Assembly: GCA_013299115.1 (NCBI GenBank)
Contig: JAAFKA010000014.1
Span: forward strand, 1-64,000
Length of the DNA stretch: 64,000 nucleotides
Origin: Cytophagales bacterium
GTDB lineage: Bacteria > Bacteroidota > Bacteroidia > Cytophagales > Thermoflexibacteraceae
Direction: 5' to 3'
Shown: piece by piece, positions 1 through 64,000 of the stretch
How positions within the stretch are numbered: the stretch's first letter is position 1
How the letters are laid out: each line of letters starts with the position of its first letter
Notes under the pieces: generated by a model
Databases searched by the model: none
What the model saw: the letters and a program-made list of their open reading frames with translations, nothing else
What the model was told of the DNA's origin: nothing
Program-made: the position numbers and the translations under genes

Positions 1-113
1 TCTCCTTCAAATTGCAAAGTCGCATTGAGAAAAGAAATCAGGCTTTCTTTGCGGTCTTCACTGCCAAAGATTTTGTGGAAGGCAACGTCATTTTTTATGT
101 CTGCAAATTTCAT
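1..113 (-). CDS. 5' end of a second tandem copy of the Rpn-family gene, running off the window edge
   Basis: Window positions 1-116 are nearly identical to 929-1044, the N-terminal coding part and start of the 118..1041 gene. The start codon (cat on +) lies at 111-113. Confidence 0.45.
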   Translation of the reverse strand, partial: MKFADIKNDVAFHKIFGSEDRKESLISFLNATLQFEG

Positions 114-117
114 GGGG

Positions 118-1041
118 TTAATATTTCTGTTTTTTGCGTAATTGCTCTATTTCTTTCACAGTCAAACCTGTCAATTCTGCAATACTTTCATTGTCAAAGC
201 CTTTAGAAATAGCTTTGCTTGCAATTTCAATTTTACCTTCAATTTTACCTTCAATTTTACCTTCAATTTTACCTTCAATTTTACCTTCAATTTTACCTTT
301 TGCTTCTCCCTCTGCTAAACCCTCTTCCTTCGCCTTGCTCACTGCCTTGTCTAACCTTGCCCTTTCATCTTCCTCTCTGATGTAAATGGCATCATACGCA
401 TCTAGTTCGGCTTGCGACCACGTGTATTGGTTGGCATTTTCGTAGGCAGATTTCAAACCTTCATCTTGCACATCATCAGGTATGAAGGTCATGTTTTCTG
501 CATTTTTGATAAAATACACCCACTTCTCAAACAAATTTTGCAATTTGTTGAGTTTTTTCTTGAATTTGGGCAGTTCTATCAATGTAAATTCTACATCTTT
601 GAAAGTCTGCTCTCCTGTTTCTACATCTACTACTTGGCTGCGACTGATGTAGCTTTTGCCTTGTGTGTATTCAAAGTTCAAAATGCCAATGAAATATACA
701 GGTTTCAGTTTACGGTACTGGTCGCCGCGTTTAATTTGGTTGCTGTAGGCTTTGGCAAAATAATACAAAACTCTTTTACCAAACCCATCTTTGTCTGCCA
801 CCTGCATTTCCACAATATACGACCTGCCCGACTGGTCGGTTGCCTTTACGTCCACAATGGTTGCTTTGCCACTTTTCAACTTGGGTAGTTGATAAGGGTT
901 TACAATAGCCACTTCTTTAATCCGTTGCTCTCCTTCAAATTGCAAAGTCGCATTGAGAAAAGAAATCAGGCTTTCTTTGCGGTCTTCACTGCCAAAGATT
1001 TTGTGGAAGGCAACGTCATTTTTTATGTCTGCAAATTTCAT
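118..1041 (-). CDS. Rpn-family recombination-promoting nuclease / putative transposase (PD-(D/E)XK; TIGR01784-like)
   Basis: 307-aa ORF. The N-terminus MKFADIKNDVAFHKIFGSE and overall layout are characteristic of Rpn/YhgA-like proteins. The C-terminal region contains a (GKIE)n repeat. Confidence 0.75.
   Translation of the reverse strand: MKFADIKNDVAFHKIFGSEDRKESLISFLNATLQFEGEQRIKEVAIVNPYQLPKLKSGKATIVDVKATDQSGRSYIVEMQVADKDGFGKRVLYYFAKAYSNQIKRGDQYRKLKPVYFIGILNFEYTQGKSYISRSQVVDVETGEQTFKDVEFTLIELPKFKKKLNKLQNLFEKWVYFIKNAENMTFIPDDVQDEGLKSAYENANQYTWSQAELDAYDAIYIREEDERARLDKAVSKAKEEGLAEGEAKGKIEGKIEGKIEGKIEGKIEGKIEIASKAISKGFDNESIAELTGLTVKEIEQLRKKQKY
222..300. repeat. 12-bp tandem repeat (ttcaattttacc x6) inside the Rpn CDS, encoding (GKIE)n
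   Basis: Direct reading of the sequence. The unit length is a multiple of 3, so copy-number change keeps the frame. Confidence 0.9.
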
Positions 1042-1167
1042 GGGGTTAATATTTTTGTAAATTTACGAAGTTTTAGGTAAAAAAGTAAAAAATTATCCAA
1101 AAAAGAATGCTTGATAGAATTTTTGTAAAAAGCAAAATTTTTGCATTTTTGCAGTAAAACAAGTGTT

Positions 1168-1749
1168 ATGTTACATCTCAAACTACCAACCGACCCTCGC
1201 TGGGTAAACATTGCCGAAAAACACATTGGTGATATTTTGAGTGACCATGCGTATTGTGAGCAAAAAGCAGCCTCTTCTTGCATTTCACTGATAGTAGAAC
1301 ACCCTGATAGAGAAGAATTGGTGGCTGTGCTTACGCCTGTGGTTGCCGAAGAGTGGAGTCATTTTGAAAGAGTATTGGAGGAAATGAAAAAAAGAGGTTT
1401 CAAATTGGGCAAACCTCATAAAGACGACTACGTAGTAGAATTGCTCAAATACGGCAAAAAAGGTGGTTCTCCCAATGACAGATTGTTAGACAAATTGCTA
1501 ACCAATGCTTTGATAGAAGCTCGCAGTTGTGAAAGATTTAAGTTGCTTTGGCAAAACATAGCTGATGCAGAATTGAGCAAATTTTATTATGAACTTATGG
1601 TGTCTGAGGCGGGGCATTATGTCAATTTTATAGAATTGGCAAGGCTTTATCACCCTGCAACAGTGGTAGATAAACGGTGGGAGGAATTTCTGAATAGAGA
1701 AGCCGAAATTATCCAACAGTTGGAATTGAGAGGAGATAGAATGCACTGA
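1168..1749 (+). CDS. miaE: tRNA-(ms2io6A)-hydroxylase
   Basis: The protein from MLHLKLPTDPRW onward resembles the MiaE family (ferritin-like diiron fold, ~190 aa). The start was moved to the internal Met at 1168. Confidence 0.65.
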   Translation: MLHLKLPTDPRWVNIAEKHIGDILSDHAYCEQKAASSCISLIVEHPDREELVAVLTPVVAEEWSHFERVLEEMKKRGFKLGKPHKDDYVVELLKYGKKGGSPNDRLLDKLLTNALIEARSCERFKLLWQNIADAELSKFYYELMVSEAGHYVNFIELARLYHPATVVDKRWEEFLNREAEIIQQLELRGDRMH

Positions 1750-1824
1750 TTCTTTACACAACCCCACAAAGACTTGAAACCTTTGCTTGGCTACTAACAA
1801 TAAACTTCTTATTCGTAAAAAACT

Positions 1825-2802
1825 ATGTTAATACCTGCCCAACTTTTTGAGCCACCTTTATACAGTCTGCGAAACGGACATTTGCAAACCATTATACCAG
1901 GGCTATTTAGAAAAATAGATGTTCGTTACCATCGAGAAAGATTGAACTTACCCGATGGTGATTTTTTGGATATAGATTGGTCAAAACAAGCTAAAACAAG
2001 TGCAACACACAAATTAGCTATTGTTTTGCACGGTTTAGAAGGCAATTCGAGCAGGCACTATGTAACAGGTATGATTCGGACTCTGCATCGTTTAGGTTTC
2101 GATGGATTGGCTATAAATTTCAGAGGTTGCAGTGGCGAAATGAATAGGTTGCCACGTTTTTACCATCATGGCGATACGCCCGACGTAGATTTTGTAGTGA
2201 GGCACGTAGCCAAAAATTCACCTCAATATACTTCGGTGGTTTTGATAGGGTTTAGTATGGGTGGCAATATGACCTTAAAGTATTTTGGTGAAAGTGGTTT
2301 GTATTTGCCCCAAATCCTGAAAAAAGGACTTGCTTTGTCTGCTCCTTGCGATATTAGTTCTTGCAGTGACGAACTGACCAAACCCAACAAATGGTTTTAC
2401 ACCAAAAACTTTTTGATTACGCTGGGCAAAAAATTGGCTGCCAAAGCCCAAGTGATGCCAGACAAAATAGACGTAAAAGACTATGACAAAATCTATACAT
2501 TCAGAGATTTTGACAACAGATATACTGCTCCTCTCCACAATTTTTTAGATGCAGAGGATTATTACCAAAAAGTAAGTTCTCAATATTATCTCAACGGGAT
2601 TCAACGCCCTGCTCTGCTTGTCAATGCCCTTGACGACCCTTTTCTGACTCCTAAATGTTTTCCAAAAGAATTGGCAGCAGACCACCCACTTTTCCACCTC
2701 GAAACTCCTGTTTTTGGAGGTCATGTAGGTTTCGAAATTCGCAACGATACATTGAGTTATGCCGAAAAAAGAGCTTTGGAGTGGTTTGGAGATGTGGAGT
2801 AA
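1825..2802 (+). CDS. alpha/beta-fold hydrolase, YheT-like
   Basis: 325 aa, with a GFSMGGN nucleophile elbow and overall similarity to YheT/abhydrolase proteins. Confidence 0.65.
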   Translation: MLIPAQLFEPPLYSLRNGHLQTIIPGLFRKIDVRYHRERLNLPDGDFLDIDWSKQAKTSATHKLAIVLHGLEGNSSRHYVTGMIRTLHRLGFDGLAINFRGCSGEMNRLPRFYHHGDTPDVDFVVRHVAKNSPQYTSVVLIGFSMGGNMTLKYFGESGLYLPQILKKGLALSAPCDISSCSDELTKPNKWFYTKNFLITLGKKLAAKAQVMPDKIDVKDYDKIYTFRDFDNRYTAPLHNFLDAEDYYQKVSSQYYLNGIQRPALLVNALDDPFLTPKCFPKELAADHPLFHLETPVFGGHVGFEIRNDTLSYAEKRALEWFGDVE

Positions 2803-2891
2803 GACAACAACATAAAAGTGTATTTTTTGTTGCATTACTTAAGAAAAAAAGAGAGGAAAAGAAATAAAATCTCTAAAAATACTTTATTCAA

Positions 2892-3827
2892 ATGGATTTT
2901 GGCAAATTAACTTCCATAGAGGGCATTCAGTTTGCCCTACCTGCGGCCCACCCACGCACCACGCACGTATTGGCACAGGGTAAAAAACAACCTTTACAAG
3001 TTTTTGTAGGCTGTCCTGTTTGGGCTTGCAAAGAGTGGCAGGGGCATCTGTACCCCCAAAACACACCCGAAAAGCAGTTTTTGCAGCACTACACCCGCCA
3101 ATTTAACACCATAGAACTCAACACGACCCACTACCGAACTCCTGACGACCTCACTATTCAACGCTGGTACAAAGAAGCTGGCAATGGTTTTAAGTTTTGC
3201 CCCAAATTGTTGCAAGCCATAACCCACGAACACCAATTAACAGGCAACACAGCCGACCAACTTACGACCAATTTTTTAACGCAAGTGGCTGGTTTACAAG
3301 ACAAATTGGGTTTAGTTTTTATGCAGTTGCCTCCTTATTTTTCGCCTTCGGAGGTTTCCAAATTGCAAAGTTTTTTGGAAAAGCATTTTCAGTTGCCATC
3401 GCAAGGCAGACAGCCCCTTCCTTTTGCCATAGAGTTTCGCCATGAAGGTTGGTTTCGCCAATCGCAAGCATTTGAAAAAGTTTGTCAATTATTGGAAACC
3501 TACCAAATAGCCACCGTCTTGTGTGATGTGGCGGGCAGACGTGACGTGCTGCACCAACGACTCACAACGCCTGATTTGGTGCTGCGGTTTGTGGGCAACG
3601 GACTGCACCCAACCGACTATTCTCGTACAGATGAATGGATACAACAACTCAAAAAATGGGTTGCCGAAGGGCTGCAAAATGCCTATTTGTTTATTCACGA
3701 ACCCGACAACACCAAAGCCCCCGAAATGGCTGCTTATTGGCTCACGCAACTCAACCAACATTTGGGTCTAAACCTGAAAATGCCTTACTTTTATGGAAGC
3801 AAAAAAGGTGTGGATACGCTGTTTTAA
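2892..3827 (+). CDS. DUF72 (YecE-like) family protein
   Basis: 311 aa. The FNTIELNTTHYRTP motif and its length are typical of DUF72. Confidence 0.7.
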   Translation: MDFGKLTSIEGIQFALPAAHPRTTHVLAQGKKQPLQVFVGCPVWACKEWQGHLYPQNTPEKQFLQHYTRQFNTIELNTTHYRTPDDLTIQRWYKEAGNGFKFCPKLLQAITHEHQLTGNTADQLTTNFLTQVAGLQDKLGLVFMQLPPYFSPSEVSKLQSFLEKHFQLPSQGRQPLPFAIEFRHEGWFRQSQAFEKVCQLLETYQIATVLCDVAGRRDVLHQRLTTPDLVLRFVGNGLHPTDYSRTDEWIQQLKKWVAEGLQNAYLFIHEPDNTKAPEMAAYWLTQLNQHLGLNLKMPYFYGSKKGVDTLF

Positions 3828-3844
3828 GATTTACCACAAATTGT

Positions 3845-3922
3845 GTAGTGTGGACTTCAGTCCACACATAATGAATAATGTTTATTACTCAGTTAAAATG
3901 TGTGGACTGAAGTCCACACTAC
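3845..3922. repeat. Hairpin-pair element, copy 1
   Basis: Two inverted 24-bp copies of gtagtgtggacttcagtccacaca flank a 31-bp spacer. Each copy is itself a perfect 8-bp-stem hairpin (gtgtggac-ttca-gtccacac). The element lies between convergent genes. The same 24-bp terminal units recur at 61007-61123. Confidence 0.85.
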
Positions 3923-3927
3923 ATATC

Positions 3928-4407
3928 TTACCCAAAAACCTCCTGCTCAAAATACAATAAAATATGTTCTTTCAGCACTTTTTCTTGATTTACCAAATCT
4001 AAATAAGGCAATTTTTTGGTAGGTTTCCAATGCACCCAACCCTCTTGGTCTTTGCCTTCGGGTTCATAAAACTCCGAAAGACTTAGCACCCGACAAATAG
4101 CCCAGTGCATGAGGTCTTGTTTTTCCTCCTTGCTAAAATTTCGCTGTCCCTGCCCCAGTTCTTGTACCCCTATCAGAAACAGCACGCCATTCAGGTCGGG
4201 CTGCTTGCCAAAAATTCCCTCCAAACGAACTAACAACTGCTGCCAAGCTATGGCTACCTCATCGTCTGCAGCTAAGTGCGAAGACAAATTAATGCCTATT
4301 CCTCCATTGAGTTCGAAGGGTCGCAAGGTAGCTTGCAATTTGGGTTTGGACTGCGAGTCGGGCTGCATAGCATATATTTCTGGATTTTTCTCTGGTTTCA
4401 TATTCAC
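3928..4407 (-). CDS. hypothetical protein (159 aa)
   Basis: Long ORF with no family recognised. Confidence 0.4.
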   Translation of the reverse strand: MNMKPEKNPEIYAMQPDSQSKPKLQATLRPFELNGGIGINLSSHLAADDEVAIAWQQLLVRLEGIFGKQPDLNGVLFLIGVQELGQGQRNFSKEEKQDLMHWAICRVLSLSEFYEPEGKDQEGWVHWKPTKKLPYLDLVNQEKVLKEHILLYFEQEVFG

Positions 4408-4409
4408 AA

Positions 4410-4990
4410 ATTTCGGTTATTCACAAGACTATTACTATTGTTATTATTTTTTATTTTATTTTTTTAAAAAAGAAAAAAGAATTTTTTAGTAATACATAAT
4501 AATAGAGGGGTGAATAAGTCTAATATCTTTTTTGGCAAAGGTAGTTATTCAACCTTTATTCAACAAAAAAATTAAGTTATTCACATTTACTCAATAATTC
4601 TTTTTTGGAAGTTCATCGCAATTTATTATACTATTTTTATAAACAACTTATTGATTATCAATAAAATAAAAATCAAATACTTGCTATTTTTTGATTATAT
4701 TACCTACCAAAACGCAAGACTTATTCACAAGGTTTGAATAAGTCTTGCGTTTTTCGAAAAACACTTGATTTTGGTGTGAATAACTAAGGTACAAGCATTG
4801 AATAAATCGGGATAAGGTATAGGTTTATTCACAACATCCGAAAAGTGATTTAATTTTTCACAAAAGAGTAAAATTTATTCACAACTATTCACTTTTATTC
4901 ACTCGATAATCACAATTTATTCACAACTTATTCAAACAATTTCTTAGAAAAAATATATCTTTGCAAAATTTTATATTCTTTGCACCTAAA
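4410..4990. promoter_or_regulatory. DnaA-box cluster plus AT-rich unwinding-like tract (candidate oriC or a DnaA-regulated region)
   Basis: At least seven perfect TTATTCACA (TTATNCACA consensus) motifs in both orientations at about 4417, 4578, 4721, 4778, 4825, 4876 and 4917, plus about eight one-mismatch copies. An A/T-only run lies at 4440-4500. A 16-bp-arm palindrome, acgcaagacttattca...tgaataagtcttgcgt, sits at 4712-4752. Flanking genes are divergent. Confidence 0.5.
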
Positions 4991-4999
4991 ATACCAATC

Positions 5000-5093
5000 A
5001 TGTTAAAACAAGTATTTCAATTCTTTATTTTTTGCTCACTTTGTTTGGGCTTGTATGCCTGTGATATACCTATTTTGTTAATCTTTTTATAAC
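5000..5093 (+). pseudogene. Orphan 5' fragment of the lipoprotein gene (signal peptide only), duplicating the start of 8216..9874
   Basis: Positions 5000-5063 are nearly identical to 8216-8279 (atgttaaaa..ttgtttgggcttgtatgcctgtg, encoding MLK..FQFFIFCSLCLGLYAC). The reading frame stops after about 30 codons. Confidence 0.6.
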
Positions 5094-5107
5094 TCACAAA
5101 TTGAATT

Positions 5108-8100
5108 ATGAAACTATTTATCTTGTGTTTTTATTTTCTATTATTTGGCAACTTTTTGGCAGTTGCTCAAAAAATGCAGTCTGATACCACAGCAATTAAT
5201 GGTTTGTTGGTAAAGGCAAATTTCTTTTTTAAAGAAAAGAAATATGATAGTGCAGCTTTTTATTACCAAATAGCAAATCCGATGCTTGCTGATTTGGGTA
5301 ACAAAAAAAATTGGATAGACAAACAAATTTTTTTGGGGCTTTGCTACCTTAATGCCAATCAATGGGAGAAAGCAAGACTGTTTTTTGAAAAAAATTTGCA
5401 ACAAAGTATTGCCAGTTTGGGAGAGGACAATGAATTAACGGCAAAAAATTATTATTATCTTGGCAATAGTTATTGGAAATTGCAAGACACCAAAAACACA
5501 CTTCTCTATTATGAAAAATCCTTAGCTATTAGAGAAAAAGTATTAGGGCTTTGGCATGATGATGTGGCTTTGAGTTATCAAAACTTGGGGGTTGTTTATC
5601 GGAATATGGCAAATTATGAATATGCTATTAAATTTTATTTGAAAGCATTGGCAATACGAGAAAAAACGCAGGGAAGTAAATCGGCTGCTGTGGCTGCCAT
5701 TTACAATAACATAGGCTTGGTTTACAAAGATTGGTCGTCTTTTGAAGAAGCTATTTTGTATTATAACAAGTCTTTGCATATTAAAAAACAGCTTTATGGA
5801 GAAATGCACGTGGAAGTAGCAGGAACTTACAACAATATTGCAGGTATTTATTATCACCGCCAAGATTATGAAAACAGTTTGTTATTTCATACGAAAAGTT
5901 TGCAAATAAGAGAAAAAATATTGCCTCTGCACGACATAGAAATTGGGGCTTCTCTTGAAAATATTGGGCAGGTTTATAGAGCAATGGGCAAGATTAATAA
6001 CTTTTTTGAGGCTCAACACAAGGCTTTGTGGATTACACAAAAAAAATTAGGTTTGGCACATAGATACAATGCTGATGCGTATTTTAATTTAAGTGACGGA
6101 CATTTAGCAAAAAATCAGATAGATAGTGCAAAAATATATGCAGACAAAGCACTGCAAATTTATACAAAACTGTACACCAATAGGCATTATTTTATTGCAG
6201 CAGTTTATTATCAAAAAAGTTTGATAGCCCAAAAAGAACAAAATATTAGTCAGGCACTTGATTTTTGTCAGCAATCTTTGGTAGAAAATATGCCTTATTT
6301 TGATGGTGGTTCTCCCGATAAACACCCAAGGGCAGCAGGTTATGAGGTAAAAATTATGCGGATAAAAGATTTTCAAGAGGCTATGATACTAAAAGGAAAT
6401 CTATTGCTCACGCAATATCAAGCTACCAAAGACGAACAATATTTGTACATTGGTTTTCGACATTACCTTGTTTTCGACAGCATTGCACAAAGGTTATTGC
6501 CAAATTTTACGAATGAAAACGAAAAATTGTACTTTAATCGCAACATGGCAGAGGCATATAAGGGTGCAGTAGCCACTTGTTTTGTTTTGTCCGCAATTCG
6601 TCACAAAAACTTTTATGCAGAAAAAGGCTTTTATTTCTCTGAAAAAAGCAAAAGTGCAGTGCTAAGTGCTGCCTTAGCTAACACAAAAGCTAAAAAATAC
6701 GCACAAATTCCCGACAGTTTGATACAAAAAGAAAGAATTTTGAATAGTTTGATGGCAAAAACAGATGAAAAAATACTCATTGAGCAAATTGCAGCCAAAG
6801 ATGCAGATAAAATAGACTCCTTACACAATGAATTTTTTGAACTCAAAAAATCTCATAATGAATTGATTGCATCTTTTGAAAAAAATTATCCAGCTTATTT
6901 TAACGCCAAATATGATGTAACAACGGCAAGTATAGCAGAAATAAGTCGTAGTTTGGACAAAAATACAGCCTTGATTAGCTACACAATAGCCGATACTTGC
7001 CTCTACGTATTCACAATTACCAAAAATAATTCTCAATTTGCAAGAGTAACCAAATCACCTTATTTTGATACACAAATAAAAACTTTGCTCAATGCAATTT
7101 ACTACCAAGTCGGCAGTTTGTATGTAAAAAGTGCCTACATACTCCAACAGCAATTAATGCCCACCAATTTGCCAAACAGAATAAAAAATATTATTTTTAT
7201 TACTGAAGGTTCACTCTTAAAATTACCATTTGAAGCCTTGCTAAGTAAACCATTTACAAAAAAAATTGCTTCACTTGACTATACAAAATTACCTTATTTG
7301 GTCAAAGGTTTTGCAATTTCTTATCATTATTCAGCCAATTTATTCTTTCAAAATCTGCAAAGCAAAACAGCCAATCCTTATAAAGAAAGTTATGTAGCTT
7401 TTGCACCCATTTTTACAGAGGAAAGTGAAACAAATTTTCTTACCAAAGGTTGCGAAAGGGCTTTTTATGCCAACGATGAGCTATATGCAAAAGACAGCTT
7501 GAACAAAGCAGATTTTTTGAAAGACTTAGCACCAACAGTTTTAGCGGAGATAAAAAATGCTAACAAAGAAACAAGTCGGGCATTTACTCGAAGTGGAAAA
7601 TTTATTGCAGCCATACCAAAAACCAAAGACGAAGTAGAAAATATTAGCAAATTGCACAAGGATAAAAACCTTTTTTCTAAATATTACCTATTCAAAGATG
7701 CAAAAGAGGAAGTTATCAAGTCGGGTGAGTTAAAAAATTACACCTATATTCATTTTGCCACACATGGTTTTGTGAACGAAAGCCTGCCTGAATTATCAGG
7801 CTTGTTGCTTGCCCAAGACAGTCTAAGCAAAGAAGATGGTGTATTGTATGTGGGTGAAATTTACAATTTAGATATTTCACAAGCCGAATTAGTAACCCTT
7901 TCTGCCTGCGAAACAGGCTTAGGCAAAATAACTTCTGGCGAAGGTGTATTAGGGATTTCAAGGGCATTTTTGTATGCAGGAGCAAAAAATCTTGTTGTCA
8001 GTTTATGGAAAGTTGCAGATAGTTCGGCATCTGAACTGATGTTAGCATTTTATAACAACCTGCTAAATGACAAAGAAAAAAAGAAAAACAAGAGTTTGCA

Positions 8101-8182
8101 AGATGCCAAATTGCTTATTTTGAAAAATAAAACCTTCTCAAAACCTTATTATTGGTCACCTTTTATTTTGATAGGAAAGTAA
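5108..8182 (+). CDS. TPR-repeat protein with a C-terminal CHAT (caspase-like) protease domain and an N-terminal signal peptide
   Basis: 1024 aa. Multiple TPR motifs (YYxxAL/IxE-type repeats). The C-terminal part carries His/Cys dyad motifs, HFATHG ... LSACETG, typical of CHAT. Confidence 0.75.
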   Translation: MKLFILCFYFLLFGNFLAVAQKMQSDTTAINGLLVKANFFFKEKKYDSAAFYYQIANPMLADLGNKKNWIDKQIFLGLCYLNANQWEKARLFFEKNLQQSIASLGEDNELTAKNYYYLGNSYWKLQDTKNTLLYYEKSLAIREKVLGLWHDDVALSYQNLGVVYRNMANYEYAIKFYLKALAIREKTQGSKSAAVAAIYNNIGLVYKDWSSFEEAILYYNKSLHIKKQLYGEMHVEVAGTYNNIAGIYYHRQDYENSLLFHTKSLQIREKILPLHDIEIGASLENIGQVYRAMGKINNFFEAQHKALWITQKKLGLAHRYNADAYFNLSDGHLAKNQIDSAKIYADKALQIYTKLYTNRHYFIAAVYYQKSLIAQKEQNISQALDFCQQSLVENMPYFDGGSPDKHPRAAGYEVKIMRIKDFQEAMILKGNLLLTQYQATKDEQYLYIGFRHYLVFDSIAQRLLPNFTNENEKLYFNRNMAEAYKGAVATCFVLSAIRHKNFYAEKGFYFSEKSKSAVLSAALANTKAKKYAQIPDSLIQKERILNSLMAKTDEKILIEQIAAKDADKIDSLHNEFFELKKSHNELIASFEKNYPAYFNAKYDVTTASIAEISRSLDKNTALISYTIADTCLYVFTITKNNSQFARVTKSPYFDTQIKTLLNAIYYQVGSLYVKSAYILQQQLMPTNLPNRIKNIIFITEGSLLKLPFEALLSKPFTKKIASLDYTKLPYLVKGFAISYHYSANLFFQNLQSKTANPYKESYVAFAPIFTEESETNFLTKGCERAFYANDELYAKDSLNKADFLKDLAPTVLAEIKNANKETSRAFTRSGKFIAAIPKTKDEVENISKLHKDKNLFSKYYLFKDAKEEVIKSGELKNYTYIHFATHGFVNESLPELSGLLLAQDSLSKEDGVLYVGEIYNLDISQAELVTLSACETGLGKITSGEGVLGISRAFLYAGAKNLVVSLWKVADSSASELMLAFYNNLLNDKEKKKNKSLQDAKLLILKNKTFSKPYYWSPFILIGK

Positions 8183-8215
8183 GGACTATCAATTTAGAAA
8201 ATTATATCCCCAACC

Positions 8216-9874
8216 ATGTTAAAAAAACTATTTCAATTCTTTATTTTTTGCTCACTTTGTTTGGGCTTGTATGCCTGTGCCAACCAAGCAGCAGGAGGTC
8301 CCGCAGGTGGATTAAAAGACATTCGCAAGCCACGTATTCGGTTTTCTTCGCCCAAAAATCAGGCTTTGTATGTAAGGGGCAACCAAATAATCATACAATT
8401 TGACGAGGCAGTGAAGTTAAAAAATATCAAAAGCAATTTGCGAATCATACCCAATACGGACAATGACTATGACTATGTGCAGAAAAAAAACAAATTGACC
8501 TTAACTTTCAAAAAAGTTTTTGCTTCTAACACTACCTATGTTTTGGTTTTTGATGACGTAATAGAAGACGTAAACGAGAGCAACAAAGCTACCAATATGC
8601 GGTTGGCTTTCAGCACAGGAGGGCAGATAGATTCGTTTCGGGTCAGCGGCGTGGTGCGTGATTTGCTTACCAACAAACCTGAACAAGAGGCTACCGTCAT
8701 GTTGTATGATGCCTTAGATACCTTTAAGGTCGAAAAACACAAACCTCTCTACTATGCCAAAACAGACACCATTGGCAGGTACTCCATCAGCAACATCAGA
8801 GAAGGCAGCTATTTGATTTATGCTTTGAAAGAGGACAAAAAGAAAAATTTGGTTTATGATGACTACAAAGAAAAGATTGGTTTTCAGGCAGATACCTTGC
8901 AAATAAATGCACAAACCCTACCTTTTGCCGACCTCAAAACCTTGTCTTACGATTTCAGACCTTTTAAAACTACGACCAAAAGACCACGCAAACAATACTA
9001 CGAGGTAAAGGCAAACAAGGCAATTAAAGAATTTAGCGTACAGTTTGCCGACAGCACTTGGCAACAAAAAATTTTGGCTGCCCCCGAAAACGAAACTTTG
9101 CGGTTTTATAATTTGAGTGAAAACCAAGCTACGGATACTTTGGTGGCTTACCTTACCCTCAAAGATTCGGTTTTGGCAGTTGCATACGATACAATCAAAG
9201 TAAAATTTGACGACATCAAGGAAAAAGACAAAGAAAAAAAGAAAACCAAATTGGAAATTAAGGTTACTCCGCAAAGCAACTCGAAGTTTATAGCCAAAGA
9301 ACAATTTACTGTTCGTTTTACTTCCAATTTGCCTTTGGTTTCTTTTGTGGCAGATAGTTTTTTGTTGGCAATAGACAAAGATACCATTCCGCTAAAAACC
9401 GAAGATTTTAAATTAGCTCCCAACGGACTTAGTTTAGAAGTGCTAAAACCTCTACAATTTAAGGAAAATATGAAATTGGTTTACAAGAAAAAGGCATTTG
9501 TGGCAGTGGAAAAAGATACCTCCGCAGCAGGAGAAGTGAGTTATGGTATCAAAAAAGAGGAGGATTTTGCTACGCTGACGGGCATAGTAAAAGTGAAGGC
9601 AGAAAACTTTATTTTGCAACTCATAGGCAATGGCAATGCAGTGGAGCAAGAGCAAAAAAATGCGAGGGATTTTGTGTTCAAATATGTAAACCCAGGTAAA
9701 AAATCTTTTAGAGTGTTAATAGACACCAACAACAACGGCAAATGGGACGCAGGTGATGCCAAAAAAGGAATACCTGCCGAAAAAATTTACTTTTACGACA
9801 CCCCCGATTTGGCTAAAACTGCCCCGAATTGGTTGTATGAAGACATTATAGTGGAGGTAAAAGAGGAGTTTTAA
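8216..9874 (+). CDS. hypothetical lipoprotein (552 aa)
   Basis: Signal peptide with lipobox LGLYAC. No family recognised. Confidence 0.55.
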   Translation: MLKKLFQFFIFCSLCLGLYACANQAAGGPAGGLKDIRKPRIRFSSPKNQALYVRGNQIIIQFDEAVKLKNIKSNLRIIPNTDNDYDYVQKKNKLTLTFKKVFASNTTYVLVFDDVIEDVNESNKATNMRLAFSTGGQIDSFRVSGVVRDLLTNKPEQEATVMLYDALDTFKVEKHKPLYYAKTDTIGRYSISNIREGSYLIYALKEDKKKNLVYDDYKEKIGFQADTLQINAQTLPFADLKTLSYDFRPFKTTTKRPRKQYYEVKANKAIKEFSVQFADSTWQQKILAAPENETLRFYNLSENQATDTLVAYLTLKDSVLAVAYDTIKVKFDDIKEKDKEKKKTKLEIKVTPQSNSKFIAKEQFTVRFTSNLPLVSFVADSFLLAIDKDTIPLKTEDFKLAPNGLSLEVLKPLQFKENMKLVYKKKAFVAVEKDTSAAGEVSYGIKKEEDFATLTGIVKVKAENFILQLIGNGNAVEQEQKNARDFVFKYVNPGKKSFRVLIDTNNNGKWDAGDAKKGIPAEKIYFYDTPDLAKTAPNWLYEDIIVEVKEEF

Positions 9875-9880
9875 AGTTGT

Positions 9881-9932
9881 TTACTTTTTCCATAGTGTAG
9901 GGGTTGCAACCCCTACACTATGGAAAAAGTAA
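9881..9932. terminator. Bidirectional terminator-like perfect hairpin (24-bp stem, tgca loop)
   Basis: ttactttttccatagtgtaggggt-tgca-acccctacactatggaaaaagtaa lies between convergent genes, with a T-run on one side and an A-run on the other. Confidence 0.7.
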
Positions 9933-9937
9933 TAGTT

Positions 9938-10558
9938 TTACTTTACCTCAATCAAAATATAAAAATCTGTCTTTGTTTTTTCTATATCCTGAACTTTTAT
10001 GCGGTGTGTTTCATTGATTTGCCAAGTTTCTTGCATATTGTCTAATTGCATATTGCCAAATTTTAGTTGATAATAATCCACCAATTCAGCATTAAGTGCC
10101 TCATAATCAGCTACTTCTTTCACTCTTATCTCTGCGTTAATTGCATTAACTTTGTCGTCTTTAAACAAATAAGTAATTTTGGCAGTTTCGCCTTCGCCCA
10201 ACGAGGCAGTGTAGTTGAGTTCAGTAGCAGTTTCTTTGGTTAGTTTGCCTAAGTCTGTTTCCAATTTTTTCACTTCGGCTTTGCTCATGCCTATTGTTAC
10301 ACCGCGAAACAGTCCGTCTAAATTGGTAATTAAAAGTTGGAAGTCTTCACTGTAAGCAGCAAAATGTTTAAGAGCAGAAAAAGAAGCCTCCATGTCGTCG
10401 CCTTCCACCTTCACTTTTGCAGTATCCAAATCCCCTGTTACTGTAATTGCAAGGCTGTCCGTAGTTACCGAATTGGTAGTTGCTTTTTCATCATTGCAAG
10501 CTGCAAGACCTAATAAAAATAAACTGACCAAAAATATTTGAGTTGCTTTCATTACCAA
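9938..10558 (-). CDS. hypothetical lipoprotein (206 aa)
   Basis: Signal peptide plus lipobox LGLAAC. Confidence 0.5.
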   Translation of the reverse strand: MVMKATQIFLVSLFLLGLAACNDEKATTNSVTTDSLAITVTGDLDTAKVKVEGDDMEASFSALKHFAAYSEDFQLLITNLDGLFRGVTIGMSKAEVKKLETDLGKLTKETATELNYTASLGEGETAKITYLFKDDKVNAINAEIRVKEVADYEALNAELVDYYQLKFGNMQLDNMQETWQINETHRIKVQDIEKTKTDFYILIEVK

Positions 10559-10684
10559 TTTTTTTGTTTAAAATATATTTTTTGTAAAATAAATACGAAA
10601 TTTGCGTTTAAACAATTATTTATAGCTTAATTGTTGATTTGGAAACAACTTGTACCCAAATTGTATAACCTGACAAGTAACACC

Positions 10685-11974
10685 ATGCTTAACACCACAA
10701 AAAGTAAAGATTTATTCGAAAAAGCCAAAAACTTAATACCCGGCGGGGTCAATTCTCCTGTGCGTGCATTTCGGGCAGTAGGCGGCAATCCTTTGTTTAT
10801 GAAAGCTGCAAAGGGTGCTTACCTCTATGACGAGGACGACAACGCCTACATAGACCTTATCAACTCTTGGGGACCTATGATTTTGGGTCATGCTCACCCC
10901 ATCATAGAGGAAGCTATACGCAAAGCCTTGCCTTTTTCCCTGTCGTTTGGGGCTCCTACGGCAAGAGAAGTCGAGATGGCAGAGCAAATTATTCGCATGG
11001 TGCCTTCCATAGAAAAAGTCCGCATGGTCAATTCGGGTACGGAGGCTTGTATGGCAGCTATTCGGGCAGCCAGAGGATTTACAGGCAAGAGCAAAATCAT
11101 TAAATTCGAGGGTTGCTATCATGGACACGCCGACTCTTTCTTGATAGCCGCAGGCAGCGGGGCTGTTACGATGGGAACTCCCGACAGTGCAGGCGTAACG
11201 CAAGGCGTAGCCAACGACACCTTAACAGCACCTTTCAATAATTTGGCTGCGGTAGAAAATTTGCTGGAAACAAACCTCAACCAAGTGGCTGCCCTCATCA
11301 TTGAGCCTGTTGTGGGCAATATGGGTTGTGTGTTGCCCCAAGAAGGTTATTTGCAAGGACTCCGCAAGTTGTGTGATAAATACCAAGTCGTTTTGATTTT
11401 TGACGAAGTGATGACAGGTTTTCGTTTGTCGAGTGGCGGTGCCCAAGCCTTGTTTGGCATCAAACCCGACTTGACTACGCTGGGCAAAATCATAGGCGGT
11501 GGCTTGCCTGTGGGGGCGTATGGGGGCAAAAAAGAAATTATGGACTGCGTAGCTCCTGTGGGCAAGGTCTATCAGGCTGGCACTTTGTCGGGCAATCCGA
11601 TTGCAATGGCTGCGGGGCTGGCTATGTTGCGTGAATTGGAGGCACACCCCGAAATTTACACCCAAATTAACGACACCACCACCCAAATTGTGGACGGTAT
11701 TCGTTTGGCACTGAACAAAGTAGGCTTGCGTTATACTATCAACCACATTGGTTCTATGTTTAGCTTGTTTTTTACTGAGCAACACGTTGTGGATTTTGAA
11801 ACAGCCAAAACCTCTAATACGCAGCAATTTGCTACTTTTTTCCAAGAAATGTTGGCAAGAGGTGTATATTTTCCACCTTCGCAGTATGAAAGTTTGTTTG
11901 TTTCGACTGCCATAGACGAGGCTGCTGTTACCAAAATAGCCAAAGCAAGTTTTGAGAGTTTACAAAAAATATAG
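10685..11974 (+). CDS. hemL: glutamate-1-semialdehyde 2,1-aminomutase
   Basis: IPGGVNSPVRAF, the PLP-lysine region and the protein length match HemL. The start is at the internal Met MLNTTKS. Confidence 0.9.
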   Translation: MLNTTKSKDLFEKAKNLIPGGVNSPVRAFRAVGGNPLFMKAAKGAYLYDEDDNAYIDLINSWGPMILGHAHPIIEEAIRKALPFSLSFGAPTAREVEMAEQIIRMVPSIEKVRMVNSGTEACMAAIRAARGFTGKSKIIKFEGCYHGHADSFLIAAGSGAVTMGTPDSAGVTQGVANDTLTAPFNNLAAVENLLETNLNQVAALIIEPVVGNMGCVLPQEGYLQGLRKLCDKYQVVLIFDEVMTGFRLSSGGAQALFGIKPDLTTLGKIIGGGLPVGAYGGKKEIMDCVAPVGKVYQAGTLSGNPIAMAAGLAMLRELEAHPEIYTQINDTTTQIVDGIRLALNKVGLRYTINHIGSMFSLFFTEQHVVDFETAKTSNTQQFATFFQEMLARGVYFPPSQYESLFVSTAIDEAAVTKIAKASFESLQKI

Positions 11975-12038
11975 AGAAAGTATTTATATTTTTAACCTCT
12001 ATTTACACAATTACAGACCTAAAATTATTAACCTCACC

Positions 12039-13913
12039 ATGCGAATTGGTATTTTTTTCGGTGGACAATCTCGTGAAAGAGAAATCTCCTATCTCGGTGG
12101 CAGAACAGCCTACGAAAACTTAGACAGAACTTTGTTTGAGCCTGTGCCTATTTTTGTCGATAGTTTTGGCAAGTTCATAGCCCTTAACCCCGATAACCTA
12201 CACAAAGAAGGTATCCGAAGTTTCTATCCGCCTGTGTTGCCTAAGCCTTACACGCAGTTTGATGTTTATGCGGAGTCTTTTGCGTGGGAAAATCCAATAA
12301 GCATTTATAATTCTGGTTTAGGGCAGGAGATTTTTCCCGATATGTTTCACCAATACATAGATTTTGCTCTCATTGCCTTGCATGGGCAACCGGGCGAAGA
12401 TGGCAGTTTGCAAGGTCTGTTGGAGTGGCATGGTGTGCCGTATTCGAGTTGCGGAATTTTGTCATCTGCTATTGGTATAGACAAAATTATGCAAACCAAG
12501 TTAATGAATATGGTAACAAAAATACACAAAAGGTACACAACTATTTCGTGGGAACAATGGCAAGAAATAGACAAAAAACAGTGCTTTGACAACATCATAA
12601 GCAAAGTGGGTTTTCCTTTTGTGGCAAAAGCACCCCATCAAGGTTCTTCTATTGGCGTGGCTATTATCAAAAAACAAGACGACTTGCAAGGGTTTGTTCA
12701 AGCTGTACAGCGTTGCTTTTTTGTGCAAGAAATTACGGCTTCGCAGTGGTTGCAATTCACACCAATAGAAAAACATCAATACCTCCAAGACATGACAGAC
12801 TTAGACAAAGGCATTGGTTTTCCTGTGGTGGTGCAAGGCAAAACTGTTTTGCACCCCCAAATTTTGGAGGCTGAACTCGATGCCTATTTTGCTACCAAAC
12901 CCCTCCCCCACCTCCTCTCCCCCACCGAAAAAGAGTCAAAAGAGGGACAAAACAATACGAATTTGCCTGTTTTTGCAAACACACACACCAACTCTACACA
13001 CAGTAGGGGGGAGGCTACACACCCGCCACACCTCACGCACACACACGCCAGTAGTGTGTTGATTTACTCTGCTCATGCCGAAGACGAAGTATTGTTTGAG
13101 GAGTTTATAGTAGGGCAAGAATTTTCTTGTGGTGTTATTCAGAATGCAAAGGGGGAGCCTGTTGCTTTGCCTCCTACCGAAATTATGAGTGCCGAAACTT
13201 TTGATTTTAACTCAAAATACAAAGCTGGAGGTTCTCGCAAACGAATACCCATAGACACGACTAACGAAAATATAGCCCAAATTCAGCAAGACGTTTGCAA
13301 GGTTTTCAAAGAATTAGGCTTTAATGCTTGTGCAAGAATTGACGGATTTCTTACATCAAAAAATGAAGTGTTTTTGCACGACCCTAATACCGTACCAGGT
13401 ATGTCGCCTGCCTCTTTGATATTCAAACAGACAGCAGAAATAGGGCTAAATATTTCGCAAACTTTGACTTACCTTATTCATACTTCGCTGAAAGAAAGGG
13501 CAAAAGTTTCGAAAAATACTATGCAATATAGGCAACAAGCCGAAGAATTGGCAGAGAAAATAGCCGAGCAAAAAATAGAAAAACAGTATTTGCCCAAAAT
13601 GGCTATCACTTTTTCAACAGACGAGGGGTTGGTTGCAGCCAAAAAAATCCACGCCAAGCACGCAGCAGAAGGTACGCATCAGGTCGTATTGGCACTGCAA
13701 CAAGGCGAAAAATTGTATGCTTTGCCCATAGACAGACTGAACAAAGACAGCGTAGCCGAAATTGTTATGCACTTGTTTGCACCCAAACATTCTGCCATTG
13801 TCAGCACCATAGCCCAAGCACGCAGCATTACCGCACAATATGCAGGAGATTTTTTGCAAACGGCATGGGAAATTGACCCCAATGAGTTGGAGGTGATTAA
13901 ATTTGTGGGATAG
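12039..13913 (+). CDS. D-alanine--D-alanine ligase family (ATP-grasp) protein with a low-complexity insertion and a C-terminal extension
   Basis: The MRIGIFFGGQSREREIS start is Ddl-like. An ATP-grasp region follows, then a His/Thr/Pro-rich insert encoded by a CA-rich tract (12890-13070), and an extra ~200-aa tail. Confidence 0.55.
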   Translation: MRIGIFFGGQSREREISYLGGRTAYENLDRTLFEPVPIFVDSFGKFIALNPDNLHKEGIRSFYPPVLPKPYTQFDVYAESFAWENPISIYNSGLGQEIFPDMFHQYIDFALIALHGQPGEDGSLQGLLEWHGVPYSSCGILSSAIGIDKIMQTKLMNMVTKIHKRYTTISWEQWQEIDKKQCFDNIISKVGFPFVAKAPHQGSSIGVAIIKKQDDLQGFVQAVQRCFFVQEITASQWLQFTPIEKHQYLQDMTDLDKGIGFPVVVQGKTVLHPQILEAELDAYFATKPLPHLLSPTEKESKEGQNNTNLPVFANTHTNSTHSRGEATHPPHLTHTHASSVLIYSAHAEDEVLFEEFIVGQEFSCGVIQNAKGEPVALPPTEIMSAETFDFNSKYKAGGSRKRIPIDTTNENIAQIQQDVCKVFKELGFNACARIDGFLTSKNEVFLHDPNTVPGMSPASLIFKQTAEIGLNISQTLTYLIHTSLKERAKVSKNTMQYRQQAEELAEKIAEQKIEKQYLPKMAITFSTDEGLVAAKKIHAKHAAEGTHQVVLALQQGEKLYALPIDRLNKDSVAEIVMHLFAPKHSAIVSTIAQARSITAQYAGDFLQTAWEIDPNELEVIKFVG

Positions 13914-13998
13914 TAAAAAAAGTATAAAGGATAGTTATTCTTAAACGAATAAATTATTTTGCCGTTATTTTAAACTGTTACCTTATTTCTATACGCCT

Positions 13999-15153
13999 AT
14001 GTTTCGTTTGTTATTCATTAGCTTGTTGTTGGGTTTTACTTTCCCAATGACTGCCCAAGATACAGATACTATTCCGACAGGGAAAATACCACCAATGGCT
14101 GCGCCTCAAATGACTTACGAGGAATTGATGGCTGTTTTTGAGCCACTGAAAAACATACCCGAAGGGGCTTCAATTCGCCAGATGCAGGAGCAAGAAAAAA
14201 AATTGCGCGAGTTGAGAGATAAGGCAAATTATTTGGTCAAATATATGGTCGACCCTATCAAGAAAAAAATGGCAGAAAACCGAAAAATGGAAAAAGAGGC
14301 TGTCAATCAACAGAAAAAACTCAACGAGGCTAATGCAGCCAAAGACGAAGCCGAAAAAGAAGCTGCAGCTGAAAGGGAAATGGCAATTCAAGAAAAACAA
14401 GCTGCCTTAGATGCCCTCAAAAATAGCAAACGCAAAAGAGATAAAGCTTTGTTCAACAAAATGAGTTCAGACTCGGTGCCAGCCCAAGAAGAATCGACTG
14501 AAATATCAAGCGGAGATGCCGTGGCTGATAGCACCAAAGCTGCGTGGGGCAAGGTAGAAGCTGCCGAAAAGGAATTGGACGAAATGCGAAAAAAATTAGC
14601 TCCTGTCGAAAAATTATCTAATATTATTCGAACTGCATGGGCAAAATTAGATACCCGACTCCAAACTGAAACCGATAAAGCTGGGGCTGATGCCATTAAA
14701 AGTTTCGAAACCTTGACTTTGGAACAAGTCTATGACCCTGTTACGAAACAAGTAAACCAAACTACGATTGACTTTTATAAAGAAAACTTGTTTTATAGTA
14801 ACAAGCCTTATACGATAAACTGCAAAAGTGGTGTGGGGGCTAACTTATTTAAAGACCTCGACCAAATCACAGGAACTACCAACAAAACTGCCACCGAAGG
14901 ACTAAGCAAGGAGGAACAAGCTGCCCAAAAGAAAGCAGCCGAAGACGAAAAAAAGAAAAACGCCAAAGAAAATATCAAACAAAAACAGCAAGGGTGCATA
15001 GGTTATGTAAGTTCGTTGAATAAAAACGAATTTTATAACCTCGTCGTTATCAAACTAACCGATGGTACTGTCAAAGCTATTTTGTGGGGCAAAAATAATG
15101 AAAAAAGACCCATAGATACCGAATACAAGCAAGGAGCTGTGAAGGTTTGGTAG
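13999..15153 (+). CDS. hypothetical secreted K/E-rich coiled-coil protein
   Basis: Signal peptide followed by long charged-helix regions. Confidence 0.5.
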   Translation: MFRLLFISLLLGFTFPMTAQDTDTIPTGKIPPMAAPQMTYEELMAVFEPLKNIPEGASIRQMQEQEKKLRELRDKANYLVKYMVDPIKKKMAENRKMEKEAVNQQKKLNEANAAKDEAEKEAAAEREMAIQEKQAALDALKNSKRKRDKALFNKMSSDSVPAQEESTEISSGDAVADSTKAAWGKVEAAEKELDEMRKKLAPVEKLSNIIRTAWAKLDTRLQTETDKAGADAIKSFETLTLEQVYDPVTKQVNQTTIDFYKENLFYSNKPYTINCKSGVGANLFKDLDQITGTTNKTATEGLSKEEQAAQKKAAEDEKKKNAKENIKQKQQGCIGYVSSLNKNEFYNLVVIKLTDGTVKAILWGKNNEKRPIDTEYKQGAVKVW

Positions 15154-15164
15154 TTTTAATTTTT

Positions 15165-15284
15165 ATAGAGGTTATTACGATTTGTACCGTACTCTTTGGC
15201 GGGGGTTGCCTCCAACTGCAGGGTCAATTAGTTGAAAATCAAGAAGTTATTTTTCTATACAAAAATTATCGTAATAACCTCTAC
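15165..15284. mobile_element. MITE-like element, copy 1 (~118 bp with 16-bp terminal inverted repeats tagaggttattacgat)
   Basis: About 95% identical to 18024-18137. The termini are perfect inverted repeats. It sits directly after a stop codon between convergent genes. Confidence 0.6.
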
Positions 15285-15324
15285 TTGATGTTCACTTTTT
15301 CAATTCAATCTTCAACCTTCAAAA

Positions 15325-16869
15325 TTATTTCTTTTTCCTACTTCGATAATAAATTTTGGTTAGGTAAAAGATTTCCTTGTATTCTATGCCTTTCTGGACA
15401 TCAAAAGTTTTCAGGCGTTGCATACCAGAAGCAATAAAATAATCTTCATACCACGTCTGCACTTCAGGATTTACCTCGTCTATTGGTTTTGCCTCTGTAA
15501 ATAAAGTATCTGTTTTGCTTTGGTCTATGTTTTCAGTGGGCAAACTATTGGCTGTTTTTTGTGCTAAAAAATATTCATCATCAACCTGCAATAGTGTAAG
15601 GCTATCACCTCGCATAGCCCAATGAGCTTGGGGTTGGAGGCTGTAACTGTCCCTGTCTTTGTAGGTAAAAGTATTATCCCATAGTAAGTTACCTGTTTTA
15701 TCGAAAGCAACAGCTACAAAATTTTGATATTTGTAAATATAAGAAAAATTATTTCTGCCACCTATTGCGGTTAAATTTGGGCGGCGGGTATTGGTAGTAG
15801 GCAAACCTGCAAAACTGGGATTGGCTACGCTGCTATTTTGCACAGTTGCCCGCAGGTAGCTGTCGCCAAAGAGCAGCAATTTATCTACTCTTTCTATCAA
15901 AGGACTTACCAAGAAATTATGGTCGAAACTATAAACCTTGCCTTTTTGCCGTTTTTTGTTTATTTTTTCAAATAATTTTTCTTTTCGAGTAGTTGGCAAA
16001 TAATTAAACACATTTCGGTAGTTGCTAAAATCATAAAATTTGATGTTTTCTATTGCCGATTCACTGCAACGAGCCACATAAAAACCTTGTGCAGCATCAC
16101 TGCCTTTTTTGGCATAAGTTCCAAATAGTAATTGTTCAGTAGCCGACAAGATGTATGGTCTAAAAGTCAATAAACCGTATTGTTTGTCAGGTAAAGTTGC
16201 CCATTTGCTCAACAAATGCCCATCTAAGGTGTAGTTTTGCACAAATAAATTAGGTTGGTTACTTTTTGAGGTAGTGAGCAACACACTTACACAGGTTTGG
16301 TCTTTGCTAAATGTAATTTCTTGCAACGAGGCTTTCAAGGTATTAATTTGGGGCAATACTTTGGGTTTTTTGTCCTGTTCGTAGGCAAACCACAAAATAG
16401 CAGGTCGGCTGTTGATTTCGCCACCAATAAAAAGCACCTTATTAAGTACCTTAAAATGAGTAATCTCTAATGGAATAATATCTTCTATTTCTATGATTCG
16501 GGCATTGCCTGTTGCCAATTCTACTTCTGCAATCTCGAAAGCTGTACTCTTTTTTTCTATTAGCAAATATAGAAACGTAGCATCATGGGTATATAACTTC
16601 AGTATATGTTCGTACTTCAAAAGCACTTGACTCTCCCATAGTTTTTGGAGTGTAGTGTCATATTTTACAATTTGTATAGCTCTTTTGTTGCCTTTCAACA
16701 AATCTTGACTTTCCAATAAGGTAATAACGCCTGATTCTTGCAAAGGCAATACATGATAATTGCTGCCATGTTTTGTATCTATTAGCTGCTCTATTTGCTG
16801 TGCAGGCACAATTTGACCTAAAATAGGTGAAAAAATACAACTAAATAGGATAAATAAAAGTAGTTTCAT
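15325..16869 (-). CDS. hypothetical secreted protein (514 aa)
   Basis: Signal peptide. No family recognised. Confidence 0.5.
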   Translation of the reverse strand: MKLLLFILFSCIFSPILGQIVPAQQIEQLIDTKHGSNYHVLPLQESGVITLLESQDLLKGNKRAIQIVKYDTTLQKLWESQVLLKYEHILKLYTHDATFLYLLIEKKSTAFEIAEVELATGNARIIEIEDIIPLEITHFKVLNKVLFIGGEINSRPAILWFAYEQDKKPKVLPQINTLKASLQEITFSKDQTCVSVLLTTSKSNQPNLFVQNYTLDGHLLSKWATLPDKQYGLLTFRPYILSATEQLLFGTYAKKGSDAAQGFYVARCSESAIENIKFYDFSNYRNVFNYLPTTRKEKLFEKINKKRQKGKVYSFDHNFLVSPLIERVDKLLLFGDSYLRATVQNSSVANPSFAGLPTTNTRRPNLTAIGGRNNFSYIYKYQNFVAVAFDKTGNLLWDNTFTYKDRDSYSLQPQAHWAMRGDSLTLLQVDDEYFLAQKTANSLPTENIDQSKTDTLFTEAKPIDEVNPEVQTWYEDYFIASGMQRLKTFDVQKGIEYKEIFYLTKIYYRSRKKK

Positions 16870-17071
16870 ATCATTGTTTCAATAAACTTCCATAATGATT
16901 TGGACTCAAAGATAGACATTTTTTTATAAAAACACCCAAATAAGTGGGTCATTAATTAGAGGAGAATTTGGCATTAAATCTTATCTTAAAATAAAAAACA
17001 ACAAGATACAAGGTTTTCAGATTCAAAAACTTATTTTTGTAGCTACAATTACGCACTTAGCTTAGTACGAT

Positions 17072-18010
17072 ATGAAAAAAGTGTTGATTACAGGGGCAGC
17101 AGGATTTTTGGGTTCTCACCTCTGCGACAGATTTATAAAAGAAGGTTATTATGTGATTGGCATGGACAATCTCATTACAGGCAATATGGACAACATAGCC
17201 CATCTGATGCCCTTGCCAACCTTTGAGTTTTATCACCATGACGTAACCAAATATGTGCATATACCGGGCGAATTGCACTATATTTTGCACTTTGCCTCAC
17301 CTGCCAGCCCTATTGATTATCTCAAAAAACCTATTCAGACTTTAAAAGTAGGCTCTTTAGGCACGCACAATTTGTTGGGGCTTGCTCTTGCCAAAAAAGC
17401 ACGTATTTTGGTGGCTTCTACTTCCGAAATTTATGGCGACCCTAATGTACACCCACAATCGGAGGAATATTGGGGCAATGTAAACTGTGTAGGTCCAAGA
17501 GGTGTGTATGACGAAGCCAAAAGGTTTCAGGAGGCTATTACGATGGCGTATCACAACATACACCATGTAGAAACTCGTATTGTCAGGATTTTTAACACCT
17601 ATGGTCCTCGTATGCGACTTGATGATGGCAGAGCATTGCCAGCTTTCATGAGTCAAGCCCTCGAAGGTAAAGACATTACAGTTTTTGGCGATGGCAGTCA
17701 AACAAGGTCTTTTTGCTACGTGGCAGATTTAGTCGATGGCATTTACAGGCTGTTGTTGAGTGATTATGCTTTGCCTATGAATGTGGGCAACCCTGTGGAA
17801 ATCACTATTAAACAATTTGCCGAAGAAATCATAGCTTTGACAGGTACAGACCAAAAAATAGTCTATAAACCTTTGCCCCAAGACGACCCCAAACAGCGTT
17901 GTCCTGATATAACAAAGGCAAAATCTATTTTAGGTTGGCAGCCCAAAGTGGATAGGGCAGAAGGTTTGCGAATTACCTACCAATATTTTAAAGAAAAATT
18001 AGGCAAATAA
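17072..18010 (+). CDS. UDP-glucuronate decarboxylase (UDP-xylose synthase), SDR family
   Basis: [10 protein letters not shown] Rossmann motif. The protein is UXS-like over its whole 312-aa length. Confidence 0.8.
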
Positions 18011-18023
18011 TCTAAAATACTGG

Positions 18024-18137
18024 GGTTATTACGATTTGTACTGTACCCTTTGGCGGGGGTTGCCTCCAACTGCAGGGTCAATTAGTTGAAAATCAAGAAG
18101 TTATTTTTCTATACAAAAATTATCGTAATAACCTCTA
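18024..18137. mobile_element. MITE-like element, copy 2
   Basis: Same element as 15165-15284, again directly downstream of a stop codon between convergent genes. Confidence 0.6.
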
Positions 18138-18147
18138 TTACTCAAAT

Positions 18148-19296
18148 TTACTTTCTGCTTGCTATTTTTGCCAACGACTTTAAAAACGGAAATGGTGGAA
18201 CAGACCACATAATTTGGAGGTCTATACTAAAATGAGTTTGGTTGTCTAAAAAGTACAAAACATTTTCTATTGGATTGTTTTTGAATAAATCGGCAAAAAT
18301 TTGGCTGATACTTCCCCCGTTGCGTTGCATAATGTCTAAAAGCATGGCATCATATAATTTGAAATGCTTGTCGAAAGATTGTTTGTAAAAAGGCTGTCTT
18401 GTGGTGGCAAGGGCATGAACTGTGGCTGCCGAGTCTCGTTGAATGTTGAGAAAAGTGTAGCCCGTTGAGGGTTTTGATTGTCCGCCAGCTATTCCCATTC
18501 GTTTTATTCGGTTGCCTGCTTTGGCTTGAAAATTAAAATCTGTCATTGGAATTACGCCAAATTCTTCTTCTAAGATTTGAAACTGCTTGATTTTCAGCGT
18601 ATTTTGTATGTAGTCGTTTAAAATCGTCAAGTAGTCTGTTTCATTGGCAAAAACTTGTTTGCCAAAAATAGTAAACTCTACTAAGGCTTCGGTAGGCGAA
18701 TAAGGCAAAGTATAGACAAATCTCACTTCGCCCTGTTGCGGTTGCCTGAAATCAAACATAGTTATTTTGGAGGTGTCGAAATAAGGTTGCTGCGTTTGGA
18801 TTACGTAGCCCTTAAAGTGCTGCAAAATCAGGTGCGGTGCTTTGCTATACGTGGCAGGACTAAGCCGAGAGTCAAACACAAAATCGGCAGTGAAGGTTTG
18901 CGTAGTGGTTTGTACGGTTGCCTGCTGGTCGGTTTCGATTACAGCCACCACCGAGTCGTAATGAAATTGGAAGTTTGGAAACTGTTTGAGTTGGGTATGC
19001 ACCTCTTTGTAAAAATCTATGCCCCTGATGGTTTGGTAACGAAGTTTTTGTAGCGGATAAACAGCGTGGTAGGTATCAAAAAAAAACTCTACTGCCTTCC
19101 ATTCTCTATATACAATAGAGTTGAACAGCGTAGGTTGGTCTGTCCAGAAACACCAAGTTCTGTCGTTAGTATTTTTTGGAGTTTTGTCTATTATCAAAAC
19201 TTTTTTGTCTGCTAATTGGCTCTTACTCAAATGATAAGCTAAACTTAGCCCCGCACAGCCGCCACCTGTTAAAATATAATCGAAATGAGTTTGCAA
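18148..19296 (-). CDS. lycopene cyclase family protein (CrtY-type, FAD-binding)
   Basis: N-terminal FDYILTGGGCAGLSLA dinucleotide-binding motif, with length and sequence consistent with lycopene beta-cyclases. Confidence 0.7.
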   Translation of the reverse strand: MQTHFDYILTGGGCAGLSLAYHLSKSQLADKKVLIIDKTPKNTNDRTWCFWTDQPTLFNSIVYREWKAVEFFFDTYHAVYPLQKLRYQTIRGIDFYKEVHTQLKQFPNFQFHYDSVVAVIETDQQATVQTTTQTFTADFVFDSRLSPATYSKAPHLILQHFKGYVIQTQQPYFDTSKITMFDFRQPQQGEVRFVYTLPYSPTEALVEFTIFGKQVFANETDYLTILNDYIQNTLKIKQFQILEEEFGVIPMTDFNFQAKAGNRIKRMGIAGGQSKPSTGYTFLNIQRDSAATVHALATTRQPFYKQSFDKHFKLYDAMLLDIMQRNGGSISQIFADLFKNNPIENVLYFLDNQTHFSIDLQIMWSVPPFPFLKSLAKIASRK

Positions 19297-19411
19297 AAGA
19301 TTTAATATTTTTTTATTTTATTGATAAACTTATGCAAAGATAGAATGTTTTGAATTTTGATTCAATTTAGTTGTCAATTTAATTCAAATTACAAGTTTCA
19401 GTAGTATGCAA

Positions 19412-20830
19412 TTATTTCAAACTCGTAGCCAACGCCTTTAATTTTTCTTTGCGAGTGTCGGTAATATTGGCACAAGCCTCCAAAATAGCAACAATTACTT
19501 GGCGAATAATTGGATTTTGTTGTTGCAACAAGTCCATTGCCGAAATTTTATTGTCAAAAAACAACTTCACTTGTTGCAAAAATTCTAAAGCTAAAGTTGT
19601 GCCTAATTCTTGATACAAATAAGAAGTTAAGGGTGAATTTTGCAAATCGAAATTGGTAGGGCTTGTTCTGCCAAATTCCAATAATTTATAGACTGTTTCG
19701 TCTTTGTCTGTGTTTTGCAAGGCTTTTTGGCTGAGAGGAGGCAAAAAATCTTCTGCCCTGTCCACTTGTTCAGGGTTGCGAACATCACCCAAAAAAAAGG
19801 ACAACGGTGCATCGCCACCTGTGAGCAGTGCAGCAGCCTCTACTATGGCAATGGTCAATAATTTTGTGCCTAAATACAGCCTACTCACACGCAAATTTTC
19901 GGTAGCCCTTACCAAAAGTTGTTGAAAATCAGCTTGTTGTGGTGTGTTTTGGTATTGGTGAAAAATATTTTCGGCTTTGAGTATATGAAAAAAACCTTCC
20001 ATTCGAGCCAAGGCATTGCGGTAGCTGGCAGTAGTGTAGAGTCCGCCTTGTGCCAATTCTGCGTAGGTTTCGGGTAGCAAAGTCCACGTGCCATCGAGAA
20101 ATACACCTACATCAGCCGATGCAAAGTTTCGCACATCATTGTTGGCTACGGCTACGGCTTGTTTCACCATTTCAGTAGTCTGTTCAGCTTGCCATACCTT
20201 GCCCAAATCGTTGTTGATAGTTTGCAGTCGAACAGTCAATTTATCGTAGCAAGTTTGGTGTTGGGTGTCTGCCTTGCGAAAAGGAATGGTTGCTTCTATA
20301 CAAGCAAAAATGGCTACCAAATCCTTGACTTTCAATAATTTATGTAATAGCAAACCTGCTACCAAAGCACTTAAAAATTCATTTTGTCCGTTGAAAGCTA
20401 CCAACTGTTGCCCACGCTGAAAGCCAAATACAGCCAAACATAAATCGAAAGCCTCATGCGTAGGGGCATCGGCTTTGAGAGCAAGCATATAATTTGGTTG
20501 GCTATTGTCTATAAAAGGCAATAGCAATTCGGCTGCGTAGGTAGGAAATCCTTTGTCTATTTGATAATACACCACATCATGAAACAAAACGGCAAGAGTT
20601 TGGAGGTTATTCATGCCCTCACACACCTCTAATACGTGCTTAACTGTATGAAAACGGCGGCGATGCCCTTCCATTGCCGTAAACACAAACAGCCCCAACT
20701 GCTCTATGATTTCAGCCGAAGGTTGGTAGCCCAAATTGCTCAGCGAAGTCTGCAAAAGATGGATAATTTGGTGGACAGGAGATTTCATAAAATTAGCTAT
20801 TGAGTGGTTGTAAGTTGGTCGTACGACCAA
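19412..20830 (-). CDS. hypothetical protein, possibly HD-domain phosphohydrolase-like
   Basis: H...HD pattern (HTVKHVLEV ... LFHDVVYY). The family assignment is uncertain. Confidence 0.4.
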   Translation of the reverse strand: MVVRPTYNHSIANFMKSPVHQIIHLLQTSLSNLGYQPSAEIIEQLGLFVFTAMEGHRRRFHTVKHVLEVCEGMNNLQTLAVLFHDVVYYQIDKGFPTYAAELLLPFIDNSQPNYMLALKADAPTHEAFDLCLAVFGFQRGQQLVAFNGQNEFLSALVAGLLLHKLLKVKDLVAIFACIEATIPFRKADTQHQTCYDKLTVRLQTINNDLGKVWQAEQTTEMVKQAVAVANNDVRNFASADVGVFLDGTWTLLPETYAELAQGGLYTTASYRNALARMEGFFHILKAENIFHQYQNTPQQADFQQLLVRATENLRVSRLYLGTKLLTIAIVEAAALLTGGDAPLSFFLGDVRNPEQVDRAEDFLPPLSQKALQNTDKDETVYKLLEFGRTSPTNFDLQNSPLTSYLYQELGTTLALEFLQQVKLFFDNKISAMDLLQQQNPIIRQVIVAILEACANITDTRKEKLKALATSLK

Positions 20831-29740: not shown

Positions 29741-29775
29741 TCCCCTTTCCAAAAGCCATTTACCTTTTGGAAAGG
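29741..29775. terminator. Terminator-like hairpin (ccctttccaaaag / cttttggaaaggg) followed by a T-rich tract
   Basis: 13-bp stem with a 9-nt loop. Confidence 0.3.
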
Positions 29776-30428
29776 GCTTTTATTTCCCTAACAAAGCCTC
29801 TATTTCTTGTTTTAATTTTGGCAAATGTTTGATGACAACAGCCCAAGTATCAAGCAGGTATTTCTGTTCTTTTTCGGTCATAAACTAGCTGTTTAGTACG
29901 GTTTACGGACTGTTCAAAATAATAATTCTTAAATGGTCTGTTTCTCAACACATCTACTTTTCGTTTAAAAAGCTAAATCTTTCTCAAAAGGTTTGATAGG
30001 TAAAGGCAAATTGGAGTTAAACATTGGCTGTATTGTTAATTTTTGCTACTACAAATTTACACTAAAAAACTACATTTTTTGCAAACCCACCCAAAATTTC
30101 CTATCTTTGTTTTAGACTAAATTTTATGTTTGCACTAATTATTGTAACTTGGCTAATAAAATCATAAAGCTATGCGCGTAACCCAAAATATAGAAGCCCA
30201 AAAATTGTGGCTCATTCAACAACTTTTATTGGTGCAAGCTATGGTTGCAAACCCTGCCAATAGTTATTTTGATGCGAATTTGGAATTTTTATAGTTGTTG
30301 TTTTGTTTTGGACTCTGCAAGGTAGTCTAAAAAAGTAAAAAATTGATTAGTACTCCAAAGGCACTAAGTTCACAAAGAAAAATTTAAAATTTGCAGATTC
30401 AAAACTAAAAATTCAACATTAGAAAAAA

Positions 30429-32219
30429 ATGTCTTCTATCAAATCCTTAGCTTACGTCAATAAACACTTGCTCAAATACAAATCCTATTTGCTTTGGGGA
30501 ATTTTATTTGTCATTTTGTCCAACATTTTTGCTATTATCCCCGCCCAAGTAGTTCGCCATGCTTTCGATTTGGTAAATGATACCATTTCCATTTTTCACC
30601 TGTTTCGTGGCACAACAGCCGAAAACAGCCTGTACGATATTTTTGGGGCTGCGGTGCTTACGTATGGCATTTTGATAGTGGTGATGGCACTAACCAGAGG
30701 GGTGTTTTTGTTTTTTATGCGACAAACCATTATAGTCATGTCCCGTTTGGTGGAGTTTGATATGAAAAACGAAATTTATGCTCACTACCAAACCTTGCCG
30801 TTGAGTTTTTACCGCAAAAATAATACAGGGGATTTAATGGCGAGAATCTCCGAAGACGTGGGGCAGGTGCGTATGTATGTAGGTCCCGCCATTATGTATG
30901 GCATTAATATGTTGGGTTCTACAGTCTTAATCATTGGCTATATGCTCATAGTCAATGAAAAACTAACTTTTTATACTTTGTTGCCGCTGCCTTTGCTCTC
31001 TATTAGCATTTTTTATGTCAATAATTGGATAAATAAATATTCGAGCCAAATTCAGAAAAATTTGTCGGCAATGTCCACCTTTGTTCAGGAATCTTTTGCG
31101 GGCATCAGGGTTATCAAATCTTTTGCGAGGGAGGAAAACTATTACCAAAATTTCACGAAAGCAAGCAACGAATACAAAAAACAATCCTTAAAATTAGCCT
31201 TTGTCAATGCTTTGTTCTTGCCTTTGATTCTGACTTTGGTGGGTTTCAGTACCATTATGGTTGTGTATATTGGCGGTATTGAGGTCATAGAAGGCACTGT
31301 TACAACGGGCAATATAGCCGAATTTGTGATTTATGTCAATATGCTTACTTGGCCTGTTACCTCTTTGGGTTGGATTTCGAGCATAGCCCAACGTGCTGCC
31401 GTATCGCAAGACCGTATCAATGAATTTTTGCACACCAAAACCGATATTGTTTCTACGCACCACCTCAAAAACGACATTCAGGGTAGCATTACGTTCAAAG
31501 ACGTAAATTTGACCTACCCCGATTCAGGTATTCACGCCTTGCAACACATCAACCTCTCTGTAAAAGCTGGCGAAAGTTTGGCTATTTTAGGCACAACAGG
31601 TGCAGGCAAAAGCAGCATTGCCAATTTGATTTGTCGATTGTATGATACTTCGCAAGGAGAAGTTTTGATAGACGGAGTCAATATCAAACAATATGACGTG
31701 CCTCACCTCCGTTCTCAAATTGGCTATGTGCCACAAGACGTATTTTTGTTTTCGGAAAGTATCCAAAACAATATTGTCTTTGGCTCCGAACACTTAACAG
31801 AGGAAGAAGTAATGGAGGCTGCAAAAAATGCCGACCTCTACGATAATGTCAAAGATTTTCCACAAGGTTTTGCCACCGAATTAGGCGAAAGAGGAATTAC
31901 TTTGTCGGGTGGGCAAAAGCAACGCACTTCCATTGCAAGGGCTATTATTCGCAACCCAAAAATCTTGATTCTCGATGACTGTCTTTCTGCCGTTGATACC
32001 AAAACCGAAAACAGTATTCTCAATAATTTGAGCCGAATCATGGTCAATCGTACTTCGGTTATCATTTCGCACAGAGTTTCGTCTGCAAAATTGGCTGACA
32101 AAATCGTAGTGTTAGATGGCGGAAAAATAGTGCAAACAGGTACGCACAGCAGTTTGTCGGCAGAGGAAGGGTTATATAAAGAATTGTACGAAAAACAATT
32201 ACAAGGCGAGGAGCAATGA
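30429..32219 (+). CDS. ABC transporter permease/ATP-binding protein, MsbA-like exporter
   Basis: Six-TM N-terminal half. Walker A GTTGAGKSS, signature LSGGQKQR, Walker B ILILDD. Confidence 0.85.
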   Translation: MSSIKSLAYVNKHLLKYKSYLLWGILFVILSNIFAIIPAQVVRHAFDLVNDTISIFHLFRGTTAENSLYDIFGAAVLTYGILIVVMALTRGVFLFFMRQTIIVMSRLVEFDMKNEIYAHYQTLPLSFYRKNNTGDLMARISEDVGQVRMYVGPAIMYGINMLGSTVLIIGYMLIVNEKLTFYTLLPLPLLSISIFYVNNWINKYSSQIQKNLSAMSTFVQESFAGIRVIKSFAREENYYQNFTKASNEYKKQSLKLAFVNALFLPLILTLVGFSTIMVVYIGGIEVIEGTVTTGNIAEFVIYVNMLTWPVTSLGWISSIAQRAAVSQDRINEFLHTKTDIVSTHHLKNDIQGSITFKDVNLTYPDSGIHALQHINLSVKAGESLAILGTTGAGKSSIANLICRLYDTSQGEVLIDGVNIKQYDVPHLRSQIGYVPQDVFLFSESIQNNIVFGSEHLTEEEVMEAAKNADLYDNVKDFPQGFATELGERGITLSGGQKQRTSIARAIIRNPKILILDDCLSAVDTKTENSILNNLSRIMVNRTSVIISHRVSSAKLADKIVVLDGGKIVQTGTHSSLSAEEGLYKELYEKQLQGEEQ

Positions 32220-33226
32220 AAGACCAACTCAATTTGCTAAATAAACTAACCGCAAAAAAAATCTACAATGCGTGGCAGGTGCTGTCGAGTTATTACCAAT
32301 CGCAGCACCTCCACCAAAACCACCACAGGGGTTTGCCTATCAGCCTTGCCATTGAGCCTACTACGTCTTGCAACCTTCGCTGTCCCGAATGTCCCAGTGG
32401 GCTGCGGTCTTTTACCCGACCAACAGGAATGTTGCCCGAAAATCTGTTTAAGCAAGTGATAGATGAGTTGCAAAGCACCTTGCTTTACCTCACATTTTAT
32501 TTTCAGGGAGAACCTTATTTGCACCCAAAATTTACAGAATTGGTGCAGTATGCAGCCCAAAGAGGAATTTATACCTCTACCTCTACCAATGCTCACTACC
32601 TCACAGACGACAATGCCCGCAAAACCATAGAGTCGGGCTTAGACAGGTTGATTATTTCCATCGATGGCACCACACAGGAAACTTACAAGCAATACAGAGT
32701 CGGCGGCAACTTGGAAAAAGTAATAGAAGGCACAAAAAATATTTTGCGTTGGAAAAAAGAACTCAAAAGCAAAACACCGCATACAATTTTCCAATTTTTG
32801 GTAGTGAAACCCAACGAACACCAAATTCCCGAAGTGTATCAATTAGCCAAAACATTAGGAATAGACGAAGTAAAGCTAAAAACAGCCCAAATTTACGACT
32901 TCGAGCAAGGCTCGCCGTTGATACCCACCATAGACCGTTATTCTCGATACCGCAAAAACGGAAACGGCACGTACAGCATCAAAAACAGTTTAGAAAATGG
33001 CTGTTGGCGTATGTGGCAATCTTGCGTCATCACTTGGAATGGCAGCGTAGTGCCTTGCTGTTTCGATAAAGATGCCCACTATGTTTTGGGAGATTTGCAA
33101 CAGCAAAGTTTCAAAAATATATGGCAAAGTGCTGCCTATCAAGAGTTTAGGCAGCAACTCCTTATCTCCCGTTCACAAATAGAAATGTGTAAAAATTGCA
33201 CCGAAGGAACTAAGGTTTTTGCGTAG
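32216..33226 (+). CDS. radical SAM protein with a C-terminal SPASM/twitch-like Cys cluster
   Basis: CNLRCPECP (CxxxCxxC) motif. C-terminal CWRMWQSCVITWNGSVVPCCFDKDAHYVLGDL ... CKNCTEG. The start overlaps the ABC gene stop by 4 bp. Confidence 0.75.
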   Translation: MKDQLNLLNKLTAKKIYNAWQVLSSYYQSQHLHQNHHRGLPISLAIEPTTSCNLRCPECPSGLRSFTRPTGMLPENLFKQVIDELQSTLLYLTFYFQGEPYLHPKFTELVQYAAQRGIYTSTSTNAHYLTDDNARKTIESGLDRLIISIDGTTQETYKQYRVGGNLEKVIEGTKNILRWKKELKSKTPHTIFQFLVVKPNEHQIPEVYQLAKTLGIDEVKLKTAQIYDFEQGSPLIPTIDRYSRYRKNGNGTYSIKNSLENGCWRMWQSCVITWNGSVVPCCFDKDAHYVLGDLQQQSFKNIWQSAAYQEFRQQLLISRSQIEMCKNCTEGTKVFA

Positions 33227-34277
33227 TAGTTAGCATCTCCATACATTTGTCAAATACCTCTTGGCTACTAATACCAAAATCTCTGACCTCACTTTCTTTG
33301 TTCCAAGTAGGATTTTTTAGGTGAAAGTGGTCTGGAAAATAGCCCGCAGGCGACCAAACCGAAGGTTCACTGGGACCAATAAGGCACAAAGCTGGTGTTT
33401 TGGTGGCACAAGAAAGGTGGTTGATAGCCCCTTCGTTGCAGATTAACAAATTGATTTTTTCTAAAAAAGCAGCCAATTCACGCAATGTGGGACTTTGAGG
33501 AGATAACAACAATCGAGGATGTGCTATTTTTTGCATCACTTGTTTCAAATGACTCCGTTCGGAGGGAGCAGAAAAAAGTATGATATAACTTGCGGTTTGC
33601 TCAAGAATTTTGCTAATCAATTCGATAAAACCTGCCTCGTGCCATTTTTTTTGTTGGTCTTTGCAGCTTATCTCCATACCTATTACTTTTTTTCCTTCTA
33701 ATTGGTTGGTTTGCCAAAAATCGTGTGCCATTACCTTTCCTTTTGCCGAAACCTTAATTGTGAGTTCGTACTTATTTGTATAAATGCCCAAAGGCTGCAT
33801 CAAAAGCAGATTTCTTACGGCACTGTATAGATTGGGGGCAGGTGGTGCCTCAAGATTAAAAAGGAAAGACCATTTAGAATTGCCCCAAGTTACTCGATAC
33901 TTTGCATTAGAAAAAAGTACAAATAAAGCAGATTCTGTTCCGTTTTGTTGGTCTATAATCAAATCGTATTGTTCTTTTCTTACTTGCAGCCAAGCACGCA
34001 ACTGAAAAAACTTGCCAATGCCTCTTTCATAAGGAATATTGATAATTTTGTCTATCAGTGGATGTTCTTCTATAACCGTATGAAAAGGTGTATTGCAAAG
34101 GTAGTGAATTTTAGCAGCAGGATACTTTTCTTTTAATGCAGCCAAATAAGAGGTAGCCAATAAGACATCTCCAAATGGACGAAATTGGAGAACAAGTATT
34201 TTGTGAAGTTGCATAGTATAACGAGTTTTTGTAAACGAAAACAACAAAATTGGTTGTAAAACAGTAATAAAATGCAA
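33210..34277 (-). CDS. glycosyltransferase family 9 (heptosyltransferase-like)
   Basis: 355 aa with a GT9-like architecture. Confidence 0.65.
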   Translation of the reverse strand: MHFITVLQPILLFSFTKTRYTMQLHKILVLQFRPFGDVLLATSYLAALKEKYPAAKIHYLCNTPFHTVIEEHPLIDKIINIPYERGIGKFFQLRAWLQVRKEQYDLIIDQQNGTESALFVLFSNAKYRVTWGNSKWSFLFNLEAPPAPNLYSAVRNLLLMQPLGIYTNKYELTIKVSAKGKVMAHDFWQTNQLEGKKVIGMEISCKDQQKKWHEAGFIELISKILEQTASYIILFSAPSERSHLKQVMQKIAHPRLLLSPQSPTLRELAAFLEKINLLICNEGAINHLSCATKTPALCLIGPSEPSVWSPAGYFPDHFHLKNPTWNKESEVRDFGISSQEVFDKCMEMLTTTQKP

Positions 34278-34464
34278 AGATAATACATTATTTTTATTTT
34301 ACTGTTCAAAAATTATTTTATTGCCCTGTTGGTACAAAAGCCCCCCAATAATTGTATGCTCTTACATTTTTATTTTTGCGTAAATCCCAAAAAAGTAATA
34401 TTTTTGTAAACCAAATTGAATATACTAAAAGTATTAAATTGTTTTACTCTAAAAATTTAATAAG

Positions 34465-35106
34465 ATGACAACCACAACTACTTTATACACCAAAATTGAG
34501 TATGACAAAATTTGTGAGTTTGCGGGTAGTCATTTTGAGTATGACGATGGGCTAATTGTTTGGAAATACAACGGACAAGTCATTGAAGACGAAATTCTAA
34601 CCAAACTCCTAAACCAAGAAGACATACAAATTTATTCAGAAATGGCAACTCACAAACACAACAAAATTATACGCAACCTACATAGTAGATTGTTTAGAGG
34701 TTTAGATGAAAAACTTTTTTCAATCTATACCAACACTGTACATATTGCGATTATTATTAGTGGCAAAGAAAAAATCCGTATTTCTGATGTTACAGTAGTG
34801 CCTAAAAAAGAAATTTTGACACCTAATCAAGAAGTTACTAATCCTCTCATTATTTTCGAAATCGTATCGCCAAGTTCTGTGCAGACAGATTATATAGACA
34901 AATTGCGTGAATATAAGGCAATAGAAAGTTTACAAGAATATATTATTGTAGAGCAAGATAAAAATTGTTTGGTGCATTACCAAAGAATTAGTGCTACGGA
35001 GTGGACAGAGGATAAGATAGAAACTTATGAAGATTATTTATATTTACCAACAGTTTCAATTAGATTAGCAATGCAAGAGATTTATGCAGATTGTGAGGGG
35101 CTGTAA
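34465..35106 (+). CDS. Uma2 family endonuclease (DUF820)
   Basis: PLIIFEIVSPSS...DKLREYKAIESLQEYIIVEQD matches the Uma2 core motif. Confidence 0.65.
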   Translation: MTTTTTLYTKIEYDKICEFAGSHFEYDDGLIVWKYNGQVIEDEILTKLLNQEDIQIYSEMATHKHNKIIRNLHSRLFRGLDEKLFSIYTNTVHIAIIISGKEKIRISDVTVVPKKEILTPNQEVTNPLIIFEIVSPSSVQTDYIDKLREYKAIESLQEYIIVEQDKNCLVHYQRISATEWTEDKIETYEDYLYLPTVSIRLAMQEIYADCEGL

Positions 35107-35191
35107 AAAAATAGTTGTTTGTCAGGATACAAACAATAGCAGAGCAATGACTAACAATTAAGAACTTACAATTAACAACCATTTATTTTCT

Positions 35192-36346
35192 ATGCAAAAA
35201 ACGGCTTATTTTATTTTCATTTTTATCATTTTTGTTGCCACAGCTTGTTCTTCGGGCAAGACGGCTTTGCAACAAGGCAACTACGAGGAGGCTGTTTTGA
35301 AGGCAGTCAATCGGCTGCGGAGTAGCCCCGACAATAAAAAGGCAAGAGAAACCTTGCAACAAGCCTACCCTTTGGCTTTGAATTGGAACAGGTCAAACAT
35401 AGACAGGCTAAAATATTCTAACGAAAAATTTAAGTGGGAAAGCATTGCAAGGTCTTACGACAACCTGAACAGATTGTATGATGAGATGATGCGTTGTCCT
35501 GCTTGTTTGCAACTTTTTCCGCAACCCCAATCTTACCTGAACGAAGGCAACGAGGCACGCAATTTGGCTGCTGCCGAAAGATACGAAACTGCTGATAGGT
35601 TGTTGGTAGAAAACCCACGCAATAGAATGGCTGCAAAAGAGGCTTTTATGCACTTTGCCACTGCCGAAAACTTAGTGCCGAACTACAAAGATACACGCAA
35701 ACGTATGGAAGAAGCACGTTTTTTAGCTACGTTGAAAATTGTGGTTGAGCAAGTGCCTGTGGCATCGAGGTTTTACCAACTAAGTGATGAGTTTTTTAGA
35801 AACAAGATTTACCAATACATCACTACCAATCCGCGCATGAATGAATTTGTGCGTTTTTATACACCCCAAGAAGCCCAAATACAAGGTTTGACAGCACCCG
35901 ACCAGATTGTAAGGTTGCAATTTGACGATTTTGTGGTAGGGGCAACGGCTATGACTTCCAACACCGAAACATTTACAAGCAAAGACAGCGTAAAGGTGGG
36001 CGAAGTGAAGGTAGAGGGCAAAAAAATAGATGTTTTCAACAAAGTTACGGCAAAAGTAACAACCAACCGCAAAACAGTGATTTCTAAGGGTTTGCTCGAT
36101 ATGCAAATTCTCGATGCTTATACCAATGCAGTGGTTTATCAAGACAAAATGGTGGGCGAATTTGTTTGGTTTTCTGAATGGGGCAATTTCAATGGCGATG
36201 AAAGGGCTTTGACTAAGGAGCAACGCCAACTTTGCAACCGCAGAGAAGTGCCACCACCTCCGCCACAAGAATTGTTTATTGAGTTTTGCAGACCTTTGTA
36301 TGACCAAGCTACAAATAAAATTCGCAATTTTTACAAAAATTATTAA
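35192..36346 (+). CDS. hypothetical lipoprotein (384 aa)
   Basis: Signal peptide with a Cys lipobox (VATACSSG). Confidence 0.5.
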   Translation: MQKTAYFIFIFIIFVATACSSGKTALQQGNYEEAVLKAVNRLRSSPDNKKARETLQQAYPLALNWNRSNIDRLKYSNEKFKWESIARSYDNLNRLYDEMMRCPACLQLFPQPQSYLNEGNEARNLAAAERYETADRLLVENPRNRMAAKEAFMHFATAENLVPNYKDTRKRMEEARFLATLKIVVEQVPVASRFYQLSDEFFRNKIYQYITTNPRMNEFVRFYTPQEAQIQGLTAPDQIVRLQFDDFVVGATAMTSNTETFTSKDSVKVGEVKVEGKKIDVFNKVTAKVTTNRKTVISKGLLDMQILDAYTNAVVYQDKMVGEFVWFSEWGNFNGDERALTKEQRQLCNRREVPPPPPQELFIEFCRPLYDQATNKIRNFYKNY

Positions 36347-36357
36347 TAAATAAACCA

Positions 36358-37230
36358 ATGCAATACAGAGGAACAGGCATTGCCCTTGTTACACCGTTTG
36401 ACGAGCAAGGACAGATAGACTACAACGGACTTCTCCGACTCCTGCAACACACCCAAGACCATGTAGCGTATTGGGTGGTGCATGGCACTACGGGTGAAAC
36501 AGCAACCACCACAGCCAAAGAAAGAGCTGCCATAGCTGATTTTATTCGCAAAAATAACCCCAAAAACAAGACCTTAGTGTATGGTTTGGGTGGCAACAAT
36601 ACGCAGCACATTCTCGAGGAGATGAAAGAAATAGACTTTTCGGGTTTTTCGGCTATTCTTTCTGTTTCGCCTTACTATAACAAACCTTCGCAAGAAGGCA
36701 TTTACCAGCATTATGTAACCCTTGCCAATGCTGCACCTTTGCCCATTATTTTGTATAATGTGCCTGGTCGTACCATGTCAAACCTCACCGCAGCCACTAC
36801 TTTGCGGTTGGCAGCACATAAAAACATCATTGGGATTAAAGAAGCATCGGGCAATATGGAGCAATGTATGCGAATAGCAAAGGACAAACCAGCCGATTTT
36901 TTGCTCATTTCGGGTGATGATTTGCTTACTGTTCCCTTAATTTCTATTGGTGCTGCGGGTGTAATTTCTGTCTTGGCAAATGCTTTTCCGCAAGATTTTG
37001 GCTCAATGGTAAGAGAGGCTTTGGCAGGAGATTTTGCAAAGGCAAGCCAAAAACTATACAACTTTTTGGAAATCAACGACTTCATGTATGTAGAAAGTAA
37101 TCCTGTAGGCGTAAAACAAGCCCTTGATTTATTGGGAGTTTGCTCGCCTTATGTGAGGTTGCCTTTGCTCAAAGCAAGTCCTGAACTGAAAGAAAAAATT
37201 AAGAAAGTAGTTAGTCAGTTGGAAAATTAG
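36358..37230 (+). CDS. dapA: 4-hydroxy-tetrahydrodipicolinate synthase
   Basis: GIALVTPF, YNVPGRT motifs and the protein length. Confidence 0.9.
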   Translation: MQYRGTGIALVTPFDEQGQIDYNGLLRLLQHTQDHVAYWVVHGTTGETATTTAKERAAIADFIRKNNPKNKTLVYGLGGNNTQHILEEMKEIDFSGFSAILSVSPYYNKPSQEGIYQHYVTLANAAPLPIILYNVPGRTMSNLTAATTLRLAAHKNIIGIKEASGNMEQCMRIAKDKPADFLLISGDDLLTVPLISIGAAGVISVLANAFPQDFGSMVREALAGDFAKASQKLYNFLEINDFMYVESNPVGVKQALDLLGVCSPYVRLPLLKASPELKEKIKKVVSQLEN

Positions 37231-37330
37231 TAAGTTTTCAGTTAGTAAATTAGTAAATTGTTGTGTGGAGTTTACTAATTTACTTATGAAATAAAGTTTT
37301 TTTGCTACTTTCGCAATCAAACAAAGGAAA

Positions 37331-39595
37331 ATGTCCAAATCAGTATTCTTACTTATACTATGCTGTTTCATTGCTATTTATAGCCACGCCCAAAATAAAA
37401 AAATTCTGGATAGTTTGACTGTTGTCTATCAAAATACAACCTCGGATACTTCCAAAATTCTCATACTGTTGCAAATAGCCTTTGAATATAAGCGAAGCAA
37501 CCCCGATACTTGCATTGCCCTTGCCCAAAAAGCCTTAAATTTGAGTGAAAAAGCAAAATATGAGCATGGAAAAGGAGAAAGTTATCATCATTTGGGTTTG
37601 GGGCATGACTATAAAAATGCTTACCCAATGGCTTTGGACTACTTCCAAAAAAGTTTGGCTATCAAAACAAGGTTAAAAGATAAACAAGGTGCTTCCAAAA
37701 GTCTGAACAATATTGGCATTATTTACGACATACAGGGCAATTATCCGTTGGCGTTGGCGTATTTCCAAAAAAGCCTGAAAATGCGGGAGGAATTAGGCGA
37801 CAAAGTGTTGATTGCAGCAAGTTTAAACAATATTGGGGGCATTTATGATATGTTGGGTAACTATCCGTTGGCGTTGGAGTATCACCAAAAAAGCCTGAAA
37901 CTGAAAGAGGAACTGCACGACCTACGGGGAATTGCTATTAGTTTTAACAACATTGGCAGCATTTATGAAATTCAAAGAAAATATGCCATTGCCTTAACTT
38001 ATTACAAAAAAAGCCTGAAAATAAAAGAACAACAGGGGGACAAACAAGGAATTTCGGCAAGTCTAAACAATATTGGAGGCATTTATGACCTGCAAGGCAA
38101 CTATGATTTGGCTTTGGAATATCACCAAAAAAGCCTACAACTCAAAGAGGAACTAAACGACAGGCTGGGGCTTACACACAGTTTCAACAGTTTGGCACAG
38201 GTCTATCAAAAGCAAAAAGACTACAACAAAAGCATAGCGTATGCCCAAAAAGGCTTAGAAATAGCCCAAAAAATAGAAGCTTTGGCAGAAATTCAGGCAA
38301 TTAGCCAAACTTTATACACAACTTGTAAACTAAAAGGTGATTATGCACAGGCTTTGCAATATCACGAACTATACAAAACAGCTAACGATAGCCTTTTTAG
38401 TGTAGAAAAAAATACTGCAATAGAGAGTTTGGAAGCAAAAACAAACATAGAACGGAAGGAGAAAGAAATTGCAATTCTGAATAAAAATCAAGAAATTTTA
38501 GAAACTGCCAAAACTTTTCAGCAACGTATCAATTATTTGGTGCTGGCGGCTTTGGGGGCTGTATTGGTGTTGGCTTATTTTATCTACCGCAGTCGCCAGC
38601 AAGAGAAAACCGCAAAAGAGGAAACCCAGCAGATAAACGAGGAACTGCGGACTATTTTGCTTACCGTCAATGAACAAAAAGACAAAATAGAACAGACTTT
38701 GGCGATTGTCAATAGCCAAAAAACTATTATTGAGCAAAAAAATGAGAATATTATTGCCTCTATCAATTATGCCTTGCGGATACAAAACGCCATTATTCCC
38801 AAAGAAACAGAGTTGCAAAAACACTTAGACTGTTTTGTGTTTTTCCGCCCTCTGGATATTGTAAGCGGAGATTTTTATTGGTTTGCAGAGAAAGAAAACA
38901 CCAAAATCTTAGTCGTTGGCGACTGCACAGGGCATGGCGTATCGGGTGCTTTTATGACCATGATTGCCAATGATTTGCTCAACCAAATTGTCCAGAACTA
39001 CGAAATTCACCAGCCCGATGTCATACTCAACCAAATGCAGGTGCTGCTACACAAGGTTTTTGCGGTTTCTGAACAGGAAATAGCCGATGGAATGGATATG
39101 GCTGTCATTGTTATCCAAACCTTACAAGGTCTTGAAGACCTTGTAAGGTTTAGGGTAGCCTATTCGGGTGCAAAAATACCCCTGTATTGGGCAACCACCA
39201 ACAGAGAAACCCAACAGACTGAACTGCACGAAATCAAGGCAGACCGAATAGCACTGACGGGAGGGCAGCAAAACGTGGCACACCAATATACGTTGCATAC
39301 ACTTGGCTATCAGGCAGTTAGGGCAGATACAGACAACGAAAATTTTGTTACCATGCCCCAAAACGCCGAAGTAAATTTTTATCTCTGTTCTGATGGCTAT
39401 CAAGACCAATTTGGGTCAGAAACTAAGAAAAAGTTGCTCTCTGCCAATCTCAAAAAAATATTGTTGGAGGCTGCTCCCTTGCCAATAGCACAACAAAAAA
39501 TGATGGTAAGTGAAAAATTTTATGAGTGGAAAAGAGATTACAAACAAATAGATGATGTGTTGGTGGTGGGGGTGAAGCTGCAAGTTTCCCATTAG
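37331..39595 (+). CDS. TPR-repeat sensor with a TM helix and a C-terminal PP2C/SpoIIE-type serine phosphatase domain
   Basis: N-terminal TPR array paralogous to the 41030 gene, followed by a coiled coil, a TM segment and then SGDFYWF...VGDCTGHGVSGAFMTM, the SpoIIE/PP2C signature. Confidence 0.8.
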   Translation: MSKSVFLLILCCFIAIYSHAQNKKILDSLTVVYQNTTSDTSKILILLQIAFEYKRSNPDTCIALAQKALNLSEKAKYEHGKGESYHHLGLGHDYKNAYPMALDYFQKSLAIKTRLKDKQGASKSLNNIGIIYDIQGNYPLALAYFQKSLKMREELGDKVLIAASLNNIGGIYDMLGNYPLALEYHQKSLKLKEELHDLRGIAISFNNIGSIYEIQRKYAIALTYYKKSLKIKEQQGDKQGISASLNNIGGIYDLQGNYDLALEYHQKSLQLKEELNDRLGLTHSFNSLAQVYQKQKDYNKSIAYAQKGLEIAQKIEALAEIQAISQTLYTTCKLKGDYAQALQYHELYKTANDSLFSVEKNTAIESLEAKTNIERKEKEIAILNKNQEILETAKTFQQRINYLVLAALGAVLVLAYFIYRSRQQEKTAKEETQQINEELRTILLTVNEQKDKIEQTLAIVNSQKTIIEQKNENIIASINYALRIQNAIIPKETELQKHLDCFVFFRPLDIVSGDFYWFAEKENTKILVVGDCTGHGVSGAFMTMIANDLLNQIVQNYEIHQPDVILNQMQVLLHKVFAVSEQEIADGMDMAVIVIQTLQGLEDLVRFRVAYSGAKIPLYWATTNRETQQTELHEIKADRIALTGGQQNVAHQYTLHTLGYQAVRADTDNENFVTMPQNAEVNFYLCSDGYQDQFGSETKKKLLSANLKKILLEAAPLPIAQQKMMVSEKFYEWKRDYKQIDDVLVVGVKLQVSH

Positions 39596-39640
39596 TAAAT
39601 CCTCAGGACAATAATTGTTAAGCACCTGCATAACCCTCTA

Positions 39641-39934
39641 TTGCAAACTACTATTTCTCTCCATAATTTTAGTGTATTCTCTGATGCTACTAAATTCGTG
39701 CAAATCGGAGTTGCGGACACAGGCGTAGGCATGAGTGCCGAACAGATGGGCAAACTGTTCAAACAAGCCACTTCTTTTACAACCTACGGCACCAGTGGCG
39801 AAAAAGGTACAGGCTTAGGCTTGCTATTCTGCCAAGAAATGGCGGAGAAAAACGGAGGCAAAATTTGGGTGGAAAGTGAGCAAGGCAGAGGCACTACGTT
39901 TTGGTTTACGGTGGCAATAAAGTTAGCAAGTTAG
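39641..39934 (+). pseudogene. Orphan duplicate of the 3' end (HATPase_c G1/G2 boxes) of the TPR histidine-kinase gene
   Basis: 39677-39934 is about 98% identical at the nucleotide level to 43703-43960. It encodes only DTGVGM...GTGLGL...FWFTV, without HisKA or N-box. Confidence 0.75.
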
Positions 39935-39971
39935 TGATTATCAAATCATTAACTTACTAACCTACAACTTG

Positions 39972-40805
39972 CTACACTTCATCGGGATTTATCCCCATAG
40001 CACGCAATTTTTCTGCTAATTTGTCTGCACGTTGCTTTTCTGTTTCTGCACGTTGCTTTTCAGACTCTGCACGTTGTTTTTCAGACTCTGCACGTTGCTT
40101 TTCGGCTTCTGTTTTCTGCTTTTCTGTTGCCAATTTTTTGTCTTTTATTGCAAGTTGCTGATTTTTTTCTGCCACCGCCTCCACACCCGTAGGCAATAGC
40201 ACGCCGTTTTGGTCTTGCCAACGCACCCATTCTTCTTTCATGCCCTCATATTCTCCCTGCCAAGCCACAGGTGTTATGCCTATTCGGTCTAAAAAATTAC
40301 TTTCTTTGAGGTAATAAGCCCCTGCTCGCAATTCATAAACCATTATCAACTGCTTTTGCAAAAATTGCAAAGGGTCTATAATGATGTAGTAAGGTACACC
40401 AGCCTTTGCATAGACATCAAATTTTTTGCCTTTTTCATTGCCTACTGTATTGGACACTACTTCCACCACCACTTCGGGAGATTTGCCCAACTCCCATATC
40501 ATATAGACCCGATGGCGTTTTTCCCACACATCAGGCGGATAGGAAATGTCCATGCTTAGGAGCATATCAGGCACGATGGCGGGCAAGTGCAAGCCATAAT
40601 ATAGCCCTACGTTGGTCGAGGCTACAAATTGCCTTTCGCCAAAGGGCGAGGCTGTCTGCAAAGTATCAATCAACAGGCGTTGCTGTTTTTCAGAATAAAT
40701 ATTGTCCACAGGCGTATCGTCTTCGGTTAGCAAATGCTCCACATTGGGTGGAGTGATTACAAAATCCTCCACAACCTCCGTTGTTGTTGTCTGGCGGGTT
40801 TTCAT
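39972..40805 (-). CDS. Uma2 family endonuclease with a C-terminal (EKQRAES)n coiled-coil repeat
   Basis: VVEVVSNT...GVPYYIIIDP core, with a tandem 7-aa repeat tail. Confidence 0.65.
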   Translation of the reverse strand: MKTRQTTTTEVVEDFVITPPNVEHLLTEDDTPVDNIYSEKQQRLLIDTLQTASPFGERQFVASTNVGLYYGLHLPAIVPDMLLSMDISYPPDVWEKRHRVYMIWELGKSPEVVVEVVSNTVGNEKGKKFDVYAKAGVPYYIIIDPLQFLQKQLIMVYELRAGAYYLKESNFLDRIGITPVAWQGEYEGMKEEWVRWQDQNGVLLPTGVEAVAEKNQQLAIKDKKLATEKQKTEAEKQRAESEKQRAESEKQRAETEKQRADKLAEKLRAMGINPDEV

Positions 40806-40896
40806 TGGGTTTGCTTTTTTAGAATTAGATAGTTAAGGTACAAAAAATTTGGGAATAAATTGAATTTTGGGCAAAATATTTATCAGGCATAGCTAA

Positions 40897-40950
40897 CTTT
40901 CGGTTTTGAGAAACCGAAAGCACAACCGAAAGCACAGCCGAAAGCACAAC
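40897..40950. repeat. Hairpin (tttcggttt-tgag-aaaccgaaa) followed by a 10-bp tandem repeat ccgaaagcac x3-4
   Basis: Direct reading. A related element lies at 50440-50480. Confidence 0.7.
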
Positions 40951-41029
40951 CAAAAATTTACTAATTGCAAACTTCCTAACTTTCTAATTATTTTTTTATC
41001 TTGCAACGCCAACAAACCTATACTAACCA

Positions 41030-43963
41030 TTGAAAAAGCTAATTCTTGTATTTTTTTTGCTTTTTGCAGCCACAAGTAACTTTTGCTTTGCCCAAAACAA
41101 AAAAGTAATAGACAGCCTTACACAAGTCTATCACAACGCCAAGCACGACACAATAAAAGTATTGGCTCTTACTTCTATTGCCTACGAGTACAGAAGAAAT
41201 AAGCCAGATACTTGTATTTCCATTGCTGAAAAAGCCCTGCAAATAAGTGAAAAAATACAGTATCGCAAAGGGCAAGGCAATAGTTATCATCACATAGGTT
41301 TAGGCTATTATAATAAGAGTGCTTACCCTTTGGCATTGGAATATTACCAAAAAAGCTTGAAAATACGAGAAGAAATAGGGGATAAACAAGGTATAGGAAG
41401 TAGTTTCAATGCCATAGGGCTTATTTACAATAATCAAGGCAATTACCCTTTGGCTTTGGAATATCACCAAAAAAGTCTGAAAATAGAGAGAGAAATAGGC
41501 AATAAGCAAGGCATAGCCATTAGTTTGAATAACATAGGCAATATTTATGATAATCAAGGCAATTACCCTTTGGCTTTGGAATATCACCAACAAAGTCTGA
41601 AAATAGCGGAAGAAATAGGCAATAAACAAGGTATAGCCAGTAGTTTGAATAACATAGGCAATATTTATGATAGTCAAGGCAATTATCCATTGGCTTTGGA
41701 ATATTACCAAAAAGGTATGAAAATAGAGGGAGAAATAGGCAATAAAAAAGGCATAGCCAGTAGTTTGCATAACATAGGGATTATTTACAAAAATCAAGGC
41801 AATTATCCTTTGGCTTTGGAATATTACCAAAAAAGTATGAAAATAGAGGGAGAAATAGGCAATAAAAAAGGCATAGCCAGTAGTTTGCATAACATAGGGA
41901 TTATTTACAAAAATCAAGGCAATTATCCTTTGGCATTAGAATATTTCCAAAAAAGCCTAAAAATAAAGGAAGAAATAGGGGATAAACAAGGCATAGCCAA
42001 TAGTTTGAATAACATAGGACTTATTTACGATGATCAAGGTAATTATCCTTTGGCATTGGAATATTACCAAAAAAGCCTAAAAATAAAGAAAGAAATAGGG
42101 AATAAACAAGGCATATCCATTAGTTTGAGTAACATAGGGAGTATTTACAAAAATCAAGGCAATTATCCTTTGGCATTAGAATATTATCAAAAAAGCCTGA
42201 AAATAGAAGAAGCAATAGGAGATAAAAAAGGCATAGCTGGTAGTTTGAGTAACATAGGCAATATTTATGATAGTCAAGGCAATTACACTTTGGCTTTGGA
42301 ATATTACCAAAAAAGCCTGAAAATAACAGAAGAAATAGGCGATAAATTGGGAACTACCTATTCCCTGTGTGGAATTGCCCAAGTAGCCCAAAAACAAAAA
42401 GACTATGATAAAAGCATAGATTATGCACAAAAAAGCCTAAAAATTGCCCAAGAAATAAAAGCCTCCGCAGAAATCAAAAGTGCAAGCGAAGTCCTTTACA
42501 ATAGCTATAAACTCAAAGGCGACTATGTGAAAGCCCTTGAATACCACGAACTATTTAAGGCAACGAATGATAGTATTTTCAATATAGACAAAGCAAAGAA
42601 AATAGCTAATTTGGAAGCAACTGCGGAGATAGAAAAAAAGTCAAAAGAAATAGAGATTTTGAATAAAAACAAGGAATTATCCCAAAAAGAAAAAGAGGTG
42701 TTGGAAAAAGATTTGAAACTCCAAAGTACAGAGGCAGAAAGGCAGCGAAATGCTAATTTGGTGCTTGAAAAACAAGCAGAAGCAGATAAATTATTCAACC
42801 TTGCTCGGCAAGAAAAAGACAAACGAAAAGCAGACAGCCTGAATAACCTTGCCCAGTATCACCAACTGCAAGCTGATAACCTAAAAGCAAAAGAAAAACA
42901 GCTGCAAGCCGAAAATAAAGCCCAAAAAATAGAGTCTATCAAAGAAAAAGAAGCAAAGGAATTTCAACAATATATTACCTATTTGGTATTGGTGGGGCTT
43001 TTTTCTGTTGTAGTTTTTGCTTATTTTATTTTTATTTCTCGCAAAAAAGTTCAAAAAGCATACGAACAATTAGAAGTTTCTAAAATCAAAATTCAAGAAA
43101 CCAATCAGCATTTGACATTGGCAAACGAGGAGATTTCGCAACAGAAAGAGGAAATTGTGCAACAAGCCGACAACCTCCAAGCTGTAAATCAGACCAAAGA
43201 CAAGCTTTTTGCCATCATAGGGCATGACCTCCGCAACCCTGTGGCTTCGCTAAAAGGAATGTTGGACTTGGTGGTTTCGCAAGACATTAGCCAAGAGGAA
43301 TTTGCAGAATATGCACCCAAACTTGCCGAAAACGTAGAAAATATGCACTTTACGCTAAACAATTTGCTGTCGTGGGCAAACAGCCAACTGCAAGGCATAG
43401 CCAACAAACCCCAAAATATTAACCTCCACGAATTGGCACAAGAAAACTGCAATCTACTCAAAGAAATAGCCGCTCAAAAAGGTATTAATTTGGCGAATGA
43501 ACTACCAAACAACTTGCAAGGCTACGCAGACCAGCAGCAGATTAACCTCATTTTCAGAAACTTAATTGGCAATGCCCTAAAATTTACGCCCGCAGGTGGA
43601 AGTGTGAAAGTGGTTTTAGAAAATAGAACTAACATTTCTCAAAGAAATGTTAGTTCTGAACAATTTAGTAGCATCAGAGATGACATCTTTCAAAAAGATG
43701 TCATCTCTGATGCTACTAAATTCGTGCAAATTGGAATTGCGGACACAGGCGTAGGCATGAGTGCCGAACAGATGGGCAAACTGTTCAAACAAGCCACTTC
43801 TTTTACGACCTACGGCACCAGTGGCGAAAAAGGTACAGGCTTAGGCTTGCTACTCTGCCAAGAAATGGCGGAGAAAAACGGAGGCAAAATTTGGGTGGAA
43901 AGTGAGCAAGGCAGAGGCACTACGTTTTGGTTTACGGTGGGAGTAAGGTTAGTAAATTTTTAG
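41030..43963 (+). CDS. TPR-repeat sensor histidine kinase (signal peptide, ~10 TPR units, TM helix, coiled coil, HisKA, HATPase_c)
   Basis: H-box IIGHDLRNP, N-box NLIGNALKFT, G1 DTGVGM, G2 GTGLGL. Confidence 0.85.
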   Translation: MKKLILVFFLLFAATSNFCFAQNKKVIDSLTQVYHNAKHDTIKVLALTSIAYEYRRNKPDTCISIAEKALQISEKIQYRKGQGNSYHHIGLGYYNKSAYPLALEYYQKSLKIREEIGDKQGIGSSFNAIGLIYNNQGNYPLALEYHQKSLKIEREIGNKQGIAISLNNIGNIYDNQGNYPLALEYHQQSLKIAEEIGNKQGIASSLNNIGNIYDSQGNYPLALEYYQKGMKIEGEIGNKKGIASSLHNIGIIYKNQGNYPLALEYYQKSMKIEGEIGNKKGIASSLHNIGIIYKNQGNYPLALEYFQKSLKIKEEIGDKQGIANSLNNIGLIYDDQGNYPLALEYYQKSLKIKKEIGNKQGISISLSNIGSIYKNQGNYPLALEYYQKSLKIEEAIGDKKGIAGSLSNIGNIYDSQGNYTLALEYYQKSLKITEEIGDKLGTTYSLCGIAQVAQKQKDYDKSIDYAQKSLKIAQEIKASAEIKSASEVLYNSYKLKGDYVKALEYHELFKATNDSIFNIDKAKKIANLEATAEIEKKSKEIEILNKNKELSQKEKEVLEKDLKLQSTEAERQRNANLVLEKQAEADKLFNLARQEKDKRKADSLNNLAQYHQLQADNLKAKEKQLQAENKAQKIESIKEKEAKEFQQYITYLVLVGLFSVVVFAYFIFISRKKVQKAYEQLEVSKIKIQETNQHLTLANEEISQQKEEIVQQADNLQAVNQTKDKLFAIIGHDLRNPVASLKGMLDLVVSQDISQEEFAEYAPKLAENVENMHFTLNNLLSWANSQLQGIANKPQNINLHELAQENCNLLKEIAAQKGINLANELPNNLQGYADQQQINLIFRNLIGNALKFTPAGGSVKVVLENRTNISQRNVSSEQFSSIRDDIFQKDVISDATKFVQIGIADTGVGMSAEQMGKLFKQATSFTTYGTSGEKGTGLGLLLCQEMAEKNGGKIWVESEQGRGTTFWFTVGVRLVNF
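41300..42360. repeat. Near-identical 120-bp tandem repeats inside the CDS (TPR units)
   Basis: For example, 41701-41820 and 41821-41940 are essentially identical. Many units share more than 85% identity. Confidence 0.9.
43624..43717. repeat. Two consecutive palindromes embedded in-frame in the HK ATP-lid region
   Basis: agaactaacatttct-caaag-aaatgttagttct (43624-43656) and the perfect 24-bp-arm palindrome tagtagcatcagagatgacatcttt-caaa-aagatgtcatctctgatgctacta (43665-43717). Together they encode about 30 extra residues between the N-box and G1. Confidence 0.85.
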
Positions 43964-44207
43964 TTGAAGGTGGCTTCACAAGTGCAAATTGTACTAATCA
44001 ACATTTATCATACGAATTCTATAATACCTACCCAAATAGGTAAAGCTATTCGTTGGGGCAGGTAGGCTCAATGCAGGTACTACTGTGCTACTTCTTTTCG
44101 CAACTTTCAGGTTTATTTAGGTGGTTATGTACTAAAATTCAAAATTGTAAGTTGTTAATTGTATAAAATCTTACTAAGTTTGCGAATAGTGCAAAAAGGA
44201 AATCCCT

Positions 44208-44242
44208 ATAACTAATATTTCTTTAAGAAATGTTAATAGTAA
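44208..44242. repeat. Degenerate member of the acatttct..agaaatgtt palindromic repeat family
   Basis: taactaatatttctttaagaaatgttaatag lies upstream of polA. Confidence 0.5.
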
Positions 44243-44300
44243 GGAAGTCCAAGCATTGCTTTTGTGGCACTACCAATTTGCGAAGCCTATTTTACCACCC

Positions 44301-47183
44301 ATGAAAAAACTATTTCTGCTCGATGCCTTAGCCCTTATTTACAGGGCTTATTTTGCTTTTAGCAAAACCCCGCGCATCACTTCCAAAGGACTCAATACAG
44401 GTGCTATTTTTGGTTTCACTAATACCTTGTTGGAGGTCTTGCAAAAGGAAAAACCTACACATTTGGCAGTAGTTTTTGATACGCCTGCCCCCACTTTTCG
44501 CCACATCAATTACCCCGCCTACAAAGCCCAACGCGACGCCCAGCCCGAAGACATTACCATTGCCATTCCTTACATCAAAAAATTGTGTAAGGCTTTGCAA
44601 ATTGCAGTCATAGAACTCGACGGATATGAGGCTGACGACTTAATTGGCACGTTGGCAAAAAAAGCCGAACAGCTTGATTTTCAGACTTTTATGTTTACTT
44701 CTGACAAGGATTATGGGCAGTTGGTAACAGACACAATTTTGCTCTACAAACCTGCTTTTCTCGGCAATGACGTAGAAATTTTGGGGGTCAAAGAAATATT
44801 GGCAAAATGGGACATCAGCCGAGTGGAGCAAGTGGTAGATATGTTGGGTTTGCAAGGAGATGCAGTAGATAACATACCAGGCATACCAGGAATTGGGCAA
44901 AAAACAGCAGCCAAGTTGCTTGCCGAATTTGATACAGTAGAAAACCTGATAGCCAATGCCGACAAACTCAAAGGCAAACAGCAAGAAAACGTAAAAAACT
45001 TTGCTGCACAGGGCATTTTGTCTAAGCAATTAGCCACCATAGAAATTAATTCGCCAATAGATTTTGACGAAAACCTATTGGCTATCAAGCCTTTACAGGC
45101 GGAGGTGCTGCGTCCTTTGCTCGACGAATTGGAGTTTCGCACCATTAAAGCAAAATTGTTGGGCGAAAAAACAACGCCACCTACTAACACACAAAGCTCT
45201 GAAAATCAGGACAAAAAGACAACTTCCAAAACTACAAAAGCTGCCAATAGTAATTCGCAAGGAGATTTGTTTGCTACTTCTTCGCCTACTTTATTGACAA
45301 CTTTGGAAAACAAAGAACAAGCTAATGAAGGACAAGGAGATGGGCAAAATGAAGCAAAATCTTACGCCACTTTTCACGATACAGTTAAGCATTACCACGC
45401 CATAGATACGCCTGAACTTCGCCAACAACTTATTCAGTTTTTGAGTTTGCAACAGGCTTTTTGTTTTGATACAGAAACCACCAATTTACAGGCACACGAG
45501 GCTGAATTGGTCAGTATTTCTTTTTCCTACCGAGCCAATGAAGCCTATTTTGTGCCTATTCCTGCCAACCGCCAAGAAGCACAGCAAATTGTAGATGAAT
45601 TTAAGCAAGTATTTGAAAATCAGGCTATTGGCAAGATTGGGCAAAACCTAAAATACGACATTACTGTTTTGCAAAACTACCAAATAGCAGTCAAAGGCAA
45701 ATTGTTTGATACTATGCTTGCACACTATTTGCTGGAGCCAGATATGCGACATGGCATGGACGTATTGGCAGAAAATTATTTGCAATACAGCCCCATTAGC
45801 ATAGAAACTTTGATAGGAAAAAAAGGCAAAAACCAACTGAATATGCGTGAGGTTTCGCCAAAAAACTTACTCAATTATTCAGCCGAAGATGCAGATGTAA
45901 CTTACCAACTGTACGAAAAATTGCACGCCCAACTGCAAGCAAGACCCGAATTAGTCAAGTTGTTCGACACCATAGAAATTCCGTTGATTGAAGTATTGAG
46001 CAAGGTGGAAAGAAACGGCGTTTGCATAGACAAAACAGCCTTGCAAAACTATTCGAAAGAATTGGAAAAGGAAATTTTGATAGTGGAGCAAAAAATTTAC
46101 CAACAGGCAGGTTTAACTTTCAACATAGCCTCACCCAAGCAGTTGGGCGAAGTGTTGTTTGAGAAACTGAACTTAGACAGCCAAGCCAAAAAGACCAAAA
46201 CAGGGCAGTATGCAACAGGCGAAGAAGTTTTGCAATTTTTGATAGACAAACACCCCATAGTGAGTAACATTTTGGAAATCAGGCAATTACAAAAATTGAA
46301 GTCCACTTACATCGATGCGTTGCCTGAATTGATTAGCACTGTAGATGGTCGGGTGCATACGTCATACAACCAAGCCGTAGCAGCCACAGGTAGGTTGAGT
46401 TCCAACAATCCGAACTTGCAAAACATACCCATTCGCAGCGAAAAAGGCAAGGAAATTCGCAGGGCTTTTATTCCTCAAAATTCCAATCATTTGCTGTTGT
46501 CGATAGATTATTCCCAAATAGAATTGCGAATTATGGCATCTTTTAGCAAAGACCAAACCATGTTGGAGGCTTTTAGGCAAGGCAAGGATATTCACGCAGC
46601 CACCGCAGCCAAAATTTTCAAAATTCCTGTCGAAAACATAGACAAAGAAATGCGAAGACGTGCCAAAACTGCCAATTTTGGTATCATTTACGGAGTTTCG
46701 GCTTTTGGTCTTGCCCAACAACTGAACATACCAAGAGGAGAAGCTGGCGAGTTAATCCGCAATTATTTCATAGAATTTCCCGCCATTAAGCAATATATGG
46801 ATAGCATTATCAACTTTGCAAGGGAACACGAATATGTGGAAACTATTTTAGGTCGCCGCCGTTATTTGCGAGATATTAACTCCCGAAACCAAGTGCAGCG
46901 GGGCTATGCAGAACGAAATGCTATCAATGCCCCGATACAAGGCTCGGCTGCTGATGTTATCAAAGCTGCTATGTTGTCTATTCATAACTTTTTGATAACC
47001 AATCAATTAAAGACCAAAATGATTATGCAAGTCCACGACGAATTGGTTTTTGAAGTGCCACCCGAAGAATTGGAAACTGTAAAAACTGCCATAGCCCAAT
47101 GTATGGTGCAGGCGGTGCAACTGCCCGATGTGGTCTTGGAAGTGGAGGCTGGCGTAGGCAAAAATTGGTTGGAGGCTCATTAA
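44301..47183 (+). CDS. polA: DNA polymerase I
   Basis: The 5'-3' exonuclease N-terminus, 3'-5' exonuclease and the pol motifs (RRRAKTANFGIIYG, VHDELVFE). The start is at MKKLFLLDA. Confidence 0.9.
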   Translation: MKKLFLLDALALIYRAYFAFSKTPRITSKGLNTGAIFGFTNTLLEVLQKEKPTHLAVVFDTPAPTFRHINYPAYKAQRDAQPEDITIAIPYIKKLCKALQIAVIELDGYEADDLIGTLAKKAEQLDFQTFMFTSDKDYGQLVTDTILLYKPAFLGNDVEILGVKEILAKWDISRVEQVVDMLGLQGDAVDNIPGIPGIGQKTAAKLLAEFDTVENLIANADKLKGKQQENVKNFAAQGILSKQLATIEINSPIDFDENLLAIKPLQAEVLRPLLDELEFRTIKAKLLGEKTTPPTNTQSSENQDKKTTSKTTKAANSNSQGDLFATSSPTLLTTLENKEQANEGQGDGQNEAKSYATFHDTVKHYHAIDTPELRQQLIQFLSLQQAFCFDTETTNLQAHEAELVSISFSYRANEAYFVPIPANRQEAQQIVDEFKQVFENQAIGKIGQNLKYDITVLQNYQIAVKGKLFDTMLAHYLLEPDMRHGMDVLAENYLQYSPISIETLIGKKGKNQLNMREVSPKNLLNYSAEDADVTYQLYEKLHAQLQARPELVKLFDTIEIPLIEVLSKVERNGVCIDKTALQNYSKELEKEILIVEQKIYQQAGLTFNIASPKQLGEVLFEKLNLDSQAKKTKTGQYATGEEVLQFLIDKHPIVSNILEIRQLQKLKSTYIDALPELISTVDGRVHTSYNQAVAATGRLSSNNPNLQNIPIRSEKGKEIRRAFIPQNSNHLLLSIDYSQIELRIMASFSKDQTMLEAFRQGKDIHAATAAKIFKIPVENIDKEMRRRAKTANFGIIYGVSAFGLAQQLNIPRGEAGELIRNYFIEFPAIKQYMDSIINFAREHEYVETILGRRRYLRDINSRNQVQRGYAERNAINAPIQGSAADVIKAAMLSIHNFLITNQLKTKMIMQVHDELVFEVPPEELETVKTAIAQCMVQAVQLPDVVLEVEAGVGKNWLEAH

Positions 47184-47206
47184 AAATAAGTAGTACCACA
47201 GATGTA

Positions 47207-47240
47207 ATGCCAGAACTAACATTTTTCAAAGAAATGTTAG
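47207..47240. repeat. Palindromic repeat family member (agaactaacattt-ttcaaa-gaaatgttagttct)
   Basis: Lies between convergent polA and murE. Related to the 43624 and 55785 copies. Confidence 0.8.
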
Positions 47241-47302
47241 TTCTTCTATAACTTTTTAAAGCCTATTTTTATAAACCCTTGTAGATTTCCTGTACCTAAT
47301 TT

Positions 47303-48769
47303 TTAAAGTAATTCCTTCAACACCAATCTATCGTCAAAATCATACTTTACACCCTGAATTTCTTGGTAGGTTTCGTGTCCTTTGCCCGCCACCAAAATCA
47401 CGTCTTGTGGTTGGGCAAGTTCGCAGGCTTTTTTTATGGCAGCCTTTCGGTCTGCAATAATTAATACCTTGTTTTTGTCTGCAATAGGTACGCCAACCTC
47501 CATAGCAGCCAAAATATCGTTAGGATTTTCAAAACGAGGGTTATCGGAAGTCAAAATGACAATATTGCTTAGTTTACAGGCAATAGCAGCCATAATAGGA
47601 CGTTTGGTTGCATCTCTGTTGCCTCCACAGCCCACAACTGTAATCACTTTTTCGTTGCCATTTCGCAAGTTATCTATGGTTTCCAATACGTTTTGCAGGG
47701 CGTCGGGTGTGTGTGCATAATCTACAATTCCCGTAGTGCCTACTGCGTTTTGTATGACCTCAAACCTTCCTGCTGCCGACCTCAACGCCGACAATTCTCG
47801 CAATACCTCATCTTTTGGCTCTCCTAACAAAACAGCAGTGCCGTAAATTCCAAGCAAATTATACGCATTAAACTCTCCAATGAGTTGAAACCAAACCTCT
47901 TGATGCTCGACCAATAAGTGCAAGCCTTGCAAACCATTTGCTAAAATTTTTGCCTTAAAATCTGCCCCTGATTGCAGAGCAAAGGAATAGATTTTGCTCG
48001 CACAATTTTGTGCCATAATGGTTGCTCGTTTGTCGTCTTTGTTTAGCAGGGCAAAAGCATGAGGTTTGAGGTTATCGAAAAGCAATTTTTTTGCTTTGAT
48101 ATACTTATCAAAAGTTTTGTGATAATCTAAGTGGTCGTGGGTGATATTGGTAAAAACAGCCCCTGCAAAGTCTATTCCTGTAACTCTTTCTTGTACTAAG
48201 GCATGAGAACTGACCTCCATAAAAGCATATTGGCAACCTTTTTTTACCATTTTTGCTAACAATTCATTCAAAGTCAAGGCATCAGGCGTGGTGTGTGTGG
48301 CGGGCAATATTTCATCTTCTATGTGATTTTGTACGGTAGAAAGCAGCCCTGTTTTGTAGCCCAAATTTTTGAATAATTGGTAGAGCAAAGTAACCGTAGT
48401 TGTTTTGCCGTTTGTGCCTGTTACACCGACTAATTTGAGTTTTTTGGAAGGGTGGTCATAAAAATTGCAAGCCAATAAAGCCAATGCTTTTGCCGAATTT
48501 TCTACTTGTATCCACACTGTTTTTTGCGGAAGGGTTTGCAAAAGGGCTTCGTCGGGCGGCGTTTCGCACAAGACCGCAGCCACACCTTTTGCCAACACAG
48601 CAGGGAGGTATTGGTGTCCGTCTGTTTGCACGCCACGCAACGCCACAAATAAACAATCGGGGGTAACTTTGCGAGAGTCTTGTTGCACAGAGCCAATTTG
48701 CGTAGCCAAATTACCATAAATTGTTTGGGTGGCAATATTTTGTAATACAATAGATAAGGTTTTATTCAT
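47303..48769 (-). CDS. murE: UDP-N-acetylmuramoyl-L-alanyl-D-glutamate--2,6-diaminopimelate ligase
   Basis: Mur ligase domains with a GTNGKTT P-loop and the expected length. Confidence 0.85.
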   Translation of the reverse strand: MNKTLSIVLQNIATQTIYGNLATQIGSVQQDSRKVTPDCLFVALRGVQTDGHQYLPAVLAKGVAAVLCETPPDEALLQTLPQKTVWIQVENSAKALALLACNFYDHPSKKLKLVGVTGTNGKTTTVTLLYQLFKNLGYKTGLLSTVQNHIEDEILPATHTTPDALTLNELLAKMVKKGCQYAFMEVSSHALVQERVTGIDFAGAVFTNITHDHLDYHKTFDKYIKAKKLLFDNLKPHAFALLNKDDKRATIMAQNCASKIYSFALQSGADFKAKILANGLQGLHLLVEHQEVWFQLIGEFNAYNLLGIYGTAVLLGEPKDEVLRELSALRSAAGRFEVIQNAVGTTGIVDYAHTPDALQNVLETIDNLRNGNEKVITVVGCGGNRDATKRPIMAAIACKLSNIVILTSDNPRFENPNDILAAMEVGVPIADKNKVLIIADRKAAIKKACELAQPQDVILVAGKGHETYQEIQGVKYDFDDRLVLKELL

Positions 48770-48825
48770 TGGTTGTTTATTTTGAAAAAAAAATTGTATC
48801 TTTTTTCAAGCCCTATAACAAAAAT

Positions 48826-50220
48826 CTACACCAAATCTGCAAACAGATTAGGCACAACACCCAACAACAAGGTGAGCAAAATAGACAAGACAAAAGCTGC
48901 TTGTTGCAACCCTGTAAGTGCTATTTTTTCGGTTTTTCCTTCGCGTATATACATGGCAATCACCACTTTGAAGTAGTAATAAATACCAACAGCCGACATC
49001 AAAATTGCACCTATCAACAACCAATTTAAACCTCCTTTTGCAAAAGCACTTGAAAAAATAAGGAACTTGCCAAAAAATCCGCCTGTGAGTGGAATACCTG
49101 CCAAAGAACACATGGCTAAGGTCATGACAAAAGCCAAAAAAGGATTGTTCTTAGCCAAGCCGTTGAAAGCCGAAAAGTCTTCGCTGCCCTGTTGTTTGTC
49201 TGCTACCAATATCAAAACGCCAAAGGCTGCAATGGTGGCTACGGAGTAAGCTAAGGAGTAAAACAAAATAGCATCTTGCGAGGTGTTTTGGAAGGCTGTA
49301 ACCGCAATGAGCAAATAACCTGCATGAGAAATACCCGAATAAGCCATCATTCGTTTGAAACTGTGCTGGTGAGAGGCGGTGATATTGCCCACGACCAAAG
49401 TAAGCAAGGCAACTACGGCTATGCTCATTGCCCAATAATCGTACAAACCTGTAAAAGAAACTGCCAACAAACGGTACAAAGCTGCAAAACCTGCTGTTTT
49501 GACTACGGTGGACATGAAGGCTGTGAACAAAGAAGGTGAACCTTCATAGACATCAGGAGTCCAGAAATGAAAAGGTGCTGCCGAAACTTTGAACAATACA
49601 CCAATCAACACCATGACGATACCTACATACAACAAAGGCGACAAATTTCCTACATTGGCGTTAGTATAATCTGCTATGCCTTTGATACTGAAACTCATGG
49701 TAGCCCCGTAGAGCAAAGCAACGCCAAAAAGCAAAAAACCTGTGGCAAAAGCACCCATTAAGAAGTATTTGAGGGCTGCTTCAGTAGAACGTAAATTGCG
49801 TTTATCACTTCCTGCCAAGACGTACATGGAAATAGACAAAATTTCTACGCCAACAAAGAGCATAATCAAATTGTCGTAAGCCGTCATCATGATTCCGCCC
49901 ACTAAGGCAAACAGCAAGATGGCGTAATACTCCGCAGGTTGGGCTTGGGGTCTGTCTATGTAGTTTTGCGAAAAAGGAATGACCAACAAAGCCGATACCA
50001 ACAGAATAGCTGAAAAAACAATGGTGGTTTTATCTACGGTCATCATGCCGTTGTTGTAGGCAGAGGACAGGGTAAAAGGCACATTCCAATCCCAAAGATT
50101 GACTGCCAAAGCCACCAATAAAAACAACAAGGTGGCGGGCATGAGTAAACTGCGACTTTTGTTAAAGCCCAAAAACAGACTGGCAATGCCAGAAACAGAC
50201 AAGAGTATGATAGATAGCAT
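48826..50220 (-). CDS. nuoN: NuoN/MrpD-family proton-translocating membrane subunit (NADH-quinone oxidoreductase chain N-like)
   Basis: 464 aa and polytopic, with the typical NuoN-family sequence. No other nuo genes are adjacent. Confidence 0.7.
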   Translation of the reverse strand: MLSIILLSVSGIASLFLGFNKSRSLLMPATLLFLLVALAVNLWDWNVPFTLSSAYNNGMMTVDKTTIVFSAILLVSALLVIPFSQNYIDRPQAQPAEYYAILLFALVGGIMMTAYDNLIMLFVGVEILSISMYVLAGSDKRNLRSTEAALKYFLMGAFATGFLLFGVALLYGATMSFSIKGIADYTNANVGNLSPLLYVGIVMVLIGVLFKVSAAPFHFWTPDVYEGSPSLFTAFMSTVVKTAGFAALYRLLAVSFTGLYDYWAMSIAVVALLTLVVGNITASHQHSFKRMMAYSGISHAGYLLIAVTAFQNTSQDAILFYSLAYSVATIAAFGVLILVADKQQGSEDFSAFNGLAKNNPFLAFVMTLAMCSLAGIPLTGGFFGKFLIFSSAFAKGGLNWLLIGAILMSAVGIYYYFKVVIAMYIREGKTEKIALTGLQQAAFVLSILLTLLLGVVPNLFADLV

Positions 50221-50439
50221 GAATCAGCTTTGTTGAATACCTTTAATACCTTTGGTAAAACTTTTGATAAAACCTTTGGTTGCGAAAATAGTAATAAAAT
50301 TTAGTTCCTTGCAAAATTTTTGTAAACTTAATGTAAAAAAAACATTTTATTGCCTTTTCATAAGCAAAAATTTACTAACTTTACATTTGTGTATGTGCTT
50401 TTGGTTGCTACAACCAAAAGTTTTGTCGGTTAGAAAGTA

Positions 50440-50480
50440 GTACTTGCAGGTTTGAGAACCCGCAAGCACCGAGAGACCAC
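50440..50480. repeat. Hairpin (cttgcaggtt-tgag-aacccgcaag) plus agcac-type repeats, related to 40897-40950
   Basis: Shared ggtttgagaaNcc core and downstream (a)agcac repeats. Both copies lie about 80 bp upstream of a + strand start codon. Confidence 0.55.
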
Positions 50481-50489
50481 AAGCACAAA

Positions 50490-50951
50490 TTGGTTATTTG
50501 GTTTTACTTAACTTTAATGATGATGCAAACAAAACAACCTTTATTCCAAACGGACTATGTGCTGTTGGAATATTTACCCGATTGGCGTTGCTTGCGTGTA
50601 GAATGGAATGGATTTGTCCGTTCTGAACAGTACAAAGAAGGGCTTGACCAACTGCTTGCCTATTACAAACAACTACCTGTGCAAGCCGTTTTGATAGACC
50701 AACGCAAACGCAAAGTGTTGCAAAAAGAAGGTGCAGAATGGCTGCAAAGTGTGTGGTTTCCGCAATTTCATGCTGCCCTCAATGGTTCTGTCCGTTTTGC
50801 TTTTATCAACTCCGAAGATGTTTTTGGTAGGGCTACCTCCCAAGCCAATACATTGGAAATTGAGAAAAAGTATCAGCAAAATAAGCATACGATTGAGTAC
50901 AGGTACTTTGACGATTTGGCAGTGGCTTACCAATGGTTGGGTGTGAACTAA
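50490..50951 (+). CDS. hypothetical protein (about 140-153 aa)
   Basis: Clean ORF. No family recognised. Confidence 0.4.
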   Translation: MVIWFYLTLMMMQTKQPLFQTDYVLLEYLPDWRCLRVEWNGFVRSEQYKEGLDQLLAYYKQLPVQAVLIDQRKRKVLQKEGAEWLQSVWFPQFHAALNGSVRFAFINSEDVFGRATSQANTLEIEKKYQQNKHTIEYRYFDDLAVAYQWLGVN

Positions 50952-51166
50952 TGTAGTTTTTATTTTTTTGTTCAAATACTATGCTTGCATAGTATTTGAA
51001 CAGAATCTACTTTAATCCAAAAACTGTTTAAAAAGGATTAAACTTCTATTTTGTACATTGGTATTTCTTTTTGTAACTTTGTCTTAGTTTTTGCTTGTTT
51101 ATTACTAATTTATTCTACTTAAAATGCTGTTTTACAGTTATTTATCCAATACTCATCACATAATAA

Positions 51167-52429
51167 ATGGAAAAGTCGTATCAATATGCTCAACAGCAAG
51201 ACCTACAAGATAGTTTAGCTCATTTTCGCCAACAGTTTCATATTCCTACCCACAACGGACAGCCTTGCATTTATTTTTGTGGCAATTCGTTAGGTCTGCA
51301 ACCCAAAACGGCAAAGGAAGCCATTTTGATAGAGTTAGAGGACTGGGCAAATTTAGGTGTAGAAGGACATTTCAAAGGTCGAAATGCTTGGCTGCATTAC
51401 CATAAAAACCTCACTGCCACCACTGCCGAGTTAGTAGGGGCAAAACCTCATGAGGTGGTGGTGATGAACAACTTAACTGTTAATCTGCACCTATTGTTGG
51501 TTTCGTTTTACAATCCTACGCCACAACGCTATAAAATTTTGATGGAAGGCGGTGCTTTCCCCTCCGACCAGTATGCAGCCGAGTCGCAAGTAAAATTTCA
51601 CAGTTTTCAGCCCGAAGATGCCATTGTGGAACTCCACCCACGCACAGGAGAAACCACTTTGCGAACAGAAGACATAGAGGCAAAAATAGCTGAATTGGGC
51701 AGTTCATTGGCTTTGGTGCTGTTTGGAGGCGTAAATTACTACACAGGACAAGTATTTGAGATGCAACGCCTTACCAAAAAAGGGCATGAAGTAGGGGCAA
51801 AAGTAGGTTTCGATTTGGCACACGCCACAGGTAACATACGCCTGCACTTGCACGAATGGGAAACAGATTTTGCGGTTTGGTGTACTTACAAATACCTCAA
51901 TTCGGGTGCTGGCGGTACTTCGGGGGTATTTATTCACGAAAAATACGCCCAAGATAACTCCTTGCCACGTTTTGCAGGTTGGTGGGGACACAACGAAAAG
52001 GAAAGGTTTTTGATGAAAAAAGGCTTCCAACCCAGCTACGGAGCAGAAGGTTGGCAGTTGAGCAATGCCCAAATTTTACCTATGGCTGTTCACAAAGCCT
52101 CCTTAGACATTTTCAAAGCAGCAGGAATTGCCAACTTGCGAGCAAAGAGTGAAAAACTAACAGCTTTTGCAGTTTTTTTGATTGAGGAACTGAACAAAGA
52201 GCAAAAAAACATACAAATTCGCATCTTAACTCCTGCCCAACCCGCAGCAAGAGGTTGCCAACTATCCTTAGTTTTCAACAAAAACGGCAAGCAAATTCAC
52301 CAACAACTAACCGACAAAGGCATCGTAGCAGATTGGCGTGAGCCTGATGTCATACGCATTGCCCCTGTGCCTTTGTATAATACTTTTGTGGAAGTTTGGC
52401 GGTTTTATGAAGTTTTAAGAGAGTTATAA
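51167..52429 (+). CDS. kynU: kynureninase
   Basis: Class-V aminotransferase fold. The sequence is typical of bacterial kynureninases over its full length. Confidence 0.8.
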   Translation: MEKSYQYAQQQDLQDSLAHFRQQFHIPTHNGQPCIYFCGNSLGLQPKTAKEAILIELEDWANLGVEGHFKGRNAWLHYHKNLTATTAELVGAKPHEVVVMNNLTVNLHLLLVSFYNPTPQRYKILMEGGAFPSDQYAAESQVKFHSFQPEDAIVELHPRTGETTLRTEDIEAKIAELGSSLALVLFGGVNYYTGQVFEMQRLTKKGHEVGAKVGFDLAHATGNIRLHLHEWETDFAVWCTYKYLNSGAGGTSGVFIHEKYAQDNSLPRFAGWWGHNEKERFLMKKGFQPSYGAEGWQLSNAQILPMAVHKASLDIFKAAGIANLRAKSEKLTAFAVFLIEELNKEQKNIQIRILTPAQPAARGCQLSLVFNKNGKQIHQQLTDKGIVADWREPDVIRIAPVPLYNTFVEVWRFYEVLREL

Positions 52430-52466
52430 AAAATAAAACAACTGTTTAGCTTTTTATAACTATCAC

Positions 52467-53651
52467 TTAGTTTGCTTTTTTTAGCCTTGTAGCCAAAAAA
52501 AGAGCCAAAACAGCCACTGTAATAGAAAGATAGCCTACTTTGTCATAGTTGAAAATCACGCCATTTTGTTTGTTCACTATCACACCCGCCACGTAAGCAG
52601 CAGAGGCAGAGGCAGCATTTTGCATAGAGGAATTGATACTCATAAAACCTCCTCTGTTGTTGGCTGGCACAGCCTCCGAAATCATTGTAACGGCGGGTAC
52701 TGCCCTGCCGTTGCTAAGAACAAAAAATGCAGAAGTAATGCACAAGGCAAAATAAATAGGCATTGGGGGCAAATTGGTAATAACCCAAATAGGTAACAAA
52801 GTAAGTGTAGCAAAAATCAGAAAGATAGGCAATCTGCCGTATTTGTCAGCCAATTTTCCAACCAAAGGAGAGGAGAAAATGACACAAGCCCCACCACAAA
52901 AGTAAATCAAAGGCAACTCTTCTTGACTAAAACCCACATTGGAAACCATATAATCACTCAAAAATGGAATAATGGTAAACATACCAAAAAAGACTGTAAA
53001 CGAAAAAGCTAAGGCTTTGATTTGGTTAAAATCCGCAGCTATGTTCGACAAAACCACAAAAGGCGAAGTGGTGCTTTTTTGGTGTTTGAGGTGAGTAGCA
53101 AAGGAGGGAACAAAGAAAAAAATGGCACAGGTCGTAAGCACACCGCCAGCACCCAAAAACACAAAAGGTGCCTGCCAACCTAATTTGGTGGCTAAATACA
53201 AGCCAAAAGGCACGCCAAAAACCGAAGCAGCAGCAAAAGCAGCCATCACTGTTCCCATAGCAGCCCCGCGTCTTTCGGCAGGAATGGCATCACTGATGAT
53301 AGCCATGACCGTAGCCCCTAAAACTCCCCCAAAAATACCTGTTAAACTCCTTGCAAGTAGCAACATCTCGTAGGTTTTGGCAGCAGCACAGGCACAAGTT
53401 CCCAGCGTAAAGCCCATGTAAACGACCAAAAGCAAGGTTTTTCTATCGAACTTGTCGGCAAAAAAGGCACTCGAAAAGCCTGAAATTGCAGCCGTTAAGG
53501 TATAAGACGACACCAAAACCCCAAATTGTTTGGGCGACAAGGCAAATAATTTGCTCAATAATGGATTGAGAGGCATCATAATCATAAAATCCATGATATT
53601 GGTAAACTGTACCAAAGCCAAGAGGTAGAGTAATAGTTTTTCGTTTTTCAT
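52467..53651 (-). CDS. MFS transporter
   Basis: 12-TM profile with MFS signature regions. Confidence 0.8.
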   Translation of the reverse strand: MKNEKLLLYLLALVQFTNIMDFMIMMPLNPLLSKLFALSPKQFGVLVSSYTLTAAISGFSSAFFADKFDRKTLLLVVYMGFTLGTCACAAAKTYEMLLLARSLTGIFGGVLGATVMAIISDAIPAERRGAAMGTVMAAFAAASVFGVPFGLYLATKLGWQAPFVFLGAGGVLTTCAIFFFVPSFATHLKHQKSTTSPFVVLSNIAADFNQIKALAFSFTVFFGMFTIIPFLSDYMVSNVGFSQEELPLIYFCGGACVIFSSPLVGKLADKYGRLPIFLIFATLTLLPIWVITNLPPMPIYFALCITSAFFVLSNGRAVPAVTMISEAVPANNRGGFMSINSSMQNAASASAAYVAGVIVNKQNGVIFNYDKVGYLSITVAVLALFLATRLKKAN

Positions 53652-53813
53652 TCAGGTTTATATTTGCCTAATAGATTTGTACAAATTAGTTTTCAGTTGC
53701 AAGGTATAACAATACGAGCTAATAGTTGGAAAAATAAGACACTTTTATTTGTCTTACAATGCCATTATCAGTATTTTCGCAAACAATGCAATACAGTTTT
53801 AACCCAAAAAACG

Positions 53814-54911
53814 ATGAAAAAAAAGGTATTAGTGCTTACAGGTGGAGGCGACTGCCCAGGTTTGAATGCCGTCATTCGGGGCATAGTCAAAAGAGCTGCC
53901 CAAACCACAGACTGGGAAGTGATTGGTAGCAAGGAGGCTTACAATGGCGTATTGAGCAACCCCCAAGAAATAGTAACCTTAGACAACCGAGCCGTAGCAG
54001 GAATTCACGTCATTGGGGGAACTATCATTGGCACAACCAACAAAGGTGGTCCCTTTAACTGGGCGGTGCAGCAGCCTGATGGCAGTTGGAAAAACGAAGA
54101 CAGGTCAGCCGAGTTAGTCAAAAGATTGCAAGAACTCAATGTAGAGGCTATCATCAGTATTGGTGGCGATGGGTCGCAACGGATTTCGCAACAGTTGGTA
54201 GAAAAAGGACTAAAAATAGTGGGAGTTCCCAAGACCATAGACAACGACCTTTCGGCTACAGATTTTACTTTTGGTTTTCAAACCGCAGTACAAATAGCTT
54301 CTGATGCTTTTGATAAATTGGTAACAACAGCAGCCAGCCACCACCGCGTCATGATTTTGGAGGTTATGGGCAGAGAAGCAGGGTGGATAGCCTTGCATAC
54401 AGCTATGTCAGGCGGGGCAGAGGTCTGTTTAATTCCTGAAATTCCGTACAATATTCAAAAAATAGCCGAAAAAGTAAACAGTCGGTACAACAACGGCAAA
54501 GGTTTTGTGAATATTGTCATTGCAGAAGGGGCAAAACCACAAGGCGGCGGCATATCGGGTATGAAAAGCACAGAAGTAGGCTATGAAAATTTGCGATTGG
54601 CAGGGGCAGCTTACCGATTGTCGGCAGAACTCAAAGCTGTAGGTTGCAAGGCAGACATACGCGAAACTGTACTGGGGCATATTCAACGCGGAGGTAGTCC
54701 TTCGGCTTTCGACAGGGTATTGGCTACACAATTTGGGGTAAAAGCCTTTGAAATGGTGTTGGCGGGTGAGTTTGGTCGCATGGTAACGTATAAAAACAAC
54801 AACATTTCCACTGTTACATTGCAAGAAGCAGTAAGCAACTATAATTTTGTAGATGTCAATTCATATATAGTGAAAGCTGCCAGAGGAGTCGGTATTTCGT
54901 TTGGAGATTAA
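53814..54911 (+). CDS. pfkA: 6-phosphofructokinase
   Basis: LTGGGDCPGLNA ... GGDGS motifs. The start is at the internal Met MKKKVLV. Confidence 0.85.
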   Translation: MKKKVLVLTGGGDCPGLNAVIRGIVKRAAQTTDWEVIGSKEAYNGVLSNPQEIVTLDNRAVAGIHVIGGTIIGTTNKGGPFNWAVQQPDGSWKNEDRSAELVKRLQELNVEAIISIGGDGSQRISQQLVEKGLKIVGVPKTIDNDLSATDFTFGFQTAVQIASDAFDKLVTTAASHHRVMILEVMGREAGWIALHTAMSGGAEVCLIPEIPYNIQKIAEKVNSRYNNGKGFVNIVIAEGAKPQGGGISGMKSTEVGYENLRLAGAAYRLSAELKAVGCKADIRETVLGHIQRGGSPSAFDRVLATQFGVKAFEMVLAGEFGRMVTYKNNNISTVTLQEAVSNYNFVDVNSYIVKAARGVGISFGD

Positions 54912-55012
54912 AATTTTATATACTCCACAAGATTCTAAAACTCTTGTGGAGTGTGTGCTAATAAACTGCAAAGCTATGACTATCAAGTATTTACAATTTT
55001 TTGTTTCTTATC

Positions 55013-55729
55013 TTAAAAAGGAAACCGCAAAGGTTTTTCGCTAAGGGTAACTTTGCTGTATTTTATTTCGGCTTGCAACTGGGTGGTGGTTTGTTCGGAA
55101 GTAAGATAAGTAAAGATAGCCGAAGACAAAAAAGGAAACAACTTGTTGTTAATTTCTTGGAAATCAGCATAATCTATCCTGCCTTGATTGTTGGTTATTG
55201 CATCTTGCAACCAAACTTTATGAATTTTTTGGTTGTTGCCTACATAATTTTTTATCTCAACTGTTTTATTTTGTTGGCTTATTATCAAAAAATCATGCTC
55301 TTGGGCAGTAGCTGTGGCAGGGCTTTGGTCTATAAGGTTACCTGTGAGCAATGCTTCTATGTGAGCAAATCGCAAATCGAAACGCAAATCTTTTTTGAGT
55401 ATTGCAAAGGAAAAAGCATAGTTTTCTTGTTTGGTACGGTCTATAACTTTGATAGAATCTTGTGTTATCAACACCCGAACTACCTCCACGCCCAAGGCAG
55501 GACGAAAAGAAACCCATATAGCACTGTCTTTTTTTGCCCGAATTTCTACAGTAGACTTAAAACTTTGCTTACTATCTTGGTAATTTACTTTTGCCTTAGC
55601 AGTTAAATAGACAAAATTAACTTGTGAAATTATCCCTTTATTTTCAGGCAATCTAAAATCTTTGATAGGTTTGACAGTTTTGCAAGCTGCTAAAAAAAGA
55701 AATAGCAAAATAAGAAATTGCTTTGGCAT
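55013..55729 (-). CDS. hypothetical lipoprotein (DUF4292/LolA-like?)
   Basis: Signal peptide plus LAACK lipobox. The fold assignment is a guess. Confidence 0.45.
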   Translation of the reverse strand: MPKQFLILLFLFLAACKTVKPIKDFRLPENKGIISQVNFVYLTAKAKVNYQDSKQSFKSTVEIRAKKDSAIWVSFRPALGVEVVRVLITQDSIKVIDRTKQENYAFSFAILKKDLRFDLRFAHIEALLTGNLIDQSPATATAQEHDFLIISQQNKTVEIKNYVGNNQKIHKVWLQDAITNNQGRIDYADFQEINNKLFPFLSSAIFTYLTSEQTTTQLQAEIKYSKVTLSEKPLRFPF

Positions 55730-55784
55730 AAGTTTTTGAAGTTAAGAGTTGTCTATGATGGCAAGAGTAGTGCCGCAGATATAA

Positions 55785-55823
55785 TGCTTAGAAGTAACAT
55801 TTCTTTGAGAAATATTACTTCTA
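55785..55823. repeat. Palindromic repeat family member (cttagaagtaacatttct-ttgag-aaatattacttctaag)
   Basis: Shares the extended taatgc..agaa.taacatttct motif with the 47198 copy. Confidence 0.8.
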
Positions 55824-56065
55824 AGCTGATACCAGTATTATTTGTTTGACATTACTATCGCAAGACTGCAAAACTGCAAAATTTGATTTATTTTAACTAA
55901 CTACCAATCAAATAGTTATACTAATTTTTGATAAACCCCAAAAAAACTTCTACCTTTGTAAGAGTTTCATATAAACAAAGCCGTGAGGTCTAACAAGTGC
56001 CAGAAAGAAAGGGCAGCAAACAAGGCATTACCACAACTTTCTAAACAGTTGAAAACAATAACAAG

Positions 56066-58132
56066 ATGGCAAATTTTAAAAACAAAGGAACAGGGCAGAA
56101 AGGTGGTGGATATGGTAGCCGCAATAATTCCCAAAAAGAGACCAGAGGGTTTTCTGAAAACAGAAACCGCAGCAGTGCTGGCGGCGAATCCAAAAGATTT
56201 GGCAGCGACAAACCTAACTTTGAGAAAAAACGTAGTTTTGGCAGCGACAAACCAGCCTTTGAGAAAAAACGTAGTTTTGGTGGAGAGGACAAACCACGTT
56301 TCGAAAAACGTAGTTTTGGCAGCGACAAACCAGCCTTTGAGAAAAAACGCAGCTTTGGTGGTGAAGACAAACCACGTTTCGAGAAACGTAGTTTTGGCGG
56401 AGATAAACCCGACTTTGAGAAAAAACGCAGCTTTGGTGGTGAAGACAAACCACGTTTCGAAAAACGTAGTTTCGGTGGAGATAAACCCGACTTTGAGAAA
56501 AAACGCAGTTTTGGAGGAGAAGACAAACCACGTTTCGAAAAACGTAGTTTTGGCGGAGATAAACCAGCCTTTGAGAAAAAACGCAGCTTTGGTGGAGAAG
56601 ACAAACCACGTTTCGAGAAACGTAGTTTTGGCGGAGATAAACCAGCCTTTGAGAAAAAACGCAGTTTTGGAGGAGAAGACAAACCACGTTTCGAAAAACG
56701 TAGTTTTGGCGGAGATAAACCCGACTTTGAGAAAAAACGCAGTTTTGGAGGAGAAGACAAACCACGTTTCGAAAAACGTAGTTTTGGCGGAGATAAACCC
56801 GACTTTGAGAAAAAACGCAGCTTTGGAGGAGAAGACAAACCACGTTTCGAAAAACGTAGTTTCGGCGGAGATAAACCCGACTTTGAGAAAAAACGCAGCT
56901 TTGGAGGAGAAGACAAACCACGTTTTGAAAAACGCAGTTTCGGCAGTGATAAACCTGAATTTGAGAAAAAAAGTAGTGTTGGAAGCGAAGACAAACCACG
57001 TTTTGAGAAAAAGAATTTCAGTGACAATAAATCACGTTTCGAAAAACGTAGTTTCAGTAGCGACAAACCAGCTTTTGAGAAAAAAAGTAGTGTTGGAGGA
57101 GAAGACAAACCACGTTTTGAGAAAAAGAATTTCACTGACAATAAATCACGTTTCGAAAAACGTAGTTTCAGCAGCGACAAACCAGTTTTTGAGAAAAAAC
57201 GCAATTTTGTAGCAGACGAACCTGTTTTTGGAAAAAATAATGGCAAAGAAACCAACGAAGACGATTTGGGTTTTGAAGGTGGCGAAGGCAACAAAAACGA
57301 AAATACTTTCCGCAAAGACAACAAAAAGTTTGGGTTTGGTAAAAAACAAAGACCTGATTTCAATCCGATTGTAGAAACCAAGAAAAAGCACGTAACCGTA
57401 AAAAAAGCCGTTGGTGATGTGCATACCATACGCCTCAACCGTTTTATAGCCAATGCGGGTGTATGTTCACGCAGGGAGGCAGACGAATTGATAGCCACAG
57501 GACAGATAACTGTTAATGGCAAAGTGGTAATGGAAATGGGCTTTCAGGTGCATACGCATGATGACATACGCTATCAAGGCGAAAAACTGAACAGAGAAGC
57601 CTTAGTTTATGTGTTGCTCAATAAACCCAAAGACTTCATCACGACTACAGACGACCCCGAAGGCAGAAAAACTGTAATGGATTTGGTAAAACAAGTAGGC
57701 GATGAAAGAATTTATCCCGTTGGCAGACTTGACCGAAACACCACAGGTTTGTTGCTATTGACCAACGATGGCAAATTAGCCGATAAATTGTCGCACCCGT
57801 CGAGCAATGTGCATAAAGTTTACGAAGTGCTGTTAGACAAACCAATCACCGAAGAAGATTTGCAAAAACTTTTGACAGGCATCACCCTCGAAGACGGTTT
57901 GGCACAGGCAGACAAGGCTACAATGGTTACGCCTGATGGCATGGTGGTAGGCATTACCATTCACAGTGGCAAAAACAGGGTAGTTCGCCGTATGTTTGCA
58001 GAACTGAACTACGAAGTAGTGAAATTGGACAGAACTCACTATGCAGGCTTGACTAAAAAAGGAGTTGGCAGAGGAAATTGGCGTTTGCTCACTCCCCAAG
58101 AGGTTTTGCGACTAAAACATTTTACGCACTAA
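56066..58132 (+). CDS. rluB: 23S rRNA pseudouridine synthase (RluB/RsuA family) with a long N-terminal K/R/E-rich tandem-repeat extension
   Basis: The C-terminal 250 aa carry an S4 domain plus the PseudoU_synth_2 motif (RLDRNTTGLLLLTNDG). The N-terminus holds about 12 copies of a 24-aa unit. Confidence 0.8.
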   Translation: MANFKNKGTGQKGGGYGSRNNSQKETRGFSENRNRSSAGGESKRFGSDKPNFEKKRSFGSDKPAFEKKRSFGGEDKPRFEKRSFGSDKPAFEKKRSFGGEDKPRFEKRSFGGDKPDFEKKRSFGGEDKPRFEKRSFGGDKPDFEKKRSFGGEDKPRFEKRSFGGDKPAFEKKRSFGGEDKPRFEKRSFGGDKPAFEKKRSFGGEDKPRFEKRSFGGDKPDFEKKRSFGGEDKPRFEKRSFGGDKPDFEKKRSFGGEDKPRFEKRSFGGDKPDFEKKRSFGGEDKPRFEKRSFGSDKPEFEKKSSVGSEDKPRFEKKNFSDNKSRFEKRSFSSDKPAFEKKSSVGGEDKPRFEKKNFTDNKSRFEKRSFSSDKPVFEKKRNFVADEPVFGKNNGKETNEDDLGFEGGEGNKNENTFRKDNKKFGFGKKQRPDFNPIVETKKKHVTVKKAVGDVHTIRLNRFIANAGVCSRREADELIATGQITVNGKVVMEMGFQVHTHDDIRYQGEKLNREALVYVLLNKPKDFITTTDDPEGRKTVMDLVKQVGDERIYPVGRLDRNTTGLLLLTNDGKLADKLSHPSSNVHKVYEVLLDKPITEEDLQKLLTGITLEDGLAQADKATMVTPDGMVVGITIHSGKNRVVRRMFAELNYEVVKLDRTHYAGLTKKGVGRGNWRLLTPQEVLRLKHFTH
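56200..57190. repeat. 72-bp tandem repeat array within the rluB 5' region
   Basis: Repeating ...gaaaaacgtagttttggcgga/gataaacc...gactttgagaaaaaacgcagttttggaggagaagacaaaccacgtttc units. These also create long spurious ORFs in other frames. Confidence 0.9.
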
Positions 58133-58235
58133 GCAGACTATATTGTAAACGGATAGGAAATTGTGCTTTGGTAGGAGTTTGTGCTGTTTTTCAATAGCAC
58201 ATTCCTATTGTAGCAAGGACTACAAAGTACATAGA

Positions 58236-58275
58236 ATAAAAAAATCGTAGTACAACTCGATGTCGTGCTACGATT
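58236..58275. terminator. Bidirectional rho-independent terminator candidate
   Basis: aaaaaaatcgtagtac..gtgctacgatttttt lies between convergent rluB and rplW. Confidence 0.6.
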
Positions 58276-58293
58276 TTTTAGAAAAGCTTGTGT

Positions 58294-58617
58294 TTATGCC
58301 AAACCTTCTTCGGGTGCTACTTCTGCATTGCCGAAAAAGTCTATTACTTCTCCTGCTGCCAACTGCACCATAGCTTTTTTCATTACGCCTTTTTTACCAG
58401 AAGAAACACCACTTTTCGTTTGACGAGTTTTTGTTTTTCCATTGGTGCGGAGAGTGCGTACTTCCTCCACTGTTACGCCATAAGCATCTTCTATTGCTTT
58501 TTTCACTTGCAATTTGTTTACATTTCTTGCAACTTCAAAAGTATAGATACTTTTTTCATTACCTGCTGTTGATTTTTCGGTAAGAATTGGTCTTTTTAAT
58601 ATTTCAAAAGTTTCCAT
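58294..58617 (-). CDS. rplW: 50S ribosomal protein L23
   Basis: Recognised directly from the sequence. Confidence 0.9.
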   Translation of the reverse strand: METFEILKRPILTEKSTAGNEKSIYTFEVARNVNKLQVKKAIEDAYGVTVEEVRTLRTNGKTKTRQTKSGVSSGKKGVMKKAMVQLAAGEVIDFFGNAEVAPEEGLA

Positions 58618-58678
58618 TGTGATTTGATATTTTGAACAACCTTGCTCAACGGCAAAAACAGTTGAGCAAGGTTGAGGA

Positions 58679-59305
58679 TTAAGCTAAGATTGAAGATATT
58701 TTTTCAACAGCACCTTCGCAAAGAATCAAGGTGTCTGCGTTCAAGATGTCGTAAGTGTTTAAACTATCTACGCTTACCACGTTAGTTTTTGGCAAGTTGC
58801 GAGCCGACAAATAGACATTAGGCGTATGTTCAGGCAATACCAACAAAGTTTTTTTGCCGTTTAACGACAAGTTTTCCAACAATTTGATATACTCTTTGGT
58901 CTTTGGTGTAGCAAAATTGAAGTTTTCAACCACTTTGATAGACGTTTCTTGTGCTTTGTACGACAAGGCAGAACGACGTGCTAATTGGTTTACTTTTTTG
59001 TTGATTTTGAAACTGTAATCTCTTGGCACAGGACCGAATACACGACCACCACCTTTGTAAAGAGGGTTTTTGATGCTACCTTTACGGGCACCACCAGTAC
59101 CTTTTTGGCGGTGTAGTTTGCGAGTAGAGCCAGAAATTTCGTTTCTTTGTTTTGCTTTGTGCGTACCTTGACGTTGGTTAGCCAAATACTGTTTTACAGC
59201 CAAATACAACACGTGGTTGTTGGGCTGTACGGCAAAGATGTCTTCGGCAAGTGTTACTGTTCTGCCTGTATCTCCACCAGCTATATTGAATACTGATAAT
59301 TGCAT
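58679..59305 (-). CDS. rplD: 50S ribosomal protein L4
   Basis: HRQKGTGGARKGS...GGGRVFGP matches L4. Confidence 0.9.
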   Translation of the reverse strand: MQLSVFNIAGGDTGRTVTLAEDIFAVQPNNHVLYLAVKQYLANQRQGTHKAKQRNEISGSTRKLHRQKGTGGARKGSIKNPLYKGGGRVFGPVPRDYSFKINKKVNQLARRSALSYKAQETSIKVVENFNFATPKTKEYIKLLENLSLNGKKTLLVLPEHTPNVYLSARNLPKTNVVSVDSLNTYDILNADTLILCEGAVEKISSILA

Positions 59306-59353
59306 GATAAAGTTTTGTTAAATTTTCAAAACAAACGATAACGTTTGTTACTA

Positions 59354-59977
59354 CTATTTTTCGATATAGACAAAAGAGTTATTAGCTCCTGGTACAGAAC
59401 CACTTACCAACACCAAATTCTGTTCTGCAAAAATTTTCACCACTTTGAGGTTTTTTACTTTCACTCTGTCGCTGCCCATTCTGCCCGCCATGCGAGTAAG
59501 AGGGAACACACGAGCAGGGAAAGAACAAGCACCTATCGAACCTGCGTGACGCTGACGATTGTGCTGACCGTGGGTCTGTCCACCTACACCGCTAAATCCG
59601 TGGCGTTTTACAACACCTTGAAAACCTTTACCTTTTGAAGTGCCTACTACGGCTACTTTATCTCCCTCTGCCACTACATCGGCAAGGGTAATGGTTTGTC
59701 CTAACGTCAAAGATTCTTTGAAAGACGCAGCAAATTCTGCTATTTTGCGTTTAGGTGTAGTACCTGCTTTTTTGAAGTGTCCAATCAAAGCATTAGGCGT
59801 ATTTTTTTCTTTCTTTTCGCCATAAGCCAACTGAACAGCCTCGTAGCCGTCTATTTCGGTAGTTTTTACTTGTGTTACCACACAAGGACCTGCTTGAATC
59901 AGCGTACAGGCAATACTTTTGCCCTCACTGTCGAAGGTGCTGGTCATTCCGATTTTTTTTCCAATAATTGCGGACAT
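59354..59977 (-). CDS. rplC: 50S ribosomal protein L3
   Basis: [12 protein letters not shown] start and overall sequence. The ORF-track 5' extension was trimmed. Confidence 0.9.
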
Positions 59978-60288
59978 GGTAATGTAGTTTAATGAATTAC
60001 TTGGCTTCAATTCGTTGCTTTTTTGTAGTTTTTTAGCACTTACAAAACTCAACACCGAACAGCCTTACCTTTATTTTGGGCTGCAAATGTAGATACAATA
60101 TTTAGGATTAGCAAATTATTTGTGGTTTTATTTGTAACTAAAACTTTGCTTTTCTCAAAAACAGGTTTATCTTTATTAGGCATTATCCAAATTTTGTAGC
60201 ATAGACTTTACTCTGTACTGTTAAATCACTGAAAATCAATAAATTGTATAAAATCTAATGCTATTAAGTTAAAAAAAGAGCAAAACAA

Positions 60289-60482
60289 CCTCGAAGAGGT
60301 TGAACAGCAATAGCCCTACGTGAAACGTAGGGACAGTAAAGTAGCTTTTTAATCCAACCCCGCAGGGGTTGAACAATGATACAATAGGTGCAAGTGAGTG
60401 TTCAACCCCTTCGGGGTTGGATGTAATGATGACAATATACCCTACGTTGCACGTAGGGCTATTGATGTTCAACCTCTTCGAG
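60289..60482. repeat. ~200-bp imperfect palindrome built from three hairpin types in mirror order (A-B-C ... C'-B'-A')
   Basis: aacctcgaagaggtt, ccctacgtgaaacgtaggg and caaccccgcaggggttg on the left. On the right are caaccccttcggggttg, ccctacgttgcacgtaggg and caacctcttcgaggttg. Loops are GAA, GAAA and UUCG-like. Confidence 0.85.

Positions 60483-64000: not shown

Follow-up and report, generated by a model that had tools for sequence, protein, structure and literature searches.

The region spanning positions 4400 to 4936 of the window, by which we mean the whole stretch of 64,000 nucleotides that was analyzed, very probably acts as the origin of chromosome replication (oriC) in an uncultured bacterium of the Cytophagales, and on the sequence evidence presented here we place the probability of this reading at roughly 85%. 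The assignment is made because DnaA boxes are enriched in this region, because some of them form an array in phase with the DNA helix, and because a unit composed of a DnaA box, DnaA-trio-like triplets, and an A/T tract occupies the AT-richest DNA of the window. It is made also because the region is conserved nearly base for base in its closest relative, contig L091, at a point where gene orientation flips, and because a core module recurs beside mnmG across the order. An earlier note on this DNA had put the region forward as a candidate chromosomal origin. That proposal is now supported by the strand polarity of the box-trio-A/T unit, which is that of Bacillus subtilis, by the collinearity with L091 and its orientation flip, by the presence of the core module near mnmG and Big_5 genes across the Cytophagales, and by the GC skew and strand bias to the right of the region.

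The intergenic region at 4402 to 5107 is 706 bp long and contains 24% GC, compared with 38.5% GC for the whole window, which resembles a low-GC chromosome of the Bacteroidota type. The very low GC content noted earlier for approximately 700 bp of intergenic DNA is thus borne out. A motif scan of the whole window finds perfect TTATTCACA motifs at seven sites, all between 4417 and 4925. Seven had been counted in the earlier note, and they prove to be the only seven in the window, against a mean of 1.3 expected from whole-window shuffles. When the AT-rich region itself is shuffled with its dinucleotides preserved, the mean expectation is 0.04 perfect motifs and the maximum is 2. Sites with at most one mismatch to TTATNCACA number 14 in the 540 bp of the cluster at 4400 to 4936, seven of them perfect, whereas shuffles of the region average 1.7 such sites and never exceed 7. 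For reference, the criterion of Mackiewicz, as worded in a passage of PMC7561715, defines an oriC box cluster by at least three boxes with a mean spacing below 100 bp, and the 14 sites counted here form a cluster by this definition.

The copies with one mismatch span 4400 to 4936. Such additional copies are real, but the earlier figure of about eight is slightly generous because there are six one-mismatch copies of TTATTCACA, or seven when the scoring is done against TTATNCACA and TTATAAACA near 4644 is included. Approximately five boxes with two mismatches (starts 4545, 4557, 4798 on the minus strand, 4886, and 4906) were counted by eye. The majority of the boxes lie on the plus strand and share the same orientation. 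The perfect and near-perfect boxes, and the groups that they form, are as follows.

Starts 4417, 4577, 4721, 4775 (minus strand), 4825, 4875, and 4917: perfect TTATTCACA boxes.
Starts 4400, 4509 (minus strand), 4733 (minus strand), 4854, 4895, and 4928: six copies of TTATTCACA with one mismatch.
4400 to 4408, plus strand: DnaA box ATATTCACA, one mismatch, 8 bp upstream of box 4417 and in the same orientation.
4417 to 4425, plus strand: DnaA box TTATTCACA, perfect, adjoining the proposed unwinding element (the "BUS" box) and kept in L091.
4545 to 4585, plus strand: three boxes in the same orientation, TTATTCAAC (two mismatches), TTATTCAAC (two mismatches), and TTATTCACA (perfect).
4775 to 4806, minus strand: two boxes, TTATTCACA (perfect, 4775 to 4783) and TTATTCAAT (two mismatches, 4798 to 4806).
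4825 to 4862, plus strand: two boxes, TTATTCACA (perfect, at 4825) and TTTTTCACA (one mismatch, at 4854).
4875 to 4936, plus strand: six boxes in the same orientation and in helical phase, with starts at 4875, 4886, 4895, 4906, 4917, and 4928.

The six boxes of the last group carry 0, 2, 1, 2, 0, and 1 mismatches, in that order, and are separated from start to start by 11, 9, 11, 11, and 11 bp. We propose that this array is a platform for DnaA oligomerization. The first pair of boxes in the group at 4545 to 4585, AGTTATTCAACCTTTATTCA, is identical at 19 of 20 bases to the corresponding sequence in Thermoflexibacter sp. L086. We found no known RNA family and no plausible ORF that would explain the intergenic region, and an Rfam scan of positions 3800 to 5400 returned solely chance miRNA-like matches, on two hairpins. 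Matches from a sigma-70 promoter scan, which does not cover Bacteroidota promoters, were no more common than expected by chance.

Two of the boxes are part of an inverted repeat within the cluster.

4709 to 4753, on both strands: perfect palindrome with arms at 4709 to 4727 and 4735 to 4753, each 19 nt long and 100% complementary, separated by a 7-nt loop.

The earlier note had described a palindrome with 16-bp arms at 4712 to 4752 that contains two boxes; the palindrome and its two boxes are real, but the arms are longer, at 19 nt. Folded as DNA, the sequence has a predicted free energy of -19.3 kcal/mol (z = -8.4). Its boxes are arranged head to head, with a perfect copy at 4721 to 4729 on the plus strand and a copy with one mismatch at 4733 to 4741 on the minus strand. 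A and T runs flank the palindrome. Because only the two boxes are conserved in L091, where the outer arms are not, we take this structure to be two DnaA boxes set head to head, and not a terminator or a structured RNA. The palindrome fits no Rfam family and drew only chance miRNA-like matches. Its candidacy as a transcription terminator was also considered and rejected, as a scan for consensus terminators made no call and only unsupported ORFs of 21 to 36 aa run into it.

At the left end of the cluster, the boxes adjoin a sequence whose features resemble those of a bacterial DNA unwinding system. Its components beyond box 4417 are the following.

4429 to 4446, minus strand: DnaA-trio-like triplet repeat, after a 3-nt spacer (AGA) that follows box 4417 to 4425.
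4426 to 4508, on both strands: A/T-rich tract of 87% AT, the proposed DNA unwinding element, bracketed by boxes 4417 (plus) and 4509 (minus).
4509 to 4517, minus strand: inverted DnaA box TTATTCACC (GGTGAATAA), one mismatch, which closes the A/T tract.

Read on the plus strand, the left end of this unit is TTATTCACA-aga-CTA TTA CTA TTG TTA TTA-TTTTTTATTTTATTTTTTTAAAAAAG, wherein the triplets correspond to 3'-GAT AAT GAT AAC AAT AAT-5' on the minus strand. Twelve consecutive nTn triplets follow box 4417, of which 10 fit the pattern 3'-[GA]A[TA]-5' and at least six are clean. A consensus GAT stands beside the box in most phyla (Pelliciari 2021, PMC8287927), and the GAT of the window triplets likewise sits nearest the box. 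The search rules given for basal unwinding systems (Pelliciari 2021) allow the box up to two mismatches and the spacer up to 16 bp, and they require three or more NAN triplets in the correct polarity; the unit at 4417 conforms to all of these. The rules are loose, in that composition-matched shuffles of the window yield zero to three matches with at least five triplets. In a scan for the box-spacer-nTn pattern, the unit at 4417 is by far the top match in the 64 kb, and the other real matches in the window all lack a perfect box and have five triplets at most.

The AT-richest 80 bp of the entire window begins at 4425, such that the sequence at 4426 to 4508 provides the AT-rich element beside a DnaA box that is expected of an oriC. 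A pure A/T run had been reported for 4440 to 4500. This segment is indeed A/T-rich, at 92% AT, but it is pure only over the 31 nt from 4441 to 4471, beyond which A/T runs are interrupted by single G or C nucleotides. On the far side of the tract, the minus strand continues from the inverted box at 4509 to 4517 with CCT and then CTA TTA TTA. The tract is therefore bounded by two inward-facing box-triplet units, one at 4417 to 4446 on the plus strand and one at 4517 to 4497 on the minus strand. A unit of this form at each end (box, 3-nt spacer, CTA TTx TTA) is present in L091 as well.

The genes nearest to the cluster, together with one other gene considered below, are as follows.

118 to 1041: gene of the PD-(D/E)XK "transposase" family, 3.4 kb from the cluster.
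3928 to 4401, minus strand: gene X, encoding a small conserved Cytophagales protein of 157 aa that belongs to no Pfam family.
5108 to 8182, plus strand: gene for a 1024-aa protein with TPR and CHAT domains, directed away from the region.
8216 to 9874, plus strand: gene for a Big_5/DUF2141 Ig-like protein, orthologous to the gene that directly precedes the box cluster in other Cytophagales.

The flanking genes diverge from the region, as had been noted earlier, with X on the minus strand and the CHAT-TPR gene on the plus strand. The first DnaA box lies directly against the start codon of X or overlaps it. There are 1659 homologues of X, typically of approximately 118 aa, and the protein encoded here bears a clade-specific N-terminal extension of approximately 40 aa. 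Those homologues that are named are from Cytophagales, namely Thermoflexibacter, Bernardetiaceae, Cyclobacteriaceae, and Rapidithrix. An exact copy of X is found on four Logan contigs (L001 to L004) of at most 4 kb, whose ends fall within this same intergenic region, and the metagenomic read sets SRR9948922 and SRR9948932-34 contain the organism. The 307-aa protein encoded at the left edge of the window has no database record. No Bac_DnaA or DnaN domain was detected in window ORFs of at least 150 aa, in agreement with the earlier statement that the window has no dnaA gene. The region is thus not an origin of the dnaA-linked (rpmH-dnaA-dnaN) type, its nearest genes being X, CHAT-TPR, and Big_5.

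The homologue of X nearest to that of the window (73% identity) is encoded on L091, a 52.8-kb JGI contig, where the 660 bp in front of it form a spacer that holds nine perfect boxes. Over its full length, this spacer can be aligned to window positions 4390 to 5110 in reverse complement, with 73% column identity. The unwinding unit is common to both loci, together with the phased array and the head-to-head box pair. This unit reads TAACAACAATAGTAATAG-gct-TGTGAATAA in L091 and TAATAACAATAGTAATAG-tct-TGTGAATAA in the window, and 17 of the 18 bases of the triplets at 4429 to 4446 are kept. The counterpart of the window array, with its 10- to 11-bp phasing, is located at 9415 to 9466 of L091. Among the loci compared, the arrangement in which the cluster is adjacent to X is common only to the window and L091.

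Genes of L091 are directed away from the spacer on both of its sides: 17 of 18 on one, where those running outward include the ribosomal-protein operon from rplP to rplO, and 13 of 14 on the other. The mean GC skew of this contig is -0.053 on one side of the spacer and +0.099 on the other, and its cumulative-skew minimum falls at approximately 5.5 kb, about 4 kb from the box cluster.

Other Cytophagales carry the cluster in a different place. Among 80 genomes that carry X, none has a box cluster upstream of this gene; the cluster is instead found 6.8 to 10 kb downstream of X, after Big_5. The usual gene order is X, DUF4175, a HATPase_c_2 protein, YbeY, MnmG (GidA), a methyltransferase, Big_5/DUF2141, and then the boxes. 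In 56 of the 80 loci, the orthologue of the window Big_5 occupies the position preceding the cluster. All 11 loci that extend past Big_5 have a spacer of 270 to 650 bp with approximately 6 to 12 boxes (at most one mismatch). Box-rich spacers after Big_5 are also present in Thermoflexibacter sp. L086 and L090 and in Roseivirga L088, and the Thermoflexibacter boxes are of the TTATTCACA variant, as in the window. The spacer of L089 has no canonical boxes, and no box cluster lies near the Big_5 gene of L085, the closest Big_5 relative. Where relatives do have the cluster, terminator hairpins of Big_5 are located inside it.

A core module can be aligned in 10 relatives, A/T tract included. This core consists of a tandem or single box, a 3-nt-periodic A/T element, the A/T tract, and an inverted GGGGTGGATAA-type box, and it was seen in Cyclobacteriaceae, Roseivirga, and Thermoflexibacter in the spacer after mnmG, the methyltransferase gene, and Big_5. 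In L040, for example, the core reads TTTGTCCACA-AATCCACA-CC-TTAATAACTTTAATAG-TTTTTATTTAATTAAATAAAATAGTATATAT-ATAGAGGGGTGGATAAG, with tandem boxes followed by the 3-nt-periodic A/T element, the A/T tract, and the inverted box. The right boundary of the tract in the window, ATAGAGGGGTGAATAAG, matches the L040 sequence ATAGAGGGGTGGATAAG at 16 of 17 bases. The element and its neighborhood are thus conserved in related genomes, by collinearity in L091 and through the core in the 10 relatives.

The likeness of the core to DnaA-trios varies among these genomes. A strict scan of the relatives (no more than one mismatch in the box, five or more good triplets) gave no matches. The nTn register is broken in the element that these relatives conserve, TTAATAAC-nTAATAG, and the trio reading is weaker for relatives with the mnmG arrangement because of this interruption. 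Given the interrupted register and the empty strict scan in distant relatives, we regard the trio reading as secure only for the window and L091.

Strand asymmetry within the window provides a separate line of evidence. The GC skew is -0.050 over positions 1 to 4400 and +0.033 over 5000 to 64000, and on the right of the cluster each of six 10-kb bins has a positive value. On this same side, 73% of coding bases lie on the plus strand. The skew and strand bias on the right fit a replication fork that moves rightward from the cluster. The skew minimum of the window at 4 to 5 kb is weakly anchored because the left flank comprises just 4.4 kb, where three of the five genes lie on the plus strand. 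A fragment of the S10 operon (rplC, rplD) at 58.7 to 60 kb is on the minus strand and would be transcribed head-on to a fork from the proposed origin. For relatives with the mnmG arrangement, skew across the cluster was computed both on the whole sequence and on third codon positions. The local GC skew shifts in the expected way in five of seven loci (p ~0.07), and one of the three loci with 10-kb flanks shows no skew shift.

The lack of a clear skew switch at the homologous cluster of these relatives would also suit a region that does not initiate replication. Such a cluster might titrate DnaA or help to inactivate it, as do datA of Escherichia coli and the DnaA-box clusters of B. subtilis, or it might place the promoters of X and the CHAT gene under DnaA control. 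Dense intergenic DnaA boxes are a feature of those known loci as well as of the window, and here many boxes lie between two diverging promoters, one of them overlapping the X start codon. Nevertheless, we consider this explanation unlikely. Sites of this kind need no box-trio-A/T unit of correct polarity, yet one is preserved nearly base for base in L091, and the AT-richest DNA of the window is found exactly there. Gene orientation flips at the L091 homologue. To our knowledge, datA-type loci have no such unit and are not located at a switch of gene orientation, and known DnaA-regulated promoters carry far fewer boxes than the 18 counted here, among which is an 11-bp-phased array.

The gene neighborhood of the proposed origin, as judged from gene order, is rearranged in the clade of the window. 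X abuts the unwinding unit and is inverted, the DUF4175-YbeY-mnmG-methyltransferase block is absent from the window, and Big_5 is on the other side of the cluster, at a distance of 3 kb. The CHAT-TPR gene was considered as the orthologue of a 600-aa TPR gene found after the cluster in relatives, and this candidate was discarded because the two show no homology. Relative to genomes with the mnmG arrangement, where the mnmG-Big_5 genes point toward the cluster, the bulk of the window boxes lies on the opposite side of the A/T tract.

This scrambled synteny, and the absence of a nearby cluster in L085 despite its being the closest Big_5 relative, could mean that rearrangements left a relic here, or one of two origin-like copies, and that the active origin is located elsewhere, such as beside mnmG. 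We find this quite improbable, as a decaying relic would not retain seven perfect boxes, nor would it stay collinear, with conserved boxes and trios, with a genome whose X is only 73% identical. The gene orientation and mean skew of L091 fit an active origin. A DnaA-dependent origin of an integrated plasmid, another mobile element, or a secondary replicon might be suspected from the PD-(D/E)XK "transposase"-family gene 3.4 kb away and from two Uma2-family genes in the window, but it is highly improbable given the chromosomal housekeeping genes present (polA, a Mur ligase gene, ddl, dapA, pfk, rplC/rplD, and a nuo subunit gene), the absence of rep, par, or conjugation genes flanking the cluster, and the chromosomal, syntenic location of the homologous module across the order.

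If the region is a chromosomal origin, then its anatomy suggests how it may operate, and we infer the steps of binding, oligomerization, and unwinding from this anatomy together with work on B. subtilis and Helicobacter pylori. DnaA would bind approximately 18 TTATTCACA-type boxes, and the phased array at 4875 to 4936 would build a DnaA oligomer with the help of the intermediate boxes, one such intermediate site presumably being the head-to-head pair in the palindrome. Box 4417 to 4425, aided by the box in the same orientation at 4400, would direct ATP-DnaA onto the adjacent minus-strand triplets. Loading on the triplets would then open the 87%-AT tract at 4426 to 4508 for helicase loading, with the inverted box and its own short triplet run closing the far side. 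Bidirectional replication would follow, with the plus strand as the leading strand on the right-hand side.

The two inward-facing box-triplet units at the A/T tract suggest a further possibility, namely that DnaA filaments might load both strands from both ends. A tentative extension of the origin reading, which we consider doubtful, is that the unwinding element is symmetrical in this manner and that the origin core was excised from its mnmG-Big_5 context, with the box array re-joined on the opposite side. Symmetrical loading, if it occurs, would differ from the one-sided system of B. subtilis, and the arrangement would constitute a natural experiment indicating that auxiliary boxes are able to work from either side.

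An origin call for an uncultured Cytophagales genome is useful for rotating assemblies, for analyses of strand bias, and for peak-to-trough estimates of growth rate, and the region offers a short candidate fragment for oriC plasmids in Cytophagales. Our comparison also documents a conserved Cytophagales origin core in which boxes are joined by a 3-nt-periodic A/T element, then an A/T tract, and finally an inverted GGGGTG(G/A)ATAA box; in most of the order this core is located after mnmG, the methyltransferase gene, and Big_5. These findings are in line with the idea that box-trio unwinding systems occur widely among bacteria, and they leave the current understanding of replication initiation unchanged.

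Among known origins, the incC region of B. subtilis oriC provides the most detailed comparison. It is composed of DnaA-boxes 6 and 7, a GC spacer, DnaA-trios, and an AT-rich 27-mer (Richardson 2016/2019; Pelliciari 2021, PMC8287927). This unit is given in the 3'-to-5' direction in the supplement as AATAGGTGT-TTAGGTGT-CCGG-GATGATAATGAAGATGAT-AAAAAATAT, which corresponds in the other direction to 5'-TTATCCACA-AATCCACA-GGCC-CTACTATTACTTCTACTA-TTTTTTATA (PMC8287927). The window has the same order and strand polarity, with a 5'-TTATNCACA box, a short spacer, triplets, and an A/T tract, and the complement of its triplets is likewise 3'-[G/A]A[T/A]-5' with GAT nearest the box. In relatives of the window, tandem boxes of the form TTxTCCACA-AATCCACA-CC resemble boxes 6 and 7. 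The window differs from B. subtilis in that a single box stands beside the trios, the second box of the same orientation being 8 bp upstream rather than 0 to 3 bp; in that its spacer is AGA and not GC-rich; and in that an inverted box, itself accompanied by a short run of triplets, marks the far end of the A/T tract. Also unlike that of B. subtilis, the origin proposed here from its sequence is not beside dnaA or dnaN.

The box consensus of H. pylori oriC is TYATTCACN (PMC8235120). The window uses the same box variant, TTATTCACA, and the same module of box, spacer, trios, and AT-rich region. The H. pylori origin differs in being bipartite around dnaA and in having topology-sensitive boxes, and nothing similar is evident in the window.

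A gene that is classically found next to oriC is mnmG (gidA). The E. coli origin lies between gidA/mnmG and mioC, far from dnaA, and the candidate described here resembles it in being separate from dnaA, in its association with mnmG in relatives of the window, and in having boxes in one orientation with approximately 11-bp phasing and promoters flanking the origin. E. coli oriC employs 13-mer repeats, IHF, Fis, and Dam (GATC) control. A difference from E. coli is that mnmG is transcribed toward the cluster in the Cytophagales relatives, not away from it.

Within the Cytophagales, the predicted oriC of Cytophaga hutchinsonii has been confirmed with oriC plasmids (Xu et al. 2012, as related in a passage of PMC3531139). 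In our search for Big_5 homologues, no C. hutchinsonii protein was among the matches listed. DoriC places the origins of C. hutchinsonii, C. marinum, M. tractuosa, D. fermentans, S. linguale, L. byssophila, and R. slithyformis at mid-record coordinates, the first three near 4,057,940 of NC_008255, 2,105,880 of NC_015914, and 2,807,800 of NC_014759, respectively. Judging by these seven coordinates, the separation from dnaA that was singled out earlier is real in the window but probably nothing out of the ordinary for this group. The DoriC origins of Cyclobacterium marinum and Marivirga tractuosa resemble the core module: one box, or boxes in tandem, comes first, then CC or CA, then an A/T-rich element. 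The window differs from the DoriC Cytophagales in its gene neighborhood, which has been reshuffled compared with that of most Cytophagales. This rearranged neighborhood and the presence of a box-triplet unit at both ends of the A/T tract are mildly unusual, and the element as a whole stays within the known kind.

Among Cytophagales relatives in which an origin-like spacer follows mnmG, a methyltransferase gene and the gene for an Ig-like (Big_5) protein, the flanking genes lie essentially all on the same strand on both sides of the spacer, as seen over 10 kb in either direction from the cluster at the loci L086, L088 and L089, and also at L061 and L021. In these relatives, the conserved block running from X, the small conserved Cytophagales gene that flanks the proposed origin on the left in the window, to Big_5 comprises 7 to 8 genes, including mnmG and ybeY. 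If the spacer is indeed the origin in these genomes, then transcription of this block runs head-on into it. L089, a Cytophagales MAG (GCA_025056255.1), carries no TTATNCACA site at up to one mismatch in the spacer that follows mnmG-Big_5 (11618-11981); several TTATTCAAC, GTGAACA and TGTTCAAC-like motifs are present in their place. This points either to a diverged DnaA box in this genome or to a relocated origin.

The X protein carries an N-terminal extension of about 40 amino acids in the clade of the window (window 3928-4407; 10001-10465 in L091, the closest relative), which is absent from other Cytophagales. The GTG start codon of the longest X ORF falls within a DnaA box (TGTGAAT...). It seems that the rearrangement which set X against the origin gave this gene a new 5′ end. 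At the other end of X, where two genes converge by their 3′ ends, about 80 nt form a long and nearly perfect hairpin.
2892-3827, DUF72 gene
3842-3925, hairpin
3928-4401, minus strand, X
Rfam returned only chance matches to miRNA precursors for the hairpin, on both strands, at no more than 42 bits and under the gathering thresholds, and its tip was called by a terminator scan. The hairpin probably terminates transcription in both directions.

Part of the S10 ribosomal-protein operon stands alone in the window and would be head-on to a fork leaving the proposed origin.
58294-60055, minus strand, rplC, rplD and possibly rplW (a 107-aa ORF)
The place expected for rplB and the rest of the operon is taken by a pseudouridine-synthase gene on the opposite strand. 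Because the window fragment is isolated, and the rplP-rplO part of the operon lies 4.6 kb from the origin-like spacer in L091, the operon is apparently split in this clade.

Genes of putative mobile-element and restriction type are also present.
118-1041, minus strand, PD-(D/E)XK "transposase"-family (PDDEXK_2) protein with a C-terminal (KIEG)n repeat
34465-35106, plus strand, Uma2-family putative restriction endonuclease
39972-40805, minus strand, Uma2-family putative restriction endonuclease
Breaks near 118-1041 in this organism's Logan assemblies suggest a repeated element. The two Uma2-family genes are at most 6 kb apart, and another is found at the edge of L089.

Three large TPR_12-rich proteins are encoded in the window, each with a different output domain.
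5108-8182, CHAT protease
37331-39595, SpoIIE phosphatase
41030-43963, plus strand, histidine kinase
The TPR array of the histidine-kinase protein contains repeats of 120 and 480 bp at the DNA level, visible as periodic near-box matches.

Finally, two long ORFs lie in succession.
21825-24764, plus strand, 979-aa ORF with an N-terminal ParA/MinD-like P-loop
24858-27542, plus strand, 894-aa ORF with MVP_shoulder (E = 2.3e-30) and Vault_3 domains
These last two domains are those of the eukaryotic major vault protein and, judged by this domain content, the vault shell protein has a bacterial homologue in the predicted product of the 894-aa ORF.

Follow-up and report, generated by a model that had tools for sequence, protein, structure and literature searches.

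A TPR-CHAT protease gene between two copies of a lipoprotein gene's 5′ end: a probable insertion with target duplication in a Cytophagales bacterium

The locus and its direct repeat

In the window (the whole 64,000-nucleotide stretch of the Cytophagales contig analysed here), a TPR-CHAT protein and a lipoprotein are encoded one after the other on the forward strand, and the very beginning of the lipoprotein gene is found twice, once on either side of the CHAT gene. The features of the locus are as follows:

4956–4963, + strand: Bacteroidetes-type −7 motif TATCTTTG (TAnnTTTG), by motif match, 37 nt upstream of the ATG in repeat copy 1
4994–5063, + strand: repeat copy 1, which spans a 5′ leader of 6 nt, the ATG and the signal-peptide part of the lipoprotein gene as far as 1 nt past the Cys codon
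5000–5092, + strand: orphan ORF of 30 codons, MLKQVFQFFIFCSLCLGLYAC followed by DIPILLIFL and a stop, i.e., the full signal peptide with its lipobox Cys and then nine unrelated residues
5064–8209, + strand: insert, 3146 nt long, made up of a 44-nt leader, the CHAT ORF and a 27-nt trailer (GC 0.33)
5108–8182, + strand: TPR-CHAT gene, 1024 aa, with a signal-peptide-like N-terminus, a TPR array and a C-terminal CHAT caspase-like domain
8210–8279, + strand: repeat copy 2, from which the intact lipoprotein gene takes its start codon and signal peptide
8216–9874, + strand: lipoprotein gene, 552 aa, with Big_5 Ig-like and CarboxypepD_reg-like domains
8280–8286, + strand: CCAACCA microhomology bounding the duplicated unit, matching the opening 7 nt of copy 2 (8210–8216) in full and the start of copy 1 (4994–5000) at 6/7
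9881–9932, no strand assigned: perfect palindrome of 26 + 26 nt, a terminator-like hairpin with a 20-bp stem that closes the unit

The two copies of the repeat are 70 nt long and identical at 67/70 positions, with an exact block of 51 nt at the 3′ end, whereas 20 shuffled versions of the window yield exact repeats of at most 14–17 nt. Both start 6 nt 5′ of an ATG and end 1 nt past the Cys codon, and identity falls to random precisely at both edges. The initial annotation had described near-identical copies at 5000–5063 and 8216–8279, an upstream orphan of about 30 codons, a downstream copy opening an intact 552-aa lipoprotein gene, and a 3.1-kb interval containing only the TPR-CHAT gene; all of this holds, the repeat being slightly longer than drawn there and the CHAT ORF being the only one above 110 aa listed for the interval.

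Short-read assemblies may mis-join at repeats, but an independently assembled Logan contig (L080, from 5 runs) is 100% identical to positions 5034–8258 and thereby confirms the two inner junctions, along with the variants that mark copy 2. It breaks as expected for k = 31 at a 51-nt repeat, and a typical read is longer than 70 nt, the length of the repeat. We give next to no credence to an assembly artefact or, in the same breath, to the target-site duplication of a classical transposon, which is discussed below.

The resident gene and the orphan ORF share a signal peptide ending in a lipobox (...LCLGLYAC/ANQ), as expected of a lipoprotein, with the Cys kept in all close homologues; lipidation is predicted for both. 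Pfam assigns Big_5 to the 552-aa protein at 1e-12. The orphan ORF ends with a TAA only 15 nt 5′ of the CHAT ATG and lies in the same frame, but it is not fused to the CHAT ORF because two stops lie in between (TAA 5090, TGA 5102).

The identity of the CHAT protein is clear: Pfam places CHAT at residues 679–1024 (4.5e-57; PF12770 at 194 bits against a cut-off of 24), along with TPR_12, TPR_10 and TPR_1, and the His/Cys dyad is intact, with H886 and C934 invariant in a 10-sequence MAFFT alignment. The protein belongs to the large Bacteroidota family of “CHAT domain-containing tetratricopeptide repeat proteins,” and on reading, its N-terminus (MKLFILCFYFLLFGNFLAVAQ) looks like a signal peptide. 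TPR repeats and a CHAT caspase-like protease domain are also found in Csx29, the TPR-CHAT protein of type III-E CRISPR, from which the signal-peptide-like N-terminus sets the present protein apart. We rejected an identity with Csx29: a PDB sequence search gives only kinesin-light-chain-like TPR chains, and none for the CHAT part. The window-wide repeat search found no CRISPR-type repeat array, and the scanned ORFs and flanking genes, a part of the window's ORFs, include no cas family or gRAMP gene.

On the + strand between 4300 and 10000, TAnnTTTG occurs at 4956–4963 and at an internal site (6048), and nowhere between the CHAT and lipoprotein genes; no terminator-like site was found from the CHAT stop to the lipoprotein start. 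By motif match, the site at 4956–4963 is likely the promoter of the whole unit, in which case a single transcription unit would run from a promoter near 4956 through the orphan mini-ORF, the CHAT gene and the lipoprotein gene to the hairpin at 9881–9932.

Relatives, composition and the search for mobility genes

The CHAT gene differs from its surroundings in composition, with a GC3 of 0.287 compared with 0.421 for the lipoprotein gene and 0.36–0.48 for most genes of the window, although the low value could in part stem from the composition of a repeat protein. Among 5.8 billion proteins, its best non-self full-length homologues are 32–35% identical (about 35% in the MAFFT alignment), while lipoprotein relatives in the same database reach 73%. 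With its deviant composition and no close homologue, the CHAT gene looks foreign.

Full-length homologues of the lipoprotein, all at ≤73% identity, occur across Cytophagales and Bacteroidota. At the loci compared (L079, L135/L136, the P0006 contig, L137/L138, L001 and L002), the upstream neighbor is a different, non-CHAT gene each time, and a CHAT gene lies 5′ of the lipoprotein gene in no relative locus with readable upstream sequence. The −6 to +64 segment is single-copy in all eight of the relative loci for which DNA is available. Ancient, non-mobile synteny, which the initial annotation had named as the opposing case to be recognized by relatives with the same arrangement and unrelated flanks, thus finds no example among them. 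The flank 5′ of copy 1 gives no significant alignment to the relatives' flanks (p = 0.12), and a search for a conspecific genome returned none. Because the nearest relatives stand at 73%, each genome has an upstream context of its own and the copy-1 flank is unalignable to theirs, we infer the empty site.

These data bear on whether copy 1 could be the remnant of a paralogous lipoprotein gene, or whether two older copies were made alike by gene conversion. Signal peptides of paralogous lipoproteins can indeed be alike, and the orphan retains an intact lipobox; the identity, however, is at the nucleotide level, takes in the 6 non-coding nt before the ATG and a 51-nt exact block, and ends abruptly, the sequence 3′ of copy 1 does not resemble the lipoprotein gene, and relatives have a single copy. 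We regard such an origin as very unlikely.

No mobility function accompanies the cargo. Among the cargo and its neighbors, no integrase or transposase was matched in Pfam, NCBIfam, PHROGs or PADLOC, and no tyrosine or serine recombinase is encoded in 5064–8209 or in the flanking genes (2892–4407 and 8216–10558). Terminal inverted repeats are absent at the ends of the insert (best match 27/60, ungapped), the window contains no tRNA and no Rfam family, and the 70-nt repeat is unstructured (z = +0.97). Three classes of element were rejected on these grounds: an integrase-dependent integrative element, for which no recombinase gene lies in or beside the insert; a DDE or otherwise classical transposon, given insert ends that match at only 27/60, the lack of a transposase and a duplication of 70 nt; and an integron gene cassette, given no inverted repeat at the cassette ends, an unstructured repeat and no integrase. 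Transposon target duplications are typically below 10 bp, with 19–26 bp for IS1630 (PMC2853133).

A degenerate integrative element is a further possibility, in which the 70-nt repeats would be attL and attR, the recombinase would act in trans and the element would bring a replacement 5′ end. Sharp-edged direct repeats do flank the insert, the target gene is restored, and site-specific recombination is a listed source of flanking direct repeats (Furuta 2010, PMC2853133). Yet the absence of any integrase or recombinase in or beside the insert, a cargo consisting of one ORF with just 44 + 27 nt of flank, and the lack of a tRNA and of a structured or palindromic core all speak against it; nor would it predict the microhomology that bounds the repeat, and the repeats of the other cassettes described below are unrelated, with no common boundary motif. 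We consider it improbable.

Probable insertion with target duplication, and the microhomology

The lone −7 motif lies 5′ of copy 1, the remainder of the lipoprotein gene follows copy 2, the CHAT gene looks foreign and the relatives are free of it at this position; therefore, insertion of the CHAT gene with duplication of its target is the reading we favor, in agreement with the initial annotation, which had seen an insertion, or a duplication-driven rearrangement, placing the CHAT gene within the 5′ end of the lipoprotein gene. The arrangement is probably the scar of a fairly recent horizontal insertion rather than a working device, and annotating the 30-codon orphan ORF as a gene fragment of independent origin is unwarranted.

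The structure itself, its sharp edges, the foreign character of the cargo, the lack of mobility genes and the absence of the cargo from relatives are direct results; from them we infer in what order things happened, that there is an operon, and by which molecular route. A foreign and apparently promoterless segment bearing only the TPR-CHAT gene would have entered the lipoprotein gene right after the lipobox Cys codon, through a process that used no element-encoded recombinase and duplicated 70 bp of target (−6 to +64). The upstream copy would have kept the lipoprotein promoter and would now open the orphan ORF, while the lipoprotein gene stays intact because the downstream copy rebuilds its start codon and signal peptide. 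With 51 nt of exact repeat on either side, the cassette should also be open to precise loss or to amplification.

Because CCAACCA opens the repeat and recurs immediately 3′ of copy 2, we favor an illegitimate, microhomology-guided route. Counting both strands, the window has 11 copies of the motif; a 7/7 match at a fixed spacing is expected by chance at about 2e-4 per position, and once the few alignments inspected are allowed for, the microhomology has a p of roughly 1e-3 to 1e-2. In one such route, a simple insertion after the Cys codon would be followed by microhomology-mediated excision or duplication that captures the adjacent 70 nt, and the product would then recombine homologously with an intact allele; a replicative template switch, or an illegitimate patch facilitated by homology, would be equivalent. 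We favor routes of this type over a fixed-stagger transposase cut.

The same microhomology would also suit the opposite order, in which slipped mispairing between the two CCAACCA first produced a 70-bp tandem duplication and the CHAT segment was later inserted precisely where the copies join. The resulting [mh-S][mh-S]mh pattern is the classic signature of a microhomology-mediated tandem duplication, which would be tolerable with copy 2 retaining an intact start. This order is nonetheless doubtful in our view, as it requires an independent insertion at one position among about 76 tolerated and leaves unexplained two other cassettes of the same architecture, which do not have such a microhomology.

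Finally, the arrangement might be a selected regulatory device, in which the orphan ORF would serve as leader peptide, or in which deletion and amplification at the repeats would switch CHAT on and off. The orphan stop is close enough to the CHAT ATG to permit translational coupling, deletion or amplification is feasible between exact repeats of 51 nt, and amplification of repeat-flanked restriction-modification units has been reported (PMC2853133). The arrangement is, however, conserved in no relative and involves no RNA structure, and a device of this kind would address the consequences of the insertion and not displace it as the origin; we hold it to be a very poor candidate. 

Other repeat-bracketed segments and published precedents

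Two further segments in the window have the same architecture:

20947–24914, + strand: second cassette, with a 132-nt repeat (20947–21078 / 24783–24914, 130/132 identical) containing a −7 motif, and a 3704-nt insert
28073–29547, − strand: third, older case, with repeats of about 73–100 nt (28073–28145 / 29475–29547, 78% identical)

The repeat of the second cassette, at 21 kb, had been mentioned in the initial annotation and is likewise real. Its insert has a GC3 of 0.22 and carries a 205-aa ORF alongside a 979-aa KGGVGR-type AAA / Sll1717 P-loop ATPase (matches to PADLOC PDC-M28B/C and also in NCBIfam), upstream of an MVP-like gene in the same orientation. The CCAACCA-type microhomology is absent here; the right boundary falls inside a 121-nt nested palindrome (24897–25017). 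The third case carries a pair of genes (28741–29121 and 29118–29459; GC3 0.19–0.21) that, from reading the sequences, are HEPN- and nucleotidyltransferase-like (HEPN/MNT-like), upstream of a small resident gene (ATG 28069) in the same orientation. These two cassettes contain the lowest-GC3 genes of the window. All three cases are oriented like the resident downstream gene, which is statistically not significant.

The suggestion of a recurrent mechanism in the initial annotation is upheld for the 21-kb cassette and for the case at 28–29.5 kb, but not for every repeat pair. The pair at 15170/18024 belongs to a MITE-like element with 14-bp terminal inverted repeats, and the pair at 39673/43699 stems from duplication of a histidine-kinase gene's 3′ fragment; both were rejected as cassettes of this kind. 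A rare insertion type that needs no mobility gene occurs about three times within the 64 kb.

Insertion with long target duplication is known for restriction-modification genes (Nobusato 2000, Gene 259:99; Furuta, Abe and Kobayashi 2010, NAR, PMC2853133); the repeats often span the translation start and do not disrupt the target gene, and for this class no proposed pathway has been demonstrated in the literature (PMC2853133). The CHAT case fits this class. In the terms of Furuta 2010, it has flanking direct repeats longer than 30 bp (70 nt, 67/70) and an insert below 20 kb with no other mobile-element genes (3146 nt, one ORF), while its cargo is TPR-CHAT where their screening, as opposed to mechanistic, criterion called for both R and M genes. 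As in the published cases, target-derived direct repeats of more than 30 bp, the length of which varies by event (here 70, 132 and about 73–100 nt), flank a unit that is a few kb in size and carries no mobility genes, and the target gene survives because the repeat spans the translation start. The published cases, however, have restriction-modification cargo, come mostly from proteobacteria, cyanobacteria and actinobacteria, and were validated by conspecific empty sites, whereas here the cargo is TPR-CHAT, an ATPase pair and a HEPN/MNT pair, the host belongs to Cytophagales (Bacteroidota), three cases lie within 25 kb and the empty site is a reconstruction.

Two other bodies of work bear on the route. 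The microcin H47 island of E. coli, which is recombinase-free and has extended direct repeats, excises as a circle and re-integrates via RecA-independent host functions (Azpiroz and Lavina 2017, PMC5426353), and by analogy supports a circle-plus-recombination route; it is a 13-kb island with imperfect repeats in four homology blocks and experimentally shown excision, whereas the CHAT case is known from its sequence. In MMBIR and homology-facilitated illegitimate recombination, joints form at microhomologies of a few nt and local duplications can accompany insertions of foreign or distant sequence (Hastings et al. 2009, PMC2621351). Such models are general, none has been demonstrated to give this product in bacteria, and the microhomology is present only in the CHAT case.

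Insertion at a gene's 5′ end with restoration of that gene is also a property of integrase-mediated systems. SXT/R391 elements integrate into the 5′ end of prfC, where the element-proximal copy restores the gene; elements of this type are large, encode their integrase and share just a short core with their target. The CHAT case has the 5′-end insertion and the restoration in common with them, but no integrase.

Long target duplication is a documented but rarely studied route of horizontal gene gain with no established mechanism, and the window adds to it a new phylum as well as cargo other than restriction-modification genes. Three events lie within 25 kb at resident 5′ ends, co-oriented, one junction having a microhomology and another lying inside a palindrome. 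The genome could act as a natural system for the entry of mobility-less genes that borrow a resident promoter and spare the resident gene. A bolder reading, which we offer as speculation and think rather unlikely, is that this Cytophagales genome actively and recurrently captures foreign, promoterless conflict- or defense-type genes (TPR-CHAT, the KGGVGR ATPase pair, the HEPN/MNT pair) in a recombinase-free manner. They would land just downstream of resident promoters, co-oriented, with variable target duplications of about 70–130 nt sparing the resident gene, and the process might be driven by PD-(D/E)XK nucleases that the genome itself encodes (Rpn-like genes in tandem at 1–1041, Uma2-type genes) or by breakage at 5′ UTR hairpins.

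A further repeat pair (1–126/929–1054) is cut by the window edge. Overall, kb-spaced direct repeats (≥50 nt, ≥90% identity) number five in the 64-kb window, compared with 12 in 1.98 Mb of other Bacteroidota loci.

The repeat pair and the gene between its copies

The 5′ end of the resident lipoprotein gene is present twice, in two direct copies of 70 nt that are 67/70 identical; the repeat noticed in the initial annotation is real and slightly longer than was described there.

Features of the repeat locus (window positions)
4994–5063: first copy of the direct repeat (copy 1)
5000–5092: orphan ORF of 30 codons, opened by copy 1
5064–8209: insert, 3146 nt between the copies
5108–8182: TPR-CHAT ORF (CHAT gene), 1024 aa, the sole ORF between the copies
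8210–8279: second copy of the direct repeat (copy 2)
8216–9874: resident Big_5 lipoprotein gene, 552 aa, with copy 2 as its 5′ end

Each copy starts 6 nt 5′ of an ATG and ends 1 nt 3′ of a Cys codon, and both repeat ends are sharp: on extending the copies into their flanks, identity falls to random exactly at the boundaries. The three mismatches all lie within the first 19 nt, and the final 51 nt are identical, as against a longest exact repeat of 14–17 nt in 20 shuffles of the window. From copy 1, the orphan ORF reads MLKQVFQFFIFCSLCLGLYAC and then DIPILLIFL up to its stop codon; it shares a frame with the CHAT gene, and because two stop codons lie between them, no fusion results. The inner junctions are not an artefact of one assembly, since an independent Logan contig (5 sequencing runs) is identical to window 5034–8258 and stops precisely at the points where a 51-nt repeat is bound to interrupt a k = 31 graph.

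In Pfam, the CHAT gene product hits several TPR families besides CHAT (4.5e-57). Its N-terminus resembles a signal peptide, and H886 and C934, the putative catalytic residues, do not vary when it is aligned with nine homologues. The protein belongs to a large Bacteroidota TPR-CHAT family; setting aside the exact match from its own genome, the best full-length homologues among 5.8 billion database proteins are 32–35% identical. A PDB sequence search returned TPR chains as the only matches, and the protein is not detectably related to the TPR-CHAT protease of CRISPR type III-E; near the CHAT gene, the repeat search showed no CRISPR-type array and the ORFs scanned no cas gene.

Origin of the CHAT gene

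The initial annotation had proposed that the CHAT gene was placed inside the 5′ end of the lipoprotein gene, and base composition, homologue distances and the loci of relatives all support this. The GC3 of the CHAT gene is 0.287, versus 0.421 for the lipoprotein gene, most window genes having values of 0.36–0.48. For the lipoprotein, the same database yields relatives at 73%, 59% and 56% identity and lower, and since the CHAT homologues reach only the identities given for them, relatives with the lipoprotein have no CHAT orthologue. We read the contexts of the lipoprotein orthologues at 73% (loci L079 and L135/L136), 56% (L001), 55% (the P0006 contig), 48% (L137–L139) and 37% identity (L002): wherever the relative's contig reaches far enough upstream, the upstream neighbour is a different, non-CHAT gene, and each of the 8 relative loci with DNA has a single copy of the segment corresponding to −6..+64. 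None of these loci has the same arrangement with unrelated flanks, the pattern that the initial annotation had named as speaking against an insertion. A search for the empty site gave genome contigs of at best 56% identity, and in the protein database the genome itself and relatives at ≤73%; we infer the empty site rather than observe it, and the upstream flank is not significantly alignable to the relatives (p = 0.12 for the flank 5′ of copy 1 against the promoter region of the 73% relative).

Signs of a mobile element are missing from the places where we looked. The insert ends carry no terminal inverted repeats (best 27/60), Pfam, NCBIfam, PHROGs and PADLOC gave no integrase or transposase families in the cargo and neighbouring genes, the window has no tRNA genes and no Rfam families at gathering score, and folding of the repeat with its leader does not exceed that of shuffled sequence (z = +0.97). 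As a target duplication left by a transposase, 70 nt is far too long, and a single site-specific recombinase is argued against by the window's repeat pairs, which have no boundary motif in common. We consider it likely that the 5′ end of the lipoprotein gene received a foreign TPR-CHAT gene fairly recently, in an insertion that duplicated 70 bp of the target and used no recombinase of the element's own.

The CHAT insertion is probably a new case of a known insertion class. Genome comparison revealed this class for the restriction-modification genes of Helicobacter pylori (Nobusato et al., 2000), and Furuta, Abe and Kobayashi (2010; PMC2853133) later described it in several phyla. The latter authors required flanking repeats >30 bp, an insert <20 kb free of mobility genes, and a related genome in which the site is empty. 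They noted that a translation start or stop often falls within the repeat, so that the interrupted gene survives whole, and they suggested double-strand breakage as well as repeat-mediated amplification, but presented no experiments that support a mechanism. The CHAT case has the structural features of this class, but differs in that its cargo is not restriction-modification and its empty site is deduced, not seen at species level. The case is of interest because such cassettes recur locally, the cargo is of conflict type and two breakpoints offer clues.

The Bacteroidetes-type −7 promoter motif TAnnTTTG is found 5′ of copy 1, as TATCTTTG at 4956, which is the only + strand occurrence in 4300–10000 besides an internal site at 6048. 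The 33 nt from the CHAT stop to the lipoprotein start contain neither this motif nor a terminator-like hairpin, and a perfect 26+26 nt palindrome is located 3′ of the lipoprotein gene. The simplest reading of these motifs is that promoter, orphan mini-ORF, CHAT gene and lipoprotein gene would form, in this order, one transcription unit. A sigma-70 promoter scan gave chance-level counts, as expected for Bacteroidota, and because the flank homology with the 73% relative is not significant, we keep the promoter statement at the level of the motif.

Directly upstream of the repeat locus is a candidate chromosomal replication origin (4400–4936), a 540-nt intergenic region of 23–25% GC with negative GC skew to its left and positive skew to its right. 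The window's 7 exact TTATTCACA sites, which fit the DnaA-box consensus TTATNCACA, all cluster here, together with 6 one-mismatch sites.

Microhomology and possible routes of insertion

The heptamer CCAACCA constitutes the first 7 nt of copy 2 (8210–8216) and recurs in the native coding sequence directly 3′ of copy 2 (8280–8286), while copy 1 starts with CCAATCA. It has only 11 occurrences in the window on both strands, and the background per position at fixed spacing is ~2e-4 for a 7/7 match and ~2e-3 for a match of at least 6/7. A microhomology bounding the duplicated unit is thus suggestive, with p ~1e-3 to 1e-2 after allowing for the handful of alignments inspected; no boundary microhomology was found at the window's other repeat pairs. 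Such a signature is predicted by illegitimate-recombination routes, and not by a fixed-stagger cut.

Along one such route, the CHAT gene would insert after the lipoprotein Cys codon, 70 nt would then be captured by microhomology-mediated excision or duplication, and homologous recombination with an intact allele would follow, equivalent to Campbell-type integration of a 3216-nt circle. A homology-facilitated illegitimate patch from the intact allele would give the same product, as would a replicative template switch. The circle-based route has a precedent in E. coli, whose microcin H47 island (PMC5426353) lacks a recombinase, has extended flanking direct repeats and undergoes RecA-independent excision as a circle. 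The pathway of Lim et al. (2012; PMC3457768), a tandem duplication and then recombination with another allele, is topologically equivalent to the proposed routes. Were the tandem 70-bp duplication to have come first and the CHAT insertion later, the insert must have hit one particular position among ~76 tolerated. For the insertion with target duplication, we put forward the microhomology-guided sub-route tentatively, as one that may well not have been taken.

Other repeat pairs of the window

Kilobase-spaced direct-repeat pairs (at least 50 nt, at least 90% identity) number 5 in the 64-kb window, versus 12 in 1.98 Mb of other Bacteroidota loci, several of the 12 being closely spaced or REP-like. 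The window's repeat pairs are not all of one kind.

Repeat pairs of the window besides that of the CHAT gene
20947–21078 and 24783–24914: 21-kb pair; 132 nt, 130/132 identical, carries the −7 motif; architecture as in the CHAT case
28073–28145 and 29475–29547: third pair; 78% identical, with a gapped alignment of ~100 nt; HEPN/nucleotidyltransferase-like gene pair between the copies
15170–15283 and 18024–18137: MITE-like pair; 114 nt, 112/114 identical; 14-bp terminal inverted repeats GAGGTTATTACGAT...ATCGTAATAACCTC
1–126 and 929–1054, − strand: Rpn-like pair, cut by the window edge; in tandem Rpn-like PD-(D/E)XK genes
39673–39932 and 43699–43958: histidine-kinase duplicate; 260 nt, ~97% identical; 3′ (HATPase_c) end of the TPR histidine-kinase gene 41030–43963

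The idea of a recurrent mechanism, proposed in the initial annotation on account of the 21-kb cassette, holds for that cassette and takes in the pair at 28–29.5 kb, but does not extend to the pairs at 15170 (MITE-like) and 39673 (a histidine-kinase fragment), the pair at 1–126 being cut by the edge. The 21-kb insert (3704 nt, GC3 0.22) contains, besides a 205-aa ORF, the gene of a 979-aa KGGVGR-type AAA / Sll1717-type P-loop ATPase, which matches the PADLOC candidate system PDC-M28. The cassette lies upstream of a major-vault-protein-like gene in the same orientation, with its right boundary inside a GC-rich, 121-nt nested palindrome (24897–25017) in the 5′ UTR of that gene. Synteny gave no parallel for the cassette, since the closest MVP-like locus (L098, 88% aa) has the gene alone in common and unrelated neighbours. 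The genes at 28–29.5 kb, which appear HEPN/nucleotidyltransferase-like on reading their sequences, have GC3 values of 0.19–0.21 and lie upstream of a small resident gene in the same orientation. The lowest-GC3 genes of the window sit in the three repeat-bracketed cassettes at the 5′ ends of resident genes; at the low-GC3 genes 34465–35106, 33210–34277 and 9938–10558, flank similarity is not significant. The first of these (213 aa, GC3 0.27), which has no significant flanking repeat, resembles a Uma2-type endonuclease by eye.

The 15170/18024 pair is MITE-like because of its terminal inverted repeats and strong folding, far better than that of shuffles (z = −3.6 and −5.1); between its copies are an epimerase gene and an unknown gene of 514 aa. 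The orphan HATPase_c duplicate is 3′ of a TPR gene that partially matches SpoIIE and adjoins a Uma2-family nuclease gene (39972–40805, − strand). The tandem Rpn-like genes (1–1054, − strand; Pfam PDDEXK_2, 2e-53) have identical 126-nt 5′ ends, and ORF 118–1041 contains a 12-nt tandem repeat at 214–321, encoding repeated GKIE, which is reminiscent of the variable four-amino-acid repeats described for Rpn toxin/antitoxin defence genes (PMC10400941).

The MVP-like gene itself (25038–27542, ORF called from 24858) encodes a bacterial major vault protein homologue (Pfam MVP_shoulder 2.3e-30, Vault_3 2.3e-9), with 54 related metagenome loci, up to 88% identical. At one of the relatives' loci, L088, the repeats flanking the gene proved to be a palindromic REP-like element and not a target duplication. 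The window has a dispersed palindromic REP-like element of its own, TGTAGTGTGGACTTCAGTCCACACA, as an inverted pair at 3844–3923 and again at 60500–60534 and 61091–61125. Further repeats are a 33-nt palindrome, AGAACTAACATTTCTCAAAGAAATGTTAGTTCT, at 43625–43657 and 47212–47244, flanking the DNA polymerase I gene (44256–47183); ~12 copies of a 78-nt coding tandem repeat (56150–57220) within ORF 56066–58132; and three 72-nt non-coding tandem repeats (63376–63591) at the right end of the window.

Follow-up and report, generated by a model that had tools for sequence, protein, structure and literature searches.

MITEs are elements of about 50–1000 bp that have neither a transposase gene nor coding capacity. 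Correia elements of Neisseria and RUP of Streptococcus pneumoniae are TA-duplicating MITEs, and the Tourist MITEs of plants are mobilised by PIF/Harbinger. Elements of these three types are about 100–150 bp long, have terminal inverted repeats (TIRs), insert at a TA or TWA target, occupy intergenic positions, are mobilised in trans and often affect neighbouring transcripts. Correia elements and RUP belong with other transposase families and are present in tens to hundreds of copies. In Bacteroidota, Porphyromonas gingivalis has several IS5-type MITEs (BrickBuilt, MITE239, MITE464/PgRS and MITE700), whose TIRs equal those of IS5-family insertion sequences (ISs), whose interiors are unrelated and whose target-site duplications (TSDs) are variable or unclear; there are typically 10–20 copies per genome (PMC4596501). 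Amoebophilus asiaticus, a Cytophagales symbiont, carries ISCaa6, a single-ORF element of the IS5/ISL2 group with a length of 991 bp (PMC3196728).

In the 64-kb stretch of DNA that we analysed (the window), region reading and a repeat finder identified two direct copies, in the same orientation, of a 118-bp non-coding element (Table 1). The copies are spaced ~2.9 kb apart and both lie inside 3 kb. Over the full 118 nt they were identical at 113 positions (about 96%), in line with the value of about 95% given in the first-pass annotation. Within the core (15170–15283 compared with 18024–18137), 112 of 114 positions were identical (98%), with the two SNPs at 15188/18042 and 15193/18047. Because of this 98% identity, the two copies look recent. 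When the copies were aligned base by base together with their flanks, the flanking sequences were unrelated and homology stopped exactly at the TIR tips. Each copy had also been described as beginning and ending with a TIR. This was correct for copy 1, in which a perfect 16-nt inverted repeat (16/16) marks both boundaries, but only partly so for copy 2, which has a perfect right TIR and a damaged left end. The left arm of copy 2 begins CTGGGG and differs at three positions, all within the outermost 4 nt. Judging from this degenerate TIR, copy 2 is probably no longer mobilisable. When up to three mismatches were allowed, the TIR 16-mer occurred six times in the window, compared with 0.32 expected, and the element ends accounted for four of the six. 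No third copy was detected within the 64-kb window, even in a low-stringency search.

Table 1. Positions of the candidate MITE copies, their neighbouring genes and related elements. Positions without a contig handle refer to the window.
Feature	Position	Strand	Remarks
PD-(D/E)XK 'transposase' family gene	118–1041		Unrelated to the IS5-like transposase family
384-aa gene, no Pfam match	13999–15153	+	Stop codon 12 nt before copy 1
Candidate MITE copy 1, intact	15166–15283		118 bp; repeat finder and alignment
Left TIR, copy 1	15166–15181	+	TAGAGGTTATTACGAT
Right TIR, copy 1	15268–15283	-	ATCGTAATAACCTCTA; perfect reverse complement of left TIR
514-aa gene convergent on copy 1, without Pfam match	15325–16869	-	Stop 41 nt past copy 1
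NAD-dependent sugar epimerase/dehydratase gene	17072–18010	+	Stop 9 nt before copy 2
Candidate MITE copy 2	18020–18137		Orientation as copy 1; left terminus degenerate
Left TIR, copy 2, degenerate	18020–18035	+	CTGGGGTTATTACGAT; 13/16
Right TIR, copy 2, perfect	18122–18137	-	
Lycopene cyclase gene, convergent	18148–19296	-	Stop 10 nt past copy 2
IS5-like element, Cesiribacter sp. SM1	L008 4709–5713		1005 bp
IS5-like elements, Cytophagales MAG YX2bin28	L025 4871–5875; L033 465–1471; L050 5766–6771		
IS5-like elements, Sphingobacteriales MAG JANPIL01	L024 2265–3249 (near-complete)		Six contigs ending 95–141 nt inside the repeat
Putative sister MITE, Cytophagales MAG bin37	L020 3100–3213		114 bp
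Putative sister MITE, metagenome contig	L060 55–130		76 bp

The pattern TAGAGGTTATTACGATWW was scanned against 185,579 species-representative genomes (GTDB; 596 Gb). The scan returned 49 stretches, compared with the ~70 that we estimate chance would give for a pattern equivalent to 17 nt in a database of this size, and most of the 49 were singletons within unrelated genes. Ten of them, in three Bacteroidota genomes, were the termini of a repeated ~1005-bp element. The left TIR of copy 1 was identical to the terminus of this element in L008, L025, L033, L050, L024 and others. Each ~1005-bp element encodes a single protein of 295–303 aa with matches to DDE_Tnp_4 (E 2e-28) and HTH_Tnp_4 (E 6e-9) in Pfam, and its single-ORF architecture resembles that of ISCaa6. 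On the basis of this protein, we place the elements among the IS5-family/PIF-Harbinger-like ISs, at family level only because their NCBIfam transpos_IS5_4 score (72 bits) falls below the cut-off of 140. The transposases of the three IS-bearing genomes are 36–48% identical to one another, and the 16-nt terminus is conserved even between proteins this divergent. The transposase stop codon falls within the TIR. On plasmids of Fulvitalea and Chondrinema, more distantly related elements (about 42% identity) have ends of the type A(A/T)GGTTATCACGAAT preceded by TA. In the ~1005-bp ISs, the 'perfect' end is found on the transposase-3′ side only and the other end is imperfect (TAGACATTAGTACGAT, TAGACCTTATTACGAT or TAAAGGTGATTACGAT), whereas both ends of the window element, as seen in copy 1, are the 'perfect' version.

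The window element shares with the ISs of Cesiribacter sp. SM1, YX2bin28 and JANPIL01 this 16-nt terminus and a TA on both sides, but it is only 118 bp long, has no transposase ORF and has nothing in common with them beyond the 16–22 terminal nt. Comparison of its interior with the available IS interiors gave no similarity past these terminal nucleotides, and a full-length IS with subterminal sequence matching the interior was not found in the genomes scanned. A tblastn search with the IS transposase detected no transposase of the matching IS5-like family in the 64-kb window. The first-pass annotation had proposed an element that is MITE-like, lacks a transposase nearby and would be mobilised in trans, and had suggested a search for a full-length IS with matching TIRs. 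This reading of the element is well supported by the identical 16-nt ends of ~1-kb IS5-like ISs in three other genomes and by a window that contains no transposase of the matching family, the 'transposase' family gene at 118–1041 being of the unrelated PD-(D/E)XK type.

Copy 1, in common with every IS or MITE copy that we saw, has TA on both sides, and there is no longer duplication outside. The two dinucleotides of copy 1 lie at 15166–15167 and 15282–15283, and at the left end of copy 2 the TA is replaced by CT, alongside one further change. The TA may represent either the outermost bases of the TIR or a 2-bp TSD around elements of the form GAGG...CCTC. Relatives in the IS5/PIF-Harbinger group are reported to generate duplications of 0, 2 (TA) or 3 bp (PMC12730594), and the TA...TA flanks would fit a 2-bp duplication of TA.

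Two other miniature elements have termini of the same type. The one in Cytophagales MAG bin37 runs from TAGACATTATTACGAT to ATCGTAATAACCTCTA, and the other is on a metagenome contig (L020 and L060 in Table 1, respectively). Both are flanked by TA...TA and match the terminus at 16/16 positions at one end and at 14/16 or 12/16 at the other, and the interiors of both are unrelated to that of the window element. The bin37 element is in the same size class as the window element, with equivalent termini and TA...TA flanks, and differs from it in the interior. Since the two elements share ends and differ in interior, this IS group has spawned MITEs more than once. From the same comparison, we regard them as sister MITE families of one IS group; they are not further copies of the window element.

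The MITEs of P. gingivalis are likewise found in Bacteroidota and likewise have IS5-family TIRs around an unrelated interior, as is normal for MITEs of this kind. They differ from the window element in their TIR (GAGACCTTTGCA), in their larger size and in the minisatellites that some of them contain. The P. gingivalis elements share their genome with the parent ISs, and presence/absence polymorphism has been documented for them, whereas the window element is known from 64 kb alone. Correia, RUP and Tourist elements have no sequence relationship to it.

Because its ends exactly equal those of ~1-kb IS5-type ISs in related bacteria, the window element is most likely an ordinary miniature transposon and not a special regulatory device. 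It is 118 bp long, has no transposase or coding capacity and is bounded by TIRs that match autonomous ISs in three other genomes. It is probably a non-autonomous IS5-type MITE that would be mobilised in trans, insert at TA and be tolerated in convergent spacers. We infer that mobilisation occurred in trans, that TA was duplicated and that insertion was neutral, as follows. The 16-nt TIRs would be the sole functional parts of the 118-bp non-coding element, corresponding to the recognition and cleavage ends of ~1-kb IS5-family (DDE_Tnp_4/PIF-Harbinger-like) ISs. An IS of this kind, either at another place in the genome or since lost, would supply the transposase that binds the two ends and excises the element, which would then insert into AT-rich DNA at a TA, with duplication of the TA. 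Both copies would have survived in short convergent intergenic spacers because insertion there is presumably harmless. The element would then represent a previously undescribed MITE family of a Cytophagales lineage, and its ends would tie it to an IS5-like IS group that is widespread in Bacteroidota. This is mainly a point of annotation and raises no new biological question, as IS5-type MITEs are already documented in this phylum (PMC4596501).

The position of the two copies raises the alternative that the MITE has been exapted, with its TIR hairpin acting as a bidirectional terminator or RNA-stabilising 3′ structure for two convergent gene pairs, which we consider unlikely. Both copies do lie directly after the stop codon of a + strand gene and between convergent genes, as first annotated. 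The distance from stop codon to element is 9–12 nt for both copies, in the same orientation, and the element takes up 118 of the 171 nt of the convergent spacer at copy 1 and 118 of 137 nt at copy 2, an arrangement consistent with a role at the 3′ ends of these genes. The shared orientation and position may be accidental (p about 0.5 for the orientation) or may point to a function. Also in keeping with exaptation, the predicted transcript fold was more stable than that of shuffled sequences on both strands (z of -3.7 and -5.1), but this stability is a trivial consequence of the TIRs. A consensus scan found no hairpin-plus-T-run site overlapping 15166–15283 or 18020–18137 on either strand, and therefore no GC-rich stem followed by a T-run in either copy; for the region as a whole, it returned 15 sites compared with 11.2 ± 3.5 in shuffles, about the shuffle expectation. 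The TIR stem encloses an 86-nt interior, unlike the stems of intrinsic terminators, and the sequence downstream is not T-rich. In copy 2, three of the 16 stem pairs are lost. With only two copies that are 98% identical, there is no covariation and no sign of selection, and insertions of transposons should in any case survive in spacers between convergent genes. One weak promoter-like match was present at copy 1 (15294–15265).

No second hairpin was found within either spacer, whereas in relatives (L070, L072 and L073) a short hairpin of the ordinary kind, and not MITE sequence, comes after the orthologous epimerase gene. This difference would suit a stricter form of exaptation, in which the MITE has replaced ordinary hairpins as the sole 3′-end structure of both gene pairs and its orientation and 9–12-nt distance are not accidental; we regard this, too, as improbable. 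Since the relatives have ordinary hairpins at this position, the element is not a conserved terminator of the epimerase gene. Domestication of the copies as terminators is thus unsupported, given the hairpins of the relatives, the recent look of the copies and the absence of overlapping hairpin-plus-T-run sites. The epimerase relatives yielded no orthologous empty site, none of the 95–96% identical cluster members being syntenic.

The low copy number bears on another alternative, that the element is an immobile structured repeat of the host (REP-like or a small RNA gene) that recombination or gene conversion copied locally and whose likeness to IS ends is a coincidence. Only two copies were seen, which have the same orientation and lie 2.9 kb from each other, with no unambiguous TSD, and searches of GTDB species genomes, JGI metagenome contigs, IMG/VR and, by blastn, PLSDB found no further copy of the exact element; beyond the IS termini, the remaining matches were single and of TIR length, in about the number expected by chance. 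These features are what an immobile repeat would give, but it is not reasonable to attribute to chance that both ends, in inverted orientation, match exactly over 16 nt the termini of ISs that carry a transposase in three other genomes from this phylum. In addition, if a segment had simply been duplicated, the repeat would not stop right at the TIR tips between unrelated flanks. The element has no Rfam family either: a search of Rfam 15 gave no match at gathering score across the whole window and none at E ≤ 1 in 15100–15350. We therefore consider an immobile repeat very unlikely. The 40-aa open frame that runs through the element had no homologue in a protein database search intended to pick up spurious ORF calls over other copies as well, and one of the two core SNPs is non-synonymous in this frame. 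Least probable of all is that the copies are remnants of two full-length ISs that were independently deleted in situ, and not a transposed pre-formed MITE: element ends equal to IS ends would be expected and IS decay through internal deletion is common, but independent deletions would not yield the same 86-nt interior and breakpoints (98%), which effectively refutes this origin, and no similarity between the interior and the available ISs could be detected.

As an IS5-type MITE present more than once, the element also explains the short-read assembly breaks at both spacers. In several runs, all Logan short-read contigs stopped inside the elements, at 15194/15196, 15254, 18053 and 18111/18113, as expected because the sequence is repeated, and no Logan contig crossed either site without the element. 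At k = 31, the two copies alone would allow contigs to extend 30 nt past the last SNP that tells the copies apart, to 15223 and 18077. Stops before this point, at 15194 and 18053, give a weak hint of further copies, to be read against break positions that vary by 2 nt between runs and against the ends at 18111/18113, which reach unique flank, in one set by 5 nt.

From its protein relationships, the host is a Cytophagales bacterium, and several of the IS carriers belong to the same order. The 514-aa protein encoded next to copy 1 has its best named relative in Thermoflexibacter, and its nearest homologue is 57% identical and not syntenic. The DNA polymerase I of the window (44256–47183) shares 81% identity with the next metagenomic protein and 62–63% with those of Thermoflexibacter ruber and Rhodoflexus.

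The 16-nt terminus TAGAGGTTATTACGAT is identical among the insertion sequences (ISs) of Cesiribacter sp. SM1 (L008), the Cytophagales MAG YX2bin28 (L025, L033 and L050) and the Sphingobacteriales MAG JANPIL01 (L024, near-complete), and is matched exactly by window 15166-15181, the left terminal inverted repeat (TIR) of the first MITE copy. The transposases of the ISs with this identical terminus share merely 36-48% identity, and the last codon and stop codon of the transposase overlap only the inner 7 nt of the 16. Outside the ends, 13 nt beyond the left TIR are common to the L025 and L050 ISs. Similarly, three IS copies in JANPIL01 (L006, L011 and L016) are alike immediately beyond the TIR, with GGGTTTGGGGTTTTTGGAAGATAC-like flanks that suggest either a target preference or insertion into another repeated element. 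The PD-(D/E)XK gene at the start of the window has no relation to the MITE ends.

Other genes and repeats in the window
Feature	Position	Strand	Identity or support	Remark
PD-(D/E)XK nuclease-family 'transposase', Rpn/YhgA-like	118-1041	-	PF12784, E 2e-53	
70-nt repeat	4994-5063; 8210-8279		96%	
132-nt direct repeat	20947-21078; 24783-24914		98%	borders a 3.7-kb segment
894-aa protein, MVP_shoulder and vault repeat domains	24858-27542	+	Pfam MVP_shoulder, E 2e-30; Vault_3	
260-nt direct repeat	39673-39932; 43699-43958		96%	
~12 tandem 78-nt (26-aa) repeats	56150-57220			inside 688-aa S4/pseudouridine synthase ORF 56066-58132
Three tandem 72-nt units	63376-63591		100%, 100%, 82%	

Positions 1-130 and 929-1058 are repeated at 99%, the latter being the 5′ region of the PD-(D/E)XK ORF. 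The match suggests that a second copy of the gene adjoins this one and is cut by the window edge.

The segment between the 132-nt repeats holds an ORF of 205 aa along with the gene for a ParA-like P-loop protein of 979 aa. A short-read Logan contig (L061) has the same arrangement as the window, whereas in another (L062, run SRR9948934) position 21078 is joined straight to 24783 without the segment, reflecting either a presence/absence polymorphism or assembler collapse. Immediately after this variable segment comes the gene for the 894-aa protein, which by its domains is a vault protein homologue, of a kind typical of eukaryotes, in a Cytophagales genome. The 2.9 kb at 27543-30428, where a 73-nt sequence occurs twice (at 28073 and at 29475, 78%), have no ORF >126 aa and gave no Rfam match.

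The second copy of the 260-nt repeat forms the 3′ end of a TPR-histidine kinase gene (41030-43963), and the first, downstream of a TPR-SpoIIE gene (37331-39595), may be a gene fragment or a recombination scar. The 70-nt repeat spans the start and upstream region of adjoining genes encoding a CHAT/TPR protein (5108-8182) and a Big_5 protein (8216-9874), and looks like a 5′ leader or signal-peptide module common to both. The 26-aa repeats constitute a long repetitive N-terminal extension of the pseudouridine synthase ORF. The 72-nt units immediately follow a glycogen branching enzyme gene (61221-63371), and Logan contigs also break at them.

Follow-up and report, generated by a model that had tools for sequence, protein, structure and literature searches.

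The window analysed here, a 64,000-nucleotide stretch of a Cytophagales contig (JAAFKA010000014.1), contains a sensor histidine kinase gene with a net 87-nt in-frame insertion made up of two adjoining repeat units, each from a dispersed hairpin-repeat family. In our preferred reading, to which we assign a probability of roughly 0.78 as a whole, two neighboring hairpin repeats were inserted into the gene in the manner of intragenic REP sequences or Rickettsia palindromic elements (RPEs), after which the stem of the second repeat was extended and came to serve as a recombination breakpoint. We regard the kinase event as one of a known kind, as in Rickettsia and REP elements, that involves a new repeat family. 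The features of the host gene are as follows:

41030-43963, plus strand: intact sensor histidine kinase gene, 977 aa (open reading frame list, Pfam).
43625-43711, plus strand: net gain of 87 nt (29 codons) over all homologues (22-residue spacing rule and decomposition).
43625-43657, plus strand: P1, a perfect 33-nt unit, AGAACTAACATTTCT-CAA-AGAAATGTTAGTTCT, with 15-nt arms and a CAA loop (sequence).
43662-43722, plus strand: P2, a perfect 61-bp palindrome with 29-nt arms and a CAA loop (sequence).
43676-43708, plus strand: P2 core, a 33-nt unit, AGAGATGACATCTTT-CAA-AAAGATGTCATCTCT (relatives in the Cytophagales metagenome-assembled genome (MAG) L107 and on metagenome contigs).
43712-43722, plus strand: outermost 11 nt of the P2 right arm, GCTACTAAATT, codons A-T-K-F, probably native (spacing and start of the P1 unit).

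The kinase open reading frame is unbroken and encodes N-terminal TPR repeats, a transmembrane/coiled-coil region, a HisKA domain and a HATPase_c domain, with the H, N, G1 and G2 motifs all retained. Pfam detected TPR_12 (5.8e-102), HisKA (residues 723-783) and HATPase_c (residues 834-970), the last of these matching over 137 residues against a 111-position profile. A sequence-only reading of this DNA had proposed that two palindromic elements lie in frame within the kinase, where they contribute about 30 extra codons between the N-box and the G1 box. Both palindromes proved to be perfect and the reading frame intact. The spacing from NALKFT to DTGxG is 51 residues in this protein versus exactly 22 in 112/112 homologous kinases with recognizable motifs, a net excess of 87 nt, or exactly 29 codons. 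As that reading had anticipated, the homologues lack the extra residues without exception, which supports a derived insertion. The collections searched held no empty-site allele and no close orthologue of the kinase (the best homologue is about 52% identical), an exact 35-mer of the gene had no match in the metagenomes, and an exact look-up of a neighboring window protein returned no record; for this reason, the insert boundaries and the native status of 11 nt of P2 rest on the 22-residue rule.

The most parsimonious placement of the insertion, at 43625-43711, comprises P1 (33 nt), GAAC, the 14-nt outer left arm of P2, the P2 core (33 nt) and GAT. Both palindromes are in frame with the kinase, and the inserted peptide reads RTNISQRNVSS-EQFSSI-RDDIFQKDVIS-D, in which P1 (RTNISQRNVSS) and the P2 core (RDDIFQKDVIS) each supply exactly 11 codons. 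Because the 22-residue spacing is invariant and P1 is a complete family unit from position 43625, GCTACTAAATT at 43712-43722 is probably native kinase sequence; if so, 43662-43672, which mirrors it, would represent the flank copied in inverse orientation. The reconstructed empty site encodes GGSVKVVLEN followed directly by ATKFVQIGIAD, and the predicted empty-site allele joins GTGGTTTTAGAAAAT to GCTACTAAATTCGTG. Around the 87-nt insert we found no direct repeat beyond a trivial AT that could represent a target-site duplication.

P2 had been described as a perfect palindrome of 53 bp with 24-bp arms that ends at 43717. Its perfection holds, and the palindrome is longer than described, at 61 bp with 29-nt arms ending at 43722. 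GTAG and CTAC lie within its outer arms, at 43667-43670 and 43714-43717, respectively. Neither the window nor the 1.45 Mb of loci that we fetched contained a further copy of the full P2 arm or of its outer 14 nt. The P2 core and P1 agree in register at 10 of 15 arm positions, with each difference mirrored in the opposite arm. The window contains four perfect palindromes whose arms reach 10 nt or more around a 3-nt loop, versus a shuffle mean of 0.14, and the RNA of 43610-43735 is predicted to fold at -63.9 kcal/mol (z = -14).

P1 and the P2 core represent two families with a common architecture. In both, the basic unit spans 33 nt, or 11 codons, and is perfectly palindromic, with two 15-nt arms around a 3-nt loop. 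The arms are inverted repeats in their own right, so that a unit contains four hexamer half-sites separated by 3-nt spacers. These half-sites are AGAAAT-nnn-ATTTCT-nnn-AGAAAT-nnn-ATTTCT in P1-type units (family consensus AGAAnTAACATTTCT-nnn-AGAAATGTTAnTTCT) and AAAGAT-nnn-ATCTTT-nnn-AAAGAT-nnn-ATCTTT in P2-type units. P1-type and P2-type elements are sister families. P1 had been assigned by the sequence-only reading to an acatttct/agaaatgtt repeat family, and we can confirm this: the window contains five matches to that family versus 0.1 expected. Three further copies are intergenic:

47190-47244, plus strand: P1-type copy at 47212-47244 (32/33 identical to P1), preceded by a 21-nt module starting with GTAG at 47190-47210 (sequence).
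55767-55826, plus strand: P1-type copy with 19-nt arms at 55786-55826 (core 55790-55822), preceded by the same GTAG module at 55767-55787 (sequence).
44208-44273, minus strand: degenerate P1-type copy at 44208-44240, with the GTAG module on the opposite side, at 44253-44273 on the minus strand (sequence).

The first of these lies about 3.5 kb from P1, 29 nt past the polA stop codon in a convergent gene pair; the degenerate copy falls in the gap from the kinase stop to the polA start.

Both families extend well beyond this contig. In loci fetched from a single Bernardetiaceae MAG we identified at least 68 P1-type copies, which form mosaics with other repeat modules, and five other Cytophagales/Bacteroidota MAGs contributed 18 more; nearly all of these 86 copies are intergenic. 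Near-identical P2 cores are present in L107, and P2-type units number at least 125 on at least 120 metagenome contigs. At the two free arm positions the palindrome is kept in every P2-type copy, and perfect arms most often measure exactly 15 nt (58/125). Among 65 classifiable intergenic P2-type copies, 23 lie in convergent gaps, 41 in tandem gaps and one in a divergent gap, a significant skew relative to the gap baseline of 54/170/54 (Fisher p = 1e-4), with a median distance of 23 nt to a stop codon. P1-type copies in MAG loci show a trend toward depletion from divergent gaps that is not significant (p = 0.49). The units are normally found from a few nucleotides to some tens of nucleotides past stop codons, in convergent or tandem gaps, like REP-type 3'-end or terminator-like hairpins, and many metagenome contigs carry the two sister families at the 3' ends of genes. 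One 33-nt sequence recurs across contigs whose flanking GC content ranges from 27 to 60%. The whole window gave no Rfam match at gathering thresholds, and a literature search by unit sequence returned unrelated primer matches only. Together, P1-type and P2-type units are apparently a repeat family not described before, in Cytophagales-type bacteria.

In-frame copies are not confined to the kinase. A second coding palindrome lies in the neighboring TPR-SpoIIE paralogue, and this palindrome also has an intergenic relative:

39117-39151, plus strand: perfect in-frame palindrome with 17-nt arms in the TPR-SpoIIE paralogue (sequence).
27553-27587, plus strand: intergenic relative of the 39117-39151 palindrome, 11 nt past the stop of gene 24852-27542 (sequence).

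The SpoIIE palindrome encodes QTLQGLEDLVRF, in a loop of 22 aa versus 15 aa in most homologues. Elsewhere, we found P2-type units in frame in type I HsdR genes (at two sites), in an MmeI-family enzyme (RDDIFPKDVISA, in the frame of the kinase P2 core) and in a VKOR protein, and a P1-type unit in a SpoIIE protein of another genome (RNNSSLRTVIS, in the same frame as in the kinase). These in-frame copies are exact 33-mers without duplicated flanks, and they often fall at sites used more than once.

We next considered where the insert falls in the kinase fold, using an AlphaFold2 model (pLDDT 85.8) of the 286-residue segment translated from 43103-43960, whose numbering is used here. The sequence-only reading had placed the insert in the ATP lid, the segment between G1 (214-218) and G2 (244-248) that spans residues 219-246. 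The model contradicts this placement: the insert, at residues about 173-206, precedes G1 and occupies the turn that joins two strands, one (167-172) coming after the N-box helix and the other (207-214) running into G1. It is modeled at pLDDT 55-70 and flanked by two confident strands, and an HMMER alignment with HK853 splits at the equivalent hairpin upstream of G1, between VKVILDE and KDGG. The insert thus sits in the beta-hairpin turn before G1, away from the ATP lid. For annotation, inserts of this kind account for odd low-confidence loops in conserved domains and flag rearrangement-prone sites.

We compared P1/P2-type units with known palindromic elements. RPEs (Ogata et al, 2000) occur between genes and in frame in many unrelated coding genes (summarized in PMC10969869, PMC3733652); RPE-1 is about 100-150 bp long and Rickettsia-specific, and RPEs end in a CGTC tag (PMC3733652). 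Like RPEs, P1/P2-type units are dispersed palindromes found both between genes and in frame in unrelated genes, the host reading frame survives, and orthologues occur with or without the insert. In contrast to RPEs, their unit is 33 nt, their hosts are of Cytophagales/FCB type, they have no RPE sequence similarity and no CGTC tag, and they have a nested four-half-site structure. They are RPE-like in behavior, yet not RPE members. REP/REPIN sequences are multicopy palindromes of 20-40 bp found downstream of open reading frames in convergent or unidirectional gaps, often as dimers or mosaics (Di Nocera et al, 2013, PMC3733652; Nunvar, 2010, PMC2817692; Bertels and Rainey, 2011, PMC3116915). According to the same sources, a REP dimer inside a gene adds 20-30 amino acids, each REP sequence is usually confined to one species, and the survey cited reported no GTAG REPs from Bacteroidetes. 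P1/P2-type units resemble REPs in size, high copy number, mosaic or tandem arrangement (as with P1 and P2 in the kinase) and location 3' of open reading frames (significant for P2-type units, a trend for P1-type units), and the 29-codon kinase insert is comparable to an intragenic REP dimer. With respect to the conserved GTAG (or CGTC) tetranucleotide at one end of the REP stem-loop, copies differ: a GTAG-starting 21-nt module lies beside three window copies, one L107 copy and L217, and GTAG occurs inside the P2 arm, whereas most P1/P2-type units in other genomes have no such stem-end tag. Unlike the usually species-specific REPs, a single 33-nt sequence spans contigs of widely differing GC content. 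A tblastn search for RAYT and IS200 TnpA with approximate E. coli RAYT/IS200 query sequences gave no hit below E = 0.07 in the window and the 1.45 Mb of loci, which represent part of any genome.

Bacterial MITEs and terminator-like repeats (Correia, ERIC, SPRITE) also form documented in-frame fusions with host genes, SPRITE-type repeats being terminator-like; MITEs have terminal inverted repeats around an internal region, target-site duplications and a usual length of 100-400 bp (PMC10969869). P1/P2-type units share with MITEs a small size, a non-autonomous nature, hairpin formation and A+T-rich intergenic targets, and differ in that the entire 33-nt unit is the palindrome and no target-site duplication was seen. 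The best-known in-frame protein-coding palindromes are those of Rickettsia and the scattered intragenic REPs of Proteobacteria and a few other phyla; the kinase extends this in-frame process to Cytophagales-type Bacteroidota, with a unit of just 11 codons. The sequence-only reading had proposed a small mobile palindromic element. Membership in a dispersed family is borne out; active mobility we infer, with no transposase, target-site duplication or empty-site allele found.

Our preferred reading can be laid out as a series of steps. A unit would occasionally insert within a gene, and with two of the three frames on each strand predicted to be stop-free, an intragenic copy may survive only where the frame is kept and a permissive surface loop accepts it, in the kinase a beta-hairpin turn. 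Next, and with less certainty, snap-back copying, a template switch within the molecule, may have appended the neighboring native codons in inverted orientation and lengthened the P2 stem from 15 bp to 29 bp. Quasipalindrome template switching (the Ripley model) and SbcCD cleavage would give perfect arms, extension by an inverted copy of the flank, and rearrangement end points near the center of the palindrome. Template switching of this type is a mechanism and not an element family, and it is invoked, by inference, for P2 only. We also considered whether the perfect arms reflect selection since the duplication described below, and dropped this idea: at about 1-2% divergence per lineage, we estimate a probability of about 0.2-0.4 for zero changes in 88 paired bases.

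The last step concerns an orphan copy of the kinase 3' end that lies 78 nt past the stop of the TPR-SpoIIE paralogue:

39673-39932, plus strand: orphan kinase 3' fragment from G1 to the C-terminus, 260 bp (sequence match).

The orphan matches 43699-43958 at 249/260 bases. It had been given as 258 bp at 39677-39934, beginning inside the P2 right arm; its extent is revised here and its starting point upheld, with unambiguous identity from 43703/43704, inside the right arm (43694-43722); the start lies 6-10 nt into this arm and 7-11 nt from the P2 center. The orphan carries 20-24 nt of this arm, including the insert-derived bases TCTCTGAT, and is therefore younger than the insertion. Upstream of the junction we found no significant homology (local alignment score 43.5 versus a shuffle mean of 44.8); degenerate left parts of P1 and P2 that we had picked out by eye (AATTTTAGT, AAACTACTATTTCTC) aligned no better than shuffles and were dropped. 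We suggest that the long perfect P2 became a fragile or recombinogenic site, from which the 260-bp 3'-end copy was placed 4 kb upstream. For the idea that the palindrome later served as a recombination site, the junction within the P2 arm is thus observed, and the causal role is suggested by this single event.

The chief alternative for this step is that the breakpoint falls within P2 by coincidence, the 3' fragment having been copied or truncated by unrelated illegitimate recombination. We consider this doubtful, though by no means negligible. Of random breakpoints in the 2934-nt gene, about 3% would hit P1 or P2 (94 nt together), a small chance but not a negligible one for a single event, and no palindrome remnant or significant homology remains to the left of the junction. 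Against coincidence stand the short distance from the junction to the center of a 61-bp perfect palindrome and the established preference of SbcCD-type hairpin cleavage and replication template switching for long perfect palindromes.

For the insertion itself, a purely local origin by replication template switching in situ, as an inverted duplication of kinase sequence in the absence of any dispersed or mobile element, is unlikely. Such an origin would suit the perfection of both palindromes and the outermost 11-14 nt of P2, which mirror apparent native codons (ATKF), and nested palindromes of palindromes are the expected product of successive snap-back duplications. The near-identity of P1 to an intergenic copy 3.5 kb away, its dozens of copies in other genomes, and the matches of the P2 core to P2-type units elsewhere are at odds with it, and on these sequence matches a local origin for the two 33-nt cores appears largely refuted. 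Local template switching probably accounts for the P2 arm extension only.

We find it about as unlikely that the palindromes form a selected regulatory structure in the kinase mRNA or gene, for example an internal terminator or pause site giving a shortened kinase without G1-G2, or a switch through palindrome-mediated deletion. P2-type units typically occupy terminator positions, the predicted fold is strong, and the units end in TTT. Yet the site is empty in all homologues, there is no Rfam match, and in-frame copies at unrelated sites and in unrelated proteins fit passive tolerance better. Measured against an intrinsic (Rho-independent) terminator, with its G+C-rich stem and U tract, P2-type location fits, whereas the stems are A+T-rich and end in TTT only, with no extended U tract. 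An assembly or amplification artefact is scarcely credible: MDA chimeras or hairpin-adapter reads can yield perfect inverted repeats, and the public collections searched offered no independent assembly for comparison, but a chimeric inverted duplication would have had to add exactly 29 codons to an intact frame, the orphan independently carries part of the right arm, and the 33-nt units occur in many independent assemblies, some in frame.

A broader proposal, which we put forward tentatively and rate as possible but well short of probable, is that nested 33-nt palindromes with four ARARAT/ATYTYT-type half-sites and 3-nt spacers constitute an undescribed class of sequence-conserved 3'-end hairpin element widespread in FCB-group bacteria. 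Such elements might spread by hairpin targeting without a classical RAYT, preferentially insert into hairpins already present or take their place, lengthen their arms by snap-back copying and repeatedly donate 11-codon modules to proteins. A preference for existing hairpins would explain why a single SpoIIE loop contains four different palindromes across homologues, and a single HsdR site four different palindromes across orthologues. Our first reading of the SpoIIE loop, vertical inheritance with compensatory change, was given up: since a P1-type unit occupies the same SpoIIE loop elsewhere and one HsdR site bears four palindromes, independent or replacement insertions at hot spots are at least as likely. 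Recurrence at these sites could reflect targeting or selection, and the SpoIIE and restriction-enzyme loops would permit a direct test of targeting versus tolerance.

Both palindromes in the sensor histidine kinase gene are perfect and lie in frame in its 977-aa open reading frame (ORF; 41030-43963, + strand), which encodes a TPR-HisKA-HATPase_c protein according to Pfam. The sequence-only reading had recognized both, but P2 is a 61-bp palindrome rather than one of 53 bp.

Palindromes and insert in the kinase gene
43625-43657, P1: AGAACTAACATTTCT-CAA-AGAAATGTTAGTTCT, perfect palindrome with 15-nt arms
43662-43722, P2: perfect palindrome of 61 bp; arms of 29 nt, loop CAA as in P1
43625-43711, insert (most parsimonious placement): P1 (33 nt), GAAC, 14 nt, P2 core (33 nt) and GAT

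The window contains four perfect palindromes with 3-nt loops and arms of at least 10 nt, versus 0.14 in shuffled sequence, and the fold of 43610-43735 reaches -63.9 kcal/mol (z = -14). The P2 core (inner 33 nt, 43676-43708) matches P1 at 10 of 15 arm positions in register, with an identical loop and all differences mirrored. P1 and the P2 core represent two sister families of 33-nt repeat units, P1-type and P2-type, in which two of three frames are open on both strands. Each 15-nt arm reads as an inverted repeat in its own right; units of both families thus consist of four nested hexamer half-sites set apart by 3-nt spacers. The palindrome at 39117-39151 is likewise a “palindrome of palindromes”, giving three families (with 43625-43657 and 43676-43708) with four half-sites and short spacers. 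In all three, such a layout would arise from successive snap-back duplications, and it permits folding either as a single long hairpin or as a pair of short ones.

We searched with the kinase core and recovered thousands of homologues, the best about 50-52% identical (the two sensor domains have best homologues at 52% and 68% identity). Among the top 120, all 112 with recognizable motifs have a NALKFT-to-DTGxG spacing of exactly 22 residues, versus 51 in the window kinase, a net gain of 29 codons, or 87 nt; the roughly 30 extra codons noted earlier between the N-box and G1 are therefore exactly 29. These codons are a derived insert built of two family units. Placing the insert at 43625-43711 is most parsimonious, since P1 is a complete family unit starting at 43625; the final 11 nt of the P2 right arm (GCTACTAAATT, codons ATKF) would then be native, and the left outer arm an inverted copy of the flank. 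The alternative boundary reading is a 98-nt insertion plus an 11-nt deletion. An exact 35-mer of the kinase gene had no match in metagenomes, and a look-up of a window protein yielded no identical entry in the collection searched.

For the kinase core of 286 residues (the translation of 43103-43960, which sets the residue numbers), AlphaFold2 gave a model from 64 sequences with a mean pLDDT of 85.8. In the model, the insert (residues ~173-206, pLDDT 55-70) is flanked on one side by a strand (167-172) that comes after the N-box helix (144-160) and on the other by strand 207-214 leading to G1 (D214, G216, G218). The stretch from G1 to G2 (G2 at 244-248 here) forms the ATP lid in proteins of the GHKL fold. 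As the insert precedes G1, it lies not in the lid, where it had first been placed, but in the β-hairpin turn upstream. A HMMER alignment to the solved kinase HK853 breaks at the equivalent VKVILDE|KDGG turn, and the insert is located in a low-confidence surface hairpin.

The acatttct/agaaatgtt repeat family of P1 does have further copies, three in the window and at least 86 in other MAGs. The window copy at 47212-47244 is 32/33 identical to P1 and lies 29 nt past the polA stop codon, between convergent genes; segments at 55790-55822 and 44208-44240 also resemble P1, and a 21-nt module, GTAGTRCCRCAGATRTAATGC, adjoins all three. Scanning a degenerate P1 pattern across species-representative genomes gave, among the matches listed, at least 68 copies in 48 loci of the Bernardetiaceae MAG JAFIER01 and at least 18 in five other Cytophagales/Bacteroidota MAGs; the rest were single chance occurrences in genomes of high A+T content. 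Within the MAGs the unit takes the form AGAAATAACATTTCT-nnn-AGAAATGTTATTTCT, with changes in one arm mirrored in the other; it forms mosaics with other repeat modules, and essentially no copies lie within real ORFs.

Scanning metagenomes for the P2-type pattern, AGATGNNATCTTTNNNAAAGATNNCATCT, gave at least 125 copies on at least 120 contigs. All listed copies are complementary at free arm positions, with variable loops and flank GC of 27-60%; the modal perfect arm is exactly 15 nt (58/125 listed copies). In a Cytophagales MAG (L107), near-identical P2 cores have arms of about 33 nt. Some P2-type cores also lie within much longer perfect palindromes with 30-54-nt arms (L107:18-86, L107 ~1990-2075, L118, L153, L182, L207, L217 and L228), whose outer arms form subfamilies common to several contigs (e.g. 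GTTCAAGAAG... and TTTATGAATAAC...); a GTAGTGCC module is linked to long-armed cores in L217 and L107.

The usual place of these families is the 3′ end of genes. Classifiable P2-type copies fall between convergent (23), tandem (41) and divergent (1) genes, versus baseline gaps at the same loci of 54, 170 and 54 (Fisher p = 1e-4), at a median of 23 nt from the nearest stop codon; among P1-type copies the same tendency is only weak (p = 0.49). The same distribution is reported for REPs (PMC3733652). Genes upstream of P2-type copies are diverse, and 11 encode proteins with a common C-terminal tail. One clean test of this tail matched a T9SS sorting domain (Por_Secre_tail, 30.1 bits vs a cut-off of 27), which points to FCB-group hosts.

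The kinase is not unique, as in-frame units recur in other proteins. Type I HsdR genes of four contigs (L125, L154, L197 and L204) carry P2-type units in frame at two sites; further in-frame P2-type units lie in a VKOR/thioredoxin protein and in an MmeI-family enzyme (RDDIFPKDVISA, in the same frame as the kinase RDDIFQKDVIS). The second HsdR site holds a different palindrome in each of four orthologues: one has a P2-type unit, another such a unit with paired changes, the third a GC-rich CCCCGAT hairpin and the fourth a GTAGGAACATGA hairpin. The window holds a further case.

Palindrome of the SpoIIE paralogue
39117-39151, perfect 35-bp palindrome QTLQGLEDLVRF, in frame in the neighbouring TPR-SpoIIE paralogue gene (37331-39595)
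27553-27587, intergenic relative of the 39117 palindrome

The SpoIIE loop is 15 aa long in 65/93 homologues and 22 aa in the window. Comparing loci L111, L112, L113 and L235, we found the 39117 palindrome with one mismatch in the equivalent loop of a 68%-identical homologue, where the 36-nt palindrome block is 97% identical vs 75% gene-wide. Two more distant homologues carry other palindromes with 16-nt arms there, one perfect and one with a single mismatch, and a homologue from another assembly carries a perfect P1-type unit (AGAAATAACAGTTCT-CTA-AGAACTGTTATTTCT, RNNSSLRTVIS). Recurrent sites could reflect hairpin targeting or survival in permissive loops alone.

Intragenic palindromic repeats are known as RPEs in Rickettsia (PMC10969869), and GTAG- and CGTC-tagged REPs lie within genes of several phyla, their dimers encoding 20-30 residues (PMC3733652). 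The kinase units resemble RPEs in intragenic behaviour but are not members of that class, from which they differ in size, tag and host; they share this behaviour with REPs, with partial agreement to the GTAG tag. The insert is not a MITE, having neither a target-site duplication nor separate terminal repeats. Rfam gave no match in the window, and sequence search found the P1/P2 units in no paper. The insert exemplifies an already known type of event, here with a repeat family that is apparently undescribed, and the earlier interpretation, lid placement and P2 size apart, was largely right. A RAYT/IS200-type gene was not found in 1.45 Mb searched with approximate queries at partial genome coverage.

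The orphan, a copy of the kinase gene's 3′ end at 39673-39932, matches 43699-43958 at 249/260 positions. As proposed, it starts in the P2 right arm: unambiguous identity begins at 43703/43704, 6-10 nt into the arm, with no significant homology left of the junction. Since it carries insert-derived bases, the orphan is later than the insertion. The chance that a randomly placed breakpoint lies in P1 or P2 is ~3%. The association is suggestive but concerns a single event, and the palindrome may have served as a recombination site, as proposed. We envisage that a unit landed in the kinase with the frame kept and the insert tolerated, that intramolecular template switching may have lengthened the P2 arms by copying flank, and that palindrome-stimulated breakage or template switching could have yielded the orphan.

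Several types of hairpin repeat abound in the source genome. A perfect loopless palindrome of 52 bp (TTACTTTTTCCATAGTGTAGGGGTTG/CAACCCC...) occupies 9881-9932 between convergent genes, and its CCATAGCGTGGGGTTTGCAAACCCCACGCTATGGAAAAA module often adjoins P1-type units in the Bernardetiaceae MAG; further intergenic palindromic families, including TGTAGTGTGGACTTCAGTCCACACAT and ATCCAACCCCGCAGGGGTTGAACA, occur at 3844-3923, 61091-61125, 60500-60534 and 60352-60422. Repeat families and best hits suggest a Cytophagales source near Bernardetiaceae. The window (GC 38.5%) also contains other repeats.

Other repeats in the window
214-321, tandem 12-nt units
63376-63591, three tandem 72-nt units
20947-21078 / 24783-24914, 15170-15283 / 18024-18137 and 1-130 / 929-1058, dispersed duplicates of 110-130 nt, 98-99% identical

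The long ORF 56045-58132 contains about 12 tandem 78-nt units (56150-57219; the end two spaced 114 nt), which translate into a repeating ...KPxFEKKRSFGG... peptide. Between the two TPR sensor genes lies a putative endonuclease gene of the Uma2 family (39972-40805, - strand), and the C-terminus of its product is encoded by 21-nt tandem repeats (EKQRAES x4).

Follow-up and report, generated by a model that had tools for sequence, protein, structure and literature searches.

MITEs of some bacteria are known to contain sites for host factors, e.g. the IHF site in Correia elements. Rickettsia palindromic elements (RPE), the subject of a study by Ogata et al. in 2000, reportedly insert in frame into protein-coding genes. 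Examples of MITEs described in bacteria are the Correia/NEMIS elements of Neisseria, the pneumococcal RUP, the cyanobacterial Nezha and MITECca01 of Cardinium (PMC9769881). In eukaryotic genomes, a template-switch mutation model accounts for the creation and maintenance of hairpins in RNA genes (PMC8794818).

Here we describe H1, a palindromic repeat found in a stretch of DNA of 64 kb (further referred to as the window) and in related genomes. H1 is probably the conserved central hairpin of small non-autonomous MITEs in Cytophagales-type Bacteroidota, the sites in the window being decaying insertions. The repeat system that these elements constitute is very abundant and has not been described before; the bacterial order in question has received little study.

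H1 hairpins in the window

H1 is a 33-nt palindrome with a 15-bp stem and a 3-nt loop, and its full form is AGAA[C/G]TAACATTTCT-NNN-AGAAATGTTA[G/C]TTCT. The stem contains only 3–5 GC pairs and has the foot AGAA..TTCT. Three full copies and a decayed one are present in the window:

43625–43657, no strand assigned, H1 copy 1, perfect 15-bp stem and 3-nt loop
44210–44235, no strand assigned, H1 copy 2, decayed, inner 10 bp of the stem left
47212–47244, hairpin of H1 copy 3, one T.G position in the stem
55790–55822, hairpin of H1 copy 4, one C.A/T.G position, stem reaching 19 bp (55786–55826)

Copy 2, a relic of an H1-type element, is located in the spacer between the kinase gene and polA and precedes the polA start (44301) by 65 nt.

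Pattern searches located these sites, with 0.00–0.01 copies expected from 100 shuffles. When 87 distinct related copies were combined into an nhmmer profile, it matched exactly the same four sites in the whole 64 kb. The family of palindromic repeats that the original prediction placed at four sites is therefore real, and the copy upstream of polA, described there as degenerate, is the decayed core at 44210–44235. The sites hold, with coordinates that needed shifting by 1–5 nt. The spacer, given as five nucleotides, is actually 3 nt long (CAA, TTG or TTA in the full copies), and copies 3 and 4 do have a flank in common, which extends further than was described, over 21 nt (GTAGTRCCRCAGATRTAATGC). 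The position of two copies on either side of polA is incidental, since the upstream one is a decayed relic.

Copies 3 and 4 are parts of longer elements, whose family assignments refer to the families described below:

47190–47265, no strand assigned, copy 3 element in the convergent polA/murE spacer
47190–47210, left module of copy 3, family-D-type terminal, GTAGTACCACAGATGTAATGC
47245–47262, right flank of copy 3, family-C-type, TCTATAACTTTTTAAAGC
55767–55869, no strand assigned, copy 4 element, putative complete family-D MITE of ~103 bp
Left TIR of copy 4, GTAGTGCCGCAGATATAATGC
55849–55869, right TIR of copy 4, degenerate, ACATTACTATCGCAAGACTGC

Copy 4, located in the divergent spacer between the DUF4292 gene (55013–55729, minus strand) and an RluB-like gene (56066–58132, plus strand), has an imperfect pair of TIRs and resembles a MITE of ~103 bp that has eroded while remaining complete. 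Copy 3, located 28 nt past the polA stop codon, resembles a partly eroded MITE and retains one end; its right end is eroded, and the right boundary of the element is uncertain. The left module of these two copies recurs beside H1 in another MAG (loci L057 and L077). Copies 1 and 2 have no TIRs, and no TSD is recognisable at the window's own H1 copies.

H1 repeats fragment short-read assemblies: all Logan contigs of the same strain end at 47215, within the H1 of copy 3. The contigs retrieved by exact-protein look-ups were all 100% identical to the window, so that neither copy 3 nor copy 4 had an empty counterpart; for polA and the MFS gene these look-ups gave no record.

In-frame insertion in the histidine kinase

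Copy 1 is located within a protein-coding gene, together with a second palindrome, P2:

41030–43963, plus strand, TPR histidine-kinase CDS, contains copy 1, read in frame as RTNISQRNVSS
43662–43722, no strand assigned, palindrome P2, 29-bp arms (100% complementary), loop CAA
43625–43711, plus strand, in-frame insertion of 87 nt (29 codons) in the HATPase_c domain

The perfect palindrome P2, located right after copy 1, had been missed previously. Its inner 33 nt (43676–43708), AGAGATGACATCTTT-CAA-AAAGATGTCATCTCT, match H1 at 10 of the 15 positions of each arm and have an identical loop; judged by sequence, this segment is a diverged copy of the H1 hairpin type. The left outer 11 nt of P2 (43662–43672) repeat, in inverted orientation, the kinase codons 43712–43722, which the length argument suggests to be native.

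The insertion comprises H1, the tetranucleotide GAAC and most of P2. The corresponding 29-aa segment is missing from 17 out of 17 aligned homologues; the spacing between GS and the D of the G1 box is 18 residues in all of them, and the Pfam HATPase_c match in the kinase takes 137 residues for 106 profile positions. Length conservation places the probable boundaries of the insertion at 43625 and 43711. In the AF2 model the inserted segment lies between two β-strands, and its loop has pLDDT <50. The insertion falls in a β-hairpin turn of the ATP-binding domain, probably at the surface, where copy 1 and the diverged second hairpin would be tolerated as an in-frame remnant.

Distribution in related genomes

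The loci fetched from Cytophagales/Bernardetiaceae MAGs and metagenome contigs contained more than 160 distinct H1 copies, so H1 is not restricted to the copies from the window. The genome scan yielded at least 104 H1 stretches, and the matches listed came nearly all from Bernardetiaceae/Cytophagales MAGs, most of them from the single MAG JAFIER01. The metagenome scan yielded 41 stretches, and long contigs of a single assembly, Ga0209278, accounted for about 30. The number of near-perfect copies in a genome ranges from dozens to over 100, and in one MAG the H1 elements fill a large share of the sampled intergenic spacers. The coding regions common to the window and related H1 loci have DNA identity of 67–72% only. 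Matches in viruses, Buchnera, Stammera and Mailhella are all-AT chance palindromes. Phage origin was rejected, as the four viral-contig matches are of this AT-only kind and the contigs have 21–28% GC.

Three points raised by the original prediction can be addressed with this set. Only 7 of 171 copies (~4%) are located in called ORFs, although ORFs constitute 82% of bases; hence H1 is enriched between genes. H1-bearing elements of related genomes are flanked by TSDs of 8–9 bp. An association with particular gene classes is not seen.

About half of the H1 copies in related genomes have no flank clustering with a TIR family. Copy 1 and two further copies embedded in CDSs, L075 and L101, all lack TIR modules. 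Given these stand-alone and CDS-embedded copies, H1 reaches sites lacking recognisable MITE ends. In the case of the PfaB-like protein of L101, examined for an exact 33-bp insertion, the linker is variable in length and the identity of the homologues does not exceed 40%.

MITE families carrying H1

At least five families of short non-coding elements (A–E, 82–306 bp) have H1 at their centre. Each family has its own TIRs, the termini are unrelated, and the families come from different genera. Family A has the TIR CATACTACTATACATT and a length of 82–129 bp; exact 9-bp TSDs flank 8 of its 21 copies. Family B has the TIR GGGTGTACGACAA and a length of 83–306 bp; among its 23 listed pairs there are 11 exact 8-bp TSDs, one exact 9-bp TSD and two pairs with a 6- or 7-bp match. 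A perfect 8-bp TSD, GATTTTCA, flanks copy L077 of family D. Because of these exact 8- or 9-bp TSDs, families A, B and D (the latter by one copy) are considered MITEs: their members are short, non-coding and multi-copy, and have TIRs and a direct TSD of fixed length. In family C no TSD was seen, and the flanks are inverted rather than direct repeats. Its elements are framed precisely by the arms of another 33-nt palindrome, which also occurs "empty".

Within each family the position of H1 is fixed in essentially all members; therefore H1 was present in the family founder and was not inserted repeatedly. Size variants include centre-deleted and tandemly expanded elements (102/153/204 bp).

Neither a parental autonomous IS with matching TIRs nor a transposase or multi-copy ORF was found in ~1 Mb of sampled H1-containing loci. 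In the search for an autonomous partner, long TIR pairs turned out to enclose ordinary host genes. A plasmid-borne IS with family B ends was also considered and had no match in PLSDB. The hairpin core common to MITEs with unrelated ends raises the question of its role, which may be a host-factor site, a function in transposition or self-propagation.

Proposed mechanism and alternative explanations

In the proposed scheme an element would consist of a TIR, optional extra hairpin modules, H1 and a second TIR. It would be moved in trans by DDE-type transposases making 8- or 9-bp staggered cuts, which we presume from the TSDs. The four sites in the window would then be insertions at differing stages of decay: copy 4 nearly complete, copy 3 devoid of the right end, copy 2 a relic, and copy 1 with the second hairpin an in-frame remnant. 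The "REP-like elements or minimal MITEs" option of the original prediction is thus essentially right, the repeats being multi-copy, mostly intergenic and provided with TIRs and 8–9-bp TSDs, while its other option, a dimeric regulator, is not supported (see below).

The arms of H1 covary. The free position 5 is Watson–Crick paired in 158 of 164 copies, with four pair types represented, and relative to the TIRs of family A the loop reads TTG in six copies and CAA in five. Symmetry continues for at least 5 bp into unique flanking DNA in 14 of 166 copies vs. ~2 expected. A location at the tip of a unique palindrome was considered for the majority of H1 copies and dropped, as only ~8% extend past the 15-bp stem, which makes it a minority feature. 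We infer that hairpin-templated DNA events, such as template switching in replication and centre deletions, explain the symmetry, compensated arms, loop flip/flop and palindrome outgrowth best; selection for RNA structure or for a protein-binding site fits these features less well.

The outgrowth into flanks also bears on a different, unlikely explanation, in which the 33-nt hairpin is itself the mobile unit, spread by a hairpin-specific enzyme (Y1/HUH, RAYT-type or new) or by template switching with a preference for palindrome centres, the TIR-bearing MITEs merely carrying it. The identical hairpin inside five unrelated TIR families would be expected in this case, as would the stand-alone and CDS-embedded copies without TIRs, the nesting of family C between palindrome arms that also occur empty, and the inverted copying of 11 nt of apparently native coding sequence in the kinase. 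However, the fixed place of H1 within each family indicates its presence from the founder, and no exact 33-bp pair of filled and empty sites was found. Moreover, tblastn with E. coli RAYT and IS608 TnpA did not detect a RAYT or IS200-like TnpA gene in ~1 Mb (best E = 0.19), a weak negative result.

A broader version of this explanation has similarly little probability. H1, H1', the "double-X" palindrome and the P2 core have the same format (33 nt, 15-bp stem, 3-nt loop), and they might all be minimal palindromic replicators spreading without TIRs through an unknown hairpin-recognising enzyme or template switching. If so, such replicators would occupy the apex of other palindromes, with several unrelated MITE families as their carriers. 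They would also repeatedly supply proteins with in-frame peptide insertions, because 33 nt equals 11 codons and one reading frame of H1 is open in both orientations.

Slightly less probable still is that the hairpins are mainly RNA elements (terminators, attenuators or REP-like mRNA stabilisers at 3'-ends) whose abundance results from selection. Predicted folding energies of −14.6 to −23.5 kcal/mol indicate stable RNA hairpins, and the distribution between genes agrees with such a role: convergent spacers are enriched in H1 (33 observed vs. ~20 expected), divergent ones are depleted (15 vs. ~41), and copy 3 is close to the polA stop codon. In a small subfamily (L043, L071, L081) A-tract/T-tract flanks resemble those of bidirectional terminators. 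On the whole set, however, T-rich tails after the stem are not enriched (61/163 vs. 51/163 at the control offset), and a terminator scan of the region gave no more sites than shuffled sequence. With 3–5 GC pairs in the stem, these results led us to reject intrinsic (Rho-independent) terminators. An RNA role also leaves aside that copy 4 is in a divergent promoter spacer and copy 1 within a CDS, and that TSDs and TIRs indicate arrival of H1 copies through transposition. A search of the window against Rfam 15 gave no match at the gathering threshold, the sub-threshold matches being generic miRNA hairpins only. H1 repeats could pass wrongly for terminators or regulatory sites.

It is very improbable that H1 serves as an operator, bound by a dimeric transcription factor or a nucleoid protein, with the four sites forming a local regulon around polA: although the dyad symmetry is perfect, TAAC/GTTA is present in all copies (being demanded by the search patterns) and host-factor sites in MITEs of other bacteria provide a precedent, this is opposed by dozens to more than 100 copies per genome with no preference for gene classes, by copies within coding sequence and TSD-flanked mobile units, and by coexistence in one genome of H1' and the position-5 variants A:T, C:G and G:C with compensated arms, which points to a role of structure or templating and not to contacts with specific bases. 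The TAAC...GTTA core also brought integron attC and dif-like sites into consideration; they were dropped as improbable, given the perfect stems and 3-nt spacer of H1 and its lack of extrahelical bases and cassette arrays.

Comparison with known systems

We return to the reading of H1 as the central hairpin of MITEs. The template-switch model (PMC8794818) accounts for the perfect stems of H1, one-step compensatory changes and loop inversions, as well as for palindrome extension by inverted copying of the flank, as in the kinase; its transfer from the original setting to mobile DNA palindromes is by analogy and may hold here.

Like REP/BIME of Enterobacteria and Pseudomonas and pneumococcal BOX, H1 units are found single, in tandem, inverted or in mosaics with other hairpins, and they are extragenic and favour 3'-ends of genes. 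Unlike REPINs, mobilised by the Y1 enzyme RAYT, H1 elements have 8–9-bp TSDs, whereas Y1 transposition makes none. The stems of REP are imperfect and GC-rich, while those of H1 are perfect and AT-rich, and the H1 foot lacks GTAG; the sole occurrence of this tetranucleotide is 21 nt from the foot, where the family D TIR has its outer end. Given the TSDs and, as weaker evidence, the lack of a Y1 homologue in ~1 Mb, the REP/RAYT reading was rejected.

As in RPE, the kinase carries a palindromic repeat in frame that its homologues lack, and the encoded peptide is predicted to form a surface loop leaving the fold unbroken; two further CDS candidates (L075 and L101) exist. The kinase is a clean case from beyond Rickettsia, with a conserved enzyme domain that tolerates a palindromic repeat in its reading frame. 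RPE, however, are 100–150 bp long and often located in genes, whereas H1 has 33 nt, rarely occurs in ORFs, belongs to a different phylum and has no sequence relationship to them.

Bacterial MITEs provide the closest parallel. H1 elements share with them the size range, non-coding nature, TIRs and exact TSDs, as well as the multi-copy, mostly intergenic occurrence and size variants arising via internal duplication or deletion. There is no sequence similarity to the 240-bp IS982-derived MITE of Cardinium (PMC9769881). H1 elements differ from described bacterial MITEs in that no parental IS or transposase accompanies them in the sampled loci and one perfect 33-nt hairpin is shared as a core by five or more families whose TIRs are unrelated. 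The H1-bearing repeats are a previously undescribed family of a well-known element type.

H1 copies in the window

H1 is a 33-nt palindromic unit with a 15-bp stem and a 3-nt loop. Direct reading and a search with the pattern AGAA[C/G]TAACATTTCT-NNN-AGAAATGTTA[G/C]TTCT, which defines full copies, revealed the following sites, numbered from left to right:

43625-43657, copy 1, full, inside the histidine kinase CDS
44210-44235, copy 2, decayed core in which the inner stem alone survives, upstream of polA
47212-47244, copy 3, full, in the polA/murE spacer
55790-55822, copy 4, full, upstream of the RluB-like gene

The palindrome family of the original prediction is real, as these three full copies and one decayed copy stand against 0.00–0.01 pattern matches expected by chance (dinucleotide-preserving shuffles). 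Its 5-nt spacer is a loose fit to copy 3 only, whose loop is opened by a T.G position; the loop of the H1 unit is 3 nt. Copies 3 and 4 have a common 21-nt left module, GTAGTRCCRCAGATRTAATGC. In the whole 64 kb, a profile HMM trained on 87 distinct related copies finds exactly the four sites and one marginal half-site at 23036-23052 (AAGTAACATTTCTGAAA, nhmmer E = 0.04), possibly the remnant of a fifth copy.

Distribution of H1

The wider motif search proposed with the prediction demonstrated that H1 is multi-copy beyond the window. When one genome per species was scanned, at least 104 stretches matched the relaxed pattern; among the matches listed, nearly all are in Cytophagales/Bernardetiaceae MAGs, with JAFIER01 supplying most. 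The window's own C/G variant was found in 41 metagenome stretches, about 30 of them on long Ga0209278 contigs (up to 630 kb). Buchnera, Stammera, Mailhella and four viral contigs also gave matches; these palindromes consist of A and T alone, lie in strongly AT-rich DNA and were taken as chance.

The window's organism is absent from the H1-bearing genomes found, and the genes shared with them are only 67–72% identical at the DNA level. Its reads are present in SRA runs SRR9948926-34, whose Logan contigs match the window at 100% identity; four of these contigs stop at 47215, within copy 3, as expected of a k-mer assembler at a repeat. Same-strain Logan contigs also end at a 30-nt exact direct repeat (56226-56255 and 56304-56333) in the long N-terminal extension of the RluB-like ORF.

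ORFs, called crudely, make up 82% of bases but contain only 7 of 171 H1 copies; H1 is thus enriched in intergenic DNA. Of the intergenic copies, tandem spacers hold 87 (about 74 expected from spacer length), convergent spacers 33 (about 20) and divergent spacers 15 (about 41). The deficit in divergent spacers indicates that H1 copies avoid promoter-containing spacers.

Element families around H1

Clustering of flanks and reading of examples place H1 at the centre of several families of short elements.

Element families with their terminal inverted repeats (TIRs), source and length
Family A (JAFIER01): CATACTACTATACATT..-H1-..(second hairpin H2)..AATGTATAGTAGTATG, 82-129 bp
Family B: GGGTGTACGACAACTTTGCTAAAT..-H1-..ACGTACACCC, 83-306 bp
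Family C (Ga0209278): TAGTGTCGTGCTATAAATTATTATAC..-H1-TCTATAAGTTTTTAAGGCACGACACTA
Family D (CANGYA01, Ga0209278): GGTAGTGCCACA..GTAATGC..-H1-..GGCACTACC
Family E (Ga0316607/8): GGACTTACGCA..-H1''-..TGCGTAAGTCC

The family B size classes of 102, 153 and 204 bp arise from one to three 51-bp units (hairpin plus spacer), and a variant hairpin H1' (AGAACTAACAGTTTT-CGA-AAAACTGTTAGTTCT) can stand in for H1. Exact direct repeats flank 8 of 21 family A copies (9 bp), 11 of 23 listed family B pairs (8 bp, plus one of 9 bp) and the family D copy at locus L077 (perfect 8-bp repeat GATTTTCA). Given that the probability of a chance 8-mer match is about 1.5e-5, these repeats are genuine target-site duplications (TSDs), which makes the elements MITEs by the operational definition. 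The H1 repeat is multi-copy, has TIRs and a TSD length fixed per family, is mostly intergenic, and in the kinase is inserted in frame. Of the readings offered with the original prediction, REP-like elements or MITEs was correct. 'Long' TIR pairs merely enclose ordinary host genes, and thus in JAFIER01 the elements fill many of the sampled spacers.

The copy 4 element (55767-55869) lies in the divergent spacer between the DUF4292 and RluB-like genes. Its left module corresponds to the TIR of family D, with a degenerate inverted counterpart, ACATTACTATCGCAAGACTGC, at 55849-55869; no TSD is visible flanking the element. It may be read as a complete but old MITE some 103 bp long. The copy 3 element (approximately 47190-47265) starts 6 nt past the polA stop codon. 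Over 65 nt, H1 included, the left module shows 84.6% identity to the L077 element of family D. The right flank has a family C-like start (TCTATAA.TTTTTAA.GC) and then diverges; the right end is eroded or chimeric.

A 52-bp perfect palindrome at 9881-9932 of the window (TTACTTTTTCCATAGTGTAGGGGTTG/CAACCCCTACACTATGGAAAAAGTAA) is of the H2 type, the second module of family A in JAFIER01, and this module is thus common to distant genomes. Nested palindromic mosaics of 80–150 bp, each consisting of several small GC-rich hairpins in symmetric arrangement, are located at 3843-3924, 24895-25020 and 60310-60460, and the MAG JAYTNF01 has a stretch with 87% identity to 24934-24990. The window genome appears rich in such elements.

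Insertion in the histidine kinase gene

The kinase CDS that contains copy 1 in frame (41030-43963) encodes a TPR-HisKA-HATPase_c protein, whose C-terminal 289 residues are 40–52% identical to their best database homologues. Between the first and second strands past the N box, the window kinase has 29 residues that are missing from 17 of 17 aligned homologues. The distance from 'GS' to the G1-box Asp is 18 residues in every aligned homologue and, once RTNISQRNVSSEQFSSIRDDIFQKDVISD is removed, in the window kinase. From this length conservation we infer that the insertion occupies 43625-43711 (87 nt), beginning at the first base of H1.

Parts of the kinase insert, in order
H1, 33 nt
GAAC, 4 nt
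AATTTAGTAGC, 11 nt
ATCAGAGATGACATCTTT-CAA-AAAGATGTCATCTCTGAT, 39 nt

Directly 3' of copy 1 there is a perfect palindrome with 29-bp arms (P2, 43662-43722), which was not among the predicted sites. Within the last insert hairpin, the central 33 nt agree with H1 at 10 of 15 positions in each arm and share its loop and length. We therefore regard them as a putative diverged second H1-type unit; family B elements can also carry units in tandem. Reverse-complementing the codons right after the insert (GCTACTAAATT, coding ATKF) gives the 11-nt piece; if, as length conservation suggests, these codons are native, P2 would have grown by inverted copying of adjacent host sequence. No other copy of P2 was found in about 0.74 Mb of loci. 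In an AlphaFold2 model built from the alignment, the HATPase_c core is confident (pLDDT above 90) and the insertion forms an unstructured low-confidence loop (fragment residues 68-99) between strands 61-67 and 100-108. The kinase gene is plausibly still functional.

A promoterless, approximately 97% identical copy of the kinase 3' end (43704-43956) is found at 39678-39930, beyond the neighbouring TPR-SpoIIE gene's stop codon. The homology begins within the right arm of P2, and the preceding AATTTTAGTGTAT resembles its collapsed left arm, so that P2 appears centre-deleted in the duplicate; P2 seems to mark a rearrangement breakpoint.

Two more H1 copies are in frame in long ORFs of the MAG JAAFHK01:

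L075 4926-4958, read as RNNISLRNVIS, predicted membrane protein
L101 5431-5463, read as RNNISLRNIIS, PfaB-like PUFA-synthase subunit

The frame (RNNISLRN[V/I]IS) is identical to that of the kinase copy and, for the JAAFHK01 variant, is the only one open in both orientations. Comparison of L101 with homologues places H1 in a linker of variable length. Another in-ORF match, L061, we take to be native YbdK-type sequence, judging by comparison with E. coli YbdK. In the window, a 35-nt perfect palindrome, AAACCTTACAAGGTCTT-G-AAGACCTTGTAAGGTTT (39117-39151), lies in frame in the SpoIIE/PP2C domain of ORF 37331-39595 (residues QTLQGLEDLVRF) and is a candidate second in-frame insertion.

Hairpin variation and origin of the elements

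The 15-bp stem is perfect in 118 of 164 distinct H1 copies. Position 5, left free in the search pattern, is A:T in 86, C:G in 62, G:C in 8, T:A in 2 and non-Watson-Crick in 6. The loop occurs both ways round relative to the asymmetric TIR context (TTG 6 and CAA 5 in family A; TTG 7 and CAA 2 in family C). Centre-deleted copies (e.g. AGAAATA-TTATTTCT, L017) and tandem expansions are present, and symmetry extends at least 5 bp beyond the stem in 14 of 166 copies vs about 2 expected, the kinase being a further example. Template switching at hairpins during replication, as modelled in PMC8794818, would yield perfect stems, one-step compensated arm changes, loop inversion, centre deletion and growth into unique flanks. 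Covariation is therefore not read as evidence for selected RNA structure. A search of Rfam gave no match at the gathering threshold and just generic miRNA-hairpin noise below it.

The TIR-bounded elements would be mobilised in trans by DDE transposases making 8- or 9-bp staggered cuts. The search for the enzyme gave no repeated ORF in about 1 Mb around H1 copies and no plasmid match in PLSDB.

At least five families, unrelated in their ends, are built around one 33-nt hairpin, and the coding DNA that their host organisms share with the window is about 70% identical to it. H1 is also present without any TIR. A second 33–35-nt palindrome of H1-like format (about 15-bp arms, 3-nt loop), 'double-X' (e.g. 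AAACCTATAAGGTTT-TGA-AAACCTTATAGGTTT), stands alone at 27553-27590 of the window; the copy at 39117-39151 is in frame. It recurs in Ga0209278 (L142 697, L129 4954, L122 2319), where family C elements split it exactly at the centre; palindromes are thus nested, and the flank repeats are inverted, not direct. Such nesting would be compatible with H1-type hairpins that spread on their own or attract insertions at their apex, a model we consider unlikely. Against a terminator role, T-rich tails follow the stem no more often than at a control offset (61 vs 51 of 163 copies), and a consensus scan yields as many 'terminators' as shuffles. A small H1 subfamily with A-tract/T-tract flanks nevertheless looks terminator-like, and H1 may, with low probability, have REP-like effects on mRNA 3' ends. 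As for REP/RAYT elements, TSDs speak against Y1 transposition, and approximate Y1 query sequences retrieved no homologue in about 1 Mb. Copy number, coexisting compensated variants, and copies in mobile units and coding sequence speak against the dimeric-regulator site of the original prediction.

A full-text literature search found no description of the H1 family and returned only an unrelated Cardinium MITE (PMC9769881). H1 elements are MITE/BIME-type mosaic repeats. The most notable H1 feature in the window is the RPE-like in-frame insertion in the kinase.
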